Source: Thermoproteota archaeon
GTDB lineage: Archaea; Korarchaeota; Korarchaeia; Korarchaeales; Korarchaeaceae
NCBI GenBank assembly: GCA_027492205.1
Contig: JAOZFN010000011.1
Location: forward strand, 129,123 to 193,122
Direction: 5' to 3'
Length of the DNA: 64,000 nucleotides
Shown here: one piece after another, positions 1-64,000 of the stretch
How the letters are laid out: every line of letters begins with the position of its first letter
Numbering within the stretch: position 1 is the stretch's first letter
The notes under the pieces: model-generated
Seen by the model: only the letters and a program-made list of their open reading frames with translations
Told to the model about the DNA's origin: nothing
Database searches by the model: none
Made by a program: the position numbers and the translations under genes

Positions 1-1
1 T

Positions 2-229
2 GCTCGGGAGTAGGAGGCCCGTCAGGGGGCCGGTGGCGAAGATGAGCCGGTTCTCCGGAGAGAGCGGGTCGGTGCCCTTCTCGAGCTCGTCCCAAAGTAT
101 CTTGGCGGCAAAACCCCTTCCCCCCAAGAGCTCGACGGCCACCTTTGGGCTGAGGTCCTGAACGGAGTGCTTACCCCTCTCCAGGTCCACCCTGAGTATG
201 CGACCGGTCCAGCCTCCGGAGATCCTCAT
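2..229 (-). CDS. Aldehyde ferredoxin oxidoreductase family protein, N-terminus (runs off window start)
   Basis: Manual translation from ATG 229 gives [23 protein letters not shown]...[38 protein letters not shown], the classic AOR N-terminal motifs. Confidence 0.9.
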
Positions 230-274
230 GGGAACCGACCGATCTCTGTTGAATGTAAAAGATATAAACCTCCA

Positions 275-1015
275 TTACCTGGCCTGCGAGAGGAACAAAG
301 CCCCAGTTCCAGGGCCGAGACCCAGATGACCGACCGCCTCAGGCCTTCTCGCCCGACCCAGCCCTCGGGGGTGCTGAGTATCCTGGAGACCGAGGTCCTG
401 GGCCAGCAACACCCCCCTCGGAGAGGGGCTCCACGCCCGGGGGTGACCACAGGCCATCAGTCAGCCTGGCGAGCACCCTGATCCCCCTGCACCTTCGCCC
501 TGGGTACGCCGGCCCTCTACAGGGCCTGGCCCGTCGTGGCGTCTCCGAAGACCACCCTCACGCCGATCCCCCCGAGCTCCTCCACTGCCTCGTTCCTGTC
601 CCTGTCGGAGGGCAGGAAGAGCGCCACCACCTCCATCCCGGCCCGTCTGAGGTCCCTGGCCACCCTCCTCCCCAGGTGGCCCAGGCCTACCACAACCGCG
701 TGCCCCTCCATCGCCCTCACCCTTATCTCCGTTCTCGTCTCGCGGTCGAGGCTCTCGACCTCCACGAAGCCGAGGACGGGCACAATCCTGAGAGAGAAGA
801 AGGACACCCAGATGAGCCACTCGTGCGGGTCCCTGGGGGTCCTTATCTCCTCCCGAGCTCGAAGACCCCCCTGAGGGTCTCACCCCCCTGGCGTACGCGG
901 AGATCGCCGCTATGAGCGCCATGAGGCCCACAAAGGCCAGGGTCGTCCTCAGGGCCCGAGAGTAGGCGAGGACGACCCTGATCGCCAGGCGGAGCCAGCC
1001 CATGCGGGTGATCAC
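275..1015 (-). pseudogene. Disrupted TrkA-N (RCK) domain potassium channel/transport protein
   Basis: A hydrophobic N-terminal piece lies in one frame. HAVVVGLGHLGRRVARDL...VVFGDAT (NAD-binding RCK) lies in another. An in-frame TAG at 517-519 interrupts ...GQAL*RAGVPRAK. The 3' limit is uncertain. Confidence 0.65.
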
Positions 1016-1169
1016 ACCCGGCCGAGGCGCCGGCGGTTGAAGTTAACCGTTTTTCCAACGCGGCGCGACCCCGACCACCCGCCCGGGCCTCGGAGAAAGG
1101 GGTGGGAAGCCGGTTGACGCGGCCTTCGCCGCTCCACTTATATTCGCGTGGGAACCCCCGAGCCGTCGG

Positions 1170-2126
1170 ATGCCGCGCCCACTCCTGATCTCGGTCTTCC
1201 TGGCCCTCTCCCTGGTGGTAGGCGCCGCGGCTGCCTGGGCCGACGGGGTCGACTTCTCCCTGACCTGGGCCTTCGACAGCTGGGCGAACGACCAGGCAGG
1301 GGAGGTCGTTTGGGTATACGAGCCCGGGGAGACCGCGATCTTGGACATCAACCTGACAAATCAGTGCGACCTGACCTTTGAGGTCGAGCGTGTCAGACTG
1401 ATCGCGGAGTGGATGGCTGAGGGCGAGCACGCCGAGCTGGCAGTCAATCCGCCGGTGAAGGTCACCCCCCAGGGGGAGGCTACGCTGGGGAGGTTGGCCG
1501 TGAGAATCCCTGGGGACCTCAGGCCGGGCGCGTACTACTACGAGTTCGAGGTGGACGTCCGAGTACTGTACGGTGACGAGTGGAGGGTCGAGACTTACAC
1601 GGCCCCCGGGTTCAGGGACCTCTTGGTGGCCCCCGGCAGGGCTCGGTTGGACGTCGACTACGACACCGAGGAGGGCTTCACCTCCAGGAGCGGCGGAGAG
1701 GTGAGGTTCAGGGTTCACGTGGCGAACGAGGGAACCGCGGCCACTACGGTGGAGTACGTCAGGATCTACCCTGGTTGGCCGGGAGGAGAGTACGGGGGAG
1801 AGTTCTTCAACTGCCTAGAACCCGGCAGCGAGCCTCTGCTTGGTCCGGGCGAGGAACTGAACCTGGAGTGCAGGATCCCGATACCCTCCGACGTCCCGGA
1901 GGGCAGGTACGTCTCGTCCTTGGAGGTGGGGACCGTCACCGAGATTCTGGGCGGTCTGTACAGGGAGCTCTGGTCGCCCGGGTATGGCGTAGACTACGAG
2001 GTCTTGAAGCCGGAGCCCTTCATCGAGAAATACAAGGAGGCCCTGGGCATCCTCACAGCAACCGCGTCCGCGGTCTCCGTGGTGATAGGGGTCTACAAGA
2101 AGTGGAAGGGCGGGTCGAAGGGCTGA
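1170..2126 (+). CDS. Secreted/surface protein with Ig-like beta domains and C-terminal TM anchor
   Basis: Signal peptide (LLISVFLALSLVVGAAAAWA), two beta-rich domains (INLTNQ, VHVANEG..., IPSDVPEGRY), then a C-terminal hydrophobic helix followed by KKWK. Confidence 0.7.
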   Translation: MPRPLLISVFLALSLVVGAAAAWADGVDFSLTWAFDSWANDQAGEVVWVYEPGETAILDINLTNQCDLTFEVERVRLIAEWMAEGEHAELAVNPPVKVTPQGEATLGRLAVRIPGDLRPGAYYYEFEVDVRVLYGDEWRVETYTAPGFRDLLVAPGRARLDVDYDTEEGFTSRSGGEVRFRVHVANEGTAATTVEYVRIYPGWPGGEYGGEFFNCLEPGSEPLLGPGEELNLECRIPIPSDVPEGRYVSSLEVGTVTEILGGLYRELWSPGYGVDYEVLKPEPFIEKYKEALGILTATASAVSVVIGVYKKWKGGSKG

Positions 2127-2148
2127 CCCAGGCGGGTCGCCCGGCTCC

Positions 2149-2496
2149 TCATTTCGCCCCGTCCGGCCTCTCGAGCCTCTGCCAGAGTTCAGACGCCGAC
2201 CTGAGGACCCTCCCCACCGACTCCGCTCCCTTGGCGGTGGGCCTGTAGCAGGTGACGTACCTGAGCCCCCTGAGGCACCTGAACCTCTTGATGTAGCCCT
2301 CCCTCTCTAGTCTGTCCAGGTGCGCCCCCAGGTTTCCGGGGGTCAGCCCGAGGACTTCGCGGATCTCTGAGAACGTCGCCTGTCCCCTGAGCAGGAGGAT
2401 CAGCATTATAGCCAGCCTGGCCGGGGAGGACAGCGGCCCCTGAGAGAGGGTGGAGAGGAACTCCCTGACGGCTCCGCCCGGGCCCTCAGCGTCCAC
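2149..2496 (-). CDS. Winged-helix transcriptional regulator (ArsR/MarR-like)
   Basis: RLAIMLILLLRGQATFSEIREVLGLTPGNLGAHLDRLEREGYI motif. Confidence 0.85.
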   Translation of the reverse strand: MDAEGPGGAVREFLSTLSQGPLSSPARLAIMLILLLRGQATFSEIREVLGLTPGNLGAHLDRLEREGYIKRFRCLRGLRYVTCYRPTAKGAESVGRVLRSASELWQRLERPDGAK

Positions 2497-3157
2497 CTGA
2501 GAGCACCCTCCTGGCCTTCGCCGCGTAGGAGAGCCCGGCCCAGGCGTAGCTCAGGGAGATGGTCAGGATCATCGCCACGTACTGGGTCACGTCGCTGTCC
2601 AGGGGCAGAAGCAGGGGCACCGAGGCCAGGTTGACCGCCCCGACTATCGCGGGCTCCCTGCCCGGGTCCCTCCCCCTCAACCTCTCGACTGCCCAGTTGG
2701 ATAGGTTCCCCAGGCCGAGCGCCGGGCAGAGGCTGATGGTGAGCTTGTCGGCCCACGTGAGGTGGTAGAACCTGCCGACGGCGAGGGGGAGGCCGGCCCC
2801 GACGGCGAAGGCCAGGACCCACGCCGCCGCGACCCGCGACCTCGCCCTCAGCCACGGCGTCTCACGATCCGAGAGCGCCCTCGACAGCTCCTCCACCCTC
2901 GACATGTTCTCGGCGAAGGCCCGCGTTATCAGGGCGGCTATGGTCAGCCATATGGCGGCCTGCAGGGCGCCGACGGTCCCGGGCGAAGCTGGCAGGGCGC
3001 TCACCGCCAGGGAGAGGCCTCCCCCCAGAAGCCCCGCCGCCGCCCACCAGGCGTAGAGCTTCGATACGGCGGCCAATCGCTCGTACTCCAGGTATCTCCT
3101 CAGGCGGTCGAGGGTCCTGGTGAACTCCCTGAGGTTCTCGATGTCCGCATCCGGCAC
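2486..3157 (-). CDS. Hypothetical multi-pass membrane protein
   Basis: About six hydrophobic segments. It overlaps the wHTH gene, suggesting an operon. Confidence 0.7.
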   Translation of the reverse strand: MPDADIENLREFTRTLDRLRRYLEYERLAAVSKLYAWWAAAGLLGGGLSLAVSALPASPGTVGALQAAIWLTIAALITRAFAENMSRVEELSRALSDRETPWLRARSRVAAAWVLAFAVGAGLPLAVGRFYHLTWADKLTISLCPALGLGNLSNWAVERLRGRDPGREPAIVGAVNLASVPLLLPLDSDVTQYVAMILTISLSYAWAGLSYAAKARRVLSGGR

Positions 3158-3254
3158 GCGCCCCCCTCCGGCGCTCTAAATTAACCTCCCACCTTTGTCT
3201 GCGGCGCAGAGGACCGCACCACCTTATAATCAGGGGCGTGGGCTTTAGGGCGGC

Positions 3255-4190
3255 ATGCCGGCGGTAGAGGTGAACGAGGTTCGGAAGTCCTACGGGGACG
3301 TGGTGGCGCTGGACGGGGTCTCCCTGGCCGTCGACGACGGTGAGATCTACGGCCTGCTGGGACCAAACGGGGCCGGAAAGACGACGCTCATGGAGATCAT
3401 AGCTGGCCTGAGGGCCCCGGACTCGGGGGAGGTGAGGGTGCTAGGGGTCGACGTCGTCGAGCATCCCAGGAGGGTCAGGGAGCTCGTCGGCTTCAACCCC
3501 CAGGAGACCCTCCTGTACGACTCCCTCACCGCCAGGGAGAACCTCGAGTTCGTCGCGGCGCTGTACTCCATGCCCCGCGACGAGTTTCAGAGGAGGCTCG
3601 AGGAGCTCACCGATCTGCTGGGAATGGCTGAGTTCCTGGACAGACGGACGGGGAAGCTCTCCGGAGGACAGCGGAGGAGGGTGAGCCTAGCAGCCTCGCT
3701 CCTCCACCGGCCGCCGGTCATAATTCTGGACGAGCCCACCGTTGGCCTGGACCCGGACGCAAGGAGGGACTTCTGGGACCTCATAGAGGGGCTGAGGTCG
3801 GAGGGCCGCACGCTGCTCATCAGCACTCACTACATGGAGGAGGCGGACGAGCTGTGCGACAGGGTGGCGATAATCGACCGGGGGAGGATAGTCGCGGTCG
3901 GGCGACCGGAGGAGCTGAAGGCCAGGCGCGGGGGGAGGTCCAAGGTGATCGTGAGGGTCAGGAGGAGGCACGTGGACAGGGCGCTGGAGATCTTGGGGGG
4001 TCACTCGCCCTCGCTGACCGCCGATGGCATCGTGATCGAGGCCGAGGACCCGAGGACCCTCGTCCCCGACTTGGTCTCTCTCCTCCAGTCGAAGGGGGTC
4101 GACCCGGAGAGCGTCGAGATCAGGTCTCCGACTCTGGAGGACGTGTTCCTGAACCTCACCGGGAGGAGACTCGCGGAGGTGGTCGAATGA
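3255..4190 (+). CDS. ABC-2 type exporter ATP-binding protein
   Basis: GPNGAGKTT, LSGGQ, ILDEPT, STHYMEEA. Confidence 0.95.
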   Translation: MPAVEVNEVRKSYGDVVALDGVSLAVDDGEIYGLLGPNGAGKTTLMEIIAGLRAPDSGEVRVLGVDVVEHPRRVRELVGFNPQETLLYDSLTARENLEFVAALYSMPRDEFQRRLEELTDLLGMAEFLDRRTGKLSGGQRRRVSLAASLLHRPPVIILDEPTVGLDPDARRDFWDLIEGLRSEGRTLLISTHYMEEADELCDRVAIIDRGRIVAVGRPEELKARRGGRSKVIVRVRRRHVDRALEILGGHSPSLTADGIVIEAEDPRTLVPDLVSLLQSKGVDPESVEIRSPTLEDVFLNLTGRRLAEVVE

Positions 4191-5416
4191 GGCCCTGGGC
4201 GGCGATCGCGAAGAAGGACGCGCTCCTCTTCTTCAGGAGCAGGTCCACCCTCTTCTGGACCCTCGCGTTCCCCCTGGTCATGATGCTGCTCTTCTCGGCG
4301 ATATTCGGGGGGCAGGGCGGCTCTATGTACGACGTGGCGCTGGTGGACCGCGACGGCGGTCAGCTGGCCCGCGCCTTCGCGGGGGCCCTGAACTCCACCG
4401 GCCTGTTCAACCTCCACCGATTTGACGACCTCGAGGTCGCGAGGGAGGCCGTGAAGCTGGGGAGGGAGGACCTAGTCGGCCTCCTGGTGATTCCTCCGGG
4501 CTTCACCGAGAACCTGACCTCCGGCAGGGGGGCTAGGATACAGTTCTTCGTCAGGGAGGGGAGCCCACAGACGCAGCAGGCCGTCGCGTCCATGATCGCC
4601 GGGTTCGTCGAGGGGTTCAACGAGGAGTACAGGCGCAGGGCCCTAGAGATGATGTCGGCCTACATCCCCGAGAACCTCTCGGTCCACGGGCTCGGGGGGG
4701 CCATGACCAGGGAGGACCTGATCGAGTACCTCGAGACTTTCGCAAGCCCGGTCGACGTCAGGGTGGCCCTGATCAGCAGGCCGGAGGTGACCTCCGAGAC
4801 CGCGGCCTACTGGGAGAACGAGGGGCACTGGGTCTCCATAATGTTCGCCTACTCGTTCATATTCTCAGGGATGGTCGGGGCTGCGGCCTTGCTGGCCGGG
4901 GAGAAGATGGCCAAGACGCTGAAGAGGATCAGGATGTCCCCGGCCTCGATATGGCAGCTGCTGGCGGGAAAGGTCGTCGGCGAGCTGGTCATCCTCACGC
5001 TGTCACAGATCGCGCTCGTCGCCGCCACGGTCCTGATCCTGAGGCCGCAGATAAACTGGAGTCCGGCCCTCGTGCCGCTGATCTTGGCCGGGGACCTTGC
5101 CGGGGCAAGCCTCGGCCTTCTCGTGGCGGAGGCCTCCCCCGACCCTCGGGCAGCGGCCGAGGCGACGACGGCCGTCGGCGTCTTCCTGCAGTTCTTCATA
5201 GGGATGTACTTCCCGGTGCAGTTCCTCCCCGGTCCGCTGAGGGCGTTTGCCAGGGTTCTTCCGTTCACCAAGGCCGTCCAGGCCCTCGACCTGATCCTCC
5301 TTCAGGGGTACGGCCTAGAGCAGGTGGTGGCTCCGGCCGCCTATCTCTCTATATCGGCCGTCATCTTCACGGCTCTGGCCGTGGCGCTGTTCCCGAAGTG
5401 GGCTGGCGAGGAGTAG
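4187..5416 (+). CDS. ABC-2 type exporter permease
   Basis: ATG 4187 overlaps the ATPase stop (ATGA). LFWTLAFPL, a large extracellular loop, and five C-terminal TM helices. Confidence 0.9.
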   Translation: MRPWAAIAKKDALLFFRSRSTLFWTLAFPLVMMLLFSAIFGGQGGSMYDVALVDRDGGQLARAFAGALNSTGLFNLHRFDDLEVAREAVKLGREDLVGLLVIPPGFTENLTSGRGARIQFFVREGSPQTQQAVASMIAGFVEGFNEEYRRRALEMMSAYIPENLSVHGLGGAMTREDLIEYLETFASPVDVRVALISRPEVTSETAAYWENEGHWVSIMFAYSFIFSGMVGAAALLAGEKMAKTLKRIRMSPASIWQLLAGKVVGELVILTLSQIALVAATVLILRPQINWSPALVPLILAGDLAGASLGLLVAEASPDPRAAAEATTAVGVFLQFFIGMYFPVQFLPGPLRAFARVLPFTKAVQALDLILLQGYGLEQVVAPAAYLSISAVIFTALAVALFPKWAGEE

Positions 5417-5460
5417 CCGGGGTCGCCGAGATCCTGGTGGGGGGAGGGGGCCTCCTGACC

Positions 5461-6735
5461 CTACCCCTCGGCCCTTCGTCTCCTCCCCCACCTTATCTTT
5501 GCGGTGAGTATCTTCTCGGAGGAGAATATCCTGTCGGCCACCGCGGCAACCCCCAGCGTCCAGGCGCAGAGGTAGAGGACGCTGGCGGCGTAGGCACCCC
5601 AATCCCTCCACACCAGGGCCTGAGACGCGAGGGCCAAGTGAGAGAACGGAATCGCCTGCAGCGCGAGCGCCGCGGCCCTGGGAAGAGACCGAATGTCGGC
5701 GAACATGAGCAGAAACGCCGGCAGGAAGACCAAGACGAACAGGTTACTCACCAGCGCCTGGGCCGATCTCACGTCCTCGGTGAAGGCCGCCAGGACCGTG
5801 GCCAGCGTCAGGGCGAGCATGTTGGCTGCGACCAGCGAAACGCCGAGGGCGACGACCTCTCTGGGCCCCAGCAGGCTCAGCTCCGCCGTGGGGCCCTCGG
5901 CGCCGGCGGGAGTGACCACCCTCATGTAGTAGACGAGCCCCGCGATTACGCCCGCGCTGCCGAGAGTGGCCACGACGGCTGATCCTGAGAGCTTGGCCAG
6001 GAGTATGCTCCTCCGGCTCACGGGGAGCGTCAAAAGCGTCTCAAGCGTCTTCTCCTCCTTCTCAACCGCGATCGAAGTTGCCGCGATCTGCATCGCGAAT
6101 ATCAGAACAAGGGAGGCCACCATGGGCAGCATGGTCGCCTGCCCCGCGATCGCTCCCGCGACGGCGTCGGGCGGGACGTCGAGCACCTGCCCCCTGAACA
6201 CCGAGGAGTAGGAGACCTGGAGCGGGTCGAGCACCGCCTGCGGATCCGAGACACCCAGCTCCTCCACTAGGGCAGACGCGAGCGCCTGGGAGGCGGCGTC
6301 TATGGCCCCGCCGAGCCTGCCCGTGAACATGACGGAGGAGAACCCTCCCCTCTCGAAGAAGACGGTGACCCTCACAGGGATCCTCTCTCCGGACCTGAGG
6401 GACTCTCCAAATCCTTCGGGAATCTCTATCAGGGCCCCGGCCCCTAGGGACAGGGCCTCCCGCATCGCGTCCTCCGGCGACGTGACCTCGAGCACGGTCC
6501 CGGTGGCCTTGAGCGCGGCGACCACGACGGCCGACTCCCTGGAGTGGTCGAGGTCCAGCACCGCGACGGGCGTGGTGAGGGCGGTCCTCTCGGCCGCGGA
6601 CATCGAGGCCCGGGTGGCGAGCCCTATCACGGGGTAGAGGATCGTTGGCAGCAGGATCATCCCCACCAGGATCTTCGGGTCGCGAAGGAGGTCGAGGACC
6701 TCCTTCCTGACCAGGCTCCTCAGCGCCCCGCTCAT
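5461..6735 (-). CDS. ABC permease, NatB-like
   Basis: KEVLDLLRDPK and SIAVEKEEKTLETLLTLPVSR..ILLAKL motifs. Confidence 0.9.
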   Translation of the reverse strand: MSGALRSLVRKEVLDLLRDPKILVGMILLPTILYPVIGLATRASMSAAERTALTTPVAVLDLDHSRESAVVVAALKATGTVLEVTSPEDAMREALSLGAGALIEIPEGFGESLRSGERIPVRVTVFFERGGFSSVMFTGRLGGAIDAASQALASALVEELGVSDPQAVLDPLQVSYSSVFRGQVLDVPPDAVAGAIAGQATMLPMVASLVLIFAMQIAATSIAVEKEEKTLETLLTLPVSRRSILLAKLSGSAVVATLGSAGVIAGLVYYMRVVTPAGAEGPTAELSLLGPREVVALGVSLVAANMLALTLATVLAAFTEDVRSAQALVSNLFVLVFLPAFLLMFADIRSLPRAAALALQAIPFSHLALASQALVWRDWGAYAASVLYLCAWTLGVAAVADRIFSSEKILTAKIRWGRRRRAEG

Positions 6736-7460
6736 ACGGCCGCCACCCCCACGAAGACCTCCTCGAGGTCGCCGGCGCTGTACTTGGCCTTCAGCTCAGA
6801 GGGCTCGCCCTCTATCAGCAGCCTGCCCCTGTGCAGGAGCCCGACCCTGTCGCACAGCCTCTCGACCTCCAGCATGTTGTGGCTCGACAGTATCACGGTC
6901 AACCCCTTCTCATCCACGTACTCCCTGATCACCCTCCTGACGTGGTGGGCGTGTATCACGTCCAGCCCGCTGGTGGGCTCGTCCAGTATCGCGAGCCTGG
7001 GCCTGACCATGAGGGCCCTGGCCAGGGTGAGCCTCCTCTTCATGCCCCTGCTGTAGGTCTTGACCCTGTCCCTTATCCTGTCGCCGAGCGCGGCTATCCG
7101 GACGCCCTCCTCCACCATCTCCTCCAGCTCGGACTCGTCCCTGGCGTAGAAGGAGGCCATGAACTTCAGGAACTCCAGACCCGAGAGGTTCCGATAGGCG
7201 CCGGCCTCCTCAGGGAGGTAGCTCATCACCGCCCTGGCCTCCTCAGGCCTCTCCAGCACGTCTATGCCAAAGACCTCGACCGAGCCGGAGTCAGGCCTCA
7301 GGAGGGTGGCGATTATTCGCAGGGTCGTGGTCTTTCCGGCGCCGTTGGGTCCAATCAGGCCGTAGATCTCTCCCTGGTTTACGACGAGGTCCAGTCCCTT
7401 GAGGGCCTCCACCTTGCCGTAGCTCTTGTGGAGGCCCCTCACCACCACGCTCGGGGGCAT
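6732..7460 (-). CDS. ABC ATP-binding protein, NatA-like
   Basis: GPNGAGKTT, YSRGM, LDEPTSGLD, SSHNMLEVE. Confidence 0.95.
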   Translation of the reverse strand: MPPSVVVRGLHKSYGKVEALKGLDLVVNQGEIYGLIGPNGAGKTTTLRIIATLLRPDSGSVEVFGIDVLERPEEARAVMSYLPEEAGAYRNLSGLEFLKFMASFYARDESELEEMVEEGVRIAALGDRIRDRVKTYSRGMKRRLTLARALMVRPRLAILDEPTSGLDVIHAHHVRRVIREYVDEKGLTVILSSHNMLEVERLCDRVGLLHRGRLLIEGEPSELKAKYSAGDLEEVFVGVAAV

Positions 7461-7545
7461 CGACGGGCCTAGCCTGAGCTGGAGCTTTAACCGTTCAGCG
7501 GGTGGAGTTTACGACCGCACCCGGAGAAAAACTGGAGAGGGGGTG

Positions 7546-8680
7546 TTACCCCTCGACCTCGGCGGGCATGAACAGCCCGACTATGGTCTTGATGCCGAAA
7601 GTCTGGATGACGTTCAGCATGAACGCCAGAAACCCTAGGGTGAGCAGGGCGCCGAAGAACGCGGCTGACGCCATGTAGGGCAGGTAGGCGTCGGTGAAGT
7701 AGAGGGTCCTCCTGGCATCCCGCCGCTCCAGGCCAGCCCCATCGAGAACGACATCCCTATGCCGCCGATCGTTCACAGCCAGAAGTGGAGGTTGCCGAAG
7801 GTCTTGCTCTTCAGCTCCGTCCCTGTGAGCATGGGCGTCAGCGCGTAGATGGCCGCGAAGAGTATGCTGCTGAGTCCTGTGAGGAGCATCTAGTGGACGT
7901 GGAACCCAGGCCCCACTGGGTGTTGTGCAACACCGTGTTGAGGGCGTAGTTTGCCTGGAGGAGGCCGGCCATGCCGCCGAGCAGGAATCCCGTGATTCCT
8001 CCCACCATGAACTTGACCGGCAGGGTCAGCTTGACGGGTCTGGCGAGCCAGAGCGTCATCAGCGCGGCGAAAAACGTCAGGCCCAAGGTGAAGCCCTCGC
8101 CCCAGGTGATGAACTGACCGACACGAGCCTCAGGATCGTGGGCTGAGGCCTGTCGGAGAGCAGGTGGTGGCTCCAGACCCCCATGGATATTATCAGGTCG
8201 GCTAGGACGACGTACCTAACGAACTCCTCGCCGTACAGCTTTCTCCCCGCCAGGAGCGGCGCGAGCAGGTAGAGGGTCCCGGCAGTCCAGATGAGGACGT
8301 CGCCGTCGGCTATCATGTCCAGGCCCCCACCAGTAGATGTTCTTGTAGATCAGCGGGTCGATGACGAGTGGGTCGAGCCCCCCGGCGAACGCCCTGTGGA
8401 GGGTGAACCCAGCTATCAGGGCGCCTGCTCCAGCCAAGACGAACGCGTTGATCACGGCGTCGATAGATCCCCTGAACACGGGCAGCTTCTGCTCCTGGCC
8501 GCCGTCTGGAAGCGTCGGCCTGGATGGCTCGAGGCCGAGGCCCAGCGGGATTCTCCTCCTGGCCCCCCTGAGCGCCCTGACGAGCCCACCTAGTCCGGAG
8601 GAGGCCACGAACAGGCTGACCAGGGTGGCCCTGCCGGTGAGGTCTGGTGGGAAGCGGCCCAGTATCGTGGCGAGTCAAGG
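7546..8680 (-). pseudogene. Heme-copper oxidase subunit I / NO reductase (gNOR-like), 5'-truncated and multiply disrupted
   Basis: Fragments across frames read YKNIYWWG-LDMIADG, VWSHHLLSD, LHNTQW, FHVH, NLHFWL and RRTLYF. Frameshifts lie near 8323, 8118, 7910 and 7720-7735. Stops are TAG 7890-7892 and TGA 7773-7775. Confidence 0.85.
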
Positions 8681-8822
8681 TTATAACTTCTGTGGAGACC
8701 CTCATGAAGGTCGGGAGCAAGCTGCTCGGGGATCTGGTGCCCTGAAGCCGGGGGGCGGCGCGGATCATTCGTCTATAGGATTCGTTCCAATCTGTTTAGT
8801 TCCTAGCGTCTGACAAACCTCG

Positions 8823-9203
8823 GTGAGAACCGTGCCCTGGGTTTGGCTTCCTAGGAGAAGGAAGAGACCCCCTCGTCGACGGAGATCGGCTCCACTTCCT
8901 CCGCCTCCCCCTCCGCCTCCCCCCAGGAGGAGGCTACCCCGTCGGCCCACGGTCGAGGGGGACGGCGTGGACCTGGGCGACGTGGCGAGGTATGGTGGCG
9001 CCGCCGCGCTCGGGGCCGGCGCCGCCCTCCTGTTCGCCTATCGCGACAAGATTGCCAAGGCGCTGAAGGGCAAAGATGAGGTCACGGAAGAGGAGGTCAG
9101 GAGGGCGGTCGAAGACGCCGTGGCCGGCTCCGAAGGGGAGCTGTCAGAGGAGGACAAGGAGGAGATAGTGAGGAGGGTCCTCGAGGAGCTCAGGGGGGAG
9201 TGA
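8823..9203 (+). CDS. Small hypothetical protein: Arg/Pro-rich N-terminus, one TM helix, acidic helical tail
   Basis: The C-terminal part has typical codon usage. An alternative start is GTG 8967, after a GAGGGG RBS. Confidence 0.55.
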   Translation: MRTVPWVWLPRRRKRPPRRRRSAPLPPPPPPPPPRRRLPRRPTVEGDGVDLGDVARYGGAAALGAGAALLFAYRDKIAKALKGKDEVTEEEVRRAVEDAVAGSEGELSEEDKEEIVRRVLEELRGE

Positions 9204-9246
9204 CCCCCCACTCCCACTAATTATTTCTCAGCGGGCACGTCCGCGC

Positions 9247-9750
9247 GTGCCCGTGAGGCTGGACGAGCTCGACCTCAAGATCTTGGCCTTGCTGTCTAGA
9301 GACGGCAGGATCCCTCTCTCGAGGCTCGCAGAGAAGTTGAGGGTGCCCAGGACAACCGTGAACTCCAGGCTCCTCAGACTCAGGGAGGAGGGGGTGCTTG
9401 AGGGTTTTAGGGCCGAGATACCCCCGGACAAGCTGGGATACAAGCTCGTCGCGTTCGTCCTGGTGAAGGTCAGGAGGACCAGGCCCGTCGACGGGATGTC
9501 CAACCAGGAGGTGTTGGCGAGATCCCTGGTCAGACAGACGGCTCAGGACCCCTCCCTCCCCTGGGTTGAGGAGGCTCACATAATCACCGGGGAGTACGAC
9601 CTCCTCCTCAAAGTCCGAGCCAGGGAGCTAGACCAGCTCACGAGGTTTCTAATAGCCCACATGGCTACACATGACGACGTGGTACAGACCCACACCCTCT
9701 TGGCCCTGGAGACGGTCCACGAGGATCACACCCCTCCCCTGAGGCCCTAA
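9247..9750 (+). CDS. Lrp/AsnC family transcriptional regulator
   Basis: LDELDLKILALLSRDGRIPLSRLA HTH, and HIITGEYDLLLKV. Confidence 0.95.
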   Translation: MPVRLDELDLKILALLSRDGRIPLSRLAEKLRVPRTTVNSRLLRLREEGVLEGFRAEIPPDKLGYKLVAFVLVKVRRTRPVDGMSNQEVLARSLVRQTAQDPSLPWVEEAHIITGEYDLLLKVRARELDQLTRFLIAHMATHDDVVQTHTLLALETVHEDHTPPLRP

Positions 9751-9901
9751 CACTTCGACGATCTCTAGACCTTGCCACGGGAATATAGACGATTAATTCT
9801 CCGTGATACTTCATAAGAGACGCCCATCTCCCGCAATATGGCCTCAAGATGACGACAACGGTTTTATCGGCGTTCGGCCGGGAGGCTGGGTGACCGGAGG
9901 G

Positions 9902-10951
9902 GTGCCTGAGACCTCAGCGATCCACCCGTCCGTCGCCAGGTTTGTCGAGGCCTCCAGACAGGGTTCCCGCTACCTGAGGGAGCTGGAGAGAAAACTATCC
10001 AAGCCGCACGTCGTCGCCAGGAGTGAGCGGGCCAGGGCCGTTCTGAGGGTCCAGGCGATCGCCCTGAGCGCCATCCGGGAGTTCCTCGACTCTCACGGAT
10101 TCATAGAACTCCTCCCACCCATATTGGGGCCCGTTACGGATCCGGGGATCAGGGGGGCCGGGCAGGTCGTGGTCGACTACTACGGCTGGCCCTACAGGGT
10201 GATGAGCAGCGCCATCCTGTACAAGCAGGCCGCCGCCTCGGCCCTCGGGAGGATCTACTTCGTGTCTCCGAACGTGAGGCTCGAGCCCCCGGAGGCGGCC
10301 CTCACCGGCCGGCACCTGGCGGAGTTCGTCCAGGTCGACGTAGAGGGCTCCGGGATGAGCTACGAGGAGGTCATGGATCTGGTAGAGGGACTGCTGAAGC
10401 ACGTCGTGGCCGTCGTGAAGGGGGAGGCGTACAGGGAGCTAGAGATCCTCGGGAGGGATCTGCCGGACTGCTCGGACCCCTTCCCAAGGCTCACCCACTC
10501 GAGGGCCGTGTCGATGCTCCGCTCCCTGGGCGTCGACGCTGACGAGGCGTCGGAGATCCCCTGGGATGGGGAGGTGATCCTCTCCGGGCTGTTCAGGTCA
10601 CCCTTCTTCATCACCGACTACCCGCTGGGATCCAGGGGGTTCTACGACCGGGAGGACCCCGAGCGGCCGGGGGTCCTGAGGGACTTCGACCTCATCTACC
10701 CGGAGGGGTTCGGGGAGGCGGCCAGCGGGGCGGAGAGGGAGTACGAGTATGAGAGAGTCCTCGCCAGGCTGAAGGCCTCGGGAGAGGACCCGGAGGAGTA
10801 CGGCTGGTACCTGGGCATGCTCGCGGACGGGATCAAGCCGACGGCCGGCTTCGGAATAGGCGTCGAGAGGCTGACGAGGTTCCTCTGCGGCCTCGGCTCG
10901 GTCTGGGAGGCCAGGCTCTGTCCTAAGGTTCCGGGGGTCTACTCGCCCTGA
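9902..10951 (+). CDS. asnA: Archaeal asparagine synthetase A (AsnRS catalytic-core paralog lacking the anticodon domain)
   Basis: Class II aaRS motifs SPNVRLE, RHLAEF.Q.DVE and GFGIGVERL, with no OB-fold. GTG start after GGAGG. Lies downstream of Lrp/AsnC. Confidence 0.85.
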   Translation: MPETSAIHPSVARFVEASRQGSRYLRELERKLSKPHVVARSERARAVLRVQAIALSAIREFLDSHGFIELLPPILGPVTDPGIRGAGQVVVDYYGWPYRVMSSAILYKQAAASALGRIYFVSPNVRLEPPEAALTGRHLAEFVQVDVEGSGMSYEEVMDLVEGLLKHVVAVVKGEAYRELEILGRDLPDCSDPFPRLTHSRAVSMLRSLGVDADEASEIPWDGEVILSGLFRSPFFITDYPLGSRGFYDREDPERPGVLRDFDLIYPEGFGEAASGAEREYEYERVLARLKASGEDPEEYGWYLGMLADGIKPTAGFGIGVERLTRFLCGLGSVWEARLCPKVPGVYSP

Positions 10952-11010
10952 GGGCCCCCGACCCCAGGCCCGTTTAAACGGTTTCCCTGCTGGGGGCAGC
11001 GGGTCGCAGG

Positions 11011-12813
11011 ATGCCAGCCGTCGGTAGGAGCAGGCTCGAGGATGTGACCAAGACACTGGTTGACGCGGCCATGGGCCGCGTCAAGGCAGACCTAGTCGTG
11101 AGGGGCGGTAACCTTGTCAACGTCTTCACGGGAGAGATCTTGGAGGGCGTGGACGTCGCGGTGAAGGGCGACAGGATAGCCCTGGTCGGGAGGGCCGACC
11201 ACACCATCGGCACGGACACGGAGGTGATCGACGCCTCCGGGAAGTACGTCGTCCCGGGGTTCATGGACGGGCACGTGCACATAGAGAGCTCGATGCTGAC
11301 GGTCACGGGGTTCGCCAGGGCCGTCCTGCCCCACGGCACCACGGCGGTGTTCGCCGACCCCCACGAGATCGCGAACGTCCTCGGCCTGGACGGCGTGAGG
11401 CTGATGCTGGAGGAGTCCAGGGGCGTACCCCTGAAGGTGTTCGTAACCCTCCCGTCCTGCGTGCCCGCCACGAGCCCGGAGTTCGAGACCGCAGGGGCCG
11501 AGATCACCCCAAGCGATGTGGAGGAGGCGATGAGGTGGGAGGGCGTCATCGCCCTTGGCGAGGTGATGAACTACCCCGGCGTTCTCGCCGGAGACGACAA
11601 GATGCACGGTGAGATAGCCGCGACGCTCGGGGCCGGAAAGGTGGTCGAGGGGCACTTCTACGGCAACCTGGAGGAGGAGCTCAGCGCCTACGCCGCGGCC
11701 GGGGTGTCGTCCTGCCACGAGTCCACCACCAAGGAGGCGGGGCTGGCGAAGGCCAGGGTCGGCATCTACACCATGATCAGGGAGGGCTCAGCCTGGAGGG
11801 ACCTTGCTGAGGTGATAAGGGCGGTAACCGAGACCAGGATCGACACCCGGAGGTTCTGCCTGGTCAGCGACGACCGGCACCCGGAGCACCTGATCTCCGA
11901 GGGGCACATGGATCACATAGTCAGGAGGGCCATTGAAGAGGGTCTCGACCCGATCACGGCCATCCAGATGGCCACACTAAACACGGCGGAGCACTTCCGC
12001 GTCGATCAGGATCTCGGGGCCGTCGCGCCCGGGAGGTACGCAGACATACTGCTCCTGAAGTCGCTCAGCAGGGTCGAGGTGGACACGGTCATAGCGGACG
12101 GGAGGGTCGTCGCCAGGGATGGCAGGCTCACGGTGGAGATCCCAACGCCAGGGTACCCAGAATTTGCCAGGAACACGGTCAGGATCCCCAGGCCGGTCGA
12201 GCCCGGGGACTTCGAGGTGTCGGCCCCGGTCCTCGAGGGGACCGCGAGGGCGAGGGTGATCCAGGTCCAAGAGGCCAGCGTCCTCACCAAGGAGGTCATC
12301 GTCGACGTTCCGGTGTCCGCCGGCAGGGCGCGGGCGGACCCGGAGATGGACCTCGCCAAGGTGGCCGTGATCGAGAGGCACAGGGGGACGGGCGGGAGGT
12401 CGGTGGGGTTCGTCACCGGGTTCGGGTTCCGGCGGGGCGCGGTCGCATCGACGGTGGCCCACGACAGCCACAACCTCCTGGTTGTGGGCGTCAGCGACGA
12501 GGACATGGCGAAGGCGGCCAACGTGCTCAGGGAGGTGGGCGGAGGGATGGTGGCCGTGGCCGACGGAGAGGTGCTCGGCCTCGTGGAGCTGCCCGTAGCC
12601 GGCCTGCTCTCGGACGAGCCCGTCGAGAGGGTCGTCGAGAAGGTCCGCGGGCTGGCCGAGGCCTGGAGGGCCCTGGGGTGCGAGATGGTCTACCCCTTCA
12701 TGACCATGGCTTTGCTCGCCCTGCCGGTTATTCCAGAGCTCAGGATAACCGACAAGGGTCTGATAGACGTCAGCCGCTTCGAGAAGGTGGACCTCTTCGT
12801 TAGCCCCCCCTAG
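11011..12813 (+). CDS. ade: Adenine deaminase
   Basis: PGFMDGHVHIESSM, DPHEIANV, REGSA, SDDRHP and STVAHDSHNL; 600 aa. Confidence 0.95.
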   Translation: MPAVGRSRLEDVTKTLVDAAMGRVKADLVVRGGNLVNVFTGEILEGVDVAVKGDRIALVGRADHTIGTDTEVIDASGKYVVPGFMDGHVHIESSMLTVTGFARAVLPHGTTAVFADPHEIANVLGLDGVRLMLEESRGVPLKVFVTLPSCVPATSPEFETAGAEITPSDVEEAMRWEGVIALGEVMNYPGVLAGDDKMHGEIAATLGAGKVVEGHFYGNLEEELSAYAAAGVSSCHESTTKEAGLAKARVGIYTMIREGSAWRDLAEVIRAVTETRIDTRRFCLVSDDRHPEHLISEGHMDHIVRRAIEEGLDPITAIQMATLNTAEHFRVDQDLGAVAPGRYADILLLKSLSRVEVDTVIADGRVVARDGRLTVEIPTPGYPEFARNTVRIPRPVEPGDFEVSAPVLEGTARARVIQVQEASVLTKEVIVDVPVSAGRARADPEMDLAKVAVIERHRGTGGRSVGFVTGFGFRRGAVASTVAHDSHNLLVVGVSDEDMAKAANVLREVGGGMVAVADGEVLGLVELPVAGLLSDEPVERVVEKVRGLAEAWRALGCEMVYPFMTMALLALPVIPELRITDKGLIDVSRFEKVDLFVSPP

Positions 12814-12871
12814 GCTGACCTTCTGCCTATCACTCACCTTTTTACGCGCGGCCGCTCTGACTGTCGAAGAG

Positions 12872-14014
12872 ATGGACACGAGGGTTATGAGGCTCGCGAT
12901 CACCATCGCCGCCAGGAGCCTCAAGAGGAGGAGGTTTCGCTCCGCGCTCACGCTCATAGGCGTCGCCGTCGGGATGAGCACGGTGGTCGCCCTCACGGCC
13001 GTCGCGCTGGGAGCCAGGGAGGCTGCCGTGGGCGTTCTTACCCAGACTACCGACTTCATGGTGATGCCGAGGGGAGGCTCTGAGTTTCAGGCGGAGCTCC
13101 CGGAGAGCCTTGTGAAGCACATAAGGCTGTATCCCGAGGTGGAGATGGCCGGACCCGTCCTCTCCCAGATGCTCTACCTGGAGAAGGAGCCCGCGTGGGC
13201 CATGGGGGTCACCGACGAGTCGGCCGACATAACACGCCTCTCCCTGGTGGAGGGGAGGAGGGTCGAGGAGAGGGGGGAGATAGTCGTCGGTTACACCCTA
13301 GCCCAGGACCTCGGCGTCAAGGTCGGAGACGTCCTGAGGCTAAGCGTCTCCCCGGACGAGCCGGGGACCCCAATGAAGGTCGTCGGAATACTGGAGCCCA
13401 CGGGCGGCGTCACGGACATGGCCGTCTACCTTAGCCTGAGCGAGCTCCAGGAGATGGTGGGAAAGAGGGGGAAGATCTCCATGATCATGATCAGGCTCAA
13501 GGATCCCAGGCTCGCCGACCAGTTCAAGGCGAGGGTCGAGGAGAGGTACCCCGACCTGGAGGTCTACGACACGAAGCAGATAGCGGAGAACGTCGGCAGG
13601 GTCCTGGACATGATGAACAGCCTCATACTGGCCATAGGCGGGATATCCCTCCTGGTGGGCGGCCTGGGAGTTATGAACACCACCATGGTGAGCGTGCTGG
13701 AGAGGACTAGGGAGATCGGGGTTATGAAGGCCATCGGCGCCAAGAGGTCCCACATCCTGACGATATTCCTCATGGAGTCCCTCATCCTTGGCGTGATGGG
13801 AGGGGTGATCGGCGTCCTGGGAGGGGCCGCGCTGGCGAAGCTCGCCAGCACCCTGATACCCAAGATGGTGGGCTTCCCCCTGCCGGCGAAGCTCACCTGG
13901 TGGCTGATCGTCAGCCCGATCCTCTTCGCCGGACTCCTCGGGGTAGTCGCGGGGTTCTACCCGTCGTGGAGGGGGGCCAGCGTTAGGCCCATGGAGGCGA
14001 TTAGGTATGAGTGA
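12872..14014 (+). CDS. MacB/FtsX-type ABC permease
   Basis: RSALTLIGVAVG, a periplasmic domain, and GVMNTTMVSVLERTREIGVMKAIGA. Confidence 0.93.
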   Translation: MDTRVMRLAITIAARSLKRRRFRSALTLIGVAVGMSTVVALTAVALGAREAAVGVLTQTTDFMVMPRGGSEFQAELPESLVKHIRLYPEVEMAGPVLSQMLYLEKEPAWAMGVTDESADITRLSLVEGRRVEERGEIVVGYTLAQDLGVKVGDVLRLSVSPDEPGTPMKVVGILEPTGGVTDMAVYLSLSELQEMVGKRGKISMIMIRLKDPRLADQFKARVEERYPDLEVYDTKQIAENVGRVLDMMNSLILAIGGISLLVGGLGVMNTTMVSVLERTREIGVMKAIGAKRSHILTIFLMESLILGVMGGVIGVLGGAALAKLASTLIPKMVGFPLPAKLTWWLIVSPILFAGLLGVVAGFYPSWRGASVRPMEAIRYE

Positions 14015-14894
14015 GCCTGCGGCCGTCGAGCTGAGGGACGTCAGCAAGGTCTACATGGTGGGGAGCCAGGAGGTCAGGGCCCTCGACCGCGTGAGCCTGA
14101 GGATCGAGAGGGGGGAGTTCATCTCGGTAATGGGGCCCTCGGGGTCGGGCAAGACGACGCTGCTCAGCGTCATGGGGTGCCTCATCAGGCCCTCCAGCGG
14201 CAGGATCTTGATAGGCGGGGAGGACGTCACCGACCTGGACGAGGACAGGCTGGCCGTCTTTAGGGCCAAGAAGATCGGCTTCGTCTTCCAGTTCTTCAAC
14301 CTGATATCCACCCTCACGGCCCTGGAGAACGTCATGCTCCCCATGACGTTTGCGGGAGACGTCCCCAGTTGGGAGATGAAGGCAAAGGCCATGGAACTCC
14401 TCGAGGCCGTCGGCTTGTCCGACAGGGCGGACCACAGGCCCATGGAGCTCTCGGGAGGTCAGCAGCAGAGGGTTGCCATAGCCAGGGCCCTCGCCAACGA
14501 CCCGGAGATAATACTGGCCGACGAGCCCACGGGCAACCTTGACAGCCACACGGGCTCCGAGATCATGGACCTTATGGAGCAGCTGAACAGGGAGCTGGGC
14601 AAGACTTTCGTCATAGTCACCCACGACCCGGCGGTGGCCAGGAGGACAAGGAGGATCCTCTACATGAAGGACGGGAGGGTCTACGGTCGCCCTCCTGAGG
14701 AAGCAGAGCGCAGGAGGGTCGTCGGCAGGGAGGAGAGGGTCAAGGTACTGCTCCGCCTGCTCGGTGAGGTCAGGAGGCTCAGATCAGAGGCTGAGGCAGC
14801 CTCCAAATCCATGAGTCTCAGGGAGCTGGAGGACCTGGCGGTGGGCCTGAGGATGGGGATCGCAAGGATCAGGAGGGAGTTGGGCAGGATATGA
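14007..14894 (+). CDS. LolD/FtsE-type ABC ATPase with about 65-aa C-terminal helical extension
   Basis: GPSGSGKTT, IGFVFQFFNL, LSGGQQQRV, ADEPTGNLD. Confidence 0.93.
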   Translation: MSEPAAVELRDVSKVYMVGSQEVRALDRVSLRIERGEFISVMGPSGSGKTTLLSVMGCLIRPSSGRILIGGEDVTDLDEDRLAVFRAKKIGFVFQFFNLISTLTALENVMLPMTFAGDVPSWEMKAKAMELLEAVGLSDRADHRPMELSGGQQQRVAIARALANDPEIILADEPTGNLDSHTGSEIMDLMEQLNRELGKTFVIVTHDPAVARRTRRILYMKDGRVYGRPPEEAERRRVVGREERVKVLLRLLGEVRRLRSEAEAASKSMSLRELEDLAVGLRMGIARIRRELGRI

Positions 14895-17140
14895 GGGGTG
14901 GAGCGGCGAGGTGCGGCGGCCTCCTCCTTGCCGCGCTGGCTCTGACCCTGCTCACCCGGCCTGCGCTCTCGGCGGCCGGCCCGGGCGAGGTTGAGGGGTC
15001 GAAGTCTCAGACCATCTACTACAAGCTCGACCCGCTCGGCAGGCTCTCGGAGGGGTCCGTGGAGGTCCTCATCAGGCTGAGCGCGCCTCTGGGATCCGAG
15101 AGGGGGGACCTGGTGGACAGGGTCCAGCTTGTGGACCCGGGCACCATCTCCCCGCTGCTGGGCACCCCCAGCCCGTCGTCGCTTAGGGACTTCTACGGGC
15201 ACCGGGTCCTGGTGTGGTCTGGCGTGGAGGTGGGGCCGGGCGACCTCGAGTTCAGGTACACCGCCCAGACCTCGGCCCCCCCGCCCCTCCGGGTCAACGT
15301 CACCCTGACCCTGGACGGGACGCCGGCCGCCCCTTCAGAGCTGGAGGGCGGCTGGTATCTCGAGGTGAGTCCTGGGGATCAGTTCAACCTGACGTTCGAT
15401 GTCGAGAACCTCAGGCCAACCGTCAGGACCGACCTAGGGTACGGAAGGCCGCCGCTCATGTACACCCTCCAGGTGAGCCTGCCGAAGTCCCACTTCACGG
15501 AGCCCTCCGGAGATCCCGCCCCCTCTATCGTCTTCCCCACGGCGGACGAGTGGATCCTCTCGTGGGTCGGCGTCGTGTGGGACGAGCCCGAGAGGGTGAC
15601 CGTCTCCACCAAGCTGAGGGTGTCGGCCCCGGAGGGGTTCCTCGACCTGCCAGCCGTCACGGTCCAGGCGAGCTACGACGCGACCCCGGTCGTTGAGCAG
15701 CTCAGCTCCGCCGAGGAGAGCCTGGACGATATCATAGAGTCGCTCGAGCAGATGAACGGGTCCATGACCCAGCTTGTCCGAGGAATGGAGGAGCTCTCCT
15801 ACTGGCTGGGAGAATCCAGGATGAGGCTGGCCGAGGCTCAGAAGGGGCTCTACCAGCTGGCGGACGCGCTCGAGCGGGCAAGTGAGCTCAGCGGGGAGGC
15901 CGCTCACCGGGCCACAGCCGCCGCCGATCAGGTAGACTCAGCCCTCCAGGACGCCAGGAAGGCGTTGGCCCTGGTGAGGGACCTGAGGGAGAGGGTGGAG
16001 CGGCTCAGGCAGTGCTACGAGAACCTCACCTCCACCCTGCGTGACCTTCTCGAGGAGCTCAACGTGACTCTCCCCACTCCGCCGCCTCAGGTGGGCATCG
16101 TTGGGGCCGTGGAGGCGGCTGAGTCCCAGATCGAGACAGTCCTCAGGAGGGGAGGCCAGATAACCAACTCCCTGCGGGCCCTCGCCCTGGCCATGAGAAA
16201 CGCCACCACCTCCTTTGCAGAGGCGGCCGAGGCGGCCAGGTCCTCCGCGAAGGACGTCGAGGCCCTCTCCCAGGCCCTGGGCTTCGCGCAGTCTACCGTG
16301 GACAGGGGGATGGAGTCGGCCGGGGAGGGGCTCGAGGACCTCGAGGACAGGTTGGAGGACGCCAGGAGTCAGAGGGACGAGATCAGGCTGAAGATTTCCC
16401 TGGCCGAGTCATCCTGGTCCAGCGGGGGGCTGGCCGAGTTCGCCGCCCACGCCTCCACGGTGGCGGCCGACGCGATCTCTGCAAGGGAGGGCGACAGGTG
16501 GATTACCTGGGCCGTCTCGGTACCCCAAGCGCCCGGCACCCTCGCTGGCCTGGCGATTCACTTCGGGTGCGGGGACCAGGTGGTTGTGACGATGCTCCTA
16601 CCTGACGGGTGGAGGGAGCAGGATTGGGGGAACCTCCTCTCCTACGGTGTGGTCTACGAGGAGGAAGACTGCGTTCTGTACATACCGGGACCGCTGAACC
16701 TCTCTGACTCCTCCCCAACCAACCTCTCGGTGCTGGGCGTCCCCATCAGGGTTATCTCAGCCAACCCCCCAACCTCGGCCGAGGCGGACCTCGCATCCGG
16801 CACTCCCATCGAGGCCGAGGAGAGGGTGGTCATGAAGATGAGCCTGCCGACTCTAGCCGTGGGCATACCCCTGACGGGACGCGAGGAGTACGCCCCGGAG
16901 ACCCAGCCGCCGCCCTCCCAGGAGAGATCCAGGGTGTCCATCTGGCCGTTCGCCCTCGCCGCGGCCGCGGTCGCGGCGGCCGCGACGGCCGTGAGGCTCG
17001 TCCACCAGAGGGCGGAGGAGCGCAGGGTCCTGCAGGCCAGGATCAGAGAGATGCTATCTCAGCTGGAGGAGCTCGAGGAGGACATCGTGGATCGACTGAG
17101 GGGACTTGAAGTCAACGAAGGAGAGTTGGGCGCGGCATAG
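14891..17140 (+). CDS. Large membrane-anchored surface protein with long central coiled coil
   Basis: Signal peptide, beta-rich N-domain, about 240 aa of heptad-rich helix, a second domain, and a C-terminal TM with a charged helical tail. ATGA overlap with the ATPase gene. Confidence 0.75.
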   Translation: MRGGAARCGGLLLAALALTLLTRPALSAAGPGEVEGSKSQTIYYKLDPLGRLSEGSVEVLIRLSAPLGSERGDLVDRVQLVDPGTISPLLGTPSPSSLRDFYGHRVLVWSGVEVGPGDLEFRYTAQTSAPPPLRVNVTLTLDGTPAAPSELEGGWYLEVSPGDQFNLTFDVENLRPTVRTDLGYGRPPLMYTLQVSLPKSHFTEPSGDPAPSIVFPTADEWILSWVGVVWDEPERVTVSTKLRVSAPEGFLDLPAVTVQASYDATPVVEQLSSAEESLDDIIESLEQMNGSMTQLVRGMEELSYWLGESRMRLAEAQKGLYQLADALERASELSGEAAHRATAAADQVDSALQDARKALALVRDLRERVERLRQCYENLTSTLRDLLEELNVTLPTPPPQVGIVGAVEAAESQIETVLRRGGQITNSLRALALAMRNATTSFAEAAEAARSSAKDVEALSQALGFAQSTVDRGMESAGEGLEDLEDRLEDARSQRDEIRLKISLAESSWSSGGLAEFAAHASTVAADAISAREGDRWITWAVSVPQAPGTLAGLAIHFGCGDQVVVTMLLPDGWREQDWGNLLSYGVVYEEEDCVLYIPGPLNLSDSSPTNLSVLGVPIRVISANPPTSAEADLASGTPIEAEERVVMKMSLPTLAVGIPLTGREEYAPETQPPPSQERSRVSIWPFALAAAAVAAAATAVRLVHQRAEERRVLQARIREMLSQLEELEEDIVDRLRGLEVNEGELGAA

Positions 17141-17196
17141 CCCGTTAATTCTTTTAGAGTGGCGGCCCCGCCGAGTGTCTGGGCCCTGGTGGGAGC

Positions 17197-17550
17197 TTGG
17201 AAGACGTCGAGGAAGCGAGGCGCAAGGCGGTGGAACGGCTCCTCGCCTTTGGCTTTGCAAGCAGCGGGTGGGCCACCTTTGAGATTCTCTCGAGCCTGAT
17301 GGCCAGGAAGCTGAAGGGGGACTGGAGGGAGCACTTCTACATGAACCCCAAGAAGTTCTTGAGAGCGCTGGTTGACTCTCTCGGGGGAGAGACCCTGGCC
17401 TACACGGTGCTGCGGGTTGCCACCAAGCGCCTGAGGGAGATCGGGGTGGAGGTGAGCGGGTCGGAGATATACGAGGCACTCAAGAGGGGGGATTCTGCGC
17501 GCCTCATCAAGCTGGTCGACCAGCTCGCCGCTGCCCTAGCCCTGGTCTGA
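17197..17550 (+). CDS. Small archaeal helical protein (DUF3227/output-domain-like)
   Basis: FYMNPKKFLRALVDSLGG resembles the PxxFxxALxxxxG pattern. Confidence 0.5.
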   Translation: MEDVEEARRKAVERLLAFGFASSGWATFEILSSLMARKLKGDWREHFYMNPKKFLRALVDSLGGETLAYTVLRVATKRLREIGVEVSGSEIYEALKRGDSARLIKLVDQLAAALALV

Positions 17551-17564
17551 GTGTGGCGGGGGCT

Positions 17565-18233
17565 TCACGCCACGACCATGTCTATCTTGACGAGCTCGAC
17601 CCCCTCCTCCGAGGGCTCGAGCGTCACGGTTATCTGCGGCTTGGCCCTCTTAAAGTACCTCCTCAGGAACCTCTCAAAGGCCGAGCCCAGCTCCGGATCG
17701 CTGGCCCTAACGGTCACGCTCACAACCTCGCTCTTGAGGATCTTCATCTGAGAGAAGAAGTCGTCCAGGGTGTTCTTCAGGTCGGTCAGCCTCTCCACTA
17801 TGGTGTTCCCGGCGGGCGTGAGGCCCTCCAGGACGAGGATCCCCCCCTCGGTCCTGACCTCCGCGCCCTTCTCCACCCTCAGCATCTCGAGGAACACCCT
17901 CTCCTGGATCAGCCTCCTCCTCCTCTCCTCGATCCTCTTCTCCATCTCCCTCTCCCCTATCATCCCCCCGATCTTGGACATGATCGGGTAGATGGCCACG
18001 GTGGCCACGCCCCAAACGGCGAAGCTCTTCCAGAGGAGACCCTTAACCTGTTCGAAGCTGGGGAGGGCCTCCGGCCGATTGAACCAGCTGAGCGTGACGT
18101 AGATGAGGTAAGCCAGCCATATGCTGGTGGTCAGCACCATTCCGGCCTCGACGAGGATCGCGCGGTACTTCTCCTTGGTCCTCTCCAGTAGCTCGACCCT
18201 GTCCAGCGCGCCCTCAAAGCTGTCGAACGACAT
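17565..18233 (-). CDS. Hypothetical 2-TM membrane protein with cytoplasmic domain
   Basis: 222-aa ORF with typical codon usage, two hydrophobic helices and a charged helix. Confidence 0.7.
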   Translation of the reverse strand: MSFDSFEGALDRVELLERTKEKYRAILVEAGMVLTTSIWLAYLIYVTLSWFNRPEALPSFEQVKGLLWKSFAVWGVATVAIYPIMSKIGGMIGEREMEKRIEERRRRLIQERVFLEMLRVEKGAEVRTEGGILVLEGLTPAGNTIVERLTDLKNTLDDFFSQMKILKSEVVSVTVRASDPELGSAFERFLRRYFKRAKPQITVTLEPSEEGVELVKIDMVVA

Positions 18234-18284
18234 ACCGGGGAGATAGTGGGACCGGCAGTTAAAACCTTCTTCGGGCCGCTCGGA

Positions 18285-19532
18285 ATGATGGCGGTCCTAA
18301 AGCTCCTCGCGGTCGCCTCTCCCCTCGACCCGGGATTTGCGGCATCCATCCGGGGGGCCACCTTCTCCCTAATCTCCTCAGCCGAATCCGCCGAAATCCC
18401 ACTCGACTTCTTGGGACTGGAAGGGGGCGTGGGCAGGGCGCCCACGGGTGGGCAGGGGGACCTGGCGGTGGCCGTCATGACGGGTGGGACGGAAGGGACT
18501 ATCCTCAGGGTGGCCCGCTCGTGGGAGGGGGGCATCGCGCTCCTTGCCACGCCCCACTCAAACTCCCTCGCCGCCTCGCTGGAGGCCGCCGCGGCGCTCA
18601 GGTCCGAGGGCCGATTCGCGAGGGTCGTGAGGGCCGATTCCTGGGCGAGCTTCAGGTGGGAAGACGTTCTCAAGGCAGTCAGGATGTCTAAGGCCGTTCA
18701 AATGCTCTCCAAGGCCAGGTTTGGCCTCCTCGGTCCACCATCCGACTGGCTGGTTGCGAGCCACCCGACGCTGGGCCCGCTCGAGCGGTTTGGGGCCAGC
18801 CTCGAGGAGGTCGACCTGGGAAGGCTTGTGGAAGCATACGAGAGGTGCGATTCAGACCCCAGGGATGTCGAGGCGGTGATATCGGGGGCCAAAGAGATCC
18901 TAGTCCCCGGGGATGAGGTGAGGAAGGCTCTCAGGATGAAGCGGGCCCTCGAGGAGGCGCTCAGATCCGGCGGCTATCTCGGCATCACGGTCAGGTGCTT
19001 CGACCTGATCGAGATGGGCGTCACCGCGTGCCTGGGGGCGGCGGCGCTCAACGACGCGGACGCGATCGTGGGGTGCGAAGGGGACGTCCCGTCCATGATA
19101 TCGATGGCGGTCCTGGCCGCGGTCTCCGGCAGGCCAGCGTGGATGGCGAACACGACCGACGTCGGTCGTGACTCGCTACTCCTATCCCACTGCACTTTTC
19201 CGCTGAAGCTGGCGGAGGCCTACTCCCTCAAGACCCACTTCGAGTCAGGCCTGAGCGTTGGCGTGGACGCAGAGCTGCCCCCAGGGGAGAGGGTCACCGT
19301 CGCCAGGGTGGACCCCCGGGGAGCGAGGGCGATCGTGGGGGTGGGGTCCGTGAGGGAGTCCTCCCTAGGCAGGGAGGCGATGTGCAGGACTCAAGTCCTC
19401 CTCTCGATGCCGGGGGCGGATCGGCTGATTAGGGCTCCGATTGGCAATCACCTGGCCATGACAAGAGGGGATTTCGGCGACGAGGTCCAGGAGGTGCTCG
19501 AGTTCCTGGGGTTCACCGTCTCACGCCTGTGA
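18285..19532 (+). CDS. L-fucose/L-arabinose isomerase-like protein
   Basis: TGGTE, NSLAASLE, ITVRCFDL, GCEGD, LSHCT and CRTQV..IGNH. Confidence 0.85.
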   Translation: MMAVLKLLAVASPLDPGFAASIRGATFSLISSAESAEIPLDFLGLEGGVGRAPTGGQGDLAVAVMTGGTEGTILRVARSWEGGIALLATPHSNSLAASLEAAAALRSEGRFARVVRADSWASFRWEDVLKAVRMSKAVQMLSKARFGLLGPPSDWLVASHPTLGPLERFGASLEEVDLGRLVEAYERCDSDPRDVEAVISGAKEILVPGDEVRKALRMKRALEEALRSGGYLGITVRCFDLIEMGVTACLGAAALNDADAIVGCEGDVPSMISMAVLAAVSGRPAWMANTTDVGRDSLLLSHCTFPLKLAEAYSLKTHFESGLSVGVDAELPPGERVTVARVDPRGARAIVGVGSVRESSLGREAMCRTQVLLSMPGADRLIRAPIGNHLAMTRGDFGDEVQEVLEFLGFTVSRL

Positions 19533-19977
19533 TTCGGACCCCCGCCCAGGGGGCCTTCTCTCGGTCGGGCCCCCGGCCTGGGGCCCACCCCCCCTCTCGC
19601 CCCGCAGCAGGCTCTGTACCTCCTCCTCCAGCCTCCTTGTGGCCCTGCTGAGGGCCAGGACCTCGACGGCGAGCCTCTCCTCCTCCTCTACAAGCGACTC
19701 CTCAGCGAGGTCGACCGTGAGTTTGACCAGGGCGCCCATCCCGCCGAGGAGCGCGAAGAGGGCCATGAAGGAGAACATGAGAATGGGTCTCAGGAGCCAC
19801 CTGGCCACCTCCTGAACTGACGGTGGACCCAGCAGGGGGAACGGGATGAACGGTTCGAGCAGATCGGCCAGCGGGTTTGCCAAGAGGAATCCCATGAGCA
19901 GTCCAAGGAGCGCCCAGCTGACTACCAGAAAGGCTATCCTGACGGCAGTCAGGTATGCCTTGTCCCACCCAACCATA
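19521..19977 (-). CDS. Hypothetical 2-TM protein with coiled-coil tail
   Basis: Two long hydrophobic segments, then EEEERLAVEVLALSRATRRLEEEV. Start is approximate. Confidence 0.6.
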
Positions 19978-20058
19978 TCAAATCTGAGATGTCTCCTCAC
20001 AAATTTAATAAAGAGATTCTACGGCGACTTCGCTCTAGAACCCACGTTCTCTCATCCC

Positions 20059-20949
20059 CTAGTGGCTGAGCTTCCACCTGACTCCCCTCTCGTCGGATAC
20101 GGGGGTGGCGAGCCCCCGCTCCATCAGATGCGCCACCATGGACCTCAGGGTCACGCACGCCAGTACGACGGAGGAGGGCGTGATGGGCGCCCCGCCCAGC
20201 CTGAGCAGCCTCGCGGCCATCTCCTCTATGCCCATCGGCCTGCCTGAGGTCACCCTGACGGCCAGCCTCGGGAGCTCCTCCAGGGCGCGGACGTTGGCCT
20301 GGATGAGCTGGACGGCCCGCCTCCCGGACACCACCGGTCCATGCGAGGGAACGAGCTTCCTGAAGGAGTCCGCCTGCTCCTCAAGCGACCTGAGCGTCTC
20401 GAGCGCCCGGGCGTAGTCCTGGTGGTAGGGCACCACCACCGACCTCAGCAGCCTCTCTCCGAACACGCAGTCCCCGGCGTAAAGCAGGTCCGAGGGGGCG
20501 AGGAGGCTCACGTGGCCGAAGGAGTGTCCCGGCGTCGGGATGGCCTGGAGCCCGGCCACCTCCGCCGGGGCCTCGAAGGACCCGTGGACCCTTACCGGGA
20601 GGGCCTGGAGGGAGTGGATGAAGTTCTCTGGAGGCCTCCCGCCGAACGTCATAGCTCCCCTGAGTTCTGGGCTCTCGGCCGCGCAGACCTCAAGCCTGGG
20701 AGCCAAAACCTTCGCCCCCACCGCTTCAACGAGACCCGGGGCCGCCGCGACGTGGTCGGAGTGGGAGTGAGTCAGGACCACGGTCACGTCCCCTCCGCCC
20801 AGGGCCGAGATGGCTGAGACGAGGTCTCTAGCCCTCTCGGCCGGGTAGCCCGGGTCAACTAGGGTCAGCCCCGAGTCGGTCGGGACAATGAGTGTGGCGG
20901 GCGATCCCGGCATCAGGAGCAAGCCGTCTCCCAGCTTTCTAAGCTCCAT
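20059..20949 (-). CDS. Metallo-beta-lactamase fold hydrolase
   Basis: THSHSDH, TPGHSFGH, AGDC, PSHG. Confidence 0.92.
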   Translation of the reverse strand: MELRKLGDGLLLMPGSPATLIVPTDSGLTLVDPGYPAERARDLVSAISALGGGDVTVVLTHSHSDHVAAAPGLVEAVGAKVLAPRLEVCAAESPELRGAMTFGGRPPENFIHSLQALPVRVHGSFEAPAEVAGLQAIPTPGHSFGHVSLLAPSDLLYAGDCVFGERLLRSVVVPYHQDYARALETLRSLEEQADSFRKLVPSHGPVVSGRRAVQLIQANVRALEELPRLAVRVTSGRPMGIEEMAARLLRLGGAPITPSSVVLACVTLRSMVAHLMERGLATPVSDERGVRWKLSH

Positions 20950-21553
20950 CCCGGGGCCTATCCTGGCTAGCCTTTACCCTTATCCCCTCTTCAGCACGCC
21001 TCGGGAGTGCTATCCCCCCCGGCCCGCCGACGACCTCCGCCCTGCCCATGAGTAGGAGGGCTCCGGTGAGGGCTGCCAGAGCCGCGTCAACCTCATGTAT
21101 CGAGCTCACTCGGCCCAACGAATGCCTGGCTGAGATTCCAACCTTCTTCAGCGCTTCTAAGACCCCGGCCGCGGTCCTGGGTACCCCGAGCACCTTGGCC
21201 GTCGATCCGGGGTGGACCTCCACGACCCTCACGCCGAGCGCTCTCAGGCCCGAGGCGAGTCTTATCCCCCTCTCCGTCAGCGACCTCATGGGGCCGAGCA
21301 TGGGCGGCAGGACCCTCAGTCCCCTCCTGATGAGCTCTCTGTCTGACTCTCTGAGCCACCCCGAGCTCGGCTTGCTGAGAGGCGCGTCTATCGCCACGAG
21401 GTCCGGGTCGCTCGAGGCGACGAAACCGAAGACCTCCTCGTCGGTGAGGAGGGTGAGGCAGGCGAGGGAGTTCAGTGTGAGAACGGCCACGCCCGTCGGC
21501 CTCGTCTCCTTTCCGGCCAAGTCGAGGCCCACGACCTTCCAGGACTCGGCCAC
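20939..21553 (-). CDS. DUF429 family predicted nuclease (RNase H-like)
   Basis: VVGLDLAG..RPTG, VAIDAPLS, RESDR, VEVHP, HEVDA. GTG start at 21553. Confidence 0.85.
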   Translation of the reverse strand: MAESWKVVGLDLAGKETRPTGVAVLTLNSLACLTLLTDEEVFGFVASSDPDLVAIDAPLSKPSSGWLRESDRELIRRGLRVLPPMLGPMRSLTERGIRLASGLRALGVRVVEVHPGSTAKVLGVPRTAAGVLEALKKVGISARHSLGRVSSIHEVDAALAALTGALLLMGRAEVVGGPGGIALPRRAEEGIRVKASQDRPRDGA

Positions 21554-21605
21554 CGAACCCCCGCGGAGGTCTAAGCTAAATACTCGCGGCCGCCCCGACT
21601 GGGCG

Positions 21606-22721
21606 ATGGGACTCGATATCGAGGAGCCCCTCCCGTCTACCCGGGCGATAGTGGCACTGAGAGACGCCCTGCTCGGGTACCTGGAATCCCTGGCGGACAG
21701 CATAGACCGGAGGGTCGACTCGGTGGAGACCTCCGAGGCGCGCGCCCTTCTGGGTGATCCGGTCGCTTCCAGGGTGCCAGGGGACCTGTCTGTGCCGGCC
21801 GCGGCCGCGGACGGAGGGAGCGCAGTCTACAGCCTCAGCTCCGCCAGCCTCGGCGTGTGCGTCGCCCTGTCAGTCCAGCTGAGGGTGGGGGATCGCGTCA
21901 GGCGAGGCCGCGCCCTCACTGCCGTCGTCCCTCGGGACCCGGCCCTAGCCGTGGGGATGAATCCCCAGGAGGTGGAGGCAGTCCTCTCCCCGCTGAGGGA
22001 GGCCCTAGTGGCCAAGGCGGCCGAGGCAGCCGTCAGGGGCGAACTCGGTGAGAGGCCAGATATCGTGATCCTGGACGGCCCGCTCATCCCGCCGGAGTCC
22101 GTGGGACTGGCTGTAAGGGTCGGTGGAGATCTGAAGCTGGCAAGAGAGGCGGTGGAGGCGTACCTCGACGCCCACTCGTCCCTCCTCAGGGCGGCGATGC
22201 AGGAGGGGGTCACCCTCATCGGATTCGTGAAGAGGCCCCGCTCCCACTACCTCAGCCTGATATCGGGGGGCAGAGGCGCGACGCTGAGCGACAGCGCCAT
22301 AGCCTCCGGCGTGCTGACCGAAGTTGGCCAGCTGGCCCCTTACAAGCCGATAGAGCTCTGGGAAGCCGAGTTGGATTCGATCATAGGGTACCCTGAGATC
22401 CGGGCGGCCCTGGAACCGGGCTCCATATCCTTCGCATTCGTCAGGACCTCGAAGAGGAGGCCGCCCTTCAGGGTGGACTTCGGGAGCCTGGCCGAGCCGC
22501 TGTCGGATCCCAGGGTGGTGGCGGGCTACCTCGTTGCCACCGCGGACTCGGAGGGCATACCCCTGCCGGTAGTGAAGGCCGACGAGTCGGTGAAGGTCAG
22601 CAGGCGGGTCGCCAGGGACGTGTACCTCGAGTCGCTGAGGAGGCTGATAGCCAGGGCCGCGAGGTCTGGAGCCTCGACTCGGAGGGTTATTCAGCTCCTC
22701 ACGCCCATGTACGGTGAGTGA
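21606..22721 (+). CDS. nurA: NurA-family nuclease
   Basis: AAADGGS, VILDGPL, GFVKRPRS and GIPLPVVKAD. Confidence 0.8.
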   Translation: MGLDIEEPLPSTRAIVALRDALLGYLESLADSIDRRVDSVETSEARALLGDPVASRVPGDLSVPAAAADGGSAVYSLSSASLGVCVALSVQLRVGDRVRRGRALTAVVPRDPALAVGMNPQEVEAVLSPLREALVAKAAEAAVRGELGERPDIVILDGPLIPPESVGLAVRVGGDLKLAREAVEAYLDAHSSLLRAAMQEGVTLIGFVKRPRSHYLSLISGGRGATLSDSAIASGVLTEVGQLAPYKPIELWEAELDSIIGYPEIRAALEPGSISFAFVRTSKRRPPFRVDFGSLAEPLSDPRVVAGYLVATADSEGIPLPVVKADESVKVSRRVARDVYLESLRRLIARAARSGASTRRVIQLLTPMYGE

Positions 22722-24198
22722 GATGGAGGTAGTGGGTCACGTCTACGAGGAGTCCGGGTACTACAGGCCAGACTCCTTCGACGTCGTACTCAGGGAGGGC
22801 GAATCCGTCGAGCCCGGGGAGTTCCTCTGGGTCGCGGCAGGGGGCAGGAAGGTCTACTACCAGGTGGTGGAGGTCGTCGTTCGAAGGCGGCCGGCCGCCT
22901 ACGACGAGATCATGCTGAAGACCGGGAGGGCGGTGAGGGACGAGGAGTCCGACTTCCCCAGGGCCAGGGTGGAGCAGGTGGGGTACGTGTCGGGCAGAAG
23001 GCTCGACAGCTACACCGGCCTGATCAGACCTCACCAAGAGGTCTACCGGGCCGAGGAGGAGGACCTCAACGTCCTGCTGTCCTGGAGGCGCGGCGAGGCG
23101 TCCGGGCCCACGGTGCTCCTGGGAGAGGTGAGGCCCGGCGGCCTGGAGCTGAGGCTCAGGGCGTGGGACCTCATGAGGAGGGGGCTCGTGGTCTTCGGAG
23201 GGGTCGGCTCTGGTAAGACGACGACCATGCTCAACCTGGTAGTCAGGCTGCTCGACGAGGTGAGGGCGGCCGGGGGGACTCCGAGCGCGCTCGTGATCGA
23301 CAAGGACGGGGAGTACGGCCCGGTCCTGTCGGAGAGGTTCTCCGCCGAGGTCCTAGACGCCAGCTCCCTGATCTCCTCCGGAGAGGGTGAGGACGTCTAC
23401 TCCAGGCTCAGGGATCTGCTCGGCCTCTCCGGCTCCTCGAGGGAGGCCAAGGCCCTCAAGAGCGCTGTCATGTCCACCCTCGGAGGCCTCAAGGGCTCTT
23501 TCGACAGGGCGACAGTCTCAGCGATCCTGGAGAAGCTCAAGAGTTCCGGGTCGAACGAGGCAGCCTCCCTGGCGGCCCTGATCCGCGGCGCCATCGACTC
23601 GATCCCCGAGCCCAGAGAGGGGGTTCCCGCGAACTCCCTGGACGGGGTGGTGAGCGGCCGGACGGTGGTGATCGACCTGACAAGGGTCGACGACTGGGAT
23701 GCCGCATACCTGGCCATGTCGGAGGCGCTGCAGGCCTGCTACAGGAGGGCACTCTCCGACAGGAGCTTCGGCCTTTTGGTGGCGATGGACGAGGCCCACC
23801 TGTTCGCCCCGGAGAGGGGCGGAGTCTCGTTGGCCGAGGATCAGGCCACCAAGATACTCAGATCGACGCTCAAGATAGTCGCCACGACCGGGCCGAGGAA
23901 CGGGATGACCCCGTTCATCGCGACCCAGAGGCCGGCGCTCATCGACAAGACGGTGACCACGCAGCTGGGTCAGAACGTCGTGAGCCACAGGGTCGAGGAC
24001 GTGGATCTAGAGAGGGTGGGGGAGATTATAGGAAAGATGGCGGAAGCCGTTCGGCTGTTTCCCGAGGGCAGGGCCGTGGTGAAGAGCACGGCGGCCCCTC
24101 TCCCGAGGCCCGTCGTGGTCGACGTGTCCGCCGAGGTGTTCCCGGCCTCGACCGGGTGGACGGCGCTGGACAGGTGGCTCGGGGGTTCGGGGGGCTAA
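22714..24198 (+). CDS. herA: HerA/FtsK-family ATPase (HAS barrel plus P-loop)
   Basis: GGVGSGKTT, IDKDGEY, DEAHLFAP, ATQRP. Overlaps the nurA stop. Confidence 0.85.
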   Translation: MSEMEVVGHVYEESGYYRPDSFDVVLREGESVEPGEFLWVAAGGRKVYYQVVEVVVRRRPAAYDEIMLKTGRAVRDEESDFPRARVEQVGYVSGRRLDSYTGLIRPHQEVYRAEEEDLNVLLSWRRGEASGPTVLLGEVRPGGLELRLRAWDLMRRGLVVFGGVGSGKTTTMLNLVVRLLDEVRAAGGTPSALVIDKDGEYGPVLSERFSAEVLDASSLISSGEGEDVYSRLRDLLGLSGSSREAKALKSAVMSTLGGLKGSFDRATVSAILEKLKSSGSNEAASLAALIRGAIDSIPEPREGVPANSLDGVVSGRTVVIDLTRVDDWDAAYLAMSEALQACYRRALSDRSFGLLVAMDEAHLFAPERGGVSLAEDQATKILRSTLKIVATTGPRNGMTPFIATQRPALIDKTVTTQLGQNVVSHRVEDVDLERVGEIIGKMAEAVRLFPEGRAVVKSTAAPLPRPVVVDVSAEVFPASTGWTALDRWLGGSGG

Positions 24199-24244
24199 GT
24201 GAACTCCGGATCGAAGCTGACCCCCGGCCAGCCTGCTCGCCCTC

Positions 24245-25045
24245 TCACCCGCGGGAGAAGGTGAACGGCTTCTTTGTTATTATGAACTCGCAGTACTCGT
24301 CTCCCTTGGCCCTGCAGGCCACCTCTTGGCCGAAGCAAGGGGCGCCAAACATCTCGGAGAAGAAGCCCGTCAGGACGCCCTTCAGGAAGTGGCACACCGG
24401 CTCGGGGGCTGGCTCTCCAGATTCGAATGTGTTCCACAGGCGAACCCTGGCGACGCTTTTCTTCACGTCGAGTTCCAACACCTCCCCCCTCTCAATCCAC
24501 CCCAGGACCACGATGACGTTCAACGCGGCCTCCGCCAGCGCCTTCCCCTCGAGGCCAAACCTCCTCCTCCACTCCGGATAGCTCTTTCGACCGCCGTAGA
24601 GCCCGAGGAACTCGACCATCCTCTTGCCGTCGTCGCCCCACCTCTTGTACGCCTCCCTGAACACGTTGCGGAGCCAGCCCGCCCGCATCTCCACGACCGC
24701 GTCGGGCCCGAGGAGCTGGATTCCGTGGTGCACGTCGACGACCATGTCGCCCAGGTTGGCCTCGGAGACGTGGACCTCCCTTACCCCCCTCACGCCCGAG
24801 ATCAGCTCCCTGAGCTCGCCCATGTCGACCCCCTCGCCGTCTATGAAGAAGCACCACCAAGCCACGTCTGGCCTGTCCGAGGCGTGGTGAACTCCCCAGA
24901 GGATGTTCACACCCTTATCGGCGAGGGCGCTCGAAACCTCCGCGATCCTGCCTGGAATGTTCTCCGCCAGGATGGATATCTCAAGAATCCTTTTTCCCCC
25001 TGACTCGAAGAGCCTCGGGAAGAATAGATTATGCCTGTGTTCCAT
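24245..25045 (-). CDS. ACT plus V4R domain protein
   Basis: ENIPGRIAEVSSALADKGVNI (ACT), and CHFLKGVLTG..EVACRAKGDEYCEF (V4R). Confidence 0.88.
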   Translation of the reverse strand: MEHRHNLFFPRLFESGGKRILEISILAENIPGRIAEVSSALADKGVNILWGVHHASDRPDVAWWCFFIDGEGVDMGELRELISGVRGVREVHVSEANLGDMVVDVHHGIQLLGPDAVVEMRAGWLRNVFREAYKRWGDDGKRMVEFLGLYGGRKSYPEWRRRFGLEGKALAEAALNVIVVLGWIERGEVLELDVKKSVARVRLWNTFESGEPAPEPVCHFLKGVLTGFFSEMFGAPCFGQEVACRAKGDEYCEFIITKKPFTFSRG

Positions 25046-25126
25046 CCCCTAAACCGATCGTTTTAGCCCCCCACTCGTTATTAAAGATAAAGGCGATCCT
25101 TCGCGCGCGGAGCGCCCGTTGAGGGT

Positions 25127-25888
25127 CTACCCGACCCTTCTCCCCACCAGTATCATCCTGGGGCTCGTAACTGAGTACGGCGAAGCGTTGTAGTCACCGT
25201 ACGCGGCCTGAACCTCCAGCCCAGCCTCCTTCATTAGCGCAGTGAGTTCTCTGAGCGAGTAAAGCCTGAGGCTAATGCTCCTCTCCCCCTTGAACTCCCT
25301 GGATTTGAAGAAGATCCTCCTGTCGGTGATCCGGCCGGCCTCCAGGTCTAGGATCTCCTCCCCCAGGACCAGGAGGTCTCCCCAGCCCTCCCACCACCTC
25401 CACCTCTCGGATCCGTGGGCCGCGGCCAGGGCGACGAGCCTCTCCCTGTTCCTAACGTCGATCAGGAGCCTCCCGCCAACCTTGAGGGACGAGGCCGCCT
25501 CGCTGAGCACCCTCACGTTGTCCTCATCGTCATAGAACCCGAAGCTCGTGTAGAACATGTAAGCGCCGTCGAACTCGGACCTCCACGGCATGTGCCTCAT
25601 GTCCCCGGGTACGAAGTCAACCGAAACCCCGAGTTCTTCCGCCTTTGCCCTCCCTATCTCTAGGTACGCTGGATTTATGTCCAGCCCTACTACCTGGAGC
25701 CCCATCTCGGCCAGCACTACCGCGTGCCTGCCGTAGCCGCAGCCTATGTCCAGCACCCTGTCTCCGGGCTTGAGGTCAAGGGCCTTTACGATGAACTCGG
25801 CCTCTCTCCGGGTCTCGTCCTCCGGGTGCTTCCTCTGCTGGTACTCCATGTACAGCTCGTCGAAGTATGACAGGATGCCCTCGGCCAT
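25127..25888 (-). CDS. Class I SAM-dependent methyltransferase
   Basis: VLDIGCGYGRH, GDMRH, YTSFGFY. Confidence 0.9.
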   Translation of the reverse strand: MAEGILSYFDELYMEYQQRKHPEDETRREAEFIVKALDLKPGDRVLDIGCGYGRHAVVLAEMGLQVVGLDINPAYLEIGRAKAEELGVSVDFVPGDMRHMPWRSEFDGAYMFYTSFGFYDDEDNVRVLSEAASSLKVGGRLLIDVRNRERLVALAAAHGSERWRWWEGWGDLLVLGEEILDLEAGRITDRRIFFKSREFKGERSISLRLYSLRELTALMKEAGLEVQAAYGDYNASPYSVTSPRMILVGRRVG

Positions 25889-25952
25889 CGCGGCCCCTCC
25901 GGTGTGGGACCATATAAGGAGGGGCGCCGGGGCTGGGGGCCGGGAGTCAAAG

Positions 25953-26804
25953 ATGTTGACCATTCCCCCCGAGGTCATGGCCCTGGCCAACGCGGCCCTG
26001 ACCGGCTTGACCCCCGTCATACTGAAGGGGCCCACGTCGAGGCGCGATCCCGCCGCGCTCAACCTTGTGAGGTTCGCGACGGCCACCCTAGTGCTCGTCC
26101 CACTGGCTTGGAGCGACCTTCGTAAGGCTGACACAAGGCTCTTCGTGCTGGGAACCGTGGCGGCGATCCTCGGGCCCGGCCTGGCGTGGTACATCTACCT
26201 GAAGGCGCTGAGCCTCACCGACGTGACGGTGGTGTCGCCGCTCACCAACGCCTACCCCCTCTTCTCGGCCCCCATATACCTGCTGGTCTCGGGCGTGTCG
26301 CCGTCCCCTCAGATCGTCGCCGGGACGATCGCTGTGGTGCTCGGCGTGGGCCTCGTCGCTGGATCGGACAGGCCTCGGGGCGGCGGAAGGATCTCTCTCG
26401 GGGCGGTTCTCTCAATCGCTGTGGCGGCCATCTGGGGGCTCAACACGGTCCTGTTCAAGCTCGCCCTCTCCGGGGGAGGCGCCCTCGCCCTCGCCGCGCT
26501 GAGGGCGTCGGTTGCGACGGCGCTGCTGGCGGCGATCGTACTCCTCAGGGGGAGTCTGGGGCTCTCCCCAGCCGACGCAGCCGCGGCCTCCGGCGTCGGC
26601 CTGCTGGGGGACTCTCTTGCCATGGGCCTGATGTTCTTGGCCCTTGACCTCGGAGATCCCTACATAATAGTACCCCTCACGGCTACCACTCCGATCTTCG
26701 CATCCGTATTCGCAGGCGGCCTTCTTAGAGAGAAGTTCGGGGCGCGGAGAGTTGCTGGGATACTCCTCACCACACTCGGGGGCGCGACGCTCGGTTCAGC
26801 CTAA
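25953..26804 (+). CDS. DMT/EamA family transporter
   Basis: About ten TM helices in two repeats, with VSPLTNAYPLF and LLREKF. Confidence 0.88.
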   Translation: MLTIPPEVMALANAALTGLTPVILKGPTSRRDPAALNLVRFATATLVLVPLAWSDLRKADTRLFVLGTVAAILGPGLAWYIYLKALSLTDVTVVSPLTNAYPLFSAPIYLLVSGVSPSPQIVAGTIAVVLGVGLVAGSDRPRGGGRISLGAVLSIAVAAIWGLNTVLFKLALSGGGALALAALRASVATALLAAIVLLRGSLGLSPADAAAASGVGLLGDSLAMGLMFLALDLGDPYIIVPLTATTPIFASVFAGGLLREKFGARRVAGILLTTLGGATLGSA

Positions 26805-26853
26805 ACTCCGCCGACCGAAATACGGTTAATTTATCGACCCCATTGGCAGCGGC

Positions 26854-28158
26854 GTGCGAGACCCTGGCCGGATCGCGGCTGCGACATGCGTCGTCTGGCT
26901 CGCAGCCGTGGCCGGGATGTACGTCTACTACAGGTTCTGGGATTGGGCCCCTCTGAAGAGAGTCGACCCGATCGACGTGATGTTGGAGTCGGGGAGCATC
27001 GCGATACTCGCGATGGCCCACATCTCCTCAATCGTTCTCAAGAGACTCGGCGCCGGGGAGGTCTTCCCGGGGTGGGGGGCCCTCCACCTCATTTCAGGCG
27101 TCGTGCTCTCCGGACTCGTCAGCGACCTCCTGGACGAGTTCTACAGGCTCCCCAAAATGCTGATGGGGCCGGCCCAGATAATCCCCCCGATCTTAGGGAC
27201 GTTCCTAGTCGTTCACCTGATGAGGGGATGGTACGAGATGTATCCAGAGACCCGCCGGGTGAGGTGGGACATCAGGCTTCTCCTAACCTTCTTAACCCTC
27301 TACTGCTCATCTCTCGCCATCTCAGCCATCCTCGGTCGAATGGGGAGCACCCGACCGTGGACGTTGGAAGATGCGGGCGGCGATATACTCTACTTCGCGT
27401 TCGGTCTCGCGCTAGTCCTCGCCCTCTACCTGTACACTGGTGAGGCCATCCACTACGTGCCGATTCAGCTGATAGTTGGGGGATTCTCTCTCTTGGTCTT
27501 GGTCCCGCTTAATGAGCTGATGAGATCCGCCATGGGGGGAATTGATCCTCTAGTCGACACAATCGGCCGCGACTTGGCCCCAGCGGTGTTCTACGCCTCC
27601 TTCTACATGGCCTTCGTGGAGGCCTTCAGGCGGGCCGCCTGTCCGCAGGCCCTGAGGGTGCCAAAGGTCTACGAGGCGGTCAGCCTCATGAAGATCAGGC
27701 CGAACTCGGACTCCTGGCCTTCGGCGGTCAGCGCGATCAGAAAGCTCTCGGAGTCGAAGGGCATGCCTGTCGTGCTCCTCACGAGGCCGGGCTCGCCGCT
27801 ATTCACGATCGCCCACAAGGAGGACCTGCCGAAGGTTTACGTCCTGCTCAGGCCAGGCGCCTCCTTCAGGAAGATCGATGAGTCCACCTATGAGGTACCC
27901 CTGGAGCCGGCGTTCCTTGAGGGGGTGCTCAGGGACATTCTGAGGGGTCAGGAGAAGAGGGCTCTGGTGGTCTTCGACTCCATCACGGACGCCATCGCCC
28001 TGCTGGACAGGAAGCGCGCCTACGAGCTGATACGCCGACTGTCCGACCTGATAAAGGAGAAGGAGTCCTCCGGGGTCTTCATAGTTGTGCCGGAGGCGCA
28101 CGACGAGCAGACGCGGGCGCTGATAGAGAAGATGTTCGAGAGATCCTCCGAGGTGTAG
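26854..28158 (+). CDS. Multi-pass membrane sensor with C-terminal DUF835-like (inactive KaiC-type) domain
   Basis: About eight TM helices followed by VVLLTRP and LVVFDSITDAI..., with no Walker A. Confidence 0.65.
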   Translation: MRDPGRIAAATCVVWLAAVAGMYVYYRFWDWAPLKRVDPIDVMLESGSIAILAMAHISSIVLKRLGAGEVFPGWGALHLISGVVLSGLVSDLLDEFYRLPKMLMGPAQIIPPILGTFLVVHLMRGWYEMYPETRRVRWDIRLLLTFLTLYCSSLAISAILGRMGSTRPWTLEDAGGDILYFAFGLALVLALYLYTGEAIHYVPIQLIVGGFSLLVLVPLNELMRSAMGGIDPLVDTIGRDLAPAVFYASFYMAFVEAFRRAACPQALRVPKVYEAVSLMKIRPNSDSWPSAVSAIRKLSESKGMPVVLLTRPGSPLFTIAHKEDLPKVYVLLRPGASFRKIDESTYEVPLEPAFLEGVLRDILRGQEKRALVVFDSITDAIALLDRKRAYELIRRLSDLIKEKESSGVFIVVPEAHDEQTRALIEKMFERSSEV

Positions 28159-28261
28159 CCCTCAAGAGATTTTACGGTCGCCGGAGGGGTTTCGCCGAAG
28201 TTGGGCAACTACATCTCGCATCTGGATATATTCTGCCCCCGCGAGGGGACGCGGAGGGTGA

Positions 28262-29296
28262 ATGGACAGCCAGACTGAGCTCATACCCACAGAGGTGTCG
28301 CTTGAGATCGTGAGGTCCAGCAGACTCGAATCTCCGCTTGTGAGGGCTGACAGGCTCTCTAGAGTGATGGGGACCGAGGTGCACCTCAAGCTCGAGTCCA
28401 GGAACCCGAGCGGGTCTCAGAAGGACAGGGCGGCCCTGGCGAACGTCCTCTACGCGGAGAGGGAGGGCAAGCGGGTCGTGACCGCCGGGACGTGCGGGAA
28501 CTACGGCGCCGCCCTGGCCTACTACGCCTCCAAATACGGGCTCGAGGCTCACATATTCATTCCCGCCGGCTTCACGGGCAGGCGAGTGGCGTACATGGAG
28601 TCGTTGGGGGCCCGCGTGGTCAGGGTGGAGGGGCACTACGAGGACGCCGTGGAGGCGAGCTCCAGGGTGGCCAGGGAGCGGGGCTGGCACGACGCCAACC
28701 CCGGGGGTCTGGGAGGGAGGCTGGGCATTCTCGGATACATGTCCATCGCCCGCGAGCTAGTAGACCAGCTGGGCGGCGTCCCGGAGGAGGTCTACGTTCC
28801 CGTGGGGAACGGTACCACCCTTGCCGGAATATGGCGGGGGTTCCTGGAACTGAGGAGGGAGGGCGAGATATCGAGGCTCCCGAGGATGATCGGGGTCACG
28901 ACGAAAGCGGGGAACCCCGTGCTCACGTCATTTCAGAAGGGCCTCAGCAGGGCGGAGGAGCTCGATCCGTCGAGGATAGTCGAGACGGAGATAAACGAGC
29001 CGCTGATTAACTACAGGGCCTACGACGGGGACGAGGCTCTCCGGGCCATCTTGGATAGCGGGGGCGCCGCGTACGGCTACGCGGACAGGGAGCTCGCAGT
29101 GGCGGCGCGGCTCTTCGCCGAGTTGTCCGAGGTCAGGCCGATTCCCGCGTCTGCCTCGGTGCTCCTCCCCGGGATCTCGAGAGAGCCGCAGGGCGAGGGC
29201 CCGTGGGTGCTGGTGATCACTCAGGAGGAGGACGTCGCCGTCGGCCCCGGGGCCGGTGCCGACTTTAAGGGCACGACCCGCCCGTCGCCTCGGTAG
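28262..29296 (+). CDS. PLP-dependent threonine synthase-like enzyme
   Basis: LKLESRNPSGSQKDR, GTCGNYG, VPVGNGT. Confidence 0.9.
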   Translation: MDSQTELIPTEVSLEIVRSSRLESPLVRADRLSRVMGTEVHLKLESRNPSGSQKDRAALANVLYAEREGKRVVTAGTCGNYGAALAYYASKYGLEAHIFIPAGFTGRRVAYMESLGARVVRVEGHYEDAVEASSRVARERGWHDANPGGLGGRLGILGYMSIARELVDQLGGVPEEVYVPVGNGTTLAGIWRGFLELRREGEISRLPRMIGVTTKAGNPVLTSFQKGLSRAEELDPSRIVETEINEPLINYRAYDGDEALRAILDSGGAAYGYADRELAVAARLFAELSEVRPIPASASVLLPGISREPQGEGPWVLVITQEEDVAVGPGAGADFKGTTRPSPR

Positions 29297-29298
29297 AG

Positions 29299-30066
29299 TT
29301 GGGCAGGATCAGGTTCATCTTGGCAACCAGGGGAGAGTTCTTCGGGCTGGACGACCTACTGGACGACTCAGACGTGCAGGAGAGCCTGATCGCTCTCAGG
29401 CGAAAGATTATCGGCCTGGATAGCCTCCCCGAGAAGGGAAGGAGGCTCTTGGAGCTGGGTCTGATCACCGACGAGGGACTTGCGTTCCCGATGGTGCTGG
29501 ATGAGGACTACCGGACACTGAGGAGAGACGTCGAGGCGCTCGGTGAGGATATCTCAGGCGAGGTCGAGGACTCCCTTGCGGACTCGGTTGACTCGAGGGA
29601 GGAGAGGTGCGCTGCGGTGCTGGGCGAGCTGGACGCGGCCCTCGACGCAGCGCTCGTTGAGGGGCAGGGGCTCAGGCCGCTCAGGCTCGCGCGGGGGGAG
29701 GTGTTCATATGCGGATTCGAGGGGGCCCGGGGGCCCGCGTTGACGTCGGAGTGCCACGAGATCGAGGGCGGCCTGAGGTGCATGGTCGAGTACGGGGAGG
29801 GCGGGGAGGTCGTGAGGGCGACCCTCGGGAGAGGCTCCGCGGCCTCGGCCGAGTCCCCCCTGATGACGGAGCTGGCCGACAGGATCTCCCGCCTGTCCGT
29901 CGAGAGGGCCGGCCTCTGGGCCAGAGAGCTGGGGTTCACCGGCGCGAAGGGAAACCTCTTCGCCTACGGGTTCTCGAAGCTCGTCTACGAGTCGATCGTC
30001 TCGATCCTCTCGAGGAGGGGGCTCCTGCCGGGGGCGGTCAGGCTGGTGTATGAGGTCTACTGGTGA
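29299..30066 (+). CDS. Hypothetical protein
   Basis: 255-aa ORF starting 2 nt after the PLP enzyme, with typical codon usage. Confidence 0.6.
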   Translation: MGRIRFILATRGEFFGLDDLLDDSDVQESLIALRRKIIGLDSLPEKGRRLLELGLITDEGLAFPMVLDEDYRTLRRDVEALGEDISGEVEDSLADSVDSREERCAAVLGELDAALDAALVEGQGLRPLRLARGEVFICGFEGARGPALTSECHEIEGGLRCMVEYGEGGEVVRATLGRGSAASAESPLMTELADRISRLSVERAGLWARELGFTGAKGNLFAYGFSKLVYESIVSILSRRGLLPGAVRLVYEVYW

Positions 30067-30081
30067 GCGCCGCGCCGGGGT

Positions 30082-30867
30082 TCAGGTCAGGCGACTGAAC
30101 ACGTTTGCCAGGGCTCTAACCCTCTCCGGGTCAACGGGGTTCTCCGTGACGCCTCCCTCCTTGAGCCAGGTGCCCACTATCGCCCCGTCGGCCCACCTCA
30201 AGAGCTCGACCGCGTTGTCGGAGGTTACCCCGCTCCCGACTAGCACCGGCCTGTCTCCCGCCGCCTCCTTGGCCCTCCGCACCTTCTCGGGCTCTGGGGG
30301 CCTGCCCGTCTCGCTCCCCGTCACCACCACGCCGTCCGCCCTCCCCCTGACCAGGGCGGCCCTCACAACCTCCTCCAAGCTCATTCCGTGCAGGGGCGTG
30401 GCGTGCTTGCACATCACGTCGGCGAGCACGAGGACGTCGGACCCCAGAAGCCTCTTGAGCTCCTGAACCTCAGCCGCGGCGGGCCTCAGGATCCCCTGAT
30501 CTGAGGCGAGGACCTCCACGTAGGCGTTGCACCTGATGAACCTAGCACCCGACGCCTCTGCCACGGCGACGGCGGCCGGACAGTCGTTCCGAAGGACGTT
30601 GACGCCGGCGGGTATGTCGACCTCCCGGGCAACCCTCGAGGCAATCGCGGCCATGGCAGCGACGACGGCGGGGCCGACTCTCTCCCTGAACGGGGAGTCG
30701 CCGTAGTTCTCAACGATCAGGGCGTCGGACCCGCCGGCCTCCAGGGCCCTAGCGTCTCTGATGGCCCTGGAGATGATTTCGGCCATGTCCCCCGAGTAGC
30801 GGGGGGATCCTGGGAGCGGAAGCAGGTGAACGACGCCTATCAGCGCCTTCTTGGAGCCGAAAAGCAT
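30082..30867 (-). CDS. BtpA/SgcQ family TIM-barrel protein
   Basis: IGVVHLLPLPGSP, IVENYGD, GVNVLRND, DVMCKH. Confidence 0.93.
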   Translation of the reverse strand: MLFGSKKALIGVVHLLPLPGSPRYSGDMAEIISRAIRDARALEAGGSDALIVENYGDSPFRERVGPAVVAAMAAIASRVAREVDIPAGVNVLRNDCPAAVAVAEASGARFIRCNAYVEVLASDQGILRPAAAEVQELKRLLGSDVLVLADVMCKHATPLHGMSLEEVVRAALVRGRADGVVVTGSETGRPPEPEKVRRAKEAAGDRPVLVGSGVTSDNAVELLRWADGAIVGTWLKEGGVTENPVDPERVRALANVFSRLT

Positions 30868-30906
30868 CCCGCCTACTCCCTCGGGTAGGTAAAAATCTCG
30901 ACCCCA

Positions 30907-31550
30907 TCAGCGGAGTTCGTCGAGCCTGGATCTCACGTCGTCCCAGCTGGGCATCGCCACGCTGGATCCCCTCCTCCCTACCTTGAGCCCCGCGACGACG
31001 TTGGCCAGCCTGCACGAATCCCTGAGGGTCATCCCCCGAGCGAGGCCCACGGCCAGCCCGGCGGCGAAAGCGTCCCCCTCGCCCGCCGAGTCGGCGACCC
31101 TCACCCGGATGGCCGGAATGACCTCTCCGGACGGGAGCTGGCATCCAGCGCCTCCGAGAGCGTGGCCTCGGGGATCGCCCGCACGGCCGGGGAGGGGCCA
31201 AAACATAACGACTCCGCCCGCGAAGCCAACCTCTGAGGCCATTCCAAGGATGGCCTCCCTCTGGCCCTCCGGCAGGAGGGAGTATCCGGCTAAGTGGAAG
31301 ACCCGCGCCCACCTCGCCAGGCCCCGGTGACGTCGGACCTGGCGACCTCACAGCCCCGGGGGTAGGAAATCACGGTCCTCTCACCGGAGCCGTCCACCAG
31401 AGACGCGACCACCCGGTCGCCCCGCACGAGGTGGAGACCGTCAGCCCGCCGGTACCCATACCCCCCGCCTCAGGAAGTCGAGGATCGTCAGCCCCGCGGG
31501 ATCCCCCGTCGGGTGGGGGAAAGCTACTCCAAATAGAAGATCACATCCAG
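30907..31550 (-). pseudogene. Decayed PfkB carbohydrate kinase
   Basis: The C-terminus VADSAGEGDAFAAGLAVGL...ANVVAGLKVGRRG is intact. Upstream fragments such as SLVDGSGERTVI lie in other frames. Confidence 0.7.
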
Positions 31551-31789
31551 CATCGCGTCGCGGCCCGACACCAGCAGCCTACGAACGCGCAACGCGCCGG
31601 TACCGCCGGCACACGTTAAGACGGCATCGTCGGCCCCGTCTCAATCCATAAAATGTTGCTGAGATCGGGGATTAATACAATTTACACGTGATACCTCAGA
31701 GGCCCACCGAGGTCGTGCTTAGTTAACGGTGAATACCCTCAAACGACCTTAAATGCTTATATTCCCGGAGGGCTCCGCGCGCCCAGGGG

Positions 31790-32470
31790 GTGAAAATGAT
31801 AGGCCTCTCGGCCTACTTGGCCCGAATAATCGAGCAGATAGTCGGATGGATACCCAGCATCATAAAGGCCGTGGCTATCCTGATAATCGGTTGGGCGGCT
31901 GGCAGGGTGTTCGGCAAGGCGGTCTCCTTCGCCCTAGACAAGATAGGGGTAGACGACGCCCTCAGGCAGACCAGCGTGGGCAAGGCGATAGAGGCGCGGG
32001 CGAAGATAAGCCTCGCCTCCGTCTTTGACGTCATAGCCAGGTGGTTCGTCTACCTGCTCGCGCTCACCGCGGCCTCCGAGGTGCTGGGGGTCGAGAGGCT
32101 CAGCGCCTTCCTGCAGCAGGTCGTGGCCTACCTACCCGACCTGGCGGCGGGCATAGTCATCATACTCGTCGGATTCGTCGTGGGCGACTTCCTGGGCGAC
32201 CTGGTGATCGAGACGGCGGAGAAGGGAGGCATCGAGTGGGGCGGCCTGTTCGGCAACCTCTTCAAGGTCATGGTGTACTTCGTGGTGTTCCTAGTGGGCC
32301 TCAGGCAGATGAGGATAGACGTGACGCTTCTCGAGGCGCTGGTCAAGTACCTCGCCATCGGAGTGGCCGTGGGCTCCGCGGTTGGCCTGGGAGTCGCGCT
32401 GGGCTGGGGACTCAAGGACGTCGTCAAGGAGTACGCGGAGAAGAAGATCCTGCCGAGGCTGGAGAAGTGA
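31790..32470 (+). CDS. TM-helix repeat protein (MscS-associated/CmpX-like)
   Basis: Repeated WIPSIIKAVAILIIGW / YLPDLAAGIVIILVG motif. Confidence 0.85.
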   Translation: MKMIGLSAYLARIIEQIVGWIPSIIKAVAILIIGWAAGRVFGKAVSFALDKIGVDDALRQTSVGKAIEARAKISLASVFDVIARWFVYLLALTAASEVLGVERLSAFLQQVVAYLPDLAAGIVIILVGFVVGDFLGDLVIETAEKGGIEWGGLFGNLFKVMVYFVVFLVGLRQMRIDVTLLEALVKYLAIGVAVGSAVGLGVALGWGLKDVVKEYAEKKILPRLEK

Positions 32471-32719
32471 AGGTGATCCCACCTCCCTACCCTTTTTCCT
32501 TCCCTTCCAAACTTCACGCCGAACAAACCTCCGCACCCGCGTGGAGGTCGTCCCTGGCACTCCAACGGTGACTCTTCCCTTAACGAGCTATTAATCGCCG
32601 TGATACCTAAGGATAGATTGAAAATCCCGCAGAATACGTTAATGATTTCTTCAGATATACCCTAATTTAGCAAAACACTATAAGAAATATTTATATGCGA
32701 CAGCACCCCGCTGCCTAAT

Positions 32720-32848
32720 CGGGGCGAAAGCCCCGGGAGGTGGGAGGGATGAGGGTGGGAGGCCCTGTAAGGGGTTGACCGCGCCTCTCCTTTCCACCTC
32801 TCCACGATTGCGAGATCAAGTCCCTTCGCGGCGATCCGTTTTTTGTTG
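32720..32848 (+). ncRNA. Candidate structured non-coding RNA
   Basis: GAAA-TATTTATAT (BRE/TATA-like) at 32684-32696, two GNRA-capped hairpins, and a T-tract at 32839-32847. Confidence 0.45.
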
Positions 32849-32904
32849 GGATTGACCTCTGAGTGGCCGACAAAACCCTTAACGTGGCCAGGCGCGATCT
32901 CGTG

Positions 32905-33957
32905 ATGGCGACCGCACCGGTGTTCTCTCCGACGCTGGCCGCCGCGGTCTCCGAGGGGGGTGTGGAGAGGGACTGGGACGCGCTGGTGATCGGAGGCGGC
33001 CCTGGGGGTCTGACCGCGGCTATCTACCTGGTCAGGTTCGGCGCGAGGGTCTTGGTCGTCGAGAGGGAGGCGCTGGGGGGCAGGGTGACCCTCAATCCGC
33101 TGGTGGAGAACTATCCCCCCTTCGTCGAGATCCCCGGCGGGGATCTGGCGAGGAGGTTCGCCTCCCACGCCGAGTCCGCCGGGGTTGAGTTCCTCTTCCC
33201 TGACGAAGTAATCGACCTGAGGGCGGATTCAGGCCGATTCGTCGCGGCTACCAGGTCGGGAAGGACCCTGACCGCGAGGGTGGTGATCGTGGGCACCGGG
33301 GCCGAGGAGAGGGAGCTTGGAGTCCCCGGCGAGAGGGAACTCTACGGCCGCGGCGTGAGCTACTGCGCGGTGTGCGACGGCCCGCTGTTCCGTGGGAAGG
33401 TGGTTGCGGTGGTGGGTGGCGGAGAGACCGCCGCCATATCCGGAATTCACCTCGCCGGGCTGGCCTCAAAGGTCTACCTGATCCACAGGAGGGACAGGAT
33501 GAGGGCCAACGAAGCTCGCGTGAGGAGGCTACTCTCCCTTCCGAACGTCGAGCCCGTGTGGAACACCGTCGTCGAGCGCATAGTCGGGGATGAGAGGGTG
33601 GAAGGGGTCCTCCTGAGGGACTTGAAGACGGGGGAGACGAGAGAGGTCGCCGTCGACGGCGTCTTCATATTCGTGGGGGTCCGGCCCGTCTCAGAGCTGG
33701 CCAGATCCCTCGGCGTGAGGACAGACGAGAGGGGCTTTATCTTGGTCGATGCGAGGCAGAGAACCAGCATCCCCGGGGTGTATGCCGTCGGCGACGTGGT
33801 CGGCTACCCGATGCAGATAAGCAAGGCGGTCGGCGACGGCACCAGGGCGGCCGTGGACGCGTTTGAAGAGGTCTTGGGTGGGCCCTACGGCGGGCCGGAG
33901 GAGGTAGAGAGGGGGTGGAGGGAGGAGTGGGAGGCTTTCGATCTCCGTCGCCGCTGA
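32905..33957 (+). CDS. trxB: Thioredoxin reductase
   Basis: IGGGPGG, GRGVSYCAVCDG, VGGGETA, IHRRD, GVYAVGD. Start is uncertain (32863, 32905 or 32962). Confidence 0.93.
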   Translation: MATAPVFSPTLAAAVSEGGVERDWDALVIGGGPGGLTAAIYLVRFGARVLVVEREALGGRVTLNPLVENYPPFVEIPGGDLARRFASHAESAGVEFLFPDEVIDLRADSGRFVAATRSGRTLTARVVIVGTGAEERELGVPGERELYGRGVSYCAVCDGPLFRGKVVAVVGGGETAAISGIHLAGLASKVYLIHRRDRMRANEARVRRLLSLPNVEPVWNTVVERIVGDERVEGVLLRDLKTGETREVAVDGVFIFVGVRPVSELARSLGVRTDERGFILVDARQRTSIPGVYAVGDVVGYPMQISKAVGDGTRAAVDAFEEVLGGPYGGPEEVERGWREEWEAFDLRRR

Positions 33958-33959
33958 TC

Positions 33960-34199
33960 ATGCCGGGCGAGCGGCTGAGGCTGCTGAGGGAACTCAGGGA
34001 GCGGGGCTTCTATGTGAGGATGCACGCTTACGAATACCTAGTCGGAGACGACCGTGGGTTCCTGTCCATAATCCTCCTGGAGCCTCACAAAGGAGAGGCC
34101 ACGATTCTCCGACTCCGACGCAAAGCGGTGAATCAGATCGTGGAAGCCGTCACGAGCGTTGATCCAGGCATCCGCATAGTCGTAGAAGACCTTGAGTGA
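33960..34199 (+). CDS. Small hypothetical protein
   Basis: 79-aa ORF starting 2 nt after the trxB stop. Confidence 0.55.
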   Translation: MPGERLRLLRELRERGFYVRMHAYEYLVGDDRGFLSIILLEPHKGEATILRLRRKAVNQIVEAVTSVDPGIRIVVEDLE

Positions 34200-34218
34200 G
34201 CTGGGCTTGGGGATTCAC

Positions 34219-34260
34219 GCGCGGGGTCGTAGACCCCGCGCTACCGGCAAGCCGGTAGCG
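34219..34260. other. Two overlapping perfect 10-bp inverted repeats
   Basis: GCGCGGGGTC-gta-GACCCCGCGC and CGCTACCGGC-aa-GCCGGTAGCG. Confidence 0.6.
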
Positions 34261-34516
34261 GGAGTTTTACTGACCGCTCAGCGGCAAACAAGTTGGCCTA
34301 ACCGGCTGTCCCTCCCTGGGCAAAATCCCACCACAACACGCCAGCGGGGAGGGTCTTTCACGCTTGGTTGGCGGCTAAGTGGACTCTTCTCGTGACCTCA
34401 AGCGCGATTAAGCAACGTCCCTATCCGCCAATTGCCCCCATATCGATTACCCTTAGTGGGCAAAAGGGTGAAATTGTGGATTAAATTTTTCCAACCTAAT
34501 CGAGGAAGGGAGCATG

Positions 34517-34549
34517 TTTATATTGTATTCCTTCGGCAAAACGTTACCA
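34517..34549 (+). promoter_or_regulatory. TATA box plus putative operator CGGCAA-aacg-TTACCA
   Basis: TTTATATT at 34517-34524. The palindrome at 34534-34549 is shared with 46372-46387. Confidence 0.6.
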
Positions 34550-34572
34550 CACCATAGGCGAAAGGTGGTCCT

Positions 34573-36189
34573 ATGTCCGAGACCCCCCGACGTAACTTCT
34601 TGAAGGTGGCCGGAGCGGCCGTCGTGGCCGCCGCCTTGGGCATCATAGGGTATAAGGTGGCCAAGAAGCCGTCCCCGACCCCCGCCCCCACCACCCAGCC
34701 CCCCTCCACGACCGCGGCGCCGACGACCGCCCCGCCGCCGAAGGAGAAGGTCCTCATCTTCGGGCTGAAGGAGGATATAGTGACCCTCGACCCGGCGATG
34801 CACAGGAAGAGGGTCACTGAGAGCGTCATCCAGCAGTACGCCGAGCCGCTGTTCTGGAGGACCAACGACATGAGGGTCATCCCGCACCTGCTGGAGTCCT
34901 ACGAGTTCGTCGACGACCTGACCTGGAGGCTGAAGCTGAGGAAGGGGATCAAGTTCCACGACGGGACCGAGCTGAAGGCGGAGGACGTGAAGTTCACGCT
35001 GGAGAGGATCCTAGACCCCAACCAGAACTCCCCCAGGGCCAGCATGATAGACGAGATCGACACCATCACGATAATCGACGACTACACGCTGGAGATCAAG
35101 ACCAAGTACCCGAGCGGCCCGCTGATGGTGGACCTCACGTACCAGGAGATGCTGCCCAAGCATGCCGTCGAGGCGCAGGGGGAGGACTTCTTCAAGAACC
35201 CGTTCGGCACCGGCCCGTTCAAGTTCGTGGAGTGGGTGCCCGGCGAGAGGATAGTCTTCGAGAAGAACCCCGACTACTGGGGCGGTCCAGCTGAGGTGCC
35301 GCCGGTCGGCCCGCCGAAGGTCGACAAGCTGATCTTCAAGGTCATTCCGGACTCCGCCACGCGGATGCAGGCCCTGAAGGCGGGCGAGATCCACATCTCC
35401 TATGGGTTCACCGCGGACCAGGCCGAGGAGATGGCGAAAGACCCAAACCTGGTGGTCGAGAAGGTCAGGGCGGCCAGGTCCGTCTTCGTGTTCCTGAACA
35501 CCCACAAGGCCCCGTTCAACGACAAGAGGGTCAGGCACGCCCTCAACATGGCGGTGGACGTTGACGCCATCATTAAGAACGTGCTGAAGGGCTACGGACG
35601 CAGGATAGCCTGCATGTCCTTCCCCGGCGTCCTGGGGCACGACCCGAACCTGGAGCCCTTCCCGTACGACCCTGACAGGGCGAGGCAGTTGCTCGCCGAG
35701 GCCGGCTACCCTGACGGCTTTGACGCCGTCATGATGTACGACGAGGAGTGGAGGAAGGACCAGGCCGAGGCCATCGCCTACTACCTCGGGCAGGTGGGGG
35801 TCAACGTAACGATCCAGCTCATGGACTGGGGCACCATCAAGAACGAGTACCTCCTCAAGGCCAAGGGTGACATGTACTTCGGCTCCTGGGGATGCGGCGA
35901 GCTGGAGCTCTACGGGAACGTGAACTCCACCTTCGCCAGGGAGAAGGACACCTACGCGTTCCAGTACCACAACGACGAGGTCACCAGGCTTATGAAGGAG
36001 GCCCTCGCCACGCTCGACCCGGAGCAGAGGGCCCAGAAGTTCATGGAGCTCGAGAGGATCCTGCAGGAGGACGCTCCCGCCATCTGGCTGTGGGAGCAGT
36101 TCGACCCGTGGGTCTACAGGAAGGAGGTCACGTTCACCCCCAGGACCGACGAGAGGTACAACCTGGTGGATGCCGACATAAGCGTCTAA
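34573..36189 (+). CDS. Peptide/nickel-family (family 5) ABC substrate-binding protein, Tat-exported
   Basis: RRNFLK twin-arginine signal, P/T-rich linker, LRKGIKFHDG..AEDVKFT and GTGPF. Confidence 0.95.
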   Translation: MSETPRRNFLKVAGAAVVAAALGIIGYKVAKKPSPTPAPTTQPPSTTAAPTTAPPPKEKVLIFGLKEDIVTLDPAMHRKRVTESVIQQYAEPLFWRTNDMRVIPHLLESYEFVDDLTWRLKLRKGIKFHDGTELKAEDVKFTLERILDPNQNSPRASMIDEIDTITIIDDYTLEIKTKYPSGPLMVDLTYQEMLPKHAVEAQGEDFFKNPFGTGPFKFVEWVPGERIVFEKNPDYWGGPAEVPPVGPPKVDKLIFKVIPDSATRMQALKAGEIHISYGFTADQAEEMAKDPNLVVEKVRAARSVFVFLNTHKAPFNDKRVRHALNMAVDVDAIIKNVLKGYGRRIACMSFPGVLGHDPNLEPFPYDPDRARQLLAEAGYPDGFDAVMMYDEEWRKDQAEAIAYYLGQVGVNVTIQLMDWGTIKNEYLLKAKGDMYFGSWGCGELELYGNVNSTFAREKDTYAFQYHNDEVTRLMKEALATLDPEQRAQKFMELERILQEDAPAIWLWEQFDPWVYRKEVTFTPRTDERYNLVDADISV

Positions 36190-36232
36190 TCCTTCCCCCC
36201 TCTCTCTTTTTTAGGCGGGAGCGTGTGCGCCA

Positions 36233-37258
36233 ATGTTAGACAGTGATCTCCTCCGGCTGATCGGACGGCGGATCGTCGGCCTCATTCCCGTGATGTTTGG
36301 AATTGCGATAATCGTCTTCCTGGTGTTCAGCTTCGTCCCGGGGGACCCCGTCACCATGCTGATAGGTAAGCAGAGCGACGTCAGCGAGGAGTTCATTCAG
36401 CAGCTCAGGCACAAGTACGGACTTGACAGGCCCCTCTACGTCAGGTTCTTCTACTTCCTGAGGCAGCTGATTCACGGGGACGTCGGCATATCCTACCAGT
36501 TCAACAGGCCAGCCTTGGAGGTGGTTCTCGAGAGGCTCCCGGCCACGGTTGAGCTGGCCTTCTTCGCCCTGGCCGTGGCCATCGTGATAGCCATCCCCGC
36601 CGGCATATTCGCCGCCCTGAAGGGAGGGGCGGTGGACAGGGGCATCGTGGGCCTCTCCGTGGTGGGCTTCTCGATGCCCAACTTCTGGATAGCCATGCTG
36701 CTCATCCTAGTGTTCGGGACGACCCTCAAGGTCCTCCCCATCTCGGGGAGGCTGGACGTCACCCTGACCGTCGAGAGGGTGACGGGCTTCTACATCCTCG
36801 ACGGGATACTCGCCGGGGACTGGGAGGTGGTCAGGTCAGCCCTCAGCCACATAATCCTCCCGGCCCTGTCGCTGGGCATCCCGGCGGCGGCCCTGATAGT
36901 GAGGCTCCTCAGGAACAACCTGATCAGCGTCCTTGGGGCCGAGTTCATCAGGGCGGCCAGGGCCAGGGGCCTCAGGGAGAGCGTCGTGATTTACAAGCAC
37001 GCCCTCAGGAACGCCCTCATACCGACCATAAACATCGTCGCCCTCCAGCTCGGCTTCTTCCTCACGGGATCCTTCTTCGTGGAGACCGTGTTCGCGTGGC
37101 CCGGCATGGGCAGGCTGGCCGTAGACGCGATTTACGCAAGGGACTACCCGGTCGTCATAGCCGCCGTGATGATATCGGCTCTCTTCTTCGTTCTCTCCAA
37201 CCTGCTGGCGGACATCCTGATTCTCGTGACGGACCCGCGCACCAGGGGGGTGAGGTGA
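36233..37258 (+). CDS. Peptide ABC permease (DppB-like)
   Basis: PGDP, GLDRPL, ARARGL, ETVFAWPGMG, RDYPV. Confidence 0.95.
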   Translation: MLDSDLLRLIGRRIVGLIPVMFGIAIIVFLVFSFVPGDPVTMLIGKQSDVSEEFIQQLRHKYGLDRPLYVRFFYFLRQLIHGDVGISYQFNRPALEVVLERLPATVELAFFALAVAIVIAIPAGIFAALKGGAVDRGIVGLSVVGFSMPNFWIAMLLILVFGTTLKVLPISGRLDVTLTVERVTGFYILDGILAGDWEVVRSALSHIILPALSLGIPAAALIVRLLRNNLISVLGAEFIRAARARGLRESVVIYKHALRNALIPTINIVALQLGFFLTGSFFVETVFAWPGMGRLAVDAIYARDYPVVIAAVMISALFFVLSNLLADILILVTDPRTRGVR

Positions 37259-38176
37259 GTGAGCAGGACGCTGACGACTCTCCGCGAGGACCTCCTCAGG
37301 TTTCTGGGGGGCCCCACCGTCAGTTACATGAAGAGAGACCCCGGCGCGATAGTGGGCGGGACGATATTCCTCGTGTTCGTGATGTCCGCCCTGTTCGCCG
37401 GGGTGGTCGCGCCACACGATCCCTACCAGGCCGACCTGGCGAACTCCCTGCAGCCCCCCGTGGGGTTCGGCGGATCCTGGGAGCACCCGTTGGGGACGGA
37501 CGCGATCGGGAGGGATCTCCTGAGCAGGCTGATATACGGGGCTCGGATCTCGCTGTCCGTCGCGGCCGTGTCGGTGACCCTGGCCGTCCTCGTTGGGGTC
37601 TCGCTGGGGGCCCTGTCTGGGTACTTCGGGGGGCTCATAGACGAGGTTCTGATGAGGATAGTCGACTTCTGGCTGAGTTTCCCGGCGGTGCTCATGGCGA
37701 TCTCCCTGATGGTCGTCCTGGGACCGGGCTACTGGAACGTGGTCGCCGCCATGACCCTCACGTCCTGGGTCCCGTTCGCGAGGGTCGTGAGGGGAGAGTT
37801 CCTCACGCTGAAGGAGAGGCCCTTCGTCCTGGCGGCGAAGGCCATAGGGGTGGGGAGCGCCCACATAATATTCCGGGAGGCCCTGCCCAACACCTTCCCG
37901 TCGCTGATCGTGCTCTCAACGTTCCAGCTGGCCAGGAACATAATCTACGAGGCCTCGCTCAGCTTCATCGGGATAGGCGTGAAGCCTCCGAACCCGTCGT
38001 GGGGCCTCATGCTGGGCACCGGGAGGCAGCACATCCTGGACGCCTGGTGGATCGCCATGTTCCCCGGGCTCGCGATAACCCTGGTCGTGCTGGGGATCAA
38101 CCTGCTGGGTGACTCGCTCAGGGACGCGCTCGATCCCACCATCAAGAAGAGGCTGGGGGTTGTGGAGGTACAATGA
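37259..38176 (+). CDS. Peptide ABC permease (DppC-like)
   Basis: HPLGTDAIGRDLLSRLIYGARISL and EASLSFIGIG. Confidence 0.95.
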   Translation: MSRTLTTLREDLLRFLGGPTVSYMKRDPGAIVGGTIFLVFVMSALFAGVVAPHDPYQADLANSLQPPVGFGGSWEHPLGTDAIGRDLLSRLIYGARISLSVAAVSVTLAVLVGVSLGALSGYFGGLIDEVLMRIVDFWLSFPAVLMAISLMVVLGPGYWNVVAAMTLTSWVPFARVVRGEFLTLKERPFVLAAKAIGVGSAHIIFREALPNTFPSLIVLSTFQLARNIIYEASLSFIGIGVKPPNPSWGLMLGTGRQHILDAWWIAMFPGLAITLVVLGINLLGDSLRDALDPTIKKRLGVVEVQ

Positions 38177-39141
38177 CGGCGCTTCTCTCGCTCCGGGACG
38201 TGGCCAAGTACTTCGAGATCAGGAGGGGAGTTTTCGAGAGGAGGGTTGTCAAGGCCGTCGACGGCATCAGCTTCGACGTCGAGGAGGGGCAGACCGTCGG
38301 GCTCGTCGGCGAGAGCGGGTCCGGAAAGTCCACCCTGGCGCTGACGGTGCTGAGGCTCTACGAACCTACCGGGGGGCAGGCCATATTCGAGGGCGTCAAC
38401 CTGTTCGAGCTCAAGGGGAGGGAGCTCACCAGGGTCCGCAGGAAGATGGGCATAGTGTTCCAGGATCCCTACCTCTCCCTCAACCCGGTGAAGAGGGTCA
38501 GGGACATAGTCGGCCTGCCGCTGAAGGTGCACATGCCCAAACTGAGCTTCGAGGAGAGGGAGTCAATGATCAGGGAGATGCTGGAGCAGGTTGGGCTCAA
38601 GGCGGCTGACGTAGAGAAGTTCCCCCACGAGTTCAGCGGCGGGCAGAGGCAGAGGATAGCCATAGCCAGGGCCCTGATAGTCAAGCCGAAGTTCCTCATA
38701 CTGGACGAGCCCACGTCGGCCCTGGACCTCTCGGTTCAGGCGAAGATCCTCAACCTGCTGCTGGACCTCCAGAGGGAGTTCAGGCTCACCTACCTCTTCA
38801 TAACCCACGACATGAACGTGATCAAGCACATCTCGGACAGGATCAACGTGATGTACCTCGGGAAGCTGGTGGAGTCCGCCGAGACGGAGGAACTCTTCGA
38901 GAGGCCGCTCCACCCCTACACGAGGGCCCTCCTCTCCTCCGTGCCGACGCTCGACCCGAGGCAGAGGGGGAGGAAGAAGATGCTCCTCCGCGGGGACCCC
39001 CCAGATCCCGCCAACCCCCCGCCGGGGTGCAGGTTCTCGAGCAGGTGCCCGCTGGCCGACGACCTCTGCAGGAGGGAGGAGCCGCCCCTGGTGCAGGTTG
39101 AGCCGGGGCACTGGGTCGCCTGCCACAAGGTCGGGGGGTGA
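38173..39141 (+). CDS. Peptide ABC ATPase (DppF-like)
   Basis: GESGSGKST, FSGGQRQR, PLHPYT, GCRFSSRC. Confidence 0.95.
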   Translation: MTALLSLRDVAKYFEIRRGVFERRVVKAVDGISFDVEEGQTVGLVGESGSGKSTLALTVLRLYEPTGGQAIFEGVNLFELKGRELTRVRRKMGIVFQDPYLSLNPVKRVRDIVGLPLKVHMPKLSFEERESMIREMLEQVGLKAADVEKFPHEFSGGQRQRIAIARALIVKPKFLILDEPTSALDLSVQAKILNLLLDLQREFRLTYLFITHDMNVIKHISDRINVMYLGKLVESAETEELFERPLHPYTRALLSSVPTLDPRQRGRKKMLLRGDPPDPANPPPGCRFSSRCPLADDLCRREEPPLVQVEPGHWVACHKVGG

Positions 39142-39151
39142 TTGGTGGAAG

Positions 39152-40231
39152 ATGCTCCGGATGGTGGCCCTGGCTGGAGATCCCCACGAGATGGGGCTTC
39201 AGCTGGGGAAGGAGATAAGGGGGCTGACCCCGTACATCCGAGAACTATTCGACGCAGTCAGGAGGGAGATAGGGGAGAACCCTTCCCTGGAGAAGCTCGT
39301 GGAAGACATGAGAGAGGTAGTCGAGAGGCACTCCCCCGAGTTCATCCAGATGCTGGAGGGGGTGGCGGAGGGGGCCTGGTTCGCCAGGGACATCCTCTTC
39401 GAAACCACCTGCTCCACGTTCCTCCGGCACATGCTCCACTACGGCCTCGAGTGCTCGGTCTGGGCGGTGAAGGCAGAGCACACATCCCTCGGGGAGCCGA
39501 TCTTGGCCAAGAACAGGGACAAGAGGGTCAGATACAAGCCGCTGCACCTCTTCGTCTACGCCCGGCCGAAGGGCGGCTTGGCGTACTTCGCCTCCACCAA
39601 CGCCGGCGACCCGGGCGTGGCGGGGGGCGGCATAAACGAGAGGGGACTCACGGTGTTCTCCACGTACGTGGCCTCCTCAGACATCGGCGTGGGCCTGCCA
39701 GACAACGTCCTGGCGAAGATGATACTCGAGAGCTGCTCCACGGTGGAGGAGGCCATCGACCTCCTGAAGTCGGTTCCCAGGCTGGGGCAGTTCACCTTCA
39801 CGCTGGGGGACGCCAAGGGGGACATTGCGGTGGTCGAGGTGGGATACAGCGAGCTGGACGTGGAGATCCCGGAAGAGGGGTACGCCTTCCGCACGAACCA
39901 CTTCAAGTCGGCCCGGATGAGCGAGAAGTACTACGACCCATACCACTACACGGCCTACGAGAAGGAGGACACCCTAGCCAGGTGGAGGCACCTGGACGAG
40001 AGGGTGAGAGGCGCCCTCGGCACCATAGACCTCAACTTCGTGAAGAGGCTCATGAGGTACCACGACCCCGGCGGGCACTCCATCTGCAGGCACGTCGGCG
40101 AGGGGGACGTGCCGGTGGAGACCGTGGCCTCAATGATAGCGCTTCCAAAGAGGTCTAGGATCCTGTTCGCGGAGGGGCCCCCCTGCGAGCACCCCTACGT
40201 AACCCTCGACCTCGGAGGTGGTATGCCGTGA
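39152..40231 (+). CDS. C45 family autoproteolytic Ntn acyltransferase/peptidase
   Basis: Pro-domain followed by LE|CSVW (Cys nucleophile), LAKNRD, GINERGL, RTNHF and SICRH. Confidence 0.88.
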   Translation: MLRMVALAGDPHEMGLQLGKEIRGLTPYIRELFDAVRREIGENPSLEKLVEDMREVVERHSPEFIQMLEGVAEGAWFARDILFETTCSTFLRHMLHYGLECSVWAVKAEHTSLGEPILAKNRDKRVRYKPLHLFVYARPKGGLAYFASTNAGDPGVAGGGINERGLTVFSTYVASSDIGVGLPDNVLAKMILESCSTVEEAIDLLKSVPRLGQFTFTLGDAKGDIAVVEVGYSELDVEIPEEGYAFRTNHFKSARMSEKYYDPYHYTAYEKEDTLARWRHLDERVRGALGTIDLNFVKRLMRYHDPGGHSICRHVGEGDVPVETVASMIALPKRSRILFAEGPPCEHPYVTLDLGGGMP

Positions 40232-41205
40232 CGCTCCTCGAGATACGAGACCTGAAGGTGTACTACTACGCCTTCGACGGCGTGGTCAAGGCCGTCGACG
40301 GCGTGTCACTAGAGCTCGAGAGCGGGGAGTTCTTCGGCCTCATCGGGGAGTCGGGGTGCGGGAAGTCCACCCTAGGCAACGCGATCCTCAGGCTCGTGCC
40401 CCCGCCCGGGAGGGTGGTGGGTGGGAGCATCTACTTCCAGGGAGAGGACATCCTTCGGCTCCCCGAAGACAGGATGAGGGAGATCAGGGGAGACCGAATC
40501 TCGATGATATTCCAGGACCCCACGGCCGCCCTCGACCCCGTCTACACGATAGGGGACCAGATAGTCGAGACCATACTCGCCCACAACCCGGAGGTGAGTA
40601 AGAAGGACGCCGAGGCCCGGGCGATAGAGCTGCTTAAGCTCGTGGGCATCCCCGGGGCGGAGGCCAGGGTCCACGAGTACCCCCATCAGTTCAGCGGCGG
40701 CATGCGGCAGAGGGCGGTCATCGCAATAGCCCTCGCCAACAACCCAGAGCTGCTGATAGCCGACGAGCCCACGACGAACCTGGACGTCACTATAGAGGCC
40801 CAGATCCTCACGCTGCTCGACGAGCTGAGGAGGAAGCTCAACATGTCCATCCTGCTGATCACCCACAACATTGGCATTGTGGCCGAGTACACGGATCGAG
40901 TGGGCGTTATGTACGCCGGGAAGCTCGTCGAGGTGGGCAGGACCGTCGACGTGCTCACTGACCCGAAACACCCTTATACCCAGGGACTGCTGGGCGCGAT
41001 ACCGGGCAGGGGTGGTAGGAAGGGGCGGGTTACCGAGATCCCCGGGACGGTCCCGAACCTGGCGAACCCCCCTCCCGGGTGCAGGTTCCACCCCAGGTGC
41101 CCCAGGAGGTTTGACCCCTGCGACCAGGAGGAGCCGGCCCTCGTGCCGCTCCCCGGCGAGGGGAGGATGGTGGCATGTCACCTGTACAGGAGGCCCGAAA
41201 GCTGA
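40228..41205 (+). CDS. Peptide ABC ATPase (DppD-like)
   Basis: GESGCGKST, MIFQDP, FSGGMRQR, GCRFHPRC. Confidence 0.95.
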   Translation: MTLLEIRDLKVYYYAFDGVVKAVDGVSLELESGEFFGLIGESGCGKSTLGNAILRLVPPPGRVVGGSIYFQGEDILRLPEDRMREIRGDRISMIFQDPTAALDPVYTIGDQIVETILAHNPEVSKKDAEARAIELLKLVGIPGAEARVHEYPHQFSGGMRQRAVIAIALANNPELLIADEPTTNLDVTIEAQILTLLDELRRKLNMSILLITHNIGIVAEYTDRVGVMYAGKLVEVGRTVDVLTDPKHPYTQGLLGAIPGRGGRKGRVTEIPGTVPNLANPPPGCRFHPRCPRRFDPCDQEEPALVPLPGEGRMVACHLYRRPES

Positions 41206-41213
41206 ATGAGAAC

Positions 41214-42158
41214 ATGCTCGAGATCCTGGCCATCCTCGACGGGATCGAGGGGCCGGCCACGTCGGGCGAGATTCAGCGGGAACTCAACAGGAGGGGCATC
41301 TACCTCAGCCAGAGGACGATCCGTTACTACCTGAAGCTCATGGACGAGCTTGGGCTCACAAGGAAGGTCAGGAAGGCCAGACAGATAACCAGCGAGGGCC
41401 GCAGGAGGATGCGGGCCCTCACCGTCTCCACCAGGATGGAGTGGATGCTGGACAGGATGTACCAGAGGATCGCCGAGATGGACTTCGACCTCGCGACCGG
41501 CAGCGGGTCGGTGATAGCCAACAAGCTGTTCATCAGGAGGGAGGACTTCACCTGGGTTATGCAGCACGTGATCAGCCTCGGGAAGGAGGTCCCGAGGCTC
41601 CTCTTCTACCCGAGGTATAAGGTCAGGGAGACCGGCCTGAGGAAGGGAGACCTGCTCGAGATCAAGTACGTCTCCTCAAACACCCTGTACGGCATCCTCC
41701 TCCGCAACGGAGTTCCGGTTAGCGTGAAGGGCGTCGGACTACTGGAGCTGAAGGACTACAGGCCCACGACGTTCGCGGAGGTCATGCACTACTCCGGGAC
41801 CACCATAAGCCCCTCTCAGCTCCTCATATTCGCCGGCATGACGAGGGTCGCCGAGGCGGCCAAGAGGGGGACGGGCACGGTCCTGGCCACCTTCGGTGAG
41901 ATCCCCTACAACAGCATACCCAAGGCGCAGAAGATCCTGAACAAGATGAAGGAGCTGGGCTTCGAGGGGATAATGGAGATCAGGGAGCCCGGCTTCGCCT
42001 ACGGTCTCCGAACCGGAAAGCTCAGGGGAGTGGTGATCAGCGTCACAGGGGCCAACTTTGCGGCCATGATCAAGGAGGGCGGATTCGACCTAAGGATGGC
42101 CTTTGACACCGCCATGGACGACCTCGGCGCCTTCGACAGGAACGTCATCCCCGTCTGA
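41214..42158 (+). CDS. NrpR-like regulator (wHTH plus single NRD/DUF128 domain)
   Basis: EILAIL...SQRTIRYYLKLMDELGLT HTH, FDLATGSGSVIAN, SSNTLYGILLRNGVP, YSGTTISP. Confidence 0.82.
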   Translation: MLEILAILDGIEGPATSGEIQRELNRRGIYLSQRTIRYYLKLMDELGLTRKVRKARQITSEGRRRMRALTVSTRMEWMLDRMYQRIAEMDFDLATGSGSVIANKLFIRREDFTWVMQHVISLGKEVPRLLFYPRYKVRETGLRKGDLLEIKYVSSNTLYGILLRNGVPVSVKGVGLLELKDYRPTTFAEVMHYSGTTISPSQLLIFAGMTRVAEAAKRGTGTVLATFGEIPYNSIPKAQKILNKMKELGFEGIMEIREPGFAYGLRTGKLRGVVISVTGANFAAMIKEGGFDLRMAFDTAMDDLGAFDRNVIPV

Positions 42159-43554
42159 CCTGGGACACCGAGTCCAGCAGGATCTTGAGCGCCTTGTCTG
42201 GCTCCTCGCCCGAGAGGAGGCCCATAGCCCAGAAAACGTAGTCCCTGTCCACGTACAGCTCCGGGTTCTTCGGCTTCAGAACGAAGGGGCGGGACTCGTC
42301 GTAGATAGCCTCGCCGAGGACCTTCCACGGCCTCCTGCTGTTGACGATCGGGCCTCCGGTCCCGACCACGGTCTCAACCTCGGTGAGATCCTTACCCGTC
42401 AGGACGTAGAACCTGCCCATCGGCGTCGGTATCTCCTCGAGCCTCCCAACGTGTCTCTCCACGGCCAGCTCCACCGCCGACCTTGCCAGCGCCTCGTCCA
42501 CCAGCCAGTCGAAGTAGGTCCTGGGCAGGTAGCTGGTCTGCCGGCGCAGCATGCGGATGTGCTCCTCAACGGCCTCCGGCCTTATGTCCGTCACGTACTC
42601 CCTCATCTTGGACAAGATCCTCTCCAAGCCCGCGGCCTCCATCAGCGACTCCGCGCTCACCCTGACGCCCAGGTCTCCCTCCACGGTCCTCTTCACGTAG
42701 GGCTCCTCAAGGCCCTTCTCAACGACCCCCGGGAGCTTCGACCTGCCCTCGGCCACGCTGTACACGTTTGTCGTGGCCCCGCCGATCTCCACCGCGAGGA
42801 GCTCGCCCATCCCGCTAAGCGACTTGGTCCCCTTCGCCAGCAGCTCCGCCGCCTCCAAGGAGGCGGAGGGGGTCGGCATGAGGATGTGGAGCAGCTTCGT
42901 CACCTTATCGAGCCCCTTGGCCTGAATGATCCTCTTCAGGAAGATCTCCCTGATCTTCTCGTTTGCGGGCCTAACGTTGAGCTTTCCCAGCTCCGGCATG
43001 ATGTTCTCGGTCCAGTAGACCTCCTTACCCGCCGATGAGAGTATCTCCACCACGTCGTCCCTGGCCTCCTTGTTCCCAGCCACCAAGATGGGACATTTCA
43101 GCCCGGAGGCGGCAAGCATCCTGGCGTTGTGGGTTATTGTCTTCTTGTCTCCCCCGTCCGTCCCGCCCGTTAGGAGGACGATGTCAGGTCCCTGGGCCTC
43201 TATCGACGCCACCTCGCTCTTGGTGAGTTCGAAGGAGTACACCCCAATGACCTTCGCTCCGGCCGTCAGCGCCGCCCGCCTGCCAGCCTCGGCGCTGTAC
43301 TTCGGCACGAGCCCGACCACGACCATCTTCAAGCCGCCGGCCGCGCTGCTGCAGGCCAGCTTGTACTCGAACGGGCCATCGGACAGGTCGCTCAGCGAGA
43401 GCCCCAGCTTCTCCAGGGCGCTGGCCAGGCCGCGCCTGATGTCCGTGTCAACGGTGCTGGGGGCCTTGGCGGAGGAGACCACCCGCTCCTCCGCCAGGTC
43501 CACCACCACGGCCTTGGTGAAGGTGCTGCCGAAGTCTATGAGGAGGGCCCTCAA
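42145..43554 (-). CDS. glmL: GlmL/MutL-type (ASKHA) accessory ATPase for B12 mutases
   Basis: IDFGSTFTK, ACSSAAGGL, GGTDGG, IGGATT, KRTVEGDLG. Confidence 0.9.
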   Translation of the reverse strand: MRALLIDFGSTFTKAVVVDLAEERVVSSAKAPSTVDTDIRRGLASALEKLGLSLSDLSDGPFEYKLACSSAAGGLKMVVVGLVPKYSAEAGRRAALTAGAKVIGVYSFELTKSEVASIEAQGPDIVLLTGGTDGGDKKTITHNARMLAASGLKCPILVAGNKEARDDVVEILSSAGKEVYWTENIMPELGKLNVRPANEKIREIFLKRIIQAKGLDKVTKLLHILMPTPSASLEAAELLAKGTKSLSGMGELLAVEIGGATTNVYSVAEGRSKLPGVVEKGLEEPYVKRTVEGDLGVRVSAESLMEAAGLERILSKMREYVTDIRPEAVEEHIRMLRRQTSYLPRTYFDWLVDEALARSAVELAVERHVGRLEEIPTPMGRFYVLTGKDLTEVETVVGTGGPIVNSRRPWKVLGEAIYDESRPFVLKPKNPELYVDRDYVFWAMGLLSGEEPDKALKILLDSVSQVRRG

Positions 43555-43557
43555 GGG

Positions 43558-44643
43558 CTATTCGCCCCTCACGAATGCCACTATCTCCTCCGCAGACATA
43601 CCCTCCAGCCCGAGGTTCTTCGCGCTCCGCCCCTCGGCGTAGAAGTCCCTGTCGAAGACCGCCGACGCTATGGATATGAGGGACTTGGACACGGGAGTGC
43701 TCACGCCGACCTGCTCCCCAACGTCCGCGTATGGGACCAGGCCGGTGGGGACGTCTTCAAGCAGGTACCTGACGGCGAGCGTGGAGGGCGCCTTGATACC
43801 CCTATAGGCCTCGTTGTTCTGCAGGGCCTCGTAGACATCCCTCCCCCTAGCTCCGTACTTCTCCTCGAGCCACTCCAGCAGGTTCAAGACGTGAGTGTCG
43901 AGCGCCCTCGCCAGGGCCACCCTCTCGGCGTCGACCCTCTCTAGCACCTTTGAGACGGAGGGGCTGGCGCCCTCGACGTAGAACTCGAAGTCTCCACCGC
44001 GCTCGATCCAGCCGGCGTTCATGAGCGTTATGGTAGGGTGGAAGACCGCCCCGATATTGGTCAGGCTGGTCTCGAGGACATCCCTGGCCCCGTCGAACTG
44101 CGGGTACAGCTGGCGGATCGTGTCCAGCAGCTCTCCGGTGTCGGGAGCTGGGAGGGCGGCCAGCTTGACCTCCTTCTTGACTCCCAGCACCTTCACCCTG
44201 GTGGGCGACAGCCCCCTGGCCGCGTAGACCAGGGTCTCGGCCTCCCCGACTATCACGCCCTCGGCCCTCTCACCCAGTATCCTCTTGAACTCGATCGCTC
44301 CGAAGGTCCTGCCGGGGTTCAACAGGATCTCCTGACCCGGCTGAAGGTGGGGAGCAACCGACCGGGCGATGTACTTGTGGGCGTGAGCGGGGACGACCAC
44401 CATGATCAGGTCGGCGCCCCTCACGGCCTCCCCGGCGTCGGTGGTGGCGAGGGCGATGGGGCCGAAGCCCTCCACCGCCCCCTCCAGCTCTATCCCCCCC
44501 TTCCTCCTGACCTCCTCGAGGTCCACCTTGAACTCCGGCTCCTTTTCCTTGTAGTTGTAGAGCCTGACCTCGTGCCCCATCAGTCCCAGGTGGGCGGCCA
44601 TGGCCTTTCCGCCGTGGCCCGCTCCCATCACGGCTATCTTCAT
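43558..44643 (-). CDS. NAD(P)-dependent opine (octopine/nopaline) dehydrogenase family protein
   Basis: GAGHGG Rossmann motif, LLNPGRTFGA, NIGAVFHP, RYLLEDVPTGL. Confidence 0.92.
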   Translation of the reverse strand: MKIAVMGAGHGGKAMAAHLGLMGHEVRLYNYKEKEPEFKVDLEEVRRKGGIELEGAVEGFGPIALATTDAGEAVRGADLIMVVVPAHAHKYIARSVAPHLQPGQEILLNPGRTFGAIEFKRILGERAEGVIVGEAETLVYAARGLSPTRVKVLGVKKEVKLAALPAPDTGELLDTIRQLYPQFDGARDVLETSLTNIGAVFHPTITLMNAGWIERGGDFEFYVEGASPSVSKVLERVDAERVALARALDTHVLNLLEWLEEKYGARGRDVYEALQNNEAYRGIKAPSTLAVRYLLEDVPTGLVPYADVGEQVGVSTPVSKSLISIASAVFDRDFYAEGRSAKNLGLEGMSAEEIVAFVRGE

Positions 44644-44673
44644 CCAATCGCCTCCCACAGATTCACGCTAAGC

Positions 44674-46359
44674 TCAGATGAGCCTTCCCTTGAAGTAGTC
44701 GTCCAAGATCCTCTGGATGCGCTCGCTCTCGGGGAGGGGCCTCTTGGTCTCCGGGTCGACCGCGTAGGCGGCCCCGTTGATGATCCTGGTCTCGATCTCT
44801 CCTCTGGCGTAGGGGTTGTTCTTCAGGTGAGGCGCGTCCAATATCCCTATCTTCAGGGCCCTGGCGAGCGTCTCGGGGTCGGTCCACGGGTCCTCGACAT
44901 CGGGGTCAGCGATCTTCCTGATAGCGTCTAGCGTGATATTGGCCTCCCTCACCAGCTCCTCCCTCCTGGCCTGGATCTTCGGGTCCTTGGTCACGTCGGG
45001 CAGGCCGTGCAGCGTGTCGCTGATCACTTGATGCACGATCTTGCCGCTCTCTATGATCTCCTCAGCCGTGGCGGCGTGATCGGGCTCGGTGTACGCCACC
45101 ATGTGAATTATGTGGGGCTTTAGGTGCATCTGCATCGTCACGGAGTAGGCCATGTGGCCCTTGGCCGCGTCGAGGTCCGGCGGGTAGCTGGACAGACCGG
45201 TCCTGGTTTGAATGAAGATCTTGAAGTTCTCGTCTTCTAGGGGCTTGATTATGTCTATCTTGGCCAGCTGCTTGGCCAGGTCCATCTCGGCCGAGATCCC
45301 TGGCGGGAGGTCGAACATCAGCGTGGCGATGTAGTGCTTTACCCCCGCCTTCTTGGCGTTGTAGGCTGACAGAAATGCGTCGGCCACCGCGATTACGTCG
45401 GGCGCATCCCTCAGCTCGAAGTGGTGGGGCTCGTTCAGCTCGACGGGGATGTTCCTCTCGCCGTGCCAGGCCATCAGCCTCTGGTGCTCGTCTATGGCCT
45501 CGACTAGGTCCAAGGGGCCCCTTCCGTCGAGCCTGCTGAACCAGAAGATCGGGATGGCCGCCCAGGCGTTCTTGATGGTCCTCACCAGGAGGTCGGCCAT
45601 CTTGAACAGGTCGCTGGTGCCCTGGTAGCACCTCAGAAGCGGGTAGTTGCCGGTCCTGGTGGCCTCGTAGATCCTGATGAGGTCGTCCTCCGACCTTATG
45701 GGCACGCCTCCAGCCCCGGCCCTCCCGGGATCCCACTTCTCCGGGTGGAAGAAGTTCTCCTGGAACTCCTGGTCTGGGGCTATTGAGATCACGTCGATGA
45801 GCTTGGACTCGGCCACCTTCCTGGCCGCCTCCACGGTCTCCTCGACGGAGCTCAGCCCAAGGTGCTGCCTGATGATGGGGTAGGGGTACTTCCAGGCGAT
45901 CCTCTCGACGGTCGTCTGCGGGTAGTGCTCTTCTCCCCTGCCAGCTTCGCCCCCTCCCTTCAGGTAGGACACGACCTCGTCCATGGTCTCCCTGCCGCTG
46001 AACACCCTGTCGAAGAACCCGAAGCTCTTGGCCACCTCGGCGACGGGCGGAGTGCCCCCGAACACGTACCTCTTGTCCTCCAGGCCAGCCTCCTTCACCG
46101 CGCTGATAAACCGCTCTATCCAGTACCTTCCAGACTCTGGCATCAGCCTGTAGCTTATTCCGACTATGTCGGGGTCTGTCTCCTTTATCGCCGCCACTAT
46201 CTCCTCGGGGGTGTTTGCCGGCCCCAGGAATATCGTCTCATATCCGACCTGCTCTGCCAGCCTCAGAAACTTGATTATTCCAGCAACGTGGACGTCCTCG
46301 CCAAGGGCGGCGGCGAGGATCTTTGGTCGCCTTCCCTCACTCCTCTCGCCGGACGACAT
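44674..46359 (-). CDS. Cobalamin-dependent enzyme: N-terminal B12-binding domain fused to a probable TIM-barrel
   Basis: GEDVHVAG (DxHxxG), VGISYRL and FGG. The roughly 420-aa C-domain has no radical-SAM CxxxCxxC. Confidence 0.88.
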   Translation of the reverse strand: MSSGERSEGRRPKILAAALGEDVHVAGIIKFLRLAEQVGYETIFLGPANTPEEIVAAIKETDPDIVGISYRLMPESGRYWIERFISAVKEAGLEDKRYVFGGTPPVAEVAKSFGFFDRVFSGRETMDEVVSYLKGGGEAGRGEEHYPQTTVERIAWKYPYPIIRQHLGLSSVEETVEAARKVAESKLIDVISIAPDQEFQENFFHPEKWDPGRAGAGGVPIRSEDDLIRIYEATRTGNYPLLRCYQGTSDLFKMADLLVRTIKNAWAAIPIFWFSRLDGRGPLDLVEAIDEHQRLMAWHGERNIPVELNEPHHFELRDAPDVIAVADAFLSAYNAKKAGVKHYIATLMFDLPPGISAEMDLAKQLAKIDIIKPLEDENFKIFIQTRTGLSSYPPDLDAAKGHMAYSVTMQMHLKPHIIHMVAYTEPDHAATAEEIIESGKIVHQVISDTLHGLPDVTKDPKIQARREELVREANITLDAIRKIADPDVEDPWTDPETLARALKIGILDAPHLKNNPYARGEIETRIINGAAYAVDPETKRPLPESERIQRILDDYFKGRLI

Positions 46360-46371
46360 GCGACCACCCAG

Positions 46372-46414
46372 CGGTAAGGTGTTGCCGGGTGGACGGTCTT
46401 AGGTTCCTTAAAAA
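46372..46414 (-). promoter_or_regulatory. TATA-like box plus putative operator CGGCAA-cacc-TTACCG
   Basis: Minus-strand TTTTTAAG at 46414-46407. The palindrome at 46387-46372 lies 12 nt before the ATG. Confidence 0.6.
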
Positions 46415-46730
46415 CACTAGCAAATATACCACATAAATGTTTATCACTTCCCTTCATTTTCTTGTTACCGGAAAAGGGTAACATACATTTGAGGTCCGCG
46501 CGAGAACGCCGGACTTGCCGGCAACAACCGTTGGGTGGTTGTCCGGCGGCGTATGAGCGATTTAAGCGCCTGCAGAGAATGGAGTTCAGATAGTCCCGGC
46601 AACTCTGGAGGGTCGAAAAATGGGCATATGGAGCGGCTATTGAGGCGTTTCCCCGAGTTCGGCAAGGACGCCGGTCAGGGCCGTGGTACGATGACAATGG
46701 TTATGACGAAGGCGCCTGGGAGAGGCTCCC

Positions 46731-47276
46731 GTGGGGGACCAGGAGTTCGAGGCCGTGATCCAGGTTGCTCGACTCATGCTGGTGGCCGCGAGAACCGCCC
46801 CAAAGGCAAAGGGGGTTGACTCGATCGAGGCCACGATCGCCACGGGGGACGACCTGTCGAGGCTGGCGGAGAAGATGCGGGAGCTCTCTCGGGAGAGGGG
46901 CTACTCCTTCTACGAGAGGGATGCCGGGAGCGTTGAGGCCTCCGACTGCGTCGTGGTGATTGGCGCAAGGGCTCAGGAGGCGCTGGGCATGGACTGCGGG
47001 ATGTGCGGATACCCGAGCTGTGCTGAGCGGGTAGAGTAGTGGAGATCCCGAGGTGAGCCAATGAGAGGCCCATTCTGTGAGTTCAAGGTCATGGACTTGG
47101 GCATAGCGGTTGGATCGGCTGTCAAACTCGCTTCCCTCCTCAACGTTGACAACAGAGTCATGTACAGCGTGGGAGACGCCGCCATTTCCCTGGGGCTGCT
47201 CCCCGGATCGACCGTGGCCCTTGGGATACCGCTTGCGGCGAGGGGTAAGAGCCCCTACTTCGACAGGAGGGGGTAA
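46731..47276 (+). pseudogene. DUF2148 ferredoxin-domain protein with one in-frame TAG
   Basis: AARTAPKAKG..., DCGMCGYPSC, TAG at 47037-47039, then in the same frame GPFCEFKVMDLGIAVGSA..VDNRVMYSVG..KSPYFDR. Confidence 0.85.
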
Positions 47277-47348
47277 CGATCGATATTATGTCTTGGTGAA
47301 ATATTAAGTTATCTGTTTACCAACACGAGATCCCGGCGGAGACGTCCG

Positions 47349-47753
47349 ATGGTAAGGCGAGTCGCCGTGGTCGACTCGGACCTGTGCGTCGGATGTGGGA
47401 GCTGCATGCTGGCGTGTAACCGGCGGTTCGCTGAGGTCGGTTACGGTAAGACGGCCATACACATCCGGAGCGCGGGCGGGATCGAGAGGGGTTTCGTCGT
47501 CATCGTGTGCAGGGCCTGCAAGAACCCCCCGTGCGCCAAAGTCTGCCCTGAGGATGCCCTACTTCCCAGAGACGGTGGAGGGGTTCGCCTGCTCCCGAAC
47601 AAGTGCATCGGCTGCGGCTACTGCGTCGAGGCCTGCCCGTTCGGCGCCATCCTCTGGGACGAGGAGGTGGACAAGCCGGTCATCTGCACCTACTGCGGCT
47701 ATTGCGTCGAGTACTGCCCCTACGGTGTGATCGAGATGAGGGAGGTGAGCTGA
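47349..47753 (+). CDS. 4Fe-4S dicluster protein (AOR partner)
   Basis: CVGCGSCMLAC, CRAC...CAKVCP, CIGCGYCVEACP, CTYCGYCVEYCP. Confidence 0.95.
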   Translation: MVRRVAVVDSDLCVGCGSCMLACNRRFAEVGYGKTAIHIRSAGGIERGFVVIVCRACKNPPCAKVCPEDALLPRDGGGVRLLPNKCIGCGYCVEACPFGAILWDEEVDKPVICTYCGYCVEYCPYGVIEMREVS

Positions 47754-49520
47754 GTGGCCGTCAAGCTTCCGGTAAACCTGGCGAGGGTCCTGTACGTGGA
47801 CCTCACCAGGAAGAGGTCCTGGGTGGAGGATCGGAGGGATCTGATCGAGGAGTACCTCGGAGGCGTTGGCCTGGCGGTGGCCCTCGCCAGAGAGGAGGGA
47901 GTGGAGAGGGCCGATCCTCTGGGCCCGGAGAACAGCGTAGTGTTCGCGGTGGGCCCGTTCAATGGGGCCTACCCGATGGGGTCCAAGACCGTCGCGGTGT
48001 TCAGGAGCCCCCTCACCGGCAACCTCGGCGAGAGCTACGCCGGGGGGAGGAGCAGCCTCGCCATCAAGTTCGCCGGCTACCAGGCGATAGTGATCAGGGG
48101 GGCCAGCGAGTCCCCGGTGTACGTCGCAGTTCACGAGGATGAGGTGAAGTTCAGGGACGCAAGCGCCCTGTGGGGCATGTCCAGCAGCGAGACCGTGGGC
48201 AGGGTGATAAGGGAGAGGGAGCCGAACCCCGGGTTCAGGACCATAATGAGGATTGGGCTGGCCGGGGAGAGGCTAGTGAGGTTCGCCTGCGTGGTCACGG
48301 AGACCTACCGACACTTTGGGAGGCTCGGGCTCGGAGCCATCTTCGGGGCCAAGAGGCTCAAGGCCCTGGTGGTCTCCGGAAGGCGATCCCTGGAGGTCCC
48401 CGACAGGCGGGGATACAGGGAGGTGTACGACGAGCTCTACGAGCTCTCCACCAAGTCCAACCTGATGAGGAAGTATCACGACCTGGGCACGCCGATGAAC
48501 GTCCTCCCCCTGAACGAGATCGGGGCCCTACCGACGAAGAACCTCAAGTCGGGCAGGTTTGAGCGCGCCGATGGCATCTCAGGCGAGCACATGGCCGAGA
48601 ACTACCTGATACGAAGGGCCGCCTGCTCCGGCTGCCCGGTCGCCTGCATACACCTGGCGGGGATCAGGGAGCCCTACCCCCACGAGAAGTACTTCTACAA
48701 GACCACGGTCGTTTCCTACGACTACGAGCCCACCTACTCGCTCGGGAGCATGCTGGGGGTTGGAGACGCCAAGTGGCTCCTCAGGCTCATCCACGAGGTG
48801 GAGAGGGTTGGGCTGGACGCAATGAGCACCGGCGTCGCCCTGGCGTGGGCCACGGAGGCGCTGGAGCGCGGGCTGGTCAGGGAGGAGGACACGATCGTGA
48901 AGCTGAGGTGGGGCGACGCCGAGGCCTATAGGAGGGCAATCTCCCTGCTGGTCGAGCAGCCGAACGATTTCTACTCTGCGCTGGCACAGGGTGTGGAGAG
49001 GGCGTCTCAGATCTACGGAGGATCTGAGTTCGCCATGGCGTTCGGCGGGAATGAGATGCCCGGGTATCACACCGGCCCGGCCGCCCACATCGGCTTCCTG
49101 ATAGGCGGGAGGCACAGCCACCTCGACAACGCCGGCTACTCTTACGATCAAAAGAGGGCCGAGCTCCCAGATCCTGAGCAGGTTGTGGACGACCTCATGG
49201 CCGAGGAGGCCTGGAGAATGGTCCTCAACAGCCTAGTCGTGTGCCTCTTTGCGAGGGGGATCTACAGGCCAGAGGTGGTCTCCAAGGCCCTGGCCCCGCT
49301 CGGCATAAGGCGCTCCGTAGAGGACCTCCGGGAACTCAGCTGGAGGATCTACCGCGAGAGGATGAGGCTCAAGGTGGACGCGGGCTTTGACCCGTCTAGG
49401 CTCAGGGTCCCGGACAGGATCTTCGAGACGCCGAGTCCCCACGGCCTGATATCCCCCGACTACGTTCAGAGGGCGCTGGAGCACTACCGCCAGAGGCTAA
49501 AGGATATCTGCTCTCCGTAG
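47754..49520 (+). CDS. Tungsten aldehyde ferredoxin oxidoreductase family protein
   Basis: YLGGVG, SPLTG..GESYAGG, GRLGLGAIFGAKRLKA, CSGCPVAC, GLDAMSTG. Confidence 0.95.
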   Translation: MAVKLPVNLARVLYVDLTRKRSWVEDRRDLIEEYLGGVGLAVALAREEGVERADPLGPENSVVFAVGPFNGAYPMGSKTVAVFRSPLTGNLGESYAGGRSSLAIKFAGYQAIVIRGASESPVYVAVHEDEVKFRDASALWGMSSSETVGRVIREREPNPGFRTIMRIGLAGERLVRFACVVTETYRHFGRLGLGAIFGAKRLKALVVSGRRSLEVPDRRGYREVYDELYELSTKSNLMRKYHDLGTPMNVLPLNEIGALPTKNLKSGRFERADGISGEHMAENYLIRRAACSGCPVACIHLAGIREPYPHEKYFYKTTVVSYDYEPTYSLGSMLGVGDAKWLLRLIHEVERVGLDAMSTGVALAWATEALERGLVREEDTIVKLRWGDAEAYRRAISLLVEQPNDFYSALAQGVERASQIYGGSEFAMAFGGNEMPGYHTGPAAHIGFLIGGRHSHLDNAGYSYDQKRAELPDPEQVVDDLMAEEAWRMVLNSLVVCLFARGIYRPEVVSKALAPLGIRRSVEDLRELSWRIYRERMRLKVDAGFDPSRLRVPDRIFETPSPHGLISPDYVQRALEHYRQRLKDICSP

Positions 49521-49683
49521 CCGGGGTGTGGGGTCCCTTTCCCCAAGTCGGCGGGAGCGGCGGACTCGAGCGATATATCGATTGTTGAAAGATCGTAAAT
49601 CTCTAGGGTTCAGAATATTTATACATGATCGGCGGTTGGGGTTTTCGCTCCCGTCGCCCAGGCGACGGAGGGGAAGTGGAAGC

Positions 49684-50877
49684 ATGGGAGAGACGAGAGT
49701 GCTGATTCTGGGAGGCGGGGCCGTGGGGACCATGGTGGCCAACAAGCTGGCCAGGGACCTGAGGACCGACATCGCCAGGGGGAAGGTCAGCGTGACGGTG
49801 CTCGACAAGAGCCCCACCGCGGTGAACCAGGCCGGGTTCACGTTCGTCCCCTTCGGGTACTACACCGAGGAGGACCTGAAGAGGCCGAGGGCCATGCTCC
49901 TGAGCCCTCGGATTAGAGCCCTCGTCGGGCCCGAGGGGGAGGTCGTGAGGGTCGACCTGGCGAACAGGGAGGTCACGGTCAAGAGCGGCAGGAAGTTCAC
50001 CTACGACTACCTGCTCATCTCCACCGGCTGCACCCTCGACCCAAGCGCCGTTCCAGGCCTGAAGAACGACTTCAGCTCGTTCTACACCTCCATAGAGGAC
50101 GCCAAGCGGCTGGGGGAGAAGATAAAGGCCATTTCAGGCGGGAAGATCGTCGTGATGACGCCGAAGATGCCCATAGCCTGCCCTGGGGCCCCGGGTAAGT
50201 TCACCGTGATTTTGGACGACTACCTCAGGGGCGTGAAGCAGAACAGGGAGGACTTCGACATCACCTTCCTCTGGCCGGTCCCCAACATCGGGCCCCCGGC
50301 GTACAACGAGAACATCACGGAGAACTTCAAGGCAAGGGGGATAAGGGACGTGAGGGAGTTCCAGCTCGAGAGGGTGGACGAGGAGAGGAAGGAGGTGGTC
50401 TCCAAGGACGGCGAGAGGTACAAGTACGACCTCCTCGTCACGATCCCGCCGCACAGGGGGGTCAAGGCCCTCAAGGACTCCGGCATAACTGACGAGGACG
50501 GGTGGGTCCCCTCGGACAAATACACCCTCCAGTACCGGGGTCCGGCGGGGAACTACGACGAGGTCTTCGTGGCCGGAGACGCTGGGCCGAAGGAGATACC
50601 GAAGATGGGGGTCACGTCCCACTTCCAGGCGTTCGTGGTGGGGGAGAACATCCTAAGGGACATCAGGGGCGTGGGGGACATGGTCCTCTACAGGGGGCAC
50701 ATGGGGTGCCCGTACGTGGGAGGCGCGCCAACTCCAGCCAGCAGGGGCGCGGCGACCCTGGCGGTCTGGAAGTACGGAGTTCCGCTAGGTCCGTTCAAGC
50801 CGGCGAGGCTCGGGTGGAGGGTGTACAGGATGTACTACTACATCTTCTGGGACTCAACGCTTAAGGCCCTGATGTGA
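49684..50877 (+). CDS. FAD-dependent oxidoreductase, sulfide:quinone reductase-like
   Basis: ILGGGAVG, YDYLLISTG, IACPGAP, IPPHRG, VFVAGD, and a C-terminal Cys. ATG follows a GGAAG-like RBS. Confidence 0.85.
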   Translation: MGETRVLILGGGAVGTMVANKLARDLRTDIARGKVSVTVLDKSPTAVNQAGFTFVPFGYYTEEDLKRPRAMLLSPRIRALVGPEGEVVRVDLANREVTVKSGRKFTYDYLLISTGCTLDPSAVPGLKNDFSSFYTSIEDAKRLGEKIKAISGGKIVVMTPKMPIACPGAPGKFTVILDDYLRGVKQNREDFDITFLWPVPNIGPPAYNENITENFKARGIRDVREFQLERVDEERKEVVSKDGERYKYDLLVTIPPHRGVKALKDSGITDEDGWVPSDKYTLQYRGPAGNYDEVFVAGDAGPKEIPKMGVTSHFQAFVVGENILRDIRGVGDMVLYRGHMGCPYVGGAPTPASRGAATLAVWKYGVPLGPFKPARLGWRVYRMYYYIFWDSTLKALM

Positions 50878-50884
50878 TTGGGAG

Positions 50885-51268
50885 GTGTCCGTGATGGGAG
50901 AGCGAGAGTCCGAGGCTCTGGCCCTGAGCAAGGAGGACCTGGAGGCCCTGTCAGACCTGCTGAGCGTCTACCGAATGATGACGGACATGATGACGGATCA
51001 GCTGGTCAGCGAGTTCAGCAAGGTAGCGTCCGCGCTGTTCAAGCTACTAGACGGGATCGTCAGCACCGACCTCGTGGACGTGCTGGAGAGGGCCCTGCAG
51101 GACCCTCATCTCGACAAGGCCCTTATGGATCCGCCGAGGGTCGGACTCGGCGGGCTGATGGCCGCGATGAGGGACGAGGACTTCCAGAGGGGCCTGGGCC
51201 TGATGGTCGAGCTGCTTAAGGCGGTGGGAAGGGCGGCGAAGGACGTGTCCTCCTTCACCCGGGAGTAA
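50885..51268 (+). CDS. DUF1641 family protein
   Basis: PPRVGLGGLMAAMRDEDFQRGLG..LLKAVG motif; a usual partner of SQR-like genes. Confidence 0.85.
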   Translation: MSVMGERESEALALSKEDLEALSDLLSVYRMMTDMMTDQLVSEFSKVASALFKLLDGIVSTDLVDVLERALQDPHLDKALMDPPRVGLGGLMAAMRDEDFQRGLGLMVELLKAVGRAAKDVSSFTRE

Positions 51269-51354
51269 CCCCCTCACCCTCATTTTTGTGATCCTCCGGG
51301 TGGCAGGTGTCCCTCCGGTAAGGTAAATTTTGTCGATCCGATTGAAGCCGCTCG

Positions 51355-52611
51355 ATGGAGCCACTGCTGAGGGCGACGGTCTCGATAGGGATACTTGTCT
51401 TCGCAGGCAAGATGCTAGCTGGCCTGATGAGGTCGCTCAGGCTGCCTTCGATCCTCGGAGACCTGCTGGCCGGCATCGTCCTTAGCCCATACGCCCTAGG
51501 CGGCGGTGTGGTCATATTCGGTGAGCCCCTGGTCGTGGTGAACGAGTACGTCAGGGCGTTCGCGGAGATCGGCGTGATAATGCTGCTGTTCGCCGCCGGG
51601 ATAGAGATGGGGCTTACCAGTCTGAGGAGGACGGGCACCTTCGCCGCGTTGGTCGCCCTCAGCGGCGGCTTAATACCGTACGCCGCGTCCTTCGCGATCT
51701 ACCGGTTGATGGGCGAGGCCGCCGAGTCGGCCTTGATCGCCTCTACCGTGTTCATGGCGACGGGCGTGGCCATCACGCTTGAGACGATGAGGGAGATCGG
51801 GCTGCTCGGGAGCGAGGTAGGTGAAATCCTCGTTAACTCGGCGGTGATGAACGATATACTGGTACTCTCGGCCCTTGGAGTCGTCTTGGGGGCCGTGGAG
51901 AGTGGGGTAAGCCTGAGCCTGAGCTACGTGGTCGTGAGGGGCGCCCTGTTCGTGGGCGCGTGGCTTCTCGTGTTGGCCGCCGCCACGTTCCTCATCCCGC
52001 CCATCGTGGACCAGGCGGCTAGGCTGGGCGCGAGAGGGGCGGCTGAGACGGTTGCCGTTTCTCTCTGCTTCATCACGGCGTCAGGCGCTGGAGCCCTCGG
52101 GCTCAGCCCACTCCTCGGCGCCTACTCGGCCGGACTGGCGGTGGGCGAGGCCCGGAGCGAAGAGGACGTAGGAGAGTTCGTCGAAAGCCTCAGGCTGCTC
52201 TTTGGATCCCTCTTCTTCACCTACGTCGGCACGCTGGTCGATCCAAGACTGTTCCTAGATCCGAAGGTCGCCTCAACAACAATCCTGCTCTCAACGGTCG
52301 CCTTGGCCGTCAAGACACTCGCCTCAGCAGCGCCCGCGGCCCTGAGGTTTCCGGTGAGACAGGCTCTGTCCATCGGAATGGGGATGGTCCCCATGGGAGA
52401 CCTCGGACTGGTCGTTGCGAGCATGGCCATGCAGACGGGCGCGCTGGGCCCCAAGGAGTACGCGGAGCTGGTGGGGGTGGTCGCGGTCACGACGTTTCTC
52501 GCTCCCGCCTTGTTCACCCGAATGTGCTCGTACGCCAGGGCCGAACTCAGTCCTCAACGTGACGATCAGGTGGGAGTTGAGGCGGGCCCTGCTGGTGAAC
52601 GGCCTGAGTGA
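51355..52611 (+). CDS. Cation:proton antiporter (CPA2)
   Basis: LPSILGDLLAG, AEIGVIMLLFAAGIE, AVMNDI, and about twelve TM helices. Confidence 0.9.
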   Translation: MEPLLRATVSIGILVFAGKMLAGLMRSLRLPSILGDLLAGIVLSPYALGGGVVIFGEPLVVVNEYVRAFAEIGVIMLLFAAGIEMGLTSLRRTGTFAALVALSGGLIPYAASFAIYRLMGEAAESALIASTVFMATGVAITLETMREIGLLGSEVGEILVNSAVMNDILVLSALGVVLGAVESGVSLSLSYVVVRGALFVGAWLLVLAAATFLIPPIVDQAARLGARGAAETVAVSLCFITASGAGALGLSPLLGAYSAGLAVGEARSEEDVGEFVESLRLLFGSLFFTYVGTLVDPRLFLDPKVASTTILLSTVALAVKTLASAAPAALRFPVRQALSIGMGMVPMGDLGLVVASMAMQTGALGPKEYAELVGVVAVTTFLAPALFTRMCSYARAELSPQRDDQVGVEAGPAGERPE

Positions 52612-52639
52612 AGATGTGGGAGAAAAAGAAGGGAGGGGG

Positions 52640-54646
52640 TCAGAGGAAGAGGGGGGCGAAGGTCAGGGCCACTATGGTGATCAGCTTCACGAATATGTGC
52701 AGCGACGGTCCGGCGGTGTCCTTTAGCGGGTCTCCCACAGTGTCTCCAACCACGGCAGCCTTGTGGGCGTCGGAGCCCTTGCCGCCGTGGAGACCGGACT
52801 CGATGAGCTTCTTCGCGTTGTCAAGCGCCCCGCCCGCGTTGATCATGTACACCGCCAGCAGTCCGCCGACTATGGTCCCCCCGACTATGAAGGCCCCCAG
52901 GGGCTTGACGCCGAAGGCCGCGCCTACCAAGATCGGGGCCGCCAGCGTGATCAGGGTCGGCGGGATCATCTCCCTGAGGGCGTGCCTGGTGGATATGTCA
53001 ACCGCCTTGGCGTAGTCCGGCTTCGCCTTGCCCTCGAGGAGTCCAGGTATCTCCCTGAACTGCCTCCTGACCTCGGCGACCATCTCGCTGGCGGTCCTGC
53101 CAACGGCCCTTATTGCCATGGCCGAGAAGAGGAAGGCCAGCGTCCCTCCCAGTATCAGGCCGACGAGGATGTAGGGGTCGCCGATGTCAATGGCCACGGC
53201 TGACCCTCCGGAGCTTATGGACTGCAGGTAGGCGGCGAAGAGGACGAAAGCCGAGAGGACGGCGCAGGCCATCGCGTACCCCTTGGTGATGGCCTTGGTG
53301 GTGTTACCCACGGCGTCCAGCACATCGAGGCTAGACCTGATCTCGTCGCTCAGGCCGCTCATCTCGGCTATGCCGGCGGCGTTGTCGCTGATGGGGCCGA
53401 AGGTGTCGGAGGCCATGATGATGCCGGTGGTGGAGAGGATCCCCACGGTGGCGGCGGCTATTCCGTAGAGGCCCGCCAGGAAGTAGGCCGCGGCCACGAC
53501 GACGGAGATCACTATCAGGGGCAGGAAGGCGCTCTCGAGGCCGACTGAAAGGCCGGTGATGACGTTGAGCGCTGGGCCGAACCTGCTGGCGTCGGCTATG
53601 TCCCTCACAGGCCTGTAGCCGGTCCCCGTGTAGTACTGGACTATGAGGCCCACGAACAGGCTCGCGGCCAGGCCCAGAATGGCGGACTCAAAGAGCGCGG
53701 GGTCTCCTAGCATCCTGTCCGCCAGGAAGTAGAAGGCCACCGCGTTCAGCACCCCGGCGGTCAGCAGGGCCACGTTGATCGTCTTGACCGGGTTGTCGGT
53801 CTCCTCCCGGATCAGCAGGATGGCCACTATGGTCGAGAGGACCCCGAGGGACTCGGCCAGGAGCGGGAACAGCACGCCAGCCTCCCCGTACTTGGTCATG
53901 AACGCCAGGCCGAGGATCATCATGCCAATTATGTTGTCCGAGAAGGACTCGAACAGGTCGGCGCCACGTCCCGCGCAGTCGCCGACGTTGTCGCCCACCT
54001 GATCCGCGATGACCGCCGGGTTCCTGGGGTCGTCCTCCGGGATGCCGACCTCGACCTTGCCCACGAGGTCTGCGCCTATGTCGGCGGCCTTGGTGTATAT
54101 GCCACCCCCCAGCTGCGCGAAGAGTGCGGCCAGGCTGGCTCCGAGGCCGAACGGCACTATCGCCTCCAGGGCCGCCTCCTCTGCCCCGCCCAGGATGGTC
54201 TTGAACGCGGCGTAGAGCCCCCCTATGCCCAGCACGCTGAGGCCCACTATGGCGACCCCCATGACGGCCCCGCCCCAGAAAGCTATCCTGAGCGCCTTGC
54301 CCGGAGACTTCATGGCCGCGGCCGCGGTCCTGACGTTGGCCCTCGTGGCGGCGTTCATGCCGATGAACGCGGCGGTCAGCGAGAGGCCCGAGCCTATCAG
54401 GAAGGAGAGGGCCGAGAGGCTCCCCCTAGTCACCCCTATGACGACCGCGAGGGCTAGTATGAAGTAGGCGATGGTCGTGTACTGCCTCTTCATGTAGGCG
54501 TTGGCGCCCTCCTGGATGTAGGAGGCAATCTCCCTCATCTGCTCGGTGCCCGCGTCCTCGCGGGAGACGCTGTAGTACAGGAACTGCACGAAGGCCAGGG
54601 CGATCACGCCGATTATCACGGGAACCAGCTCCATCATTTTGGGCAC
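52640..54646 (-). CDS. hppA: Membrane pyrophosphatase, predicted K+-independent H+-pumping type
   Basis: GGGIYTKAADIGADLVGKVE, DNVGDCAG, FGPISDNAAGIAEM, GNTTK (Lys determinant), GDTVGDPLKDT. Confidence 0.95.
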   Translation of the reverse strand: MPKMMELVPVIIGVIALAFVQFLYYSVSREDAGTEQMREIASYIQEGANAYMKRQYTTIAYFILALAVVIGVTRGSLSALSFLIGSGLSLTAAFIGMNAATRANVRTAAAAMKSPGKALRIAFWGGAVMGVAIVGLSVLGIGGLYAAFKTILGGAEEAALEAIVPFGLGASLAALFAQLGGGIYTKAADIGADLVGKVEVGIPEDDPRNPAVIADQVGDNVGDCAGRGADLFESFSDNIIGMMILGLAFMTKYGEAGVLFPLLAESLGVLSTIVAILLIREETDNPVKTINVALLTAGVLNAVAFYFLADRMLGDPALFESAILGLAASLFVGLIVQYYTGTGYRPVRDIADASRFGPALNVITGLSVGLESAFLPLIVISVVVAAAYFLAGLYGIAAATVGILSTTGIIMASDTFGPISDNAAGIAEMSGLSDEIRSSLDVLDAVGNTTKAITKGYAMACAVLSAFVLFAAYLQSISSGGSAVAIDIGDPYILVGLILGGTLAFLFSAMAIRAVGRTASEMVAEVRRQFREIPGLLEGKAKPDYAKAVDISTRHALREMIPPTLITLAAPILVGAAFGVKPLGAFIVGGTIVGGLLAVYMINAGGALDNAKKLIESGLHGGKGSDAHKAAVVGDTVGDPLKDTAGPSLHIFVKLITIVALTFAPLFL

Positions 54647-54865
54647 CGCTCCGCCCCCTCAGAGGCCAATTTAACATTTTGTGAACCGGTGGGGCGTGAG
54701 GTTGTGTTTGGCCGCCCCGCTGAACGGACTATGCCTCGGGGGACTGCTGACGCTGATCAGACCTCTCGAGTTTGATCGGGGACGCTAGACAAGGTACCAA
54801 CAGCTTGGGCTCCCTGAGCAACCTCAACGACGTACAAGAGGGGAGCTGGGTCCCACCGGCGAGCG

Positions 54866-55240
54866 GTGGCAGCTCCTCAGGGCGATCAACGGCATAGGCA
54901 TCTTGGTCTTCCTGGCCAAGCTGCTGGCCGGACGTTCAGGGCGTTCAGGTTGCCGCCGGTGCTGGGCGAACCCGTGGCGGGGGTATATTCGGCCCATACG
55001 CCCTGGGCGCCGGAATACGGATCTTCGGTGAGCCCTTGGTCGTGGTGAACGAGTACGTCAGGGCGTTCGAGGAGATCGGCGTGATAATGCTGCTGTTCGC
55101 CGCGGGGGTGGAGATGGAACTCACCAGCCTGCGAAAGGCCGGACCGCCCTCTCTCTTGACAGCCCCAGGAGGAGTCCTCCCACTTACCGCGGCGTACTAC
55201 GGCCACGCGGCCATGGGAGATCACCAGCCGTGTTGAGGCT
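54866..55240 (+). pseudogene. Degenerate 5' copy of the CPA2 antiporter gene
   Basis: 55024-55103 matches 51517-51596 at 78/80 nt. The flanks are frameshifted and more diverged. Confidence 0.85.
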
Positions 55241-55465
55241 TCCACCGAGGGAGGCCCCAGCCCTCTGCATTGGAATGACCCCGCTCGAGAGCTGGGACCA
55301 ATAGTAGCCTCGCTGGGTCTCGTGACCGAGGTCCTGAACGAGATCGCCTACGCCGGGCCTGTGGGCAGTCCGCCCCCGCCGCATTCCTAGCCCGCTCAGG
55401 GAGAGAGGGCCAGGCGAGACTCAGGGACTCCCGGTTACGCGACTCAGGCTCTCCCCTCAACCCCC

Positions 55466-56149
55466 TCAGGGTACCTCCCCGGGCAGGCTAAGCCTCACCA
55501 CAAGAACCGATAGAACGTCCGTGGCGTCCTCGCACAGATCCGCCGCGTACTCCACCTCATTAATCACGTCGTTGAGCAGGATGGCGAACCTCATCGAGCC
55601 GGACTTGGGCAGCCTGCCCTTCGCCTGGTAGTAGAGGAGGTCTATCTCGTGCTCGATGGATTCAACGCGCTCGATTTGAGCCCTGGCGTCTTCGAGCGAG
55701 GAGTTTACCGACCTTATGGCGGCGGCCACGGCCCCCGTCTCCTCGGCCAGCCTCCCGACCATGTCGGCGAGGGTCCCCCTGAGATCCTCGGGAACCACCT
55801 CTCCGGCCTCCAGGGCCACCCTTATGGCGAGCGCGGTGTTCTTTATCTGATCGATGATGAGATCGGTTCTTCTTGCCAGTCTGGCCAGCATCTCGGCGTC
55901 TCTGGCCGGGACCTCTGACCTGGAGAGCCTGGCCAAGATCTGCCTGCGGAGGGAGTCTCCCTCTTCCTCGATGGAGGATATCCTTTCGACCCCCGACTCC
56001 ACGGCCGAGGAACCGGCTGACTCGAGCGCCTCAACCACCCTGGCGAGTTCCCTCGCGGCGTCTCTCCCCTTGAGAGCCAGGTCGGCGATCGACTCCAGGA
56101 TCGAGGAGGAGGCGCTCCTCCTGAAGTAGTCCATGTACCGGTCGGCCAT
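55466..56149 (-). CDS. DUF47 (PhoU-like) phosphate transport regulator
   Basis: IEEEGDSLRR and IEHEID..., EYAADLCED. Confidence 0.85.
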   Translation of the reverse strand: MADRYMDYFRRSASSSILESIADLALKGRDAARELARVVEALESAGSSAVESGVERISSIEEEGDSLRRQILARLSRSEVPARDAEMLARLARRTDLIIDQIKNTALAIRVALEAGEVVPEDLRGTLADMVGRLAEETGAVAAAIRSVNSSLEDARAQIERVESIEHEIDLLYYQAKGRLPKSGSMRFAILLNDVINEVEYAADLCEDATDVLSVLVVRLSLPGEVP

Positions 56150-56200
56150 CCCCGCACCACCCTCCCGGTCTGATTAAACCTCGGCGGCGCGCGGCCCCGT

Positions 56201-57262
56201 TCACTCTATCGCGAGCGCCCGCGCGAGGCCCTCCCTGGGATAGGGGAAGACCCTGTACCTCCCGATGGAGAGCCTGACCCTGTCCCCCTCCTGCACCCCT
56301 GGATCTCCTGGTAGAACCACCCGGACCACCTCTCCGCCCCGCAGCACCACCTCCAGCCTGTACATGCCTCCCAGATAGCTCCTGAGCTTCACCCTCCCCT
56401 CGAGGGGTCCACCGTCCAGCGTGACCTCCTCGGGCCTGAACCCGACCACCACGAGGTCTCCCTCCCTGAGGTTGGAGCCCGGGGGCAGGTCCACGGAGGG
56501 CCCGGCGTGGAGCTCCACCTGCCCGCGCCTGACGGACCCCACCAAGAAGTTGGCCTCCCCGACGAAGTTCATCACGAAAAGGGTCTTGGGTCGCTCGTAG
56601 AGCTCCCTGGGAGTTCCGACCTGCTCTATCCTGCCGGCCCTCATCACCGCCACCCTGTCGGAGACGGCCATGGCCTCCTCCTGGTCGTGGGTGACGTGGA
56701 GGGCGGTGAGCCCCCTCGACTTCACCAGCTCCCTGAGTCTCGCCCTGAGTTCCGCGGCCGCCTTCGCGTCCAGCGCGGACAGGGGTTCGTCCAGCAGCAG
56801 AACCCTGGCGTCTGACGCAAGGGCGCGCGCCAGGGCCACCTCCTGCATCTCGCCCATGCTCATCTCCTCGGGCCTGTCCTCCGGCCTGGCCCTAGCTCGG
56901 ACGGCCTTGAGGGCCTGTCTCCCAACCTCCCTAGCCCTGGCCACCGGCAGGCCCCTGACGCGCGGCGAGTAGGCGGCGTTCCCTAGGGCGGTCATGTGGG
57001 GGAACAGGGCTATGTTCTGGAACACCAGGGCGACGCCGCGCTCTTCGGGGGGCAGGCGAAGGATCGACTCCCCGTCGAAGAGGACGTCCCCCTCGTCGGG
57101 GGTCTCGATGCCCGCGACGAGTCGGAAGGTGGTGGACTTCCCGCAGCCGCTAGGCCCAATTATCCCAACGTACTCCCCGTCCCCAACCAGCAGGTCGACC
57201 CCGCCCACAGCCGTGACCCTGCCGTATCGCTTGACAAGCCCCTTCAGCCTTATCTCAGGCAC
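56201..57262 (-). CDS. ABC importer ATPase (PotA/FbpC-like, TOBE)
   Basis: GPSGCGKST, ALFPHMT, degenerate signature MSMGE, THDQEEA. Confidence 0.92.
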   Translation of the reverse strand: MPEIRLKGLVKRYGRVTAVGGVDLLVGDGEYVGIIGPSGCGKSTTFRLVAGIETPDEGDVLFDGESILRLPPEERGVALVFQNIALFPHMTALGNAAYSPRVRGLPVARAREVGRQALKAVRARARPEDRPEEMSMGEMQEVALARALASDARVLLLDEPLSALDAKAAAELRARLRELVKSRGLTALHVTHDQEEAMAVSDRVAVMRAGRIEQVGTPRELYERPKTLFVMNFVGEANFLVGSVRRGQVELHAGPSVDLPPGSNLREGDLVVVGFRPEEVTLDGGPLEGRVKLRSYLGGMYRLEVVLRGGEVVRVVLPGDPGVQEGDRVRLSIGRYRVFPYPREGLARALAIE

Positions 57263-58349
57263 CCACCAACACCTCCCTGACCTCCGGGAACCTCTCGAGC
57301 TCGCTAACTTCGAAGAGGAGGACGTGCTCGGGCCTGATGGCTACGGTGACCTCCCTACCCTCGGAGATCCGCGGGACGAGCGTTGAGGGAACGTCGGCCA
57401 CGAGCTCTACGCCTCCGGCCATCAGCCTGAGCCTGGTGAACCCGCCCAGGAACCTCGCCTCCAGCACGCGGGCCTTGACGGTCCCGGGGCCAGCTCCATC
57501 GGGCGAGATCCTCAAGAGCCTGGACCTGACGGCCACCACCACCTCCCCGCTCGCTGGACGGGAGGACCTGAGCTCGAGCTCGCCTATCCTGACCCTGGTC
57601 CACTCGCCGTCAGGCTCGGCCGTACCCAGGGTCAGCGTGCCCTCACCCACGAAGTAGGCCGTGAAGAGGGTCTTCGGCCTCTCGTACAGGTCCACCGGCG
57701 TACCGACCTCCACGAGCTCGCCGGATCTGAGCAGGGCAACCCTGTCCGCCACGCTCAGGGCCTCCTCGTAGTCGTGGGTGACGTGGACGGTGGTCATCCC
57801 GAGGGCCTTCGCCATCTCCCTGATCTCGTACCTCAGCCTGAGCCTTAGGAGGGCGTCCAGCGCGCGGAGGGGCTCGTCCAGCAGGAGGACGTTTGGGGAG
57901 CTCGCCAGGGCCCTGGCGAGGGCGACCCTCTGCTGCATCCCCCCACTAAGTTCCCTGGGGAGCGCGTCGGCCCTCTCGAGCAGGCCCACCGACTCGAGCA
58001 TCTGCCTGCCGACCCTCACCACGTCCCCGCGCGGCCAGCCCCTCACCTCCGGGCCGAAGGTCACGTTCTCCCAGGCCGTCATGTGGGGGAAGAGGGCGTA
58101 GCCCTGCGGCATGTATCCCACCCCCCTCTCCTCGGGTGGGAGGGCCGTGACGTCTCGGCCGCCTATCAGGACCCTGCCCGAGTCGGGCCTCACCACCCCT
58201 GCGACCACGTTGAGGAGCGTCGTCTTCCCAGCCCCGGTTGGGCCGAGCAGGCACAGGTACTCCCCGTCCCCCACGGATAGCGTCACGTCCCTCAGTGCCT
58301 GCACCCGGCCGAAGCGCTTGCTCACCGCAACGAGCTCGAGGTCCGCCAT
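57255..58349 (-). CDS. ABC importer ATPase (PotA/FbpC-like, TOBE)
   Basis: GPTGAGKTT, LSGGMQQR, LDEPL. Confidence 0.93.
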   Translation of the reverse strand: MADLELVAVSKRFGRVQALRDVTLSVGDGEYLCLLGPTGAGKTTLLNVVAGVVRPDSGRVLIGGRDVTALPPEERGVGYMPQGYALFPHMTAWENVTFGPEVRGWPRGDVVRVGRQMLESVGLLERADALPRELSGGMQQRVALARALASSPNVLLLDEPLRALDALLRLRLRYEIREMAKALGMTTVHVTHDYEEALSVADRVALLRSGELVEVGTPVDLYERPKTLFTAYFVGEGTLTLGTAEPDGEWTRVRIGELELRSSRPASGEVVVAVRSRLLRISPDGAGPGTVKARVLEARFLGGFTRLRLMAGGVELVADVPSTLVPRISEGREVTVAIRPEHVLLFEVSELERFPEVREVLVGA

Positions 58350-58350
58350 C

Positions 58351-59940
58351 TCACCTCACCCTCGCCGCCTTCCTGAGCGCGTAGATCACCGCGAACGACA
58401 CTCCACCAAGCAGGAGCGTGGCCAGGCCCGCGAGGTCCATCCTGCCAGTCTTCACCAGCCCGACTATGTACACGGGAGCGGTGATGGCCTCTGGGTACAC
58501 CGCCAGCGTGGCGCCCGTCTCGTTCAGGCTCCTTGCGAACGCCAGGACCGCGCCGGCCGCGACGGAGGGCTTGATGACCGGGAGGACCACCCTCCTGAAG
58601 GTCACCGACCCGTCGGCGCCGAGGGTCCTGGCGGCGGCCTCCAGGCCCGAGTCCATCGAGTGGAGGGCGGCTATGAGGTTCCTGGCCACCAGCGAGAACG
58701 TGAAGCTGACGTGGGCCAGCCCGACCAGAAGGAGGCCAGGCGCCCCGGGTACGAGGCCGGTCCAGAACAGTCCGAGGCTGAAGCCCAGGGCCGCTGTCGG
58801 CACGAGGAGGGGGACGTCGACGAGGCTGTCCAGGAGCGTGGAGGCGGCGTGCGGGAGCTTTCTGGTCACCAAGATGGCCAGGGGGACGGCGAAGATCAGG
58901 TCGAGGACCGTCACCCCCGCCGCCACGAGGAAGGACCTGCCCACCGACAGCCAGAAGCCAAGTGGGACGCCCACCAGGGTTGCTGAGGAGGCCACGAAGA
59001 AGGAGGGGAGGATGAACGCGACGAGGGCGAAGGCCCCGGAGGTCAGGTCCCTCAAGTCTGGAAACGGCGGCCTGCTGAGCCTGTCCTCCAGCGAGCGGAG
59101 CACCCTCCCCTCCGGGAGGCTGAGCCTCATGCCCGCCTCCTTGAAGGCGTAGAGCAGGGCGAGCGAGGATGCCATCATCAGGAAGCTCAGGAATGCGGCC
59201 GCCGGGAGCAGGGTCGGGACGAGCGAGGGATCCTGCTTCATGAGGGACTTCCAGTACCCTATGAGGACCGACGCGTTCTTCTGCTCAAGTCCGAGAGTCA
59301 GGAGCAGGACCGTGGCGCCTCCCGTCTCGCTCAGGGCCTGCGCGAACGACAGGAGCGAGCCGGCGACTATCCCCGCCCTGGCCAGAGGGACCGTGACCGT
59401 CCTGGTGGCCGTGAGGGGAACGGCCCCGAGCGTCCTCGCCGCCACCTCGTAGGTGTAGTCCACCTCCTCCAGTGCCGAGGAGATGCTCCTCACCATGTAC
59501 GGAAACGTGATGGCGACCTGGAGCGCGGTGAGGCCGAGCAGCGGGTCCGCGAGCTGCGTCAGAGCCATCCAGTAGAGGGCGACTGAGAGGCCCCTGGCGG
59601 ACGTCGGAACGGACATCGGGATGTCGAGGAGGGTGTTAACTACCCTCTTGCCGGGGAAGGGCCTCTTGACCAGCGCCCATGCCAGGGGGAGCCCGAAGGC
59701 GAGGTCGACCAGAGTCGTCAGGGTCGCGACCTTGTAGGAGAGCAGGACGGCGTACCTGACCTGGGAAGATATCTCAGGCCTCGAGAGAACCTCTCTGACG
59801 GCCGACCATCCCGAGATTACGTATCCAAACACGTAAGTCGGCGGCAGGAGGACGACGAAGAAGAAGAACCCCAAGGCGGCGGCGTACCACGCCCAGCGGA
59901 GTGGCGTCAGCCGCGACAGCCTTGAGAGGGCCGAGTCCAT
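58351..59940 (-). CDS. Fused two-domain ABC permease (CysT/ModB/FbpB-like)
   Basis: Two EAA loops (YEVAARTLGA, LEAAARTLGA) and two AxxLxETGAT motifs. Confidence 0.9.
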   Translation of the reverse strand: MDSALSRLSRLTPLRWAWYAAALGFFFFVVLLPPTYVFGYVISGWSAVREVLSRPEISSQVRYAVLLSYKVATLTTLVDLAFGLPLAWALVKRPFPGKRVVNTLLDIPMSVPTSARGLSVALYWMALTQLADPLLGLTALQVAITFPYMVRSISSALEEVDYTYEVAARTLGAVPLTATRTVTVPLARAGIVAGSLLSFAQALSETGGATVLLLTLGLEQKNASVLIGYWKSLMKQDPSLVPTLLPAAAFLSFLMMASSLALLYAFKEAGMRLSLPEGRVLRSLEDRLSRPPFPDLRDLTSGAFALVAFILPSFFVASSATLVGVPLGFWLSVGRSFLVAAGVTVLDLIFAVPLAILVTRKLPHAASTLLDSLVDVPLLVPTAALGFSLGLFWTGLVPGAPGLLLVGLAHVSFTFSLVARNLIAALHSMDSGLEAAARTLGADGSVTFRRVVLPVIKPSVAAGAVLAFARSLNETGATLAVYPEAITAPVYIVGLVKTGRMDLAGLATLLLGGVSFAVIYALRKAARVR

Positions 59941-60078
59941 CCTGACCGCCGCAGTCTCACCCGCACAGGTAAAAATGATTCATCTGTGAGGTCCACGGTG
60001 CTGGTATTGTATGGAGAACATGTAGAATGGGGCGGCCGCCTTTTTCAGTTGTCACATCAAACCCGGCCGGGTGATGCG

Positions 60079-60372
60079 TTGCTAGGAGAGAACCCCATCA
60101 AGGTCCCCGCCGGTAAGAAGCTGAGCGGGGGAGAAGTCGCGCAGGCCCTCAGGCTTGCCGTGATCGCTGAGTTGGACGCGATCAACCTCTACGTCCAGCT
60201 GGCCTCTGCCTGCGAGGATGACGGGGTGAAGAGGCTGTTCCTAGACGTCGCAAAGGAGGAGAAGACCCACGTCGGAGAGTTCCTGGAGGCCTTGCTGAGG
60301 CTCGACCCTGAGCAGGCGAGGGAGCTGGAAGAGGGAAGGAGGGAAGTGGAGGAGATCCTGGGGGGACGGTGA
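60079..60372 (+). CDS. Stand-alone ferritin-like protein (encapsulin-associated Flp/rubrerythrin type)
   Basis: AELDAINLYVQLA...VAKEEKTHVGEF..LDPEQ. TTG start after a GGTGAT RBS. Confidence 0.85.
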   Translation: MLGENPIKVPAGKKLSGGEVAQALRLAVIAELDAINLYVQLASACEDDGVKRLFLDVAKEEKTHVGEFLEALLRLDPEQARELEEGRREVEEILGGR

Positions 60373-60390
60373 GCTTCGATCCGACTAGGT

Positions 60391-61395
60391 TCACCCGAGG
60401 AGGTCCATGGTCACCTCGGCCACGTCTGACCCGTACTCCGCGACCCTCCTCAGGCTCTCCAGGGTGAGACCGAGCCTCACCTTCTTGCCCCTAAGCGCGT
60501 CCGAGACGATTATCGCCTCTAAGATGCGGTCGGCGAGAGGGGATGCCCCCCTCGCCATGCTCAGGGCCTCACCCGCCTTGATCATGTCGAGCGACGTCAG
60601 CGAGTCGGTCGCGAGCCTCAGGACGTCCGCGCCCATTCTGGCCAGCCTTCGCATGTCCTCGAGCCCGCTGAGGGGCTCCTTGAACTTGAGCGCCGACTTG
60701 GCGACGTTTGAGGCGTGATCGCCAATCCTCTCCACGGCCTTTGCCGCGAGCCTGTAGCCCAGGGCGTCCGCCGCCCACCTCAGGCCAACGTCTTCGGGGT
60801 CCAGCCGGCCGGAGACGACCGCGGAGGCCTGCCTCCCGATCAGGAAGTAGAACTTGTCGACCTCCTCGTCCCGGGCAACTATCTCCTCCGCGAGCTCAGC
60901 GTCTCCGCTCAGTAGTGCCTCGGTCGCGTCCGTGACCATGTCTGCGGCCAGTGAGCTCATCCTGTTGAAGGCCCTCGGCGCCGGGAAGTCGGAGTACGTC
61001 CTCATGCACTGGAATGTGAGGGTCCCCCCCTTCTCGGCGACCACCTCAACCCCGACGAGCTTCGACCTCGCGGCGGACTTGAGCTCCCTGGCCCATGCAG
61101 ACTTCCCCCCGAGCTCGACCGTTATTAGGTCCCTGCCCGCGAGGTAGGCCGATATCACCCTCATGATCAGGGACCTGAGGTCGTCGCTCGGCCTAGCCCG
61201 GACGACGACCTCCTGGAATTCCTCCCTGGCCCGCCCGAGGGGGATGAGCTTCAGGCTCTGGTCCGGGAGGATCCTTATCTCGACGAGGTCGTCCTTGGTC
61301 AGCCCGATGCTCCTGGCCCAGGACTTGGGCAGGGTTACGGAGAGCGACGACCTGCCGAGCATCTGGACCTTCCTTATCTCCTTCTCGGGTGGCAT
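60391..61395 (-). CDS. phoU: AbrB-PhoU phosphate uptake regulator
   Basis: RKVQMLGRSSLSVTLPKSW (AbrB), RDEEVDKFY, ERIGDHA, RRVAEYG. Confidence 0.92.
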   Translation of the reverse strand: MPPEKEIRKVQMLGRSSLSVTLPKSWARSIGLTKDDLVEIRILPDQSLKLIPLGRAREEFQEVVVRARPSDDLRSLIMRVISAYLAGRDLITVELGGKSAWARELKSAARSKLVGVEVVAEKGGTLTFQCMRTYSDFPAPRAFNRMSSLAADMVTDATEALLSGDAELAEEIVARDEEVDKFYFLIGRQASAVVSGRLDPEDVGLRWAADALGYRLAAKAVERIGDHASNVAKSALKFKEPLSGLEDMRRLARMGADVLRLATDSLTSLDMIKAGEALSMARGASPLADRILEAIIVSDALRGKKVRLGLTLESLRRVAEYGSDVAEVTMDLLG

Positions 61396-61587
61396 CTCCT
61401 CGAGCGTGCAAGTAAAGCAAATACATATACTTACACGTGGGAGTTCACGGCAAGCGCAAGTATGCGCTGGGGGTCAGACGGGCCCCCCGCAAGATCGTGC
61501 GAGCCCCACCGTCTGGCCCCGATCGGACTGCCGGGGGGTAGGGACCCCCACTGAGGTCCCGCGCGCCCGTCCTGGGGAGCGGAGGGA

Positions 61588-62243
61588 TTACCCCAGGATC
61601 TCCTCCACCAGCATGCCAACGAGGTTGAAGCAGGCGTGGGTCACGACAGCGGTGGCGAGTGACCCGCTGACCGCCCTGAAGAGGCCGGCCAGCAGGCCCA
61701 AGACGAACGCGCCCGTCATGACCGAGGCGAGGTAGACCCGCGGAGCCTTGGAGAACGGCGCCACGTGGACGAGCGAGAAGAGTGCGGCTGGAATGACTAT
61801 GGCGATCCAAAGGGTAGCCCTTGAGCCTGCGCCTAGCGAGGACAGTAGCCGGCCCTCGAGCAGACCCCTGAAGAGCATCTCTTCACCCGCTGGGCCCAGC
61901 GCGAGGGCGAGGGCCAGCCTGCTGGGCAGGTCTCCGGGGAGGAAGGGTGGCCTGTACCCTTGCGCGAGCCTCGAGGCGGGGACCGAGAGGACCAGCGCCG
62001 CTGGGAGGGAGACCGCCAGCGCCCTGAGCGAGGATCCGAGGTCGAGCGTCAGCCCCAGCCCCCCCAGACCCCGGTCAGGCGCGCAAGCGCGAGGGAGAGG
62101 GCGATGAAGAAGACCTGGGACACGGCCGCCAGGACCCGGTCGTCCTTGACCCCGAGCGCGCTCGCCGCCACGGAGGTGAGGGCCATACCCCCGGCGAGGA
62201 CGAGGGCCCAGAGGCCAAGGGCCTCAAGCACCGCTCCGAACAT
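61588..62243 (-). pseudogene. CPBP (CAAX/Abi) intramembrane protease, frameshifted in a G run
   Basis: GEEMLFRG, FSLVH and THACFN motifs. A single shift near 62059-62072 joins the N-terminal TM part. Confidence 0.8.
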
Positions 62244-62345
62244 CGTCTTTCGATCGCTCTGCAATCCCCAAATAAACGTTCCGCGCGCGACGCCCCAGAG
62301 TCTCGATGGGATGCCATTCGGCGTAGACCCGCCCACCTCCCTGTC

Positions 62346-63027
62346 TCACTCGATTTTCCAGGCATCCCGGCCAAGCACGACCAGCAGGTCAGACCACCTC
62401 ATCCCGCCCGCAGCCTCCCCGTAATCCGGGAACTCGAACATATCTCTGATCAGTCTCTCGGGAACGCCTATCCTCCTCCATAGGTCTACCGTCTCTCTGG
62501 ACATCTCCTCCAGCTCCTCCATCGGTATGAGGGAGTCCTGGACCACCCTCTCGGCGAACTCAACCTCGAGCCCTGCGGCCTCGACCAGGTCCACCCAGTA
62601 CTCCAGTGGCCTGTACTCTTCGAACCGCCCCACGCTCTCCATGGCCTCCCGCCAAAGCTCGTAGAACCGGCGAAAGGCCAGGCAGCCCTCGGGTGAGGGC
62701 TCGACTATCAGTACCCTTGGGGCTATCTCGCGGGCGATCGTGAGGGCCCCGCGGTGCCTGGTGGGATCGACCTCGTGGAGGGTGAAGTGGAAGACGGCCA
62801 GGTCTGCGAATCTGCACCTGAAGGGGAGGTTCAGGAAGTCACAGGCCACGACGGCTTCGCAGGAGTCGGCGAACTTCCCTGAGCCTCTCTAGGTCCCGAT
62901 CGACCGCAACGACCTCAGCGCCGAGCTGGAGGAGGCGTCCGGTGGACTCTCCAGCCCCGAAGTCAACGACCTTCAGACCCCTGAAGTTTAGGCCGAGGAT
63001 GGACCAGACGTCCCTCAAGCTCACCAC
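62346..63027 (-). pseudogene. SAM-dependent methyltransferase with a single frameshift
   Basis: VVDFGAG..VAVDRD lies in one frame and CDFLNLPF..FTLHE in the next. There is one extra base near 62875-62880. Confidence 0.8.
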
Positions 63028-63055
63028 CGAAAACTCAGCTCACACCGACCGTCGC

Positions 63056-63418
63056 TCAGATCAGCCTGAGCCCCTCGGCAGCGAGCCTCTCGAAGCGCCT
63101 CCTGTTCTTCGTCTTGAGCGGTATCCCCCTCGAAATCGCGGTTGCCGCGATCACCAGGTCCCTGTCCTCCAGAGTCTCTCCCCTCTCCCTCAGCCCCCTC
63201 CAGAGCCTGGAGGCCGTGAGGATCACGTCGTTGTCGACCCAGAGCACCGAGAAGGTCTCTTCCAGTAGGTCCTTGGCCCTCCCCAGGTCCCTGGTCCCCC
63301 TGACGAACTCGTAGAGGGTGATCTCCGAGATGTAGTGCACCTTGGCCTCGGGGAGCTCTGCCCTACCCCTCACGAAGTCTATGAGGACGTCCGTGTCTAT
63401 CAGGACTCCCTCGCCCAT
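63056..63418 (-). CDS. vapC: VapC PIN-domain toxin
   Basis: LIDTDVLID, ITLYE, DLVIAATA, TKNRRRF. Confidence 0.92.
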   Translation of the reverse strand: MGEGVLIDTDVLIDFVRGRAELPEAKVHYISEITLYEFVRGTRDLGRAKDLLEETFSVLWVDNDVILTASRLWRGLRERGETLEDRDLVIAATAISRGIPLKTKNRRRFERLAAEGLRLI

Positions 63419-63603
63419 CTCCTGACCCTCACGTCCTCGTACTCGAGCTCGAGGAGCTCGTTGAGCTCCCTCCTGGCGGCCTCCATCCTGCTCCTCCTGT
63501 ACTCCGATACCAGGTCCAGGAGGAACTCGTCCCAGCTCCTGGATCCCTTCAGCTTCTCCAGCTCCCTCTTGGTCCCCCTGCTCACCGGTATGGTGGTGCT
63601 CAT
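63400..63603 (-). CDS. vapB: VapB-like antitoxin
   Basis: 67 aa, MSTTIPVSRGTKRELEKLKG..SWDEFL. Overlaps vapC. Confidence 0.85.
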   Translation of the reverse strand: MSTTIPVSRGTKRELEKLKGSRSWDEFLLDLVSEYRRSRMEAARRELNELLELEYEDVRVRRWARES

Positions 63604-63860
63604 CAGGTGTCATTCACGCTTCATTGATTACTAACTATTAACGATTTCGAGGCCGCCGAACTGGCCGGCTGCCTGCGGCGCGCGGCTTCTGCCCAATTAG
63701 CCGCCGCCTGAGAGGGGCGCGATTCTCCGATCGCGGAGTGGCGGATCGGAGTGGATGAGTCCTGTCAGCCCCGACACAGTGTCAAGTGGGGAGGCGCGCC
63801 GGAGGGCAACTTTTTCAGTCAGGGACCGACAAATCGCTTAAAGGAGGAGGATGGCCAGAA

Positions 63861-64000
63861 ATGAGCGAGGCTAAACTCAAGGAGAGGTTGCTGAATCTGC
63901 TGGAGCGTGACAGGGAGCTCAGGTACGCGGTGGCCGGCCTGCTGGGCTACAGGGACGTGCTAGATCGGATGAGGGAGCACGACAGGAAGTTCAACGAGAT
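63861..64000 (+). CDS. Archaeal coiled-coil (DUF3782/PD-(D/E)XK-associated) protein, 5' part
   Basis: GGAGGA-rich leader, then MSEAKLKERLLNLLERDRELRYAVAGLLGY..MREHDRKFNE. Confidence 0.7.
   Translation, partial: MSEAKLKERLLNLLERDRELRYAVAGLLGYRDVLDRMREHDRKFNE

What the first reader, a model, noticed from the sequence alone, without database searches (positions are those of the whole stretch)
34534..46387. Same operator-like palindrome in front of both convergent operons, with NrpR-operator geometry
Seen: CGGCAA-aacg-TTACCA (+, 34534-34549) and CGGCAA-cacc-TTACCG (-, 46387-46372) are identical at 13/16 positions. Each lies between a TATA-like box and the first start codon, 11.8 kb apart. Known: the Methanococcus NrpR operator is GGAA-N6-TTCC. 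These sites read GGCA-N6-TACC, the same 14-bp spacing. Inference: the locally encoded NrpR-like protein represses both operons through a diverged operator. This independently supports treating the ten genes as one regulon and suggests an NrpR paralog repurposed as a pathway-specific sensor.
Basis: partly seen in the sequence, partly recalled or inferred. Interest (0 to 1): 0.75.

Follow-up and report, generated by a model that had tools for sequence, protein, structure and literature searches.

The report
Shared operators of an NrpR-like regulon
Two neighbouring operons of an uncultured heat-vent archaeon carry the same pair of short DNA sites in their promoters. The sites are most likely the binding sites of a very divergent relative of the methanogen nitrogen repressor NrpR that is encoded in one of the operons.

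Summary
CGGCAAaacgTTACCA (34534-34549, +) and CGGCAAcaccTTACCG (46387-46372, -) match at 13 of 16 positions, and each lies between TATA-like boxes and a start codon.

Taken alone the match is only mildly unusual (p about 0.018), and the motif is not enriched genome-wide (3 found, 2.6 expected).

Three further results make it convincing:
- The two promoters are the richest, and tied second-richest, 200-bp windows of the genome for the half-site.
- All four elements are kept in the only two orthologous loci, and the changes there fall in spacers or at the degenerate position.

Regulator, mutase operon and sites occur together in 3 genomes only. The sole local DNA-binding protein is a single-NRD NrpR-family member below 38% identity to anything else.

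Binding, repression and the effector are inferred, not shown. The targets are a peptide/opine importer and a B12 mutase-opine dehydrogenase operon, not nitrogen genes. The scan has noted NrpR-type operators on other DNA before.

The parts
34447..34463 (+). P1 distal element TTACC-cttagtg-GGCAA (everted repeat of the half-site), about 65 bp upstream of the TATA-like box
   Evidence: sequence. TTACC-N7-GGYAA occurs only at P1 and P2 in the 1.94-Mb genome. It is a conserved island in G003 with flanks diverged; GGCAA becomes GGTAA and one spacer base changes.
34480..34490 (+). AT-rich box ATTAAATTTTT (possible second TATA or upstream promoter)
   Evidence: Conserved in G001 and G003. No transcript data.
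34517..34524 (+). TATA-like box TTTATATT of P1, centred 53 nt before the ATG
   Evidence: Conserved. AT-rich octamers in this genome peak 28-36 nt before start codons, so P1 probably has a leader of about 25 nt.
34534..34549 (+). P1 proximal palindrome CGGCAA-aacg-TTACCA (the finding)
   Evidence: Half-sites are unchanged in G001 and G003; the spacer reads aagg there. The only variant listed inside it in 4 metagenome runs is spacer position 34542 (list truncated).
34564..34569 (+). Shine-Dalgarno-like GGTGGT before ATG 34573
   Evidence: The same GGTGGT precedes the P2 start.
34573..36189 (+). Family-5 solute-binding protein with a Tat signal (peptide/opine/nickel type)
   Evidence: Pfam SBP_bac_5, E 7e-99. 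All NCBIfam matches are below their cut-offs.
36233..38176 (+). Two ABC permease genes (36233-37258, 37259-38176)
   Evidence: Pfam BPD_transp_1.
38173..39141 (+). ABC ATPase (Opp/Dpp type)
   Evidence: Pfam ABC_tran + oligo_HPY.
39098..40231 (+). C45-family autoproteolytic Ntn acyltransferase/hydrolase, inserted between the two ATPase genes
   Evidence: Pfam AAT, E 1.8e-22. NCBIfam C45_proenzyme, 188 bits against a cut-off of 85. The alternative frame 39142-40158 has no family.
40228..41205 (+). Second ABC ATPase
   Evidence: Pfam ABC_tran + oligo_HPY.
41175..42158 (+). NrpR-family regulator (winged helix + one NRD domain, 327 aa); last gene of the P1 operon, with no AT-rich box in front of it
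   Evidence: Pfam NRD1_2, 159 bits (cut-off 25), and HTH_12, E 1.6e-13. Only PF01995 gene in the genome. NRD matches PDB 3nek, E 2.8e-12. GGAGG-type site before ATG 41175.
42145..43554 (-). GlmL-type mutase accessory protein
   Evidence: NCBIfam accessory_GlmL, 585 bits against a cut-off of 475. Pfam MutL PF13941.
43558..44658 (-). Opine dehydrogenase
   Evidence: Pfam Octopine_DH. PDB 1bg6, N-(1-D-carboxylethyl)-L-norvaline dehydrogenase, E 4.5e-83.
44674..46359 (-). Fused B12-binding + methylaspartate-mutase-E-like protein (561 aa); first gene of the P2 operon
   Evidence: Pfam B12-binding at residues 13-128. Many of the listed homologues at 55-62% identity carry PF06368 as well.
46372..46387 (-). 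P2 proximal palindrome CGGCAA-cacc-TTACCG (the finding)
   Evidence: 16 of 16 positions are kept in G001 and G003, while the 12 nt upstream of it diverge in G003.
46407..46438 (-). Three TATA-like boxes of P2 (46438-46431, 46429-46422, 46414-46407)
   Evidence: Conserved in G003. Which one is used is unknown.
46465..46481 (-). P2 distal element TTACC-cttttcc-GGTAA
   Evidence: 17 of 17 positions are kept in G003 with flanks diverged. Only 4.5% of 17-nt windows of that spacer are fully conserved.
46515..46524 (.). Palindrome TTGCCGGCAA (two abutting half-sites) further upstream of P2
   Evidence: Not kept in G003, so its function is doubtful.

Best explanation
The two convergent operons form one small, self-contained regulon. 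One operon (P1, 7 genes) encodes a peptide/opine-type ABC importer, a C45 hydrolase and the regulator. The other (P2, 3 genes) encodes a fused B12 mutase, an opine dehydrogenase and GlmL. Each promoter carries two sites built from the same half-site, GGYAA. The proximal site is an inverted repeat, GGCAA-N4-TTACC, between the TATA-like box and the start codon, over or just after the predicted transcription start. The distal site is an everted repeat, TTACC-N7-GGYAA, upstream of the TATA boxes. I propose that the NrpR-family protein encoded at 41175-42158 binds these sites as a dimer or a higher oligomer. From the proximal site it would block RNA polymerase, and the distal site would add cooperativity. 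A small-molecule effector would release it. Because its gene is the last of the P1 operon, it would also repress itself. Shown: the sites, their uniqueness, their conservation, and the co-occurrence of protein and sites. Inferred: binding, the sign of regulation, the oligomeric state and the effector.
For: (1) Proximal sites are exact at the given coordinates and match at 13 of 16 positions. (2) A second shared element, TTACC-N7-GGYAA, occurs at these two promoters and nowhere else in 1.94 Mb. (3) Of 77404 overlapping 200-bp windows, the P2 region has the most half-sites (6). P1 ties for second (5) with two other loci. Even after removing the two half-sites present by construction, 3 or more occurs in only 0.85% of windows and 4 or more in 0.15%. 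(4) In both orthologous loci available (G001 and G003, 2 of 2) all four elements are kept. The G000-G003 spacers are only 58% (P1) and 66% (P2) identical. The three G003 changes inside the elements fall in two spacers and at the Y position. Inside the two P1 elements, the only variants listed in 4 metagenome runs are spacer positions 34457 and 34542 (list truncated; no single-base variants were listed for the P2 promoter). (5) The regulator is the only PF01995 gene in the genome and the only DNA-binding family among the ten genes and their flanks. (6) The regulator occurs in 3 of 43 genomes of the phylum. The full-length mutase occurs in 3 of 38 genomes of the order. They are the same 3 genomes. 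(7) The site has the frame of GGAAN6TTCC (PMC2723118 passage) and the TATA-then-operator layout described for NrpR operons (PMC8809328 passage). (8) The recognition helix is close to the family consensus: QRTIRYYL against ERxVRYHL. (9) Beside a canonical single-NRD NrpR gene (30% identical, next to Glu-synthase-like and glnA genes, G038), the next promoter has two tandem AGGAAA-N4-YTACCG sites, each after a TATA-like box. Their right half is the same as here.
Against: No binding, expression or transcript-start data exist; no RNA holder was listed. Only three closely related loci could be compared, and no orthologue between 38% and 89% identity was found. The P1 proximal site also lies inside a block conserved from the TATA box to the ATG, so its conservation is not specific to the site. 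The exact NrpR consensus is not met; the third base of each half differs. An everted N7 site and an inverted N4 site are hard to fit to one rigid dimer. The distance from TATA box to proximal site differs between the promoters (9 nt, against 19 to 43 nt). The G038 sites could not be tested for conservation, because G052 lacks the synteny, and the loose pattern there was not enriched (4 found, 2.3 expected). My upstream-region null uses rough gene calls of my own.
Confidence: 0.55

Rival explanations
1. The sites are real operators but are bound by a different transcription factor, encoded elsewhere in the genome. The NrpR-like protein would then act elsewhere or only sense a signal.
For: No direct link between protein and site exists. 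The everted N7 element does not look like any published NrpR operator (one search gives only GGAAN6TTCC). Archaeal genomes encode many factors that bind palindromes (own knowledge).
Against: The sites occur only at this island. The island occurs only in genomes that have the NrpR-like gene. No other DNA-binding family lies in or next to the island. The frame and outer bases match NrpR operators.
Confidence: 0.2
2. The similarity is chance, and the conservation only reflects the short evolutionary distance and the general constraint on core promoters.
For: A 13-of-16 match arises in 1.8% of random upstream pairs. The motif count is at background. The third exact hit (contig C9, before a Pyr_redox_2 gene) is not kept in G003. 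11.5% (P1) and 20.8% (P2) of 17-nt spacer windows are conserved at 15 or more positions.
Against: Two different composite elements are shared, and each is unique or nearly unique in the genome. The two promoters top the genome for half-site density. The distal elements are conserved islands inside diverged sequence. Substitutions avoid the half-sites.
Confidence: 0.1
3. The proximal element acts in the mRNA leader, for example as a hairpin that hides the ribosome-binding site, and not as a DNA operator.
For: The P2 leader can fold CCACCCGGC against GCUGGGUGG, covering the Shine-Dalgarno sequence: -22.1 kcal/mol, z -1.8, with 10 of 200 shuffles folding as well.
Against: The P1 leader shows no excess structure (z +0.6 in G000 and +0.58 in G003), and the G003 P2 leader gives z -0.24. 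The fold does not use the shared palindrome as a unit. No Rfam family matched apart from one weak microRNA hit at E 0.11. The distal elements lie upstream of the TATA boxes and cannot be in the leader.
Confidence: 0.05

Closest known systems
NrpR of Methanococcus maripaludis with its nif, glnA and glnK-amtB operators (consensus GGAAN6TTCC; passages in PMC2723118, PMC4902934 and PMC8809328)
   Same: Winged helix plus NRD domain family. A 14-bp palindrome with outer GG/CC and inner A/T. The operator is placed after a TATA box. More than one site per promoter; the title of Lie et al. 2005, seen in reference lists, speaks of two operators.
   Different: One NRD domain instead of two. At most 37% identity to any other family member. 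The half-site is GGCA/TACC instead of GGAA/TTCC. The second site is everted, has a 7-nt spacer and lies upstream of the TATA box. The targets are an importer and a B12 mutase/opine dehydrogenase operon, not nitrogen assimilation genes. The host phylum has the family in only 3 of 43 genomes. The cysteine of the CSxT motif, present in most aligned relatives, is serine here; its role in 2-oxoglutarate sensing is recalled and was not checked.
Methanosarcina NrpR1 (single-NRD, DNA-binding subunit; passage in bioRxiv 10.1101/2020.06.15.153874)
   Same: Domain layout of winged helix plus one NRD. Repressor of an operon whose promoter carries BRE, TATA and an NrpR operator.
   Different: In Methanosarcina a second gene (nrpR2) supplies the other subunit, according to that preprint. 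Here there is only one PF01995 gene in the genome. The regulon also differs.
Single-NRD NrpR gene beside Glu-synthase-like and glnA genes in genome G038 (locus L052)
   Same: 30% identical protein with the same architecture. The promoter next to it has two sites AGGAAA-N4-YTACCG after TATA-like boxes: same spacing and same right half-site as here.
   Different: Nitrogen-gene context. The left half is the canonical GGAAA. The sites are tandem and not split around the TATA box. Those sites are untested and could not be checked for conservation.

Membership tests
NrpR family (protein) | N-terminal winged-helix DNA-binding domain | tested here: met
   Pfam HTH_12, E 1.6e-13, residues 16-77. The recognition helix aligns with the family; R47 is nearly invariant and R50 is invariant.
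NrpR family (protein) | NRD regulatory domain (PF01995) above the curated cut-off | tested here: met
   159.3 bits against a cut-off of 25. PDB 3nek, E 2.8e-12. The score is about half that of a canonical member, which gives 313 bits.
NrpR system (operator) | Palindromic operator GGAA-N6-TTCC | tested here: not met
   The sites read GGCA-N6-TACC. 6 of the 8 specified positions and the 14-bp frame agree; the third base of each half does not.
NrpR system (operator) | Operator directly after the TATA box, at or near the transcription start | tested here: inconclusive
   The sites lie 9 nt (P1) and 19, 34 or 43 nt (P2) after TATA-like boxes and before the start codons. No transcript start is known, and no RNA holder was listed.
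NrpR system (regulon) | Controls nitrogen fixation and assimilation genes (nif, glnA, glnK-amtB) | tested here: not met
   The only two site pairs in the genome precede an ABC importer operon and a B12 mutase/opine dehydrogenase operon.
NrpR system (signal) | Released from DNA by 2-oxoglutarate | not testable with these tools
   Needs binding assays. The CSxT cysteine, present in most aligned relatives, is serine here; its link to 2-oxoglutarate is recalled and was not checked.
NrpR system (assembly) | Dimer or tetramer that contacts paired half-sites | not tested
   No complex prediction was run. The 3nek entry holds two chains.

The most novel reading that the evidence does not exclude
An NrpR-family protein has been taken out of nitrogen control. 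It would serve as the private, self-repressing switch of a ten-gene uptake and breakdown island (opine/peptide importer, C45 hydrolase, opine dehydrogenase, fused glutamate-mutase-like B12 enzyme). That island is confined to 3 genomes of a lineage that otherwise lacks the family, which suggests horizontal acquisition. It would read a changed half-site (GGCAA) in two geometries, one inverted at the transcription start and one everted upstream of the TATA box. It would answer to a pathway metabolite instead of, or as well as, 2-oxoglutarate. This would be the first NrpR relative with a non-nitrogen regulon that I know of. Two literature searches turned up no paper describing an NrpR relative with a non-nitrogen regulon.
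Probability: 0.35. Interest if true: 0.6.

Novelty: new variant of a known kind. Interest (0 to 1): 0.45.

Why it matters
In the passages read here, NrpR is described as the 2-oxoglutarate-sensing nitrogen repressor of methanogens. A clean, two-promoter, single-regulator unit with an altered half-site and non-nitrogen targets would show how this family changes both DNA specificity and signal. It also gives a small, directly testable system: one protein and four short sites. In addition it ties together, as one regulated pathway, a widespread but uncharacterised fused B12 mutase, an opine dehydrogenase and a peptide/opine importer. That narrows the search for the mutase's substrate.

Tried and rejected
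- Other genome hits. The third exact hit (contig C9, just before a Pyr_redox_2 gene) is not kept in G003 while its flanks are, so I read it as chance. The fourth degenerate hit (contig C4) lies in the first codons of an ORF and was not pursued; my attempt to scan that ORF failed on coordinates.
- One-mismatch scan. It gave 54 hits, 25 in DNA that my calls treat as non-coding. None of those others lies within 100 nt of a called start behind an AT-rich TATA-like box.
- More orthologues. Genome contigs gave 3 loci and metagenome contigs 1. The word-index search gave 4 proteins. The full HMMER search found 331 proteins, but nothing between 38% and 89% identity. L011 and L013 are one 4.2-kb contig without promoters.
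- Transcript data. No RNA holder was listed.
- Island borders. The search in genomes that lack the island was inconclusive because their contigs are too fragmented.
- G052, the relative of G038, lacks the synteny, so the tandem sites there could not be tested.
- Recalled Methanosarcina motif. I recalled a different operator form for Methanosarcina NrpR. A literature search did not support it (the hits were papillomavirus papers), so I dropped it.
- A search for a recalled extended nif operator string found nothing.
- PMC2075042 is not held, and the 2010 structure paper was not found. The role of the conserved cysteine therefore stays a recollection.
- Rfam and tRNA scans of the region were empty apart from one weak microRNA hit.
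- The sigma-70 and terminator scan is not applicable to archaeal promoters and added nothing.
- One search failed on a length limit and was resent.
- No complex or structure prediction was run.
Full report
**The observation**
They agree at 13 of 16 positions.
- The exact core GGCAA-N4-TTACC occurs twice in the window, against 0.05 expected from shuffles.
- Each arm pair is an imperfect inverted repeat: GGCAA against TTACC gives 4 of 5 complementary positions.
- At P1 the site begins 9 nt after TTTATATT (34517-34524) and ends 23 nt before ATG 34573. That ATG is preceded by GGTGGT.
- At P2 it lies after three TATA-like boxes (46438-46431, 46429-46422, 46414-46407) and ends 12 nt before ATG 46359, which also follows GGTGGT.

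**Gene context**
- P1 drives seven genes: a Tat-signal family-5 binding protein, two permeases, an ATPase, a C45 autoproteolytic hydrolase (39098-40231, not the frame 39142-40158), a second ATPase, and an NrpR-family protein.
- The NrpR-family protein has HTH_12 plus one NRD domain and is 327 aa long. It more likely starts at 41175 behind a GGAGG-type site, and no AT-rich box precedes it.
- P2 drives three genes. The first is a 561-aa fusion of a B12-binding domain with a domain that many homologues score as methylaspartate mutase E. The second is an opine dehydrogenase (PDB 1bg6, E 4.5e-83). The third is GlmL (585 bits, cut-off 475).
- No other DNA-binding family lies in the unit or in the small ORFs of the two spacers.

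- Upstream of the TATA boxes both promoters carry a second element built from the same half-site, but everted. P1 has TTACC-cttagtg-GGCAA (34447-34463). P2 has TTACC-cttttcc-GGTAA (46481-46465).
- TTACC-N7-GGYAA occurs at these two places and nowhere else in the 1.94-Mb genome. The three counted matches are P1 once and P2 on both strands.
- The looser TTRCC-N7-GGYAA adds only two hairpin-like TTGCC...GGCAA sites elsewhere.
- Further GGCAA copies lie upstream in both spacers.

**Is it more than chance?**
- Evidence for chance. A 13-of-16 match between two 70-nt upstream regions arises in 1.8% of 20000 random pairs drawn from 897 such regions (gene calls are my own rough ones). The motif is at background genome-wide: 3 found, 2.56 expected. 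The third exact hit, before a Pyr_redox_2 gene on contig C9, is lost in G003 while its flanks are kept.
- Evidence against chance. Of 77404 overlapping 200-bp windows, the P2 region holds the most half-sites (6). P1 ties for second (5) with two loci elsewhere on the contig.
- The half-site was defined from these regions. Even after removing the two sites present by construction, the remainder (4 and 3) is matched by 0.15% and 0.85% of windows.
- A calibration is useful. In a genome with a two-NRD NrpR (G033), the canonical pattern occurs 28 times against 37 for the reversed control. Background frequency does not argue against an operator of this family.

**Conservation**
- The only orthologous loci with promoters are in two congeneric genomes, G001 (regulator 98% identical) and G003 (90%).
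- In both, all four elements are present.
- Between G000 and G003 the spacers are 58% (P1) and 66% (P2) identical. The P2 distal element is kept at 17 of 17 positions and the P2 proximal element at 16 of 16, with diverged sequence next to each.
- The three G003 changes inside the P1 elements are one spacer base in each element and GGCAA to GGTAA, which is the form used at P2.
- Contigs of four metagenome runs from four studies, laid at 80% likeness, list variants at 34457 and 34542 (both spacer positions) and at 34531, just outside the proximal site. None is listed in a half-site.
- That list was truncated (1417 rows not shown), and no single-base variants were listed for P2.
- Caveat: the P1 proximal site sits inside a block conserved from TATA to ATG. 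Also, 11.5% (P1) and 20.8% (P2) of 17-nt windows are conserved at 15 or more positions.

**Who binds?**
- The NrpR-family gene is the only PF01995 gene in the genome.
- Its family occurs in 3 of 43 genomes searched in the phylum.
- The protein query matched 5 of 41 'relatives' genomes: G000, G001, G003 and two distant archaea at 27-30% identity. Among the family's other genomes it matched 2 of 24.
- The full-length mutase is found in 3 of 38 genomes of the order, the same three. The other 14 matches are weak hits to the B12 domain only.
- So regulator, target operon and sites travel together. Record titles call two of these genomes Thermoproteota and Nitrososphaerota MAGs.
- Against 1.84 billion representatives, the protein's own cluster stands alone. 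The next relatives are at most 37% identical, and 331 proteins reach E 0.001 or better.
- In an alignment with 21 relatives, the recognition helix is close to consensus (QRTIRYYL against ERxVRYHL). The wing lacks the usual glycines. The cysteine of the CSxT motif of the NRD is serine.

**Comparison with known NrpR operators**
- The published consensus is GGAAN6TTCC (passage in PMC2723118). [quoted passage not shown] 2-oxoglutarate lowers binding (passages in PMC4902934 and bioRxiv 10.1101/2020.05.06.080432).
- The present sites keep the 14-bp frame, the outer GG/CC and the inner A/T, but change the third base of each half.
- Beside a canonical single-NRD NrpR gene (G038, 30% identical, next to a Glu-synthase-like gene and glnA), the following promoter shows two tandem sites AGGAAA-N4-YTACCG. 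Each follows a TATA-like box, before a GAGGTGA-ATG start. This form is intermediate between the consensus and the sites here.
- That evidence is weak. The loose pattern was not enriched in the locus (4 found, 2.3 expected), and the only relative, G052, lacks the synteny.
I could not test it and use it only as a lead.

**Rival explanations**
- RNA element. The P2 leader can fold into a hairpin that covers the ribosome site (z -1.8). The P1 leaders do not (z +0.6), nor does the G003 P2 leader (z -0.24). Rfam found nothing relevant. The distal elements are not transcribed from these promoters.
- Another regulator cannot be excluded, but it would have to be dedicated to an island that brings its own.
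- Pure chance is hard to reconcile with two shared composite elements, each unique or nearly unique in the genome.

**Mechanism proposed**
- AT-rich boxes in this genome peak 28-36 nt before start codons, so most genes have short or no leaders.
- The nearest boxes at P1 and P2 are centred 53 and about 51 nt before the ATG. This predicts leaders of about 25 nt, with transcription starts inside the proximal palindromes.
- A dimer on the proximal site would then block polymerase, as described for NrpR.
- The distal site would add cooperative binding through a higher oligomer, or could serve activation.
- The regulator represses its own operon.
- The effector is open. 2-oxoglutarate is the family precedent. 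Opines, pyruvate, glutamate or methylaspartate are suggested by the enzymes.
- All of this paragraph is inference.

**Verdict**
- It is a new variant of a known kind. It is of moderate interest mainly because the targets are not nitrogen genes, the half-site has changed, and the system is small enough for a direct test.

Noticed in passing
window 46731-47277 (+), stop at 47037-47039: An ORF with a CGMCGYPSC Fe-S motif (Pfam FeS, E 2.8e-4) is interrupted by an in-frame TAG. G001 and G003 have an alanine codon at that place and one continuous frame. This is a strain-specific nonsense change or an assembly error.
   Followed up: partly
window 44674-46359 (-): The 561-aa B12 protein belongs to a large family with few or inconsistent names. 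6492 of 8000 scored candidates reach E 1e-10 or better. The listed homologues are 541-615 aa long and 55-70% identical apart from its own 99% cluster. Many of the source names that are given point to Chloroflexota and Anaerolineae. Some are labelled methionine synthase or methylmalonyl-CoA mutase subunit. Many carry PF06368 (methylaspartate mutase E), so it looks like a fused glutamate-mutase-like enzyme of unknown substrate.
   Followed up: partly
window 39098-40231 (+): A C45-family autoproteolytic Ntn hydrolase gene sits between the two ATPase genes of the ABC operon and overlaps both. This is an unusual place for an enzyme gene.
   Followed up: no
L052 3511-3551 (genome G038): Two tandem AGGAAA-N4-YTACCG sites lie 27 bp apart, each after a TATA-like box, in front of a Glu_synthase-domain gene directly downstream of a canonical single-NRD nrpR gene and near glnA.
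   Followed up: partly
window 46364-46392 (-): The P2 leader can form a 9-bp hairpin that pairs CCACCCGGC with GCUGGGUGG and covers the ribosome-binding site (z -1.8). The equivalent G003 leader scores z -0.24.
   Followed up: partly
G000 contig C17 about 83700-83900 and 79200-79400 (outside the window): Two other 200-bp windows hold 5 GGYAA/TTRCC half-sites each, without palindromic arrangement. One lies in apparently non-coding DNA, the other inside an ORF.
   Followed up: no
G000 contig C4 70170-70183: GGCAAaaggTTGCC, the only perfectly symmetric form of the motif in the genome, lies in the first codons of an ORF about 30 nt after an AATTATAT box. The ORF's family was not determined.
   Followed up: no
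window 47754-49520 (+) and relatives: The aldehyde:ferredoxin oxidoreductase next to the island gives 5 to 14 matching places per related genome. The counts are matches, not copy numbers, and some genes are split across contigs.
   Followed up: no
L008 1852-1865 and 1949-1982 (genome G003): In G003 both P1 elements gain a third half-site: GGGAA-N4 in front of the distal TTACC, and GGCAA 8 nt after the proximal TTACC. This gives GGNAA-N4-TTACC-N7/8-GGYAA at both sites.
   Followed up: partly

Follow-up and report, generated by a model that had tools for sequence, protein, structure and literature searches.

Probable archaeal copy of an orphan B12 isomerase and opine dehydrogenase module adjoining an Opp/Dpp-type importer operon

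The window, i.e., the whole 64,000-nucleotide stretch of archaeal DNA that was analyzed, carries ten genes in two convergent operons (Table 1), whose 3' ends overlap by 14 nt (42145 to 42158) in the open reading frame map. Open reading frames and family scans place all ten genes and the overlap as described in an earlier note on this DNA. Spacers on the minus strand are short, with 15 nt between the genes for the B12 protein and the opine dehydrogenase (OpDH) and 3 nt between those for OpDH and the GlmL-type ATPase.

Table 1. Genes of the two convergent operons, with coordinates in the window and supporting family matches
Feature	Coordinates	Strand	Family matches
SBP_bac_5, Opp/Dpp/Nik cluster substrate-binding protein (SBP), twin-arginine signal	34573..36189	+	PF00496 331.8 bits
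ABC permease, DppB/OppB type	36233..37258	+	PF00528 126 bits, PF19300
ABC permease, DppC/OppC type	37259..38176	+	PF00528 108 bits, PF12911
ABC ATPase, OppD type	38173..39141	+	PF00005, PF08352
C45-family Ntn autoproteolytic acyltransferase/hydrolase (proenzyme)	39152..40231	+	NF040521 188.4 bits (cut-off 85), PF03417 80.6
ABC ATPase, OppF type	40228..41205	+	PF00005, PF08352
NrpR-like regulator, winged helix + one NrpR domain	41175..42158	+	PF01995 159.3 bits, PF08461 50.8
GlmL/MutL-family accessory ATPase, 469 aa	42145..43554	-	NF040745 584.9 bits (cut-off 475), PF13941 546
Opine dehydrogenase (OpDH), predicted acidic-amino-acid/NADPH-type class, 366 aa	43558..44658	-	PF02317 164.5 bits (cut-off 30)
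Predicted single-chain B12 (AdoCbl-type) glutamate-mutase-like radical enzyme, 561 aa	44674..46359	-	PF02310 42.5 bits (cut-off 32.1)

The plus-strand operon is probably a separate Opp/Dpp-type importer with a C45 amidohydrolase and an NrpR-like regulator, and it is joined to the minus-strand genes only in the genus of the window. The twin-arginine signal of the SBP is recognized by TIGR01409 (21 bits, cut-off 16.7), while the Pfam TAT model scores 22.5, just below its threshold of 22.7. The SBP matches no NCBIfam equivalog at cut-off, and its nearest solved relatives are 5u4o (an unnamed SBP), binders of peptide, glutathione, and heme, and AgaA and AccA. The C45 gene is embedded between the two ATPase genes; its frame is open from 39098, with a likely ATG start at 39152, 10 nt past the ATPase stop, and sequence comparison found no relative of its product with a solved structure. 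The regulator matches no NCBIfam model, and its product contains both features of NrpR membership, the winged helix-turn-helix and the NrpR regulatory domain. The motif GGAA-N6-TTCC, which we take to be the NrpR operator, has 0 matches within the 64-kb window versus 0.83 expected by chance.

The first gene of the minus-strand operon encodes a 561-amino-acid protein in which a Rossmann B12 domain at the N terminus precedes a TIM barrel. Its AF2 model has a pLDDT of 91.4, and the top PDB match of the model in Foldseek is the glutamate mutase subunit GlmE (1cb7_B; E value of 1.1e-16, TM scores of 0.56/0.65, 464 aligned columns), at a structural identity of 16%; the next matches are ornithine and lysine aminomutases and MCM. 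The GlmE family model PF06368 reaches 16 bits (E value of 0.0046), under its cut-off of 26.6. This low score and the limited identity to the closest structure bear out the suggestion that the B12 enzyme lies outside every characterized clade. From its modeled fold, the protein is predicted to be a single-chain His-on AdoCbl-type isomerase that has the glutamate mutase fold and is distinct from the GlmE family. A CobA-type adenosyltransferase is encoded in the genome (217 bits).

Alignment of the barrel with GlmE by sequence is unreliable, as hhalign against three canonical GlmE sequences gave a probability of 2%. In this low-confidence alignment, only the part from GlmE residue 116 on is colinear, and GlmE HGTPD falls opposite QGTSD (246 to 250) and GlmE E171 near D278; the pairing of GlmE R66 with R164 and of R100 with Q200 is a by-eye comparison only. 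In GlmE, R66, R100, and R149 are presumably the substrate-binding arginines and E171 the catalytic glutamate, and all four are invariant among the aligned GlmE sequences (alignment A2).

Homologs of the 561-amino-acid protein are numerous, with 6492 at an E value of ≤0.001 among the 8000 candidates scored. The His-on motif DxHxxG reads D22-V-H24-V-A-G27 in the window, as described earlier, but its Asp is not a family-wide feature: in 43 aligned members, His24 and Gly27 are invariant, and the first position of the motif is Asp and Cys in 21 members each and Gly in one. This variability would suit a corrinoid (methyl-cobalamin) protein or methyltransferase instead of a radical isomerase, as would sequence matches of the B12 domain to the corrinoid proteins 4jgi, MttC, and MtgC and the label “methionine synthase” that some homologs bear in source records. 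Nevertheless, such an identity is very improbable. The C-terminal 400 residues fold like AdoCbl isomerase barrels (AF2 model and Foldseek), no methyltransferase is among the top structural matches listed, Pfam gives no match for the cap domain (B12-binding_2) in the protein, and the family is both fused to and linked with GlmL/MutL.

GlmL/MutL proteins accompany AdoCbl mutases. The GlmL gene of the window is the sole MutL-family gene in the 96%-complete genome, and a whole-genome PF06368 search found no GlmE match there. The ornithine Or-4 model scores 334.6 bits on this GlmL, versus a cut-off of 600. GlmL is found in 10 of 96 related loci and is absent from the other 86; all 8 rows of the B12 clade to which the window belongs (99% local support) have it. 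Furthermore, three representative proteins are fusions of this B12 family with MutL. The proposed partnership of GlmL with the B12 enzyme therefore holds throughout its own clade.

The closest characterized enzyme for comparison by fold is the glutamate mutase GlmS/GlmE of Clostridium cochlearium (EC 5.4.99.1; 1cb7, 1i9c). The His-on Rossmann domain and the TIM-barrel fold are shared, and the window operon likewise includes a gene for a GlmL-type accessory ATPase, whereas the window enzyme is one polypeptide that begins with the S domain and has an OpDH partner. The locus might on these grounds encode a fused GlmS-GlmE glutamate mutase with GlmL, acting in glutamate fermentation or a methylaspartate-type pathway, with OpDH being incidental. 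The structural match to GlmE, a GlmL that passes the NCBIfam equivalog for the methylaspartate mutase accessory protein, and a genome without another GlmE all favor this. It is a most unlikely account, however, in view of the PF06368 score and structural identity given above, and the near-obligate OpDH partner (see below) would be left unexplained. In addition, the best match to methylaspartate ammonia-lyase (PF07476) in the genome has 21 bits, under the cut-off of 27, and canonical GlmE (746 to 761 bits) occurs together with this B12 family (~20 bits) in three of five bacterial genomes examined, all three from Firmicutes. A further B12 protein, of 619 amino acids and from genome G047, combines a weak MutE-like barrel with a B12 domain; its gene shares a contig with a MutL gene ~1.2 kb away and directly neighbors an aconitase-C gene. 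Its architecture suggests a methyleneglutarate mutase. In this 2-methyleneglutarate mutase-type protein, the B12 domain is C-terminal, the reverse of the order in the window, and there is no OpDH partner.

Conservation centers on the pair formed by the minus-strand B12 protein and OpDH, a module found in many anaerobes. OpDH is present in 84 of the 96 related loci, at ≤500 nt and on the same strand in 79, and in each of the 12 loci without OpDH at least one flank is shorter than 1200 nt. OpDH is thus a true partner of the B12 protein, as had been proposed. Amide-forming enzymes are found near the bacterial pair in a few nonredundant loci (Ddl-like ATP-grasp in 6 of 73, GNAT in 5, and AsnS in 4). 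The description of the system as new did not stand, since a B12 family with a distant N-terminal B12-binding domain, “always adjacent” to a pfam02317 OpDH, has already been predicted in 11 bacteria from 4 phyla, with no archaea among them, and D-Ala:D-Ala ligase and asparagine synthase were noted nearby in several organisms (Zhang, Rodionov, Gelfand, and Gladyshev 2009, BMC Genomics 10:78, PMC2667541). The window pair fits this family in its N-terminal B12 domain and adjacent pfam02317 gene, and the same neighbor pattern recurs across the 96 loci studied here; the available text of Zhang et al. mentions neither GlmL nor any function. A literature search found no characterized pathway and no published function for the B12-OpDH pair, in agreement with the earlier statement that no characterized pathway has this gene set.

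The window OpDH aligns with 1bg6, the Arthrobacter enzyme CENDH/ArODH (E value of 4.5e-83). Its GxGxxG motif (G12-A-G14-H-G16-G17) and H207, which falls in the same column as the catalytic His of ArODH (H202), are each kept in 63 of 63 B12-linked OpDHs. R117 and G203, also kept in 63 of 63, occupy the positions of ArODH A111 and N198, i.e., the two positions that switch the enzyme between Phe and Asp, with the Arg/Gly pair setting a preference for Asp/Glu (Telek et al. 2024, PMC10787698). According to the same source, the metagenomic enzymes mODH-45, -47, -48, -49, -55, and -582 work best on L-Asp, L-Glu, or cysteate, together with pyruvate, and NADPH is their usual cofactor; with Asp, kcat is about 0.1 to 1.8 per s and Km is 0.5 to 25 mM. 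To us, these kinetics would argue against Asp as the native substrate. By its described residue pattern, the window OpDH is like these mODHs in its Arg/Gly pair and in the N14H, D34N, and D36 changes. OpDH is thus predicted to belong to a class of NADPH-dependent enzymes by which acidic L-amino acids and pyruvate are condensed, with the residue pattern as the basis for its placement among mODHs. Gene context is not discussed in the available text of Telek et al., in which “B12,” “cobalamin,” and “neighbo” never occur.

The earlier note had joined both operons in a single catabolic system, in which the SBP/ABC importer would bring in a modified amino acid in acylated or peptide-linked form, the C45 hydrolase would free it, OpDH and the GlmL-maintained B12 enzyme would degrade it, and the NrpR-like protein would exert control. 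Several observations are consistent with this reading. Within the genus, the B12 and C45 genes are both present in three genomes (G000, G008, and G010) and both missing from a fourth (G011, 95% complete), in which the flanks lie ~4.3 kb apart on one contig versus ~14 kb in the window; given this joint presence and joint absence, coupling is possible. The overlap of the converging operons and the opine binders AgaA and AccA among the family-5 SBP matches point in the same direction. Furthermore, with amide-forming enzymes sometimes joining the bacterial pair, it is conceivable that the product is amide-linked and could be opened by a C45 hydrolase.

Nevertheless, neighboring genes vanish jointly whether or not they are functionally tied, and the joint gain or loss of the operons fits mere adjacency as well as functional coupling with the importer. 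Genome G003 has the B12 gene without C45. Co-location of C45 in other genomes, a test that had been set beforehand, did not extend beyond the genus: a C45 homolog is present in 2 of the 96 related loci, both from the genus of the window, and the 94 loci outside the genus contain no C45 or NrpR-like homolog. The window SBP has one further match, a weak one at 30% identity (L095), which is the sole SBP match outside the genus. The SBP, moreover, scores below every equivalog cut-off, and the solved structures closest to it are generic binders of peptide or glutathione. An integrated catabolic system is therefore rather unlikely; its joint occurrence within the genus stands, while the linkage of C45, regulator, and SBP does not reach further.

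The proposed catabolic direction was not borne out either. A c-di-AMP riboswitch (RF00379; 95 to 111 bits, cut-off 38) lies directly upstream of the OpDH-B12 pair in 6 of 9 Firmicutes loci, a setting that speaks for ion or osmotic stress and not for nutrient use. None of the 20 metagenome loci tested has RF00379; an Rfam search of positions 30000 to 52000 of the window gave no match, so RF00379 is absent there too, and no DAC cyclase domain was found in the genome of the archaeon.

The minus-strand operon is probably an archaeal copy of an orphan module formed by the B12 isomerase and an acidic-class OpDH, with GlmL as accessory and the importer as a separate entity. The substrate, the order of steps, and the direction of this module are inferred only. 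The B12 enzyme may act on glutamate or on N-(1-carboxyethyl)glutamate, rearranging the carbon skeleton to one of the 3-methylaspartate type, OpDH would form or cleave the secondary amine with pyruvate, and GlmL would be the accessory ATPase of the B12 enzyme. The locus belongs to a real orphan B12 pathway, for which the reading as a single catabolic system is only partly supported. The window extends the previously predicted bacterial family to an archaeon, in which the operon includes GlmL and adjoins an importer/C45 block.

The minus-strand genes at the centre of the earlier note form a genuine module, consisting of an orphan AdoCbl-type mutase, an opine dehydrogenase (OpDH) and the accessory ATPase GlmL. 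The ten genes of this module and of the facing importer operon lie as that note described them and were borne out by open reading frames (ORFs) and by Pfam and NCBIfam matches. Spacers on the minus strand are 15 and 3 nt, and the convergent operon ends share 14 nt. Because the C45 gene stands between two ATPase genes, it forms part of the transporter operon. NCBIfam provided no equivalog for the B12 protein, OpDH, substrate-binding protein (SBP) or regulator, and the ESM Atlas gave generic "cobalamin-binding" cluster names only. No riboswitch or other family was found in an Rfam scan of positions 30000-52000, nor an integration site in a tRNA scan of positions 28000-52000.

Genes of the two operons and their surroundings in the window
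Feature	Position	Strand	Remark
Mechanosensitive-channel-like gene	31790-32470		flanks the block
Family-5 SBP	34573-36189	+	twin-arginine signal; Pfam/NCBIfam scans
Two permeases, then Opp-type ATPase		+	between SBP and C45 genes
C45 proenzyme	frame open from 39098	+	likely ATG 39152
Second ATPase		+	3' of C45 gene
Winged-helix/NrpR-domain regulator	end 42158	+	
GlmL	42145-43554	-	
OpDH	43558-44658	-	
B12-binding protein	44674-46359	-	561 aa
Short ORF	46731-47039	+	C-terminal Cys-rich FeS-like motif; PF04060, 21 bits, under cut-off
Short ORF	47061-47276	+	full DUF2148 match, 110.7 bits
Ferredoxin, aldehyde:ferredoxin oxidoreductase (AOR), pyridine-nucleotide-disulphide oxidoreductase	47349-50877	+	divergent from B12 gene
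Na+/H+ exchanger	51355-52611		flanks the block
H+-pyrophosphatase (H+-PPase)	52640-54646		flanks the block

The two short ORFs at 46731-47276, which separate the B12 gene from the ferredoxin/AOR genes, are in different frames and are either two genes or a single frameshifted gene. An AOR is also encoded near the module in another collected locus (L087). Na+/H+ exchangers and an H+-PPase recur by the module in unrelated loci, as an ion-homeostasis theme.

Sequence matches of the B12 protein to solved structures are confined to its first ~130 residues and are all B12 domains; a profile search of PDB sequences with the family alignment (A1) returned B12 domains only, the barrel being too divergent for alignment with GlmE sequences. 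The AlphaFold model (43 homologs in the alignment) is confident, with a pLDDT of 91.4, and its top PDB match is the glutamate mutase E subunit (1cb7_B; E 1.1e-16; 16% identity), followed by ornithine 4,5-aminomutase, lysine 5,6-aminomutase and acyl-CoA mutases. On the basis of these fold matches, the protein is predicted to be a single-chain AdoCbl isomerase in fold, with a Rossmann domain followed by a TIM barrel. All 29 checked barrel residues, including seven arginines, are invariant in the 43 aligned members; the Asp of the DxHxxG motif is present in the window protein, but half of the family has Cys there.

By sequence, the protein falls outside GlmE (PF06368, 16 bits versus a cut-off of 26.6). 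Comparison of A1 with three canonical GlmE sequences by hhalign gave a probability of 2%, with a weak but colinear alignment that sets HGTPD of GlmE opposite QGTSD at residues 246-250. Canonical GlmE (746-761 bits) occurs beside the B12 family (about 20 bits) in three of five bacterial carriers, which shows the family to be more than a fused glutamate mutase. Canonical glutamate mutase is rejected as an identity on the PF06368 score, the 16% structural identity, the co-existing GlmE, the lack of a methylaspartate ammonia-lyase above cut-off and the near-obligate OpDH partner. A corrinoid methyltransferase is rejected on the AdoCbl-isomerase-like barrel, the fusion and linkage to GlmL/MutL and the lack of a Pfam match to a cap (B12-binding_2) domain.

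The B12 family numbers 6492 proteins at E <= 0.001 among 8000 scored candidates, and a 50%-identity library holds 947 representatives at E <= 1e-3, of which 174 reach E <= 1e-30. Relatives with 50-57% identity, all generically named, are found in Chloroflexota, Bacillota and Bipolaricaulia, and cultured carriers of the module include Tissierella simiarum MSJ-40 and Wansuia hejianensis NSJ-26. The partnership with OpDH held in most of a sample of 96 neighbourhoods (16 genome and 80 metagenome loci): a homolog is present in 84, in 79 of them on the same strand and <=500 nt from the B12 gene, and all 12 loci without one have a flank of <1200 nt on one side or both. In six Firmicutes loci, the B12 and OpDH genes share one base. 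Prediction of a complex between the two proteins (alignments A1 and A3) scored 0.00 against a mark of 0.32, a result that speaks neither for nor against the complex.

GlmL was present in 10 of the 96 loci. In a FastTree phylogeny of 89 B12 proteins, the window protein belongs to a clade of eight rows (99% local support), every one of them GlmL-linked, and the remaining three GlmL-linked rows fall in a second small clade. Fusions occur as well: in three representative proteins the B12 family is joined to a MutL/GlmL domain, and in one to an ATP-grasp domain of the glutathione-synthetase/RimK type. The window's genome (1.94 Mb, 96% complete) encodes one GlmL, one OpDH and a CobA-type adenosyltransferase; searches of it found no match to GlmE and no methylaspartate ammonia-lyase above cut-off. 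With a single GlmL and no GlmE in the genome, GlmL can serve only the B12 protein, which supports a radical AdoCbl role for the latter.

Neighbours other than OpDH and GlmL were infrequent at distances of up to four genes from the B12 gene in 73 loci, non-redundant at 85% identity: DUF5698/DUF2179 (7/73), Ddl-like ATP-grasp (6/73), NUDIX-GNAT and GNAT (5/73 each), asparagine synthase and LacI (4/73 each), c-di-AMP receptor (3/73), and Na+/H+ exchangers (3 + 2 of 73). Individual loci show further arrangements. The operon of an unclassified bacterium (L003) runs OpDH, Ddl-like ligase, thioesterase, GlmL, second OpDH and B12 gene, with a group II intron reverse transcriptase/maturase (3004-4422) between an H+-PPase gene and the OpDH-B12 operon. 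Three Firmicutes loci (L009, L015 and L016) have, beside the OpDH-B12 pair but on the other strand, a gene for a 520-aa FAD (DAO) and Rieske fusion. Locus L113 (G047:C9), which resembles a 2-methyleneglutarate-mutase-type locus, encodes a 619-aa protein whose B12 domain is C-terminal and whose barrel is weakly MutE-like; an aconitase-C gene directly adjoins it, and the same contig carries MutL at a distance of ~1.2 kb.

The window OpDH matches the Arthrobacter opine dehydrogenase (ArODH/CENDH, 1bg6) at E 4.5e-83. In Telek et al. 2024 (PMC10787698), six characterized hot-spring enzymes (mODHs), ~40% identical to ArODH, favor L-Asp, L-Glu and cysteate when paired with pyruvate, their cofactor is mostly NADPH, and replacement of A111 by R and N198 by G shifts the preference of ArODH from Phe to Asp. 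The window OpDH carries R117 and G203 at ArODH positions 111 and 198 (alignment to 1bg6), and these Arg and Gly determinants are present in all 63 aligned B12-linked OpDHs. It also has H15, N35 and K37 at ArODH positions 14, 34 and 36, for which changes are listed in the same paper (PMC10787698). We infer from the described residue pattern that the window OpDH is orthologous to the mODHs. The paper gives mODH constants for Asp of 0.1-1.8 per s (kcat) and 0.5-25 mM (Km) and makes no mention of B12 or gene context (PMC10787698). As these constants are modest, the native substrate may be a related acidic amino acid rather than Asp; 3-methylaspartate would be the obvious candidate, because the partner B12 protein has a glutamate-mutase-like fold.

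Few loci join the importer genes to the B12 gene. Homologs of C45 and of the NrpR-like regulator turned up in just two of the 96, each belonging to the window's genus, and the window SBP has one further weak match among these loci (L095, 30% identity). The nearest solved relatives of the SBP are an unnamed SBP and peptide, glutathione and heme binders, with the opine binders AgaA and AccA lower down; C45 has no solved relative by sequence. The NrpR operator motif, in the form assumed for the search, had no match in the window. Among 43 genomes of the phylum, the B12 gene occurs in three of the window's genus (G000, G008 and G010) and in G003, and the C45 gene occurs in the same three, with a distant relative (29%) in G007. 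The closest relative's C45 gene (G008:C55:23299-24429, 97% identity) contains one in-frame TAG. Both genes are absent from G011, a 95% complete genome of the same genus, in which matches to window positions 31886-32467 and 46773-48232 lie ~4.3 kb apart on one contig, versus ~14 kb in the window. This joint absence and the close flanks indicate that the operons behave as one insertion/deletion block in the genus, a pattern that fits functional coupling and mere adjacency equally. The single catabolic system proposed in the earlier note is one possible reading, and the support that it retains is this genus-level co-inheritance.

The c-di-AMP riboswitch class is a regulator of transporters for potassium and osmolytes. 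RF00379 lies immediately 5' of OpDH-B12 in six of nine Firmicutes loci (95-111 bits versus a cut-off of 38); of the three others, two have OpDH cut by the contig end and one has 354 nt upstream. None of 20 metagenome loci contained RF00379. Its position upstream of the pair points to ion or osmotic stress, a link inapplicable in the window's organism because a search of its genome found no DAC domain. Lysine riboswitches (111-119 bits) occur a few kilobases downstream of the pair in L007, L010 and L014, before a conserved five-gene run.

The pair itself is not undescribed, having been in print as a prediction since Zhang et al. 2009 (PMC2667541), who predict a novel B12-dependent family. Its genes occurred in 11 bacteria from four phyla, were described as "always adjacent" to pfam02317, and had D-Ala:D-Ala ligase and asparagine synthase in their vicinity. 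A literature search for the gene combination returned no functional paper, and the family has been without an assigned function since that prediction.

A specific chemical role can be sketched, although we consider it improbable. OpDH would condense an acidic amino acid with pyruvate, and the resulting secondary amine or imine, not the free amino acid, would be the substrate of the B12 enzyme. The N-(1-carboxyethyl) group would steady the radical during a 1,2-shift, the role of PLP in aminomutases. A branched tricarboxylate amine would result and would serve as stress solute or potassium counter-ion. In the archaeon, the neighbouring importer would bring in an amide-linked form produced by other members of the community, the C45 amidohydrolase would open it, and the module, working backwards, would yield glutamate and pyruvate. 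If true, the radical step would represent AdoCbl chemistry without prior description.

Roughly a dozen reaction types of AdoCbl-dependent isomerases are known, and so few types beside a large orphan family are one reason for interest. The module is directly testable, since the partner OpDH class has published in vitro substrates (acidic amino acids with pyruvate), cultured carriers exist and, in Firmicutes, the pair is under c-di-AMP riboswitch control. The archaeal copy adds a module with GlmL in a genome without another glutamate-mutase gene, which strengthens the radical-enzyme reading, and its importer and hydrolase context could hint at the compound.
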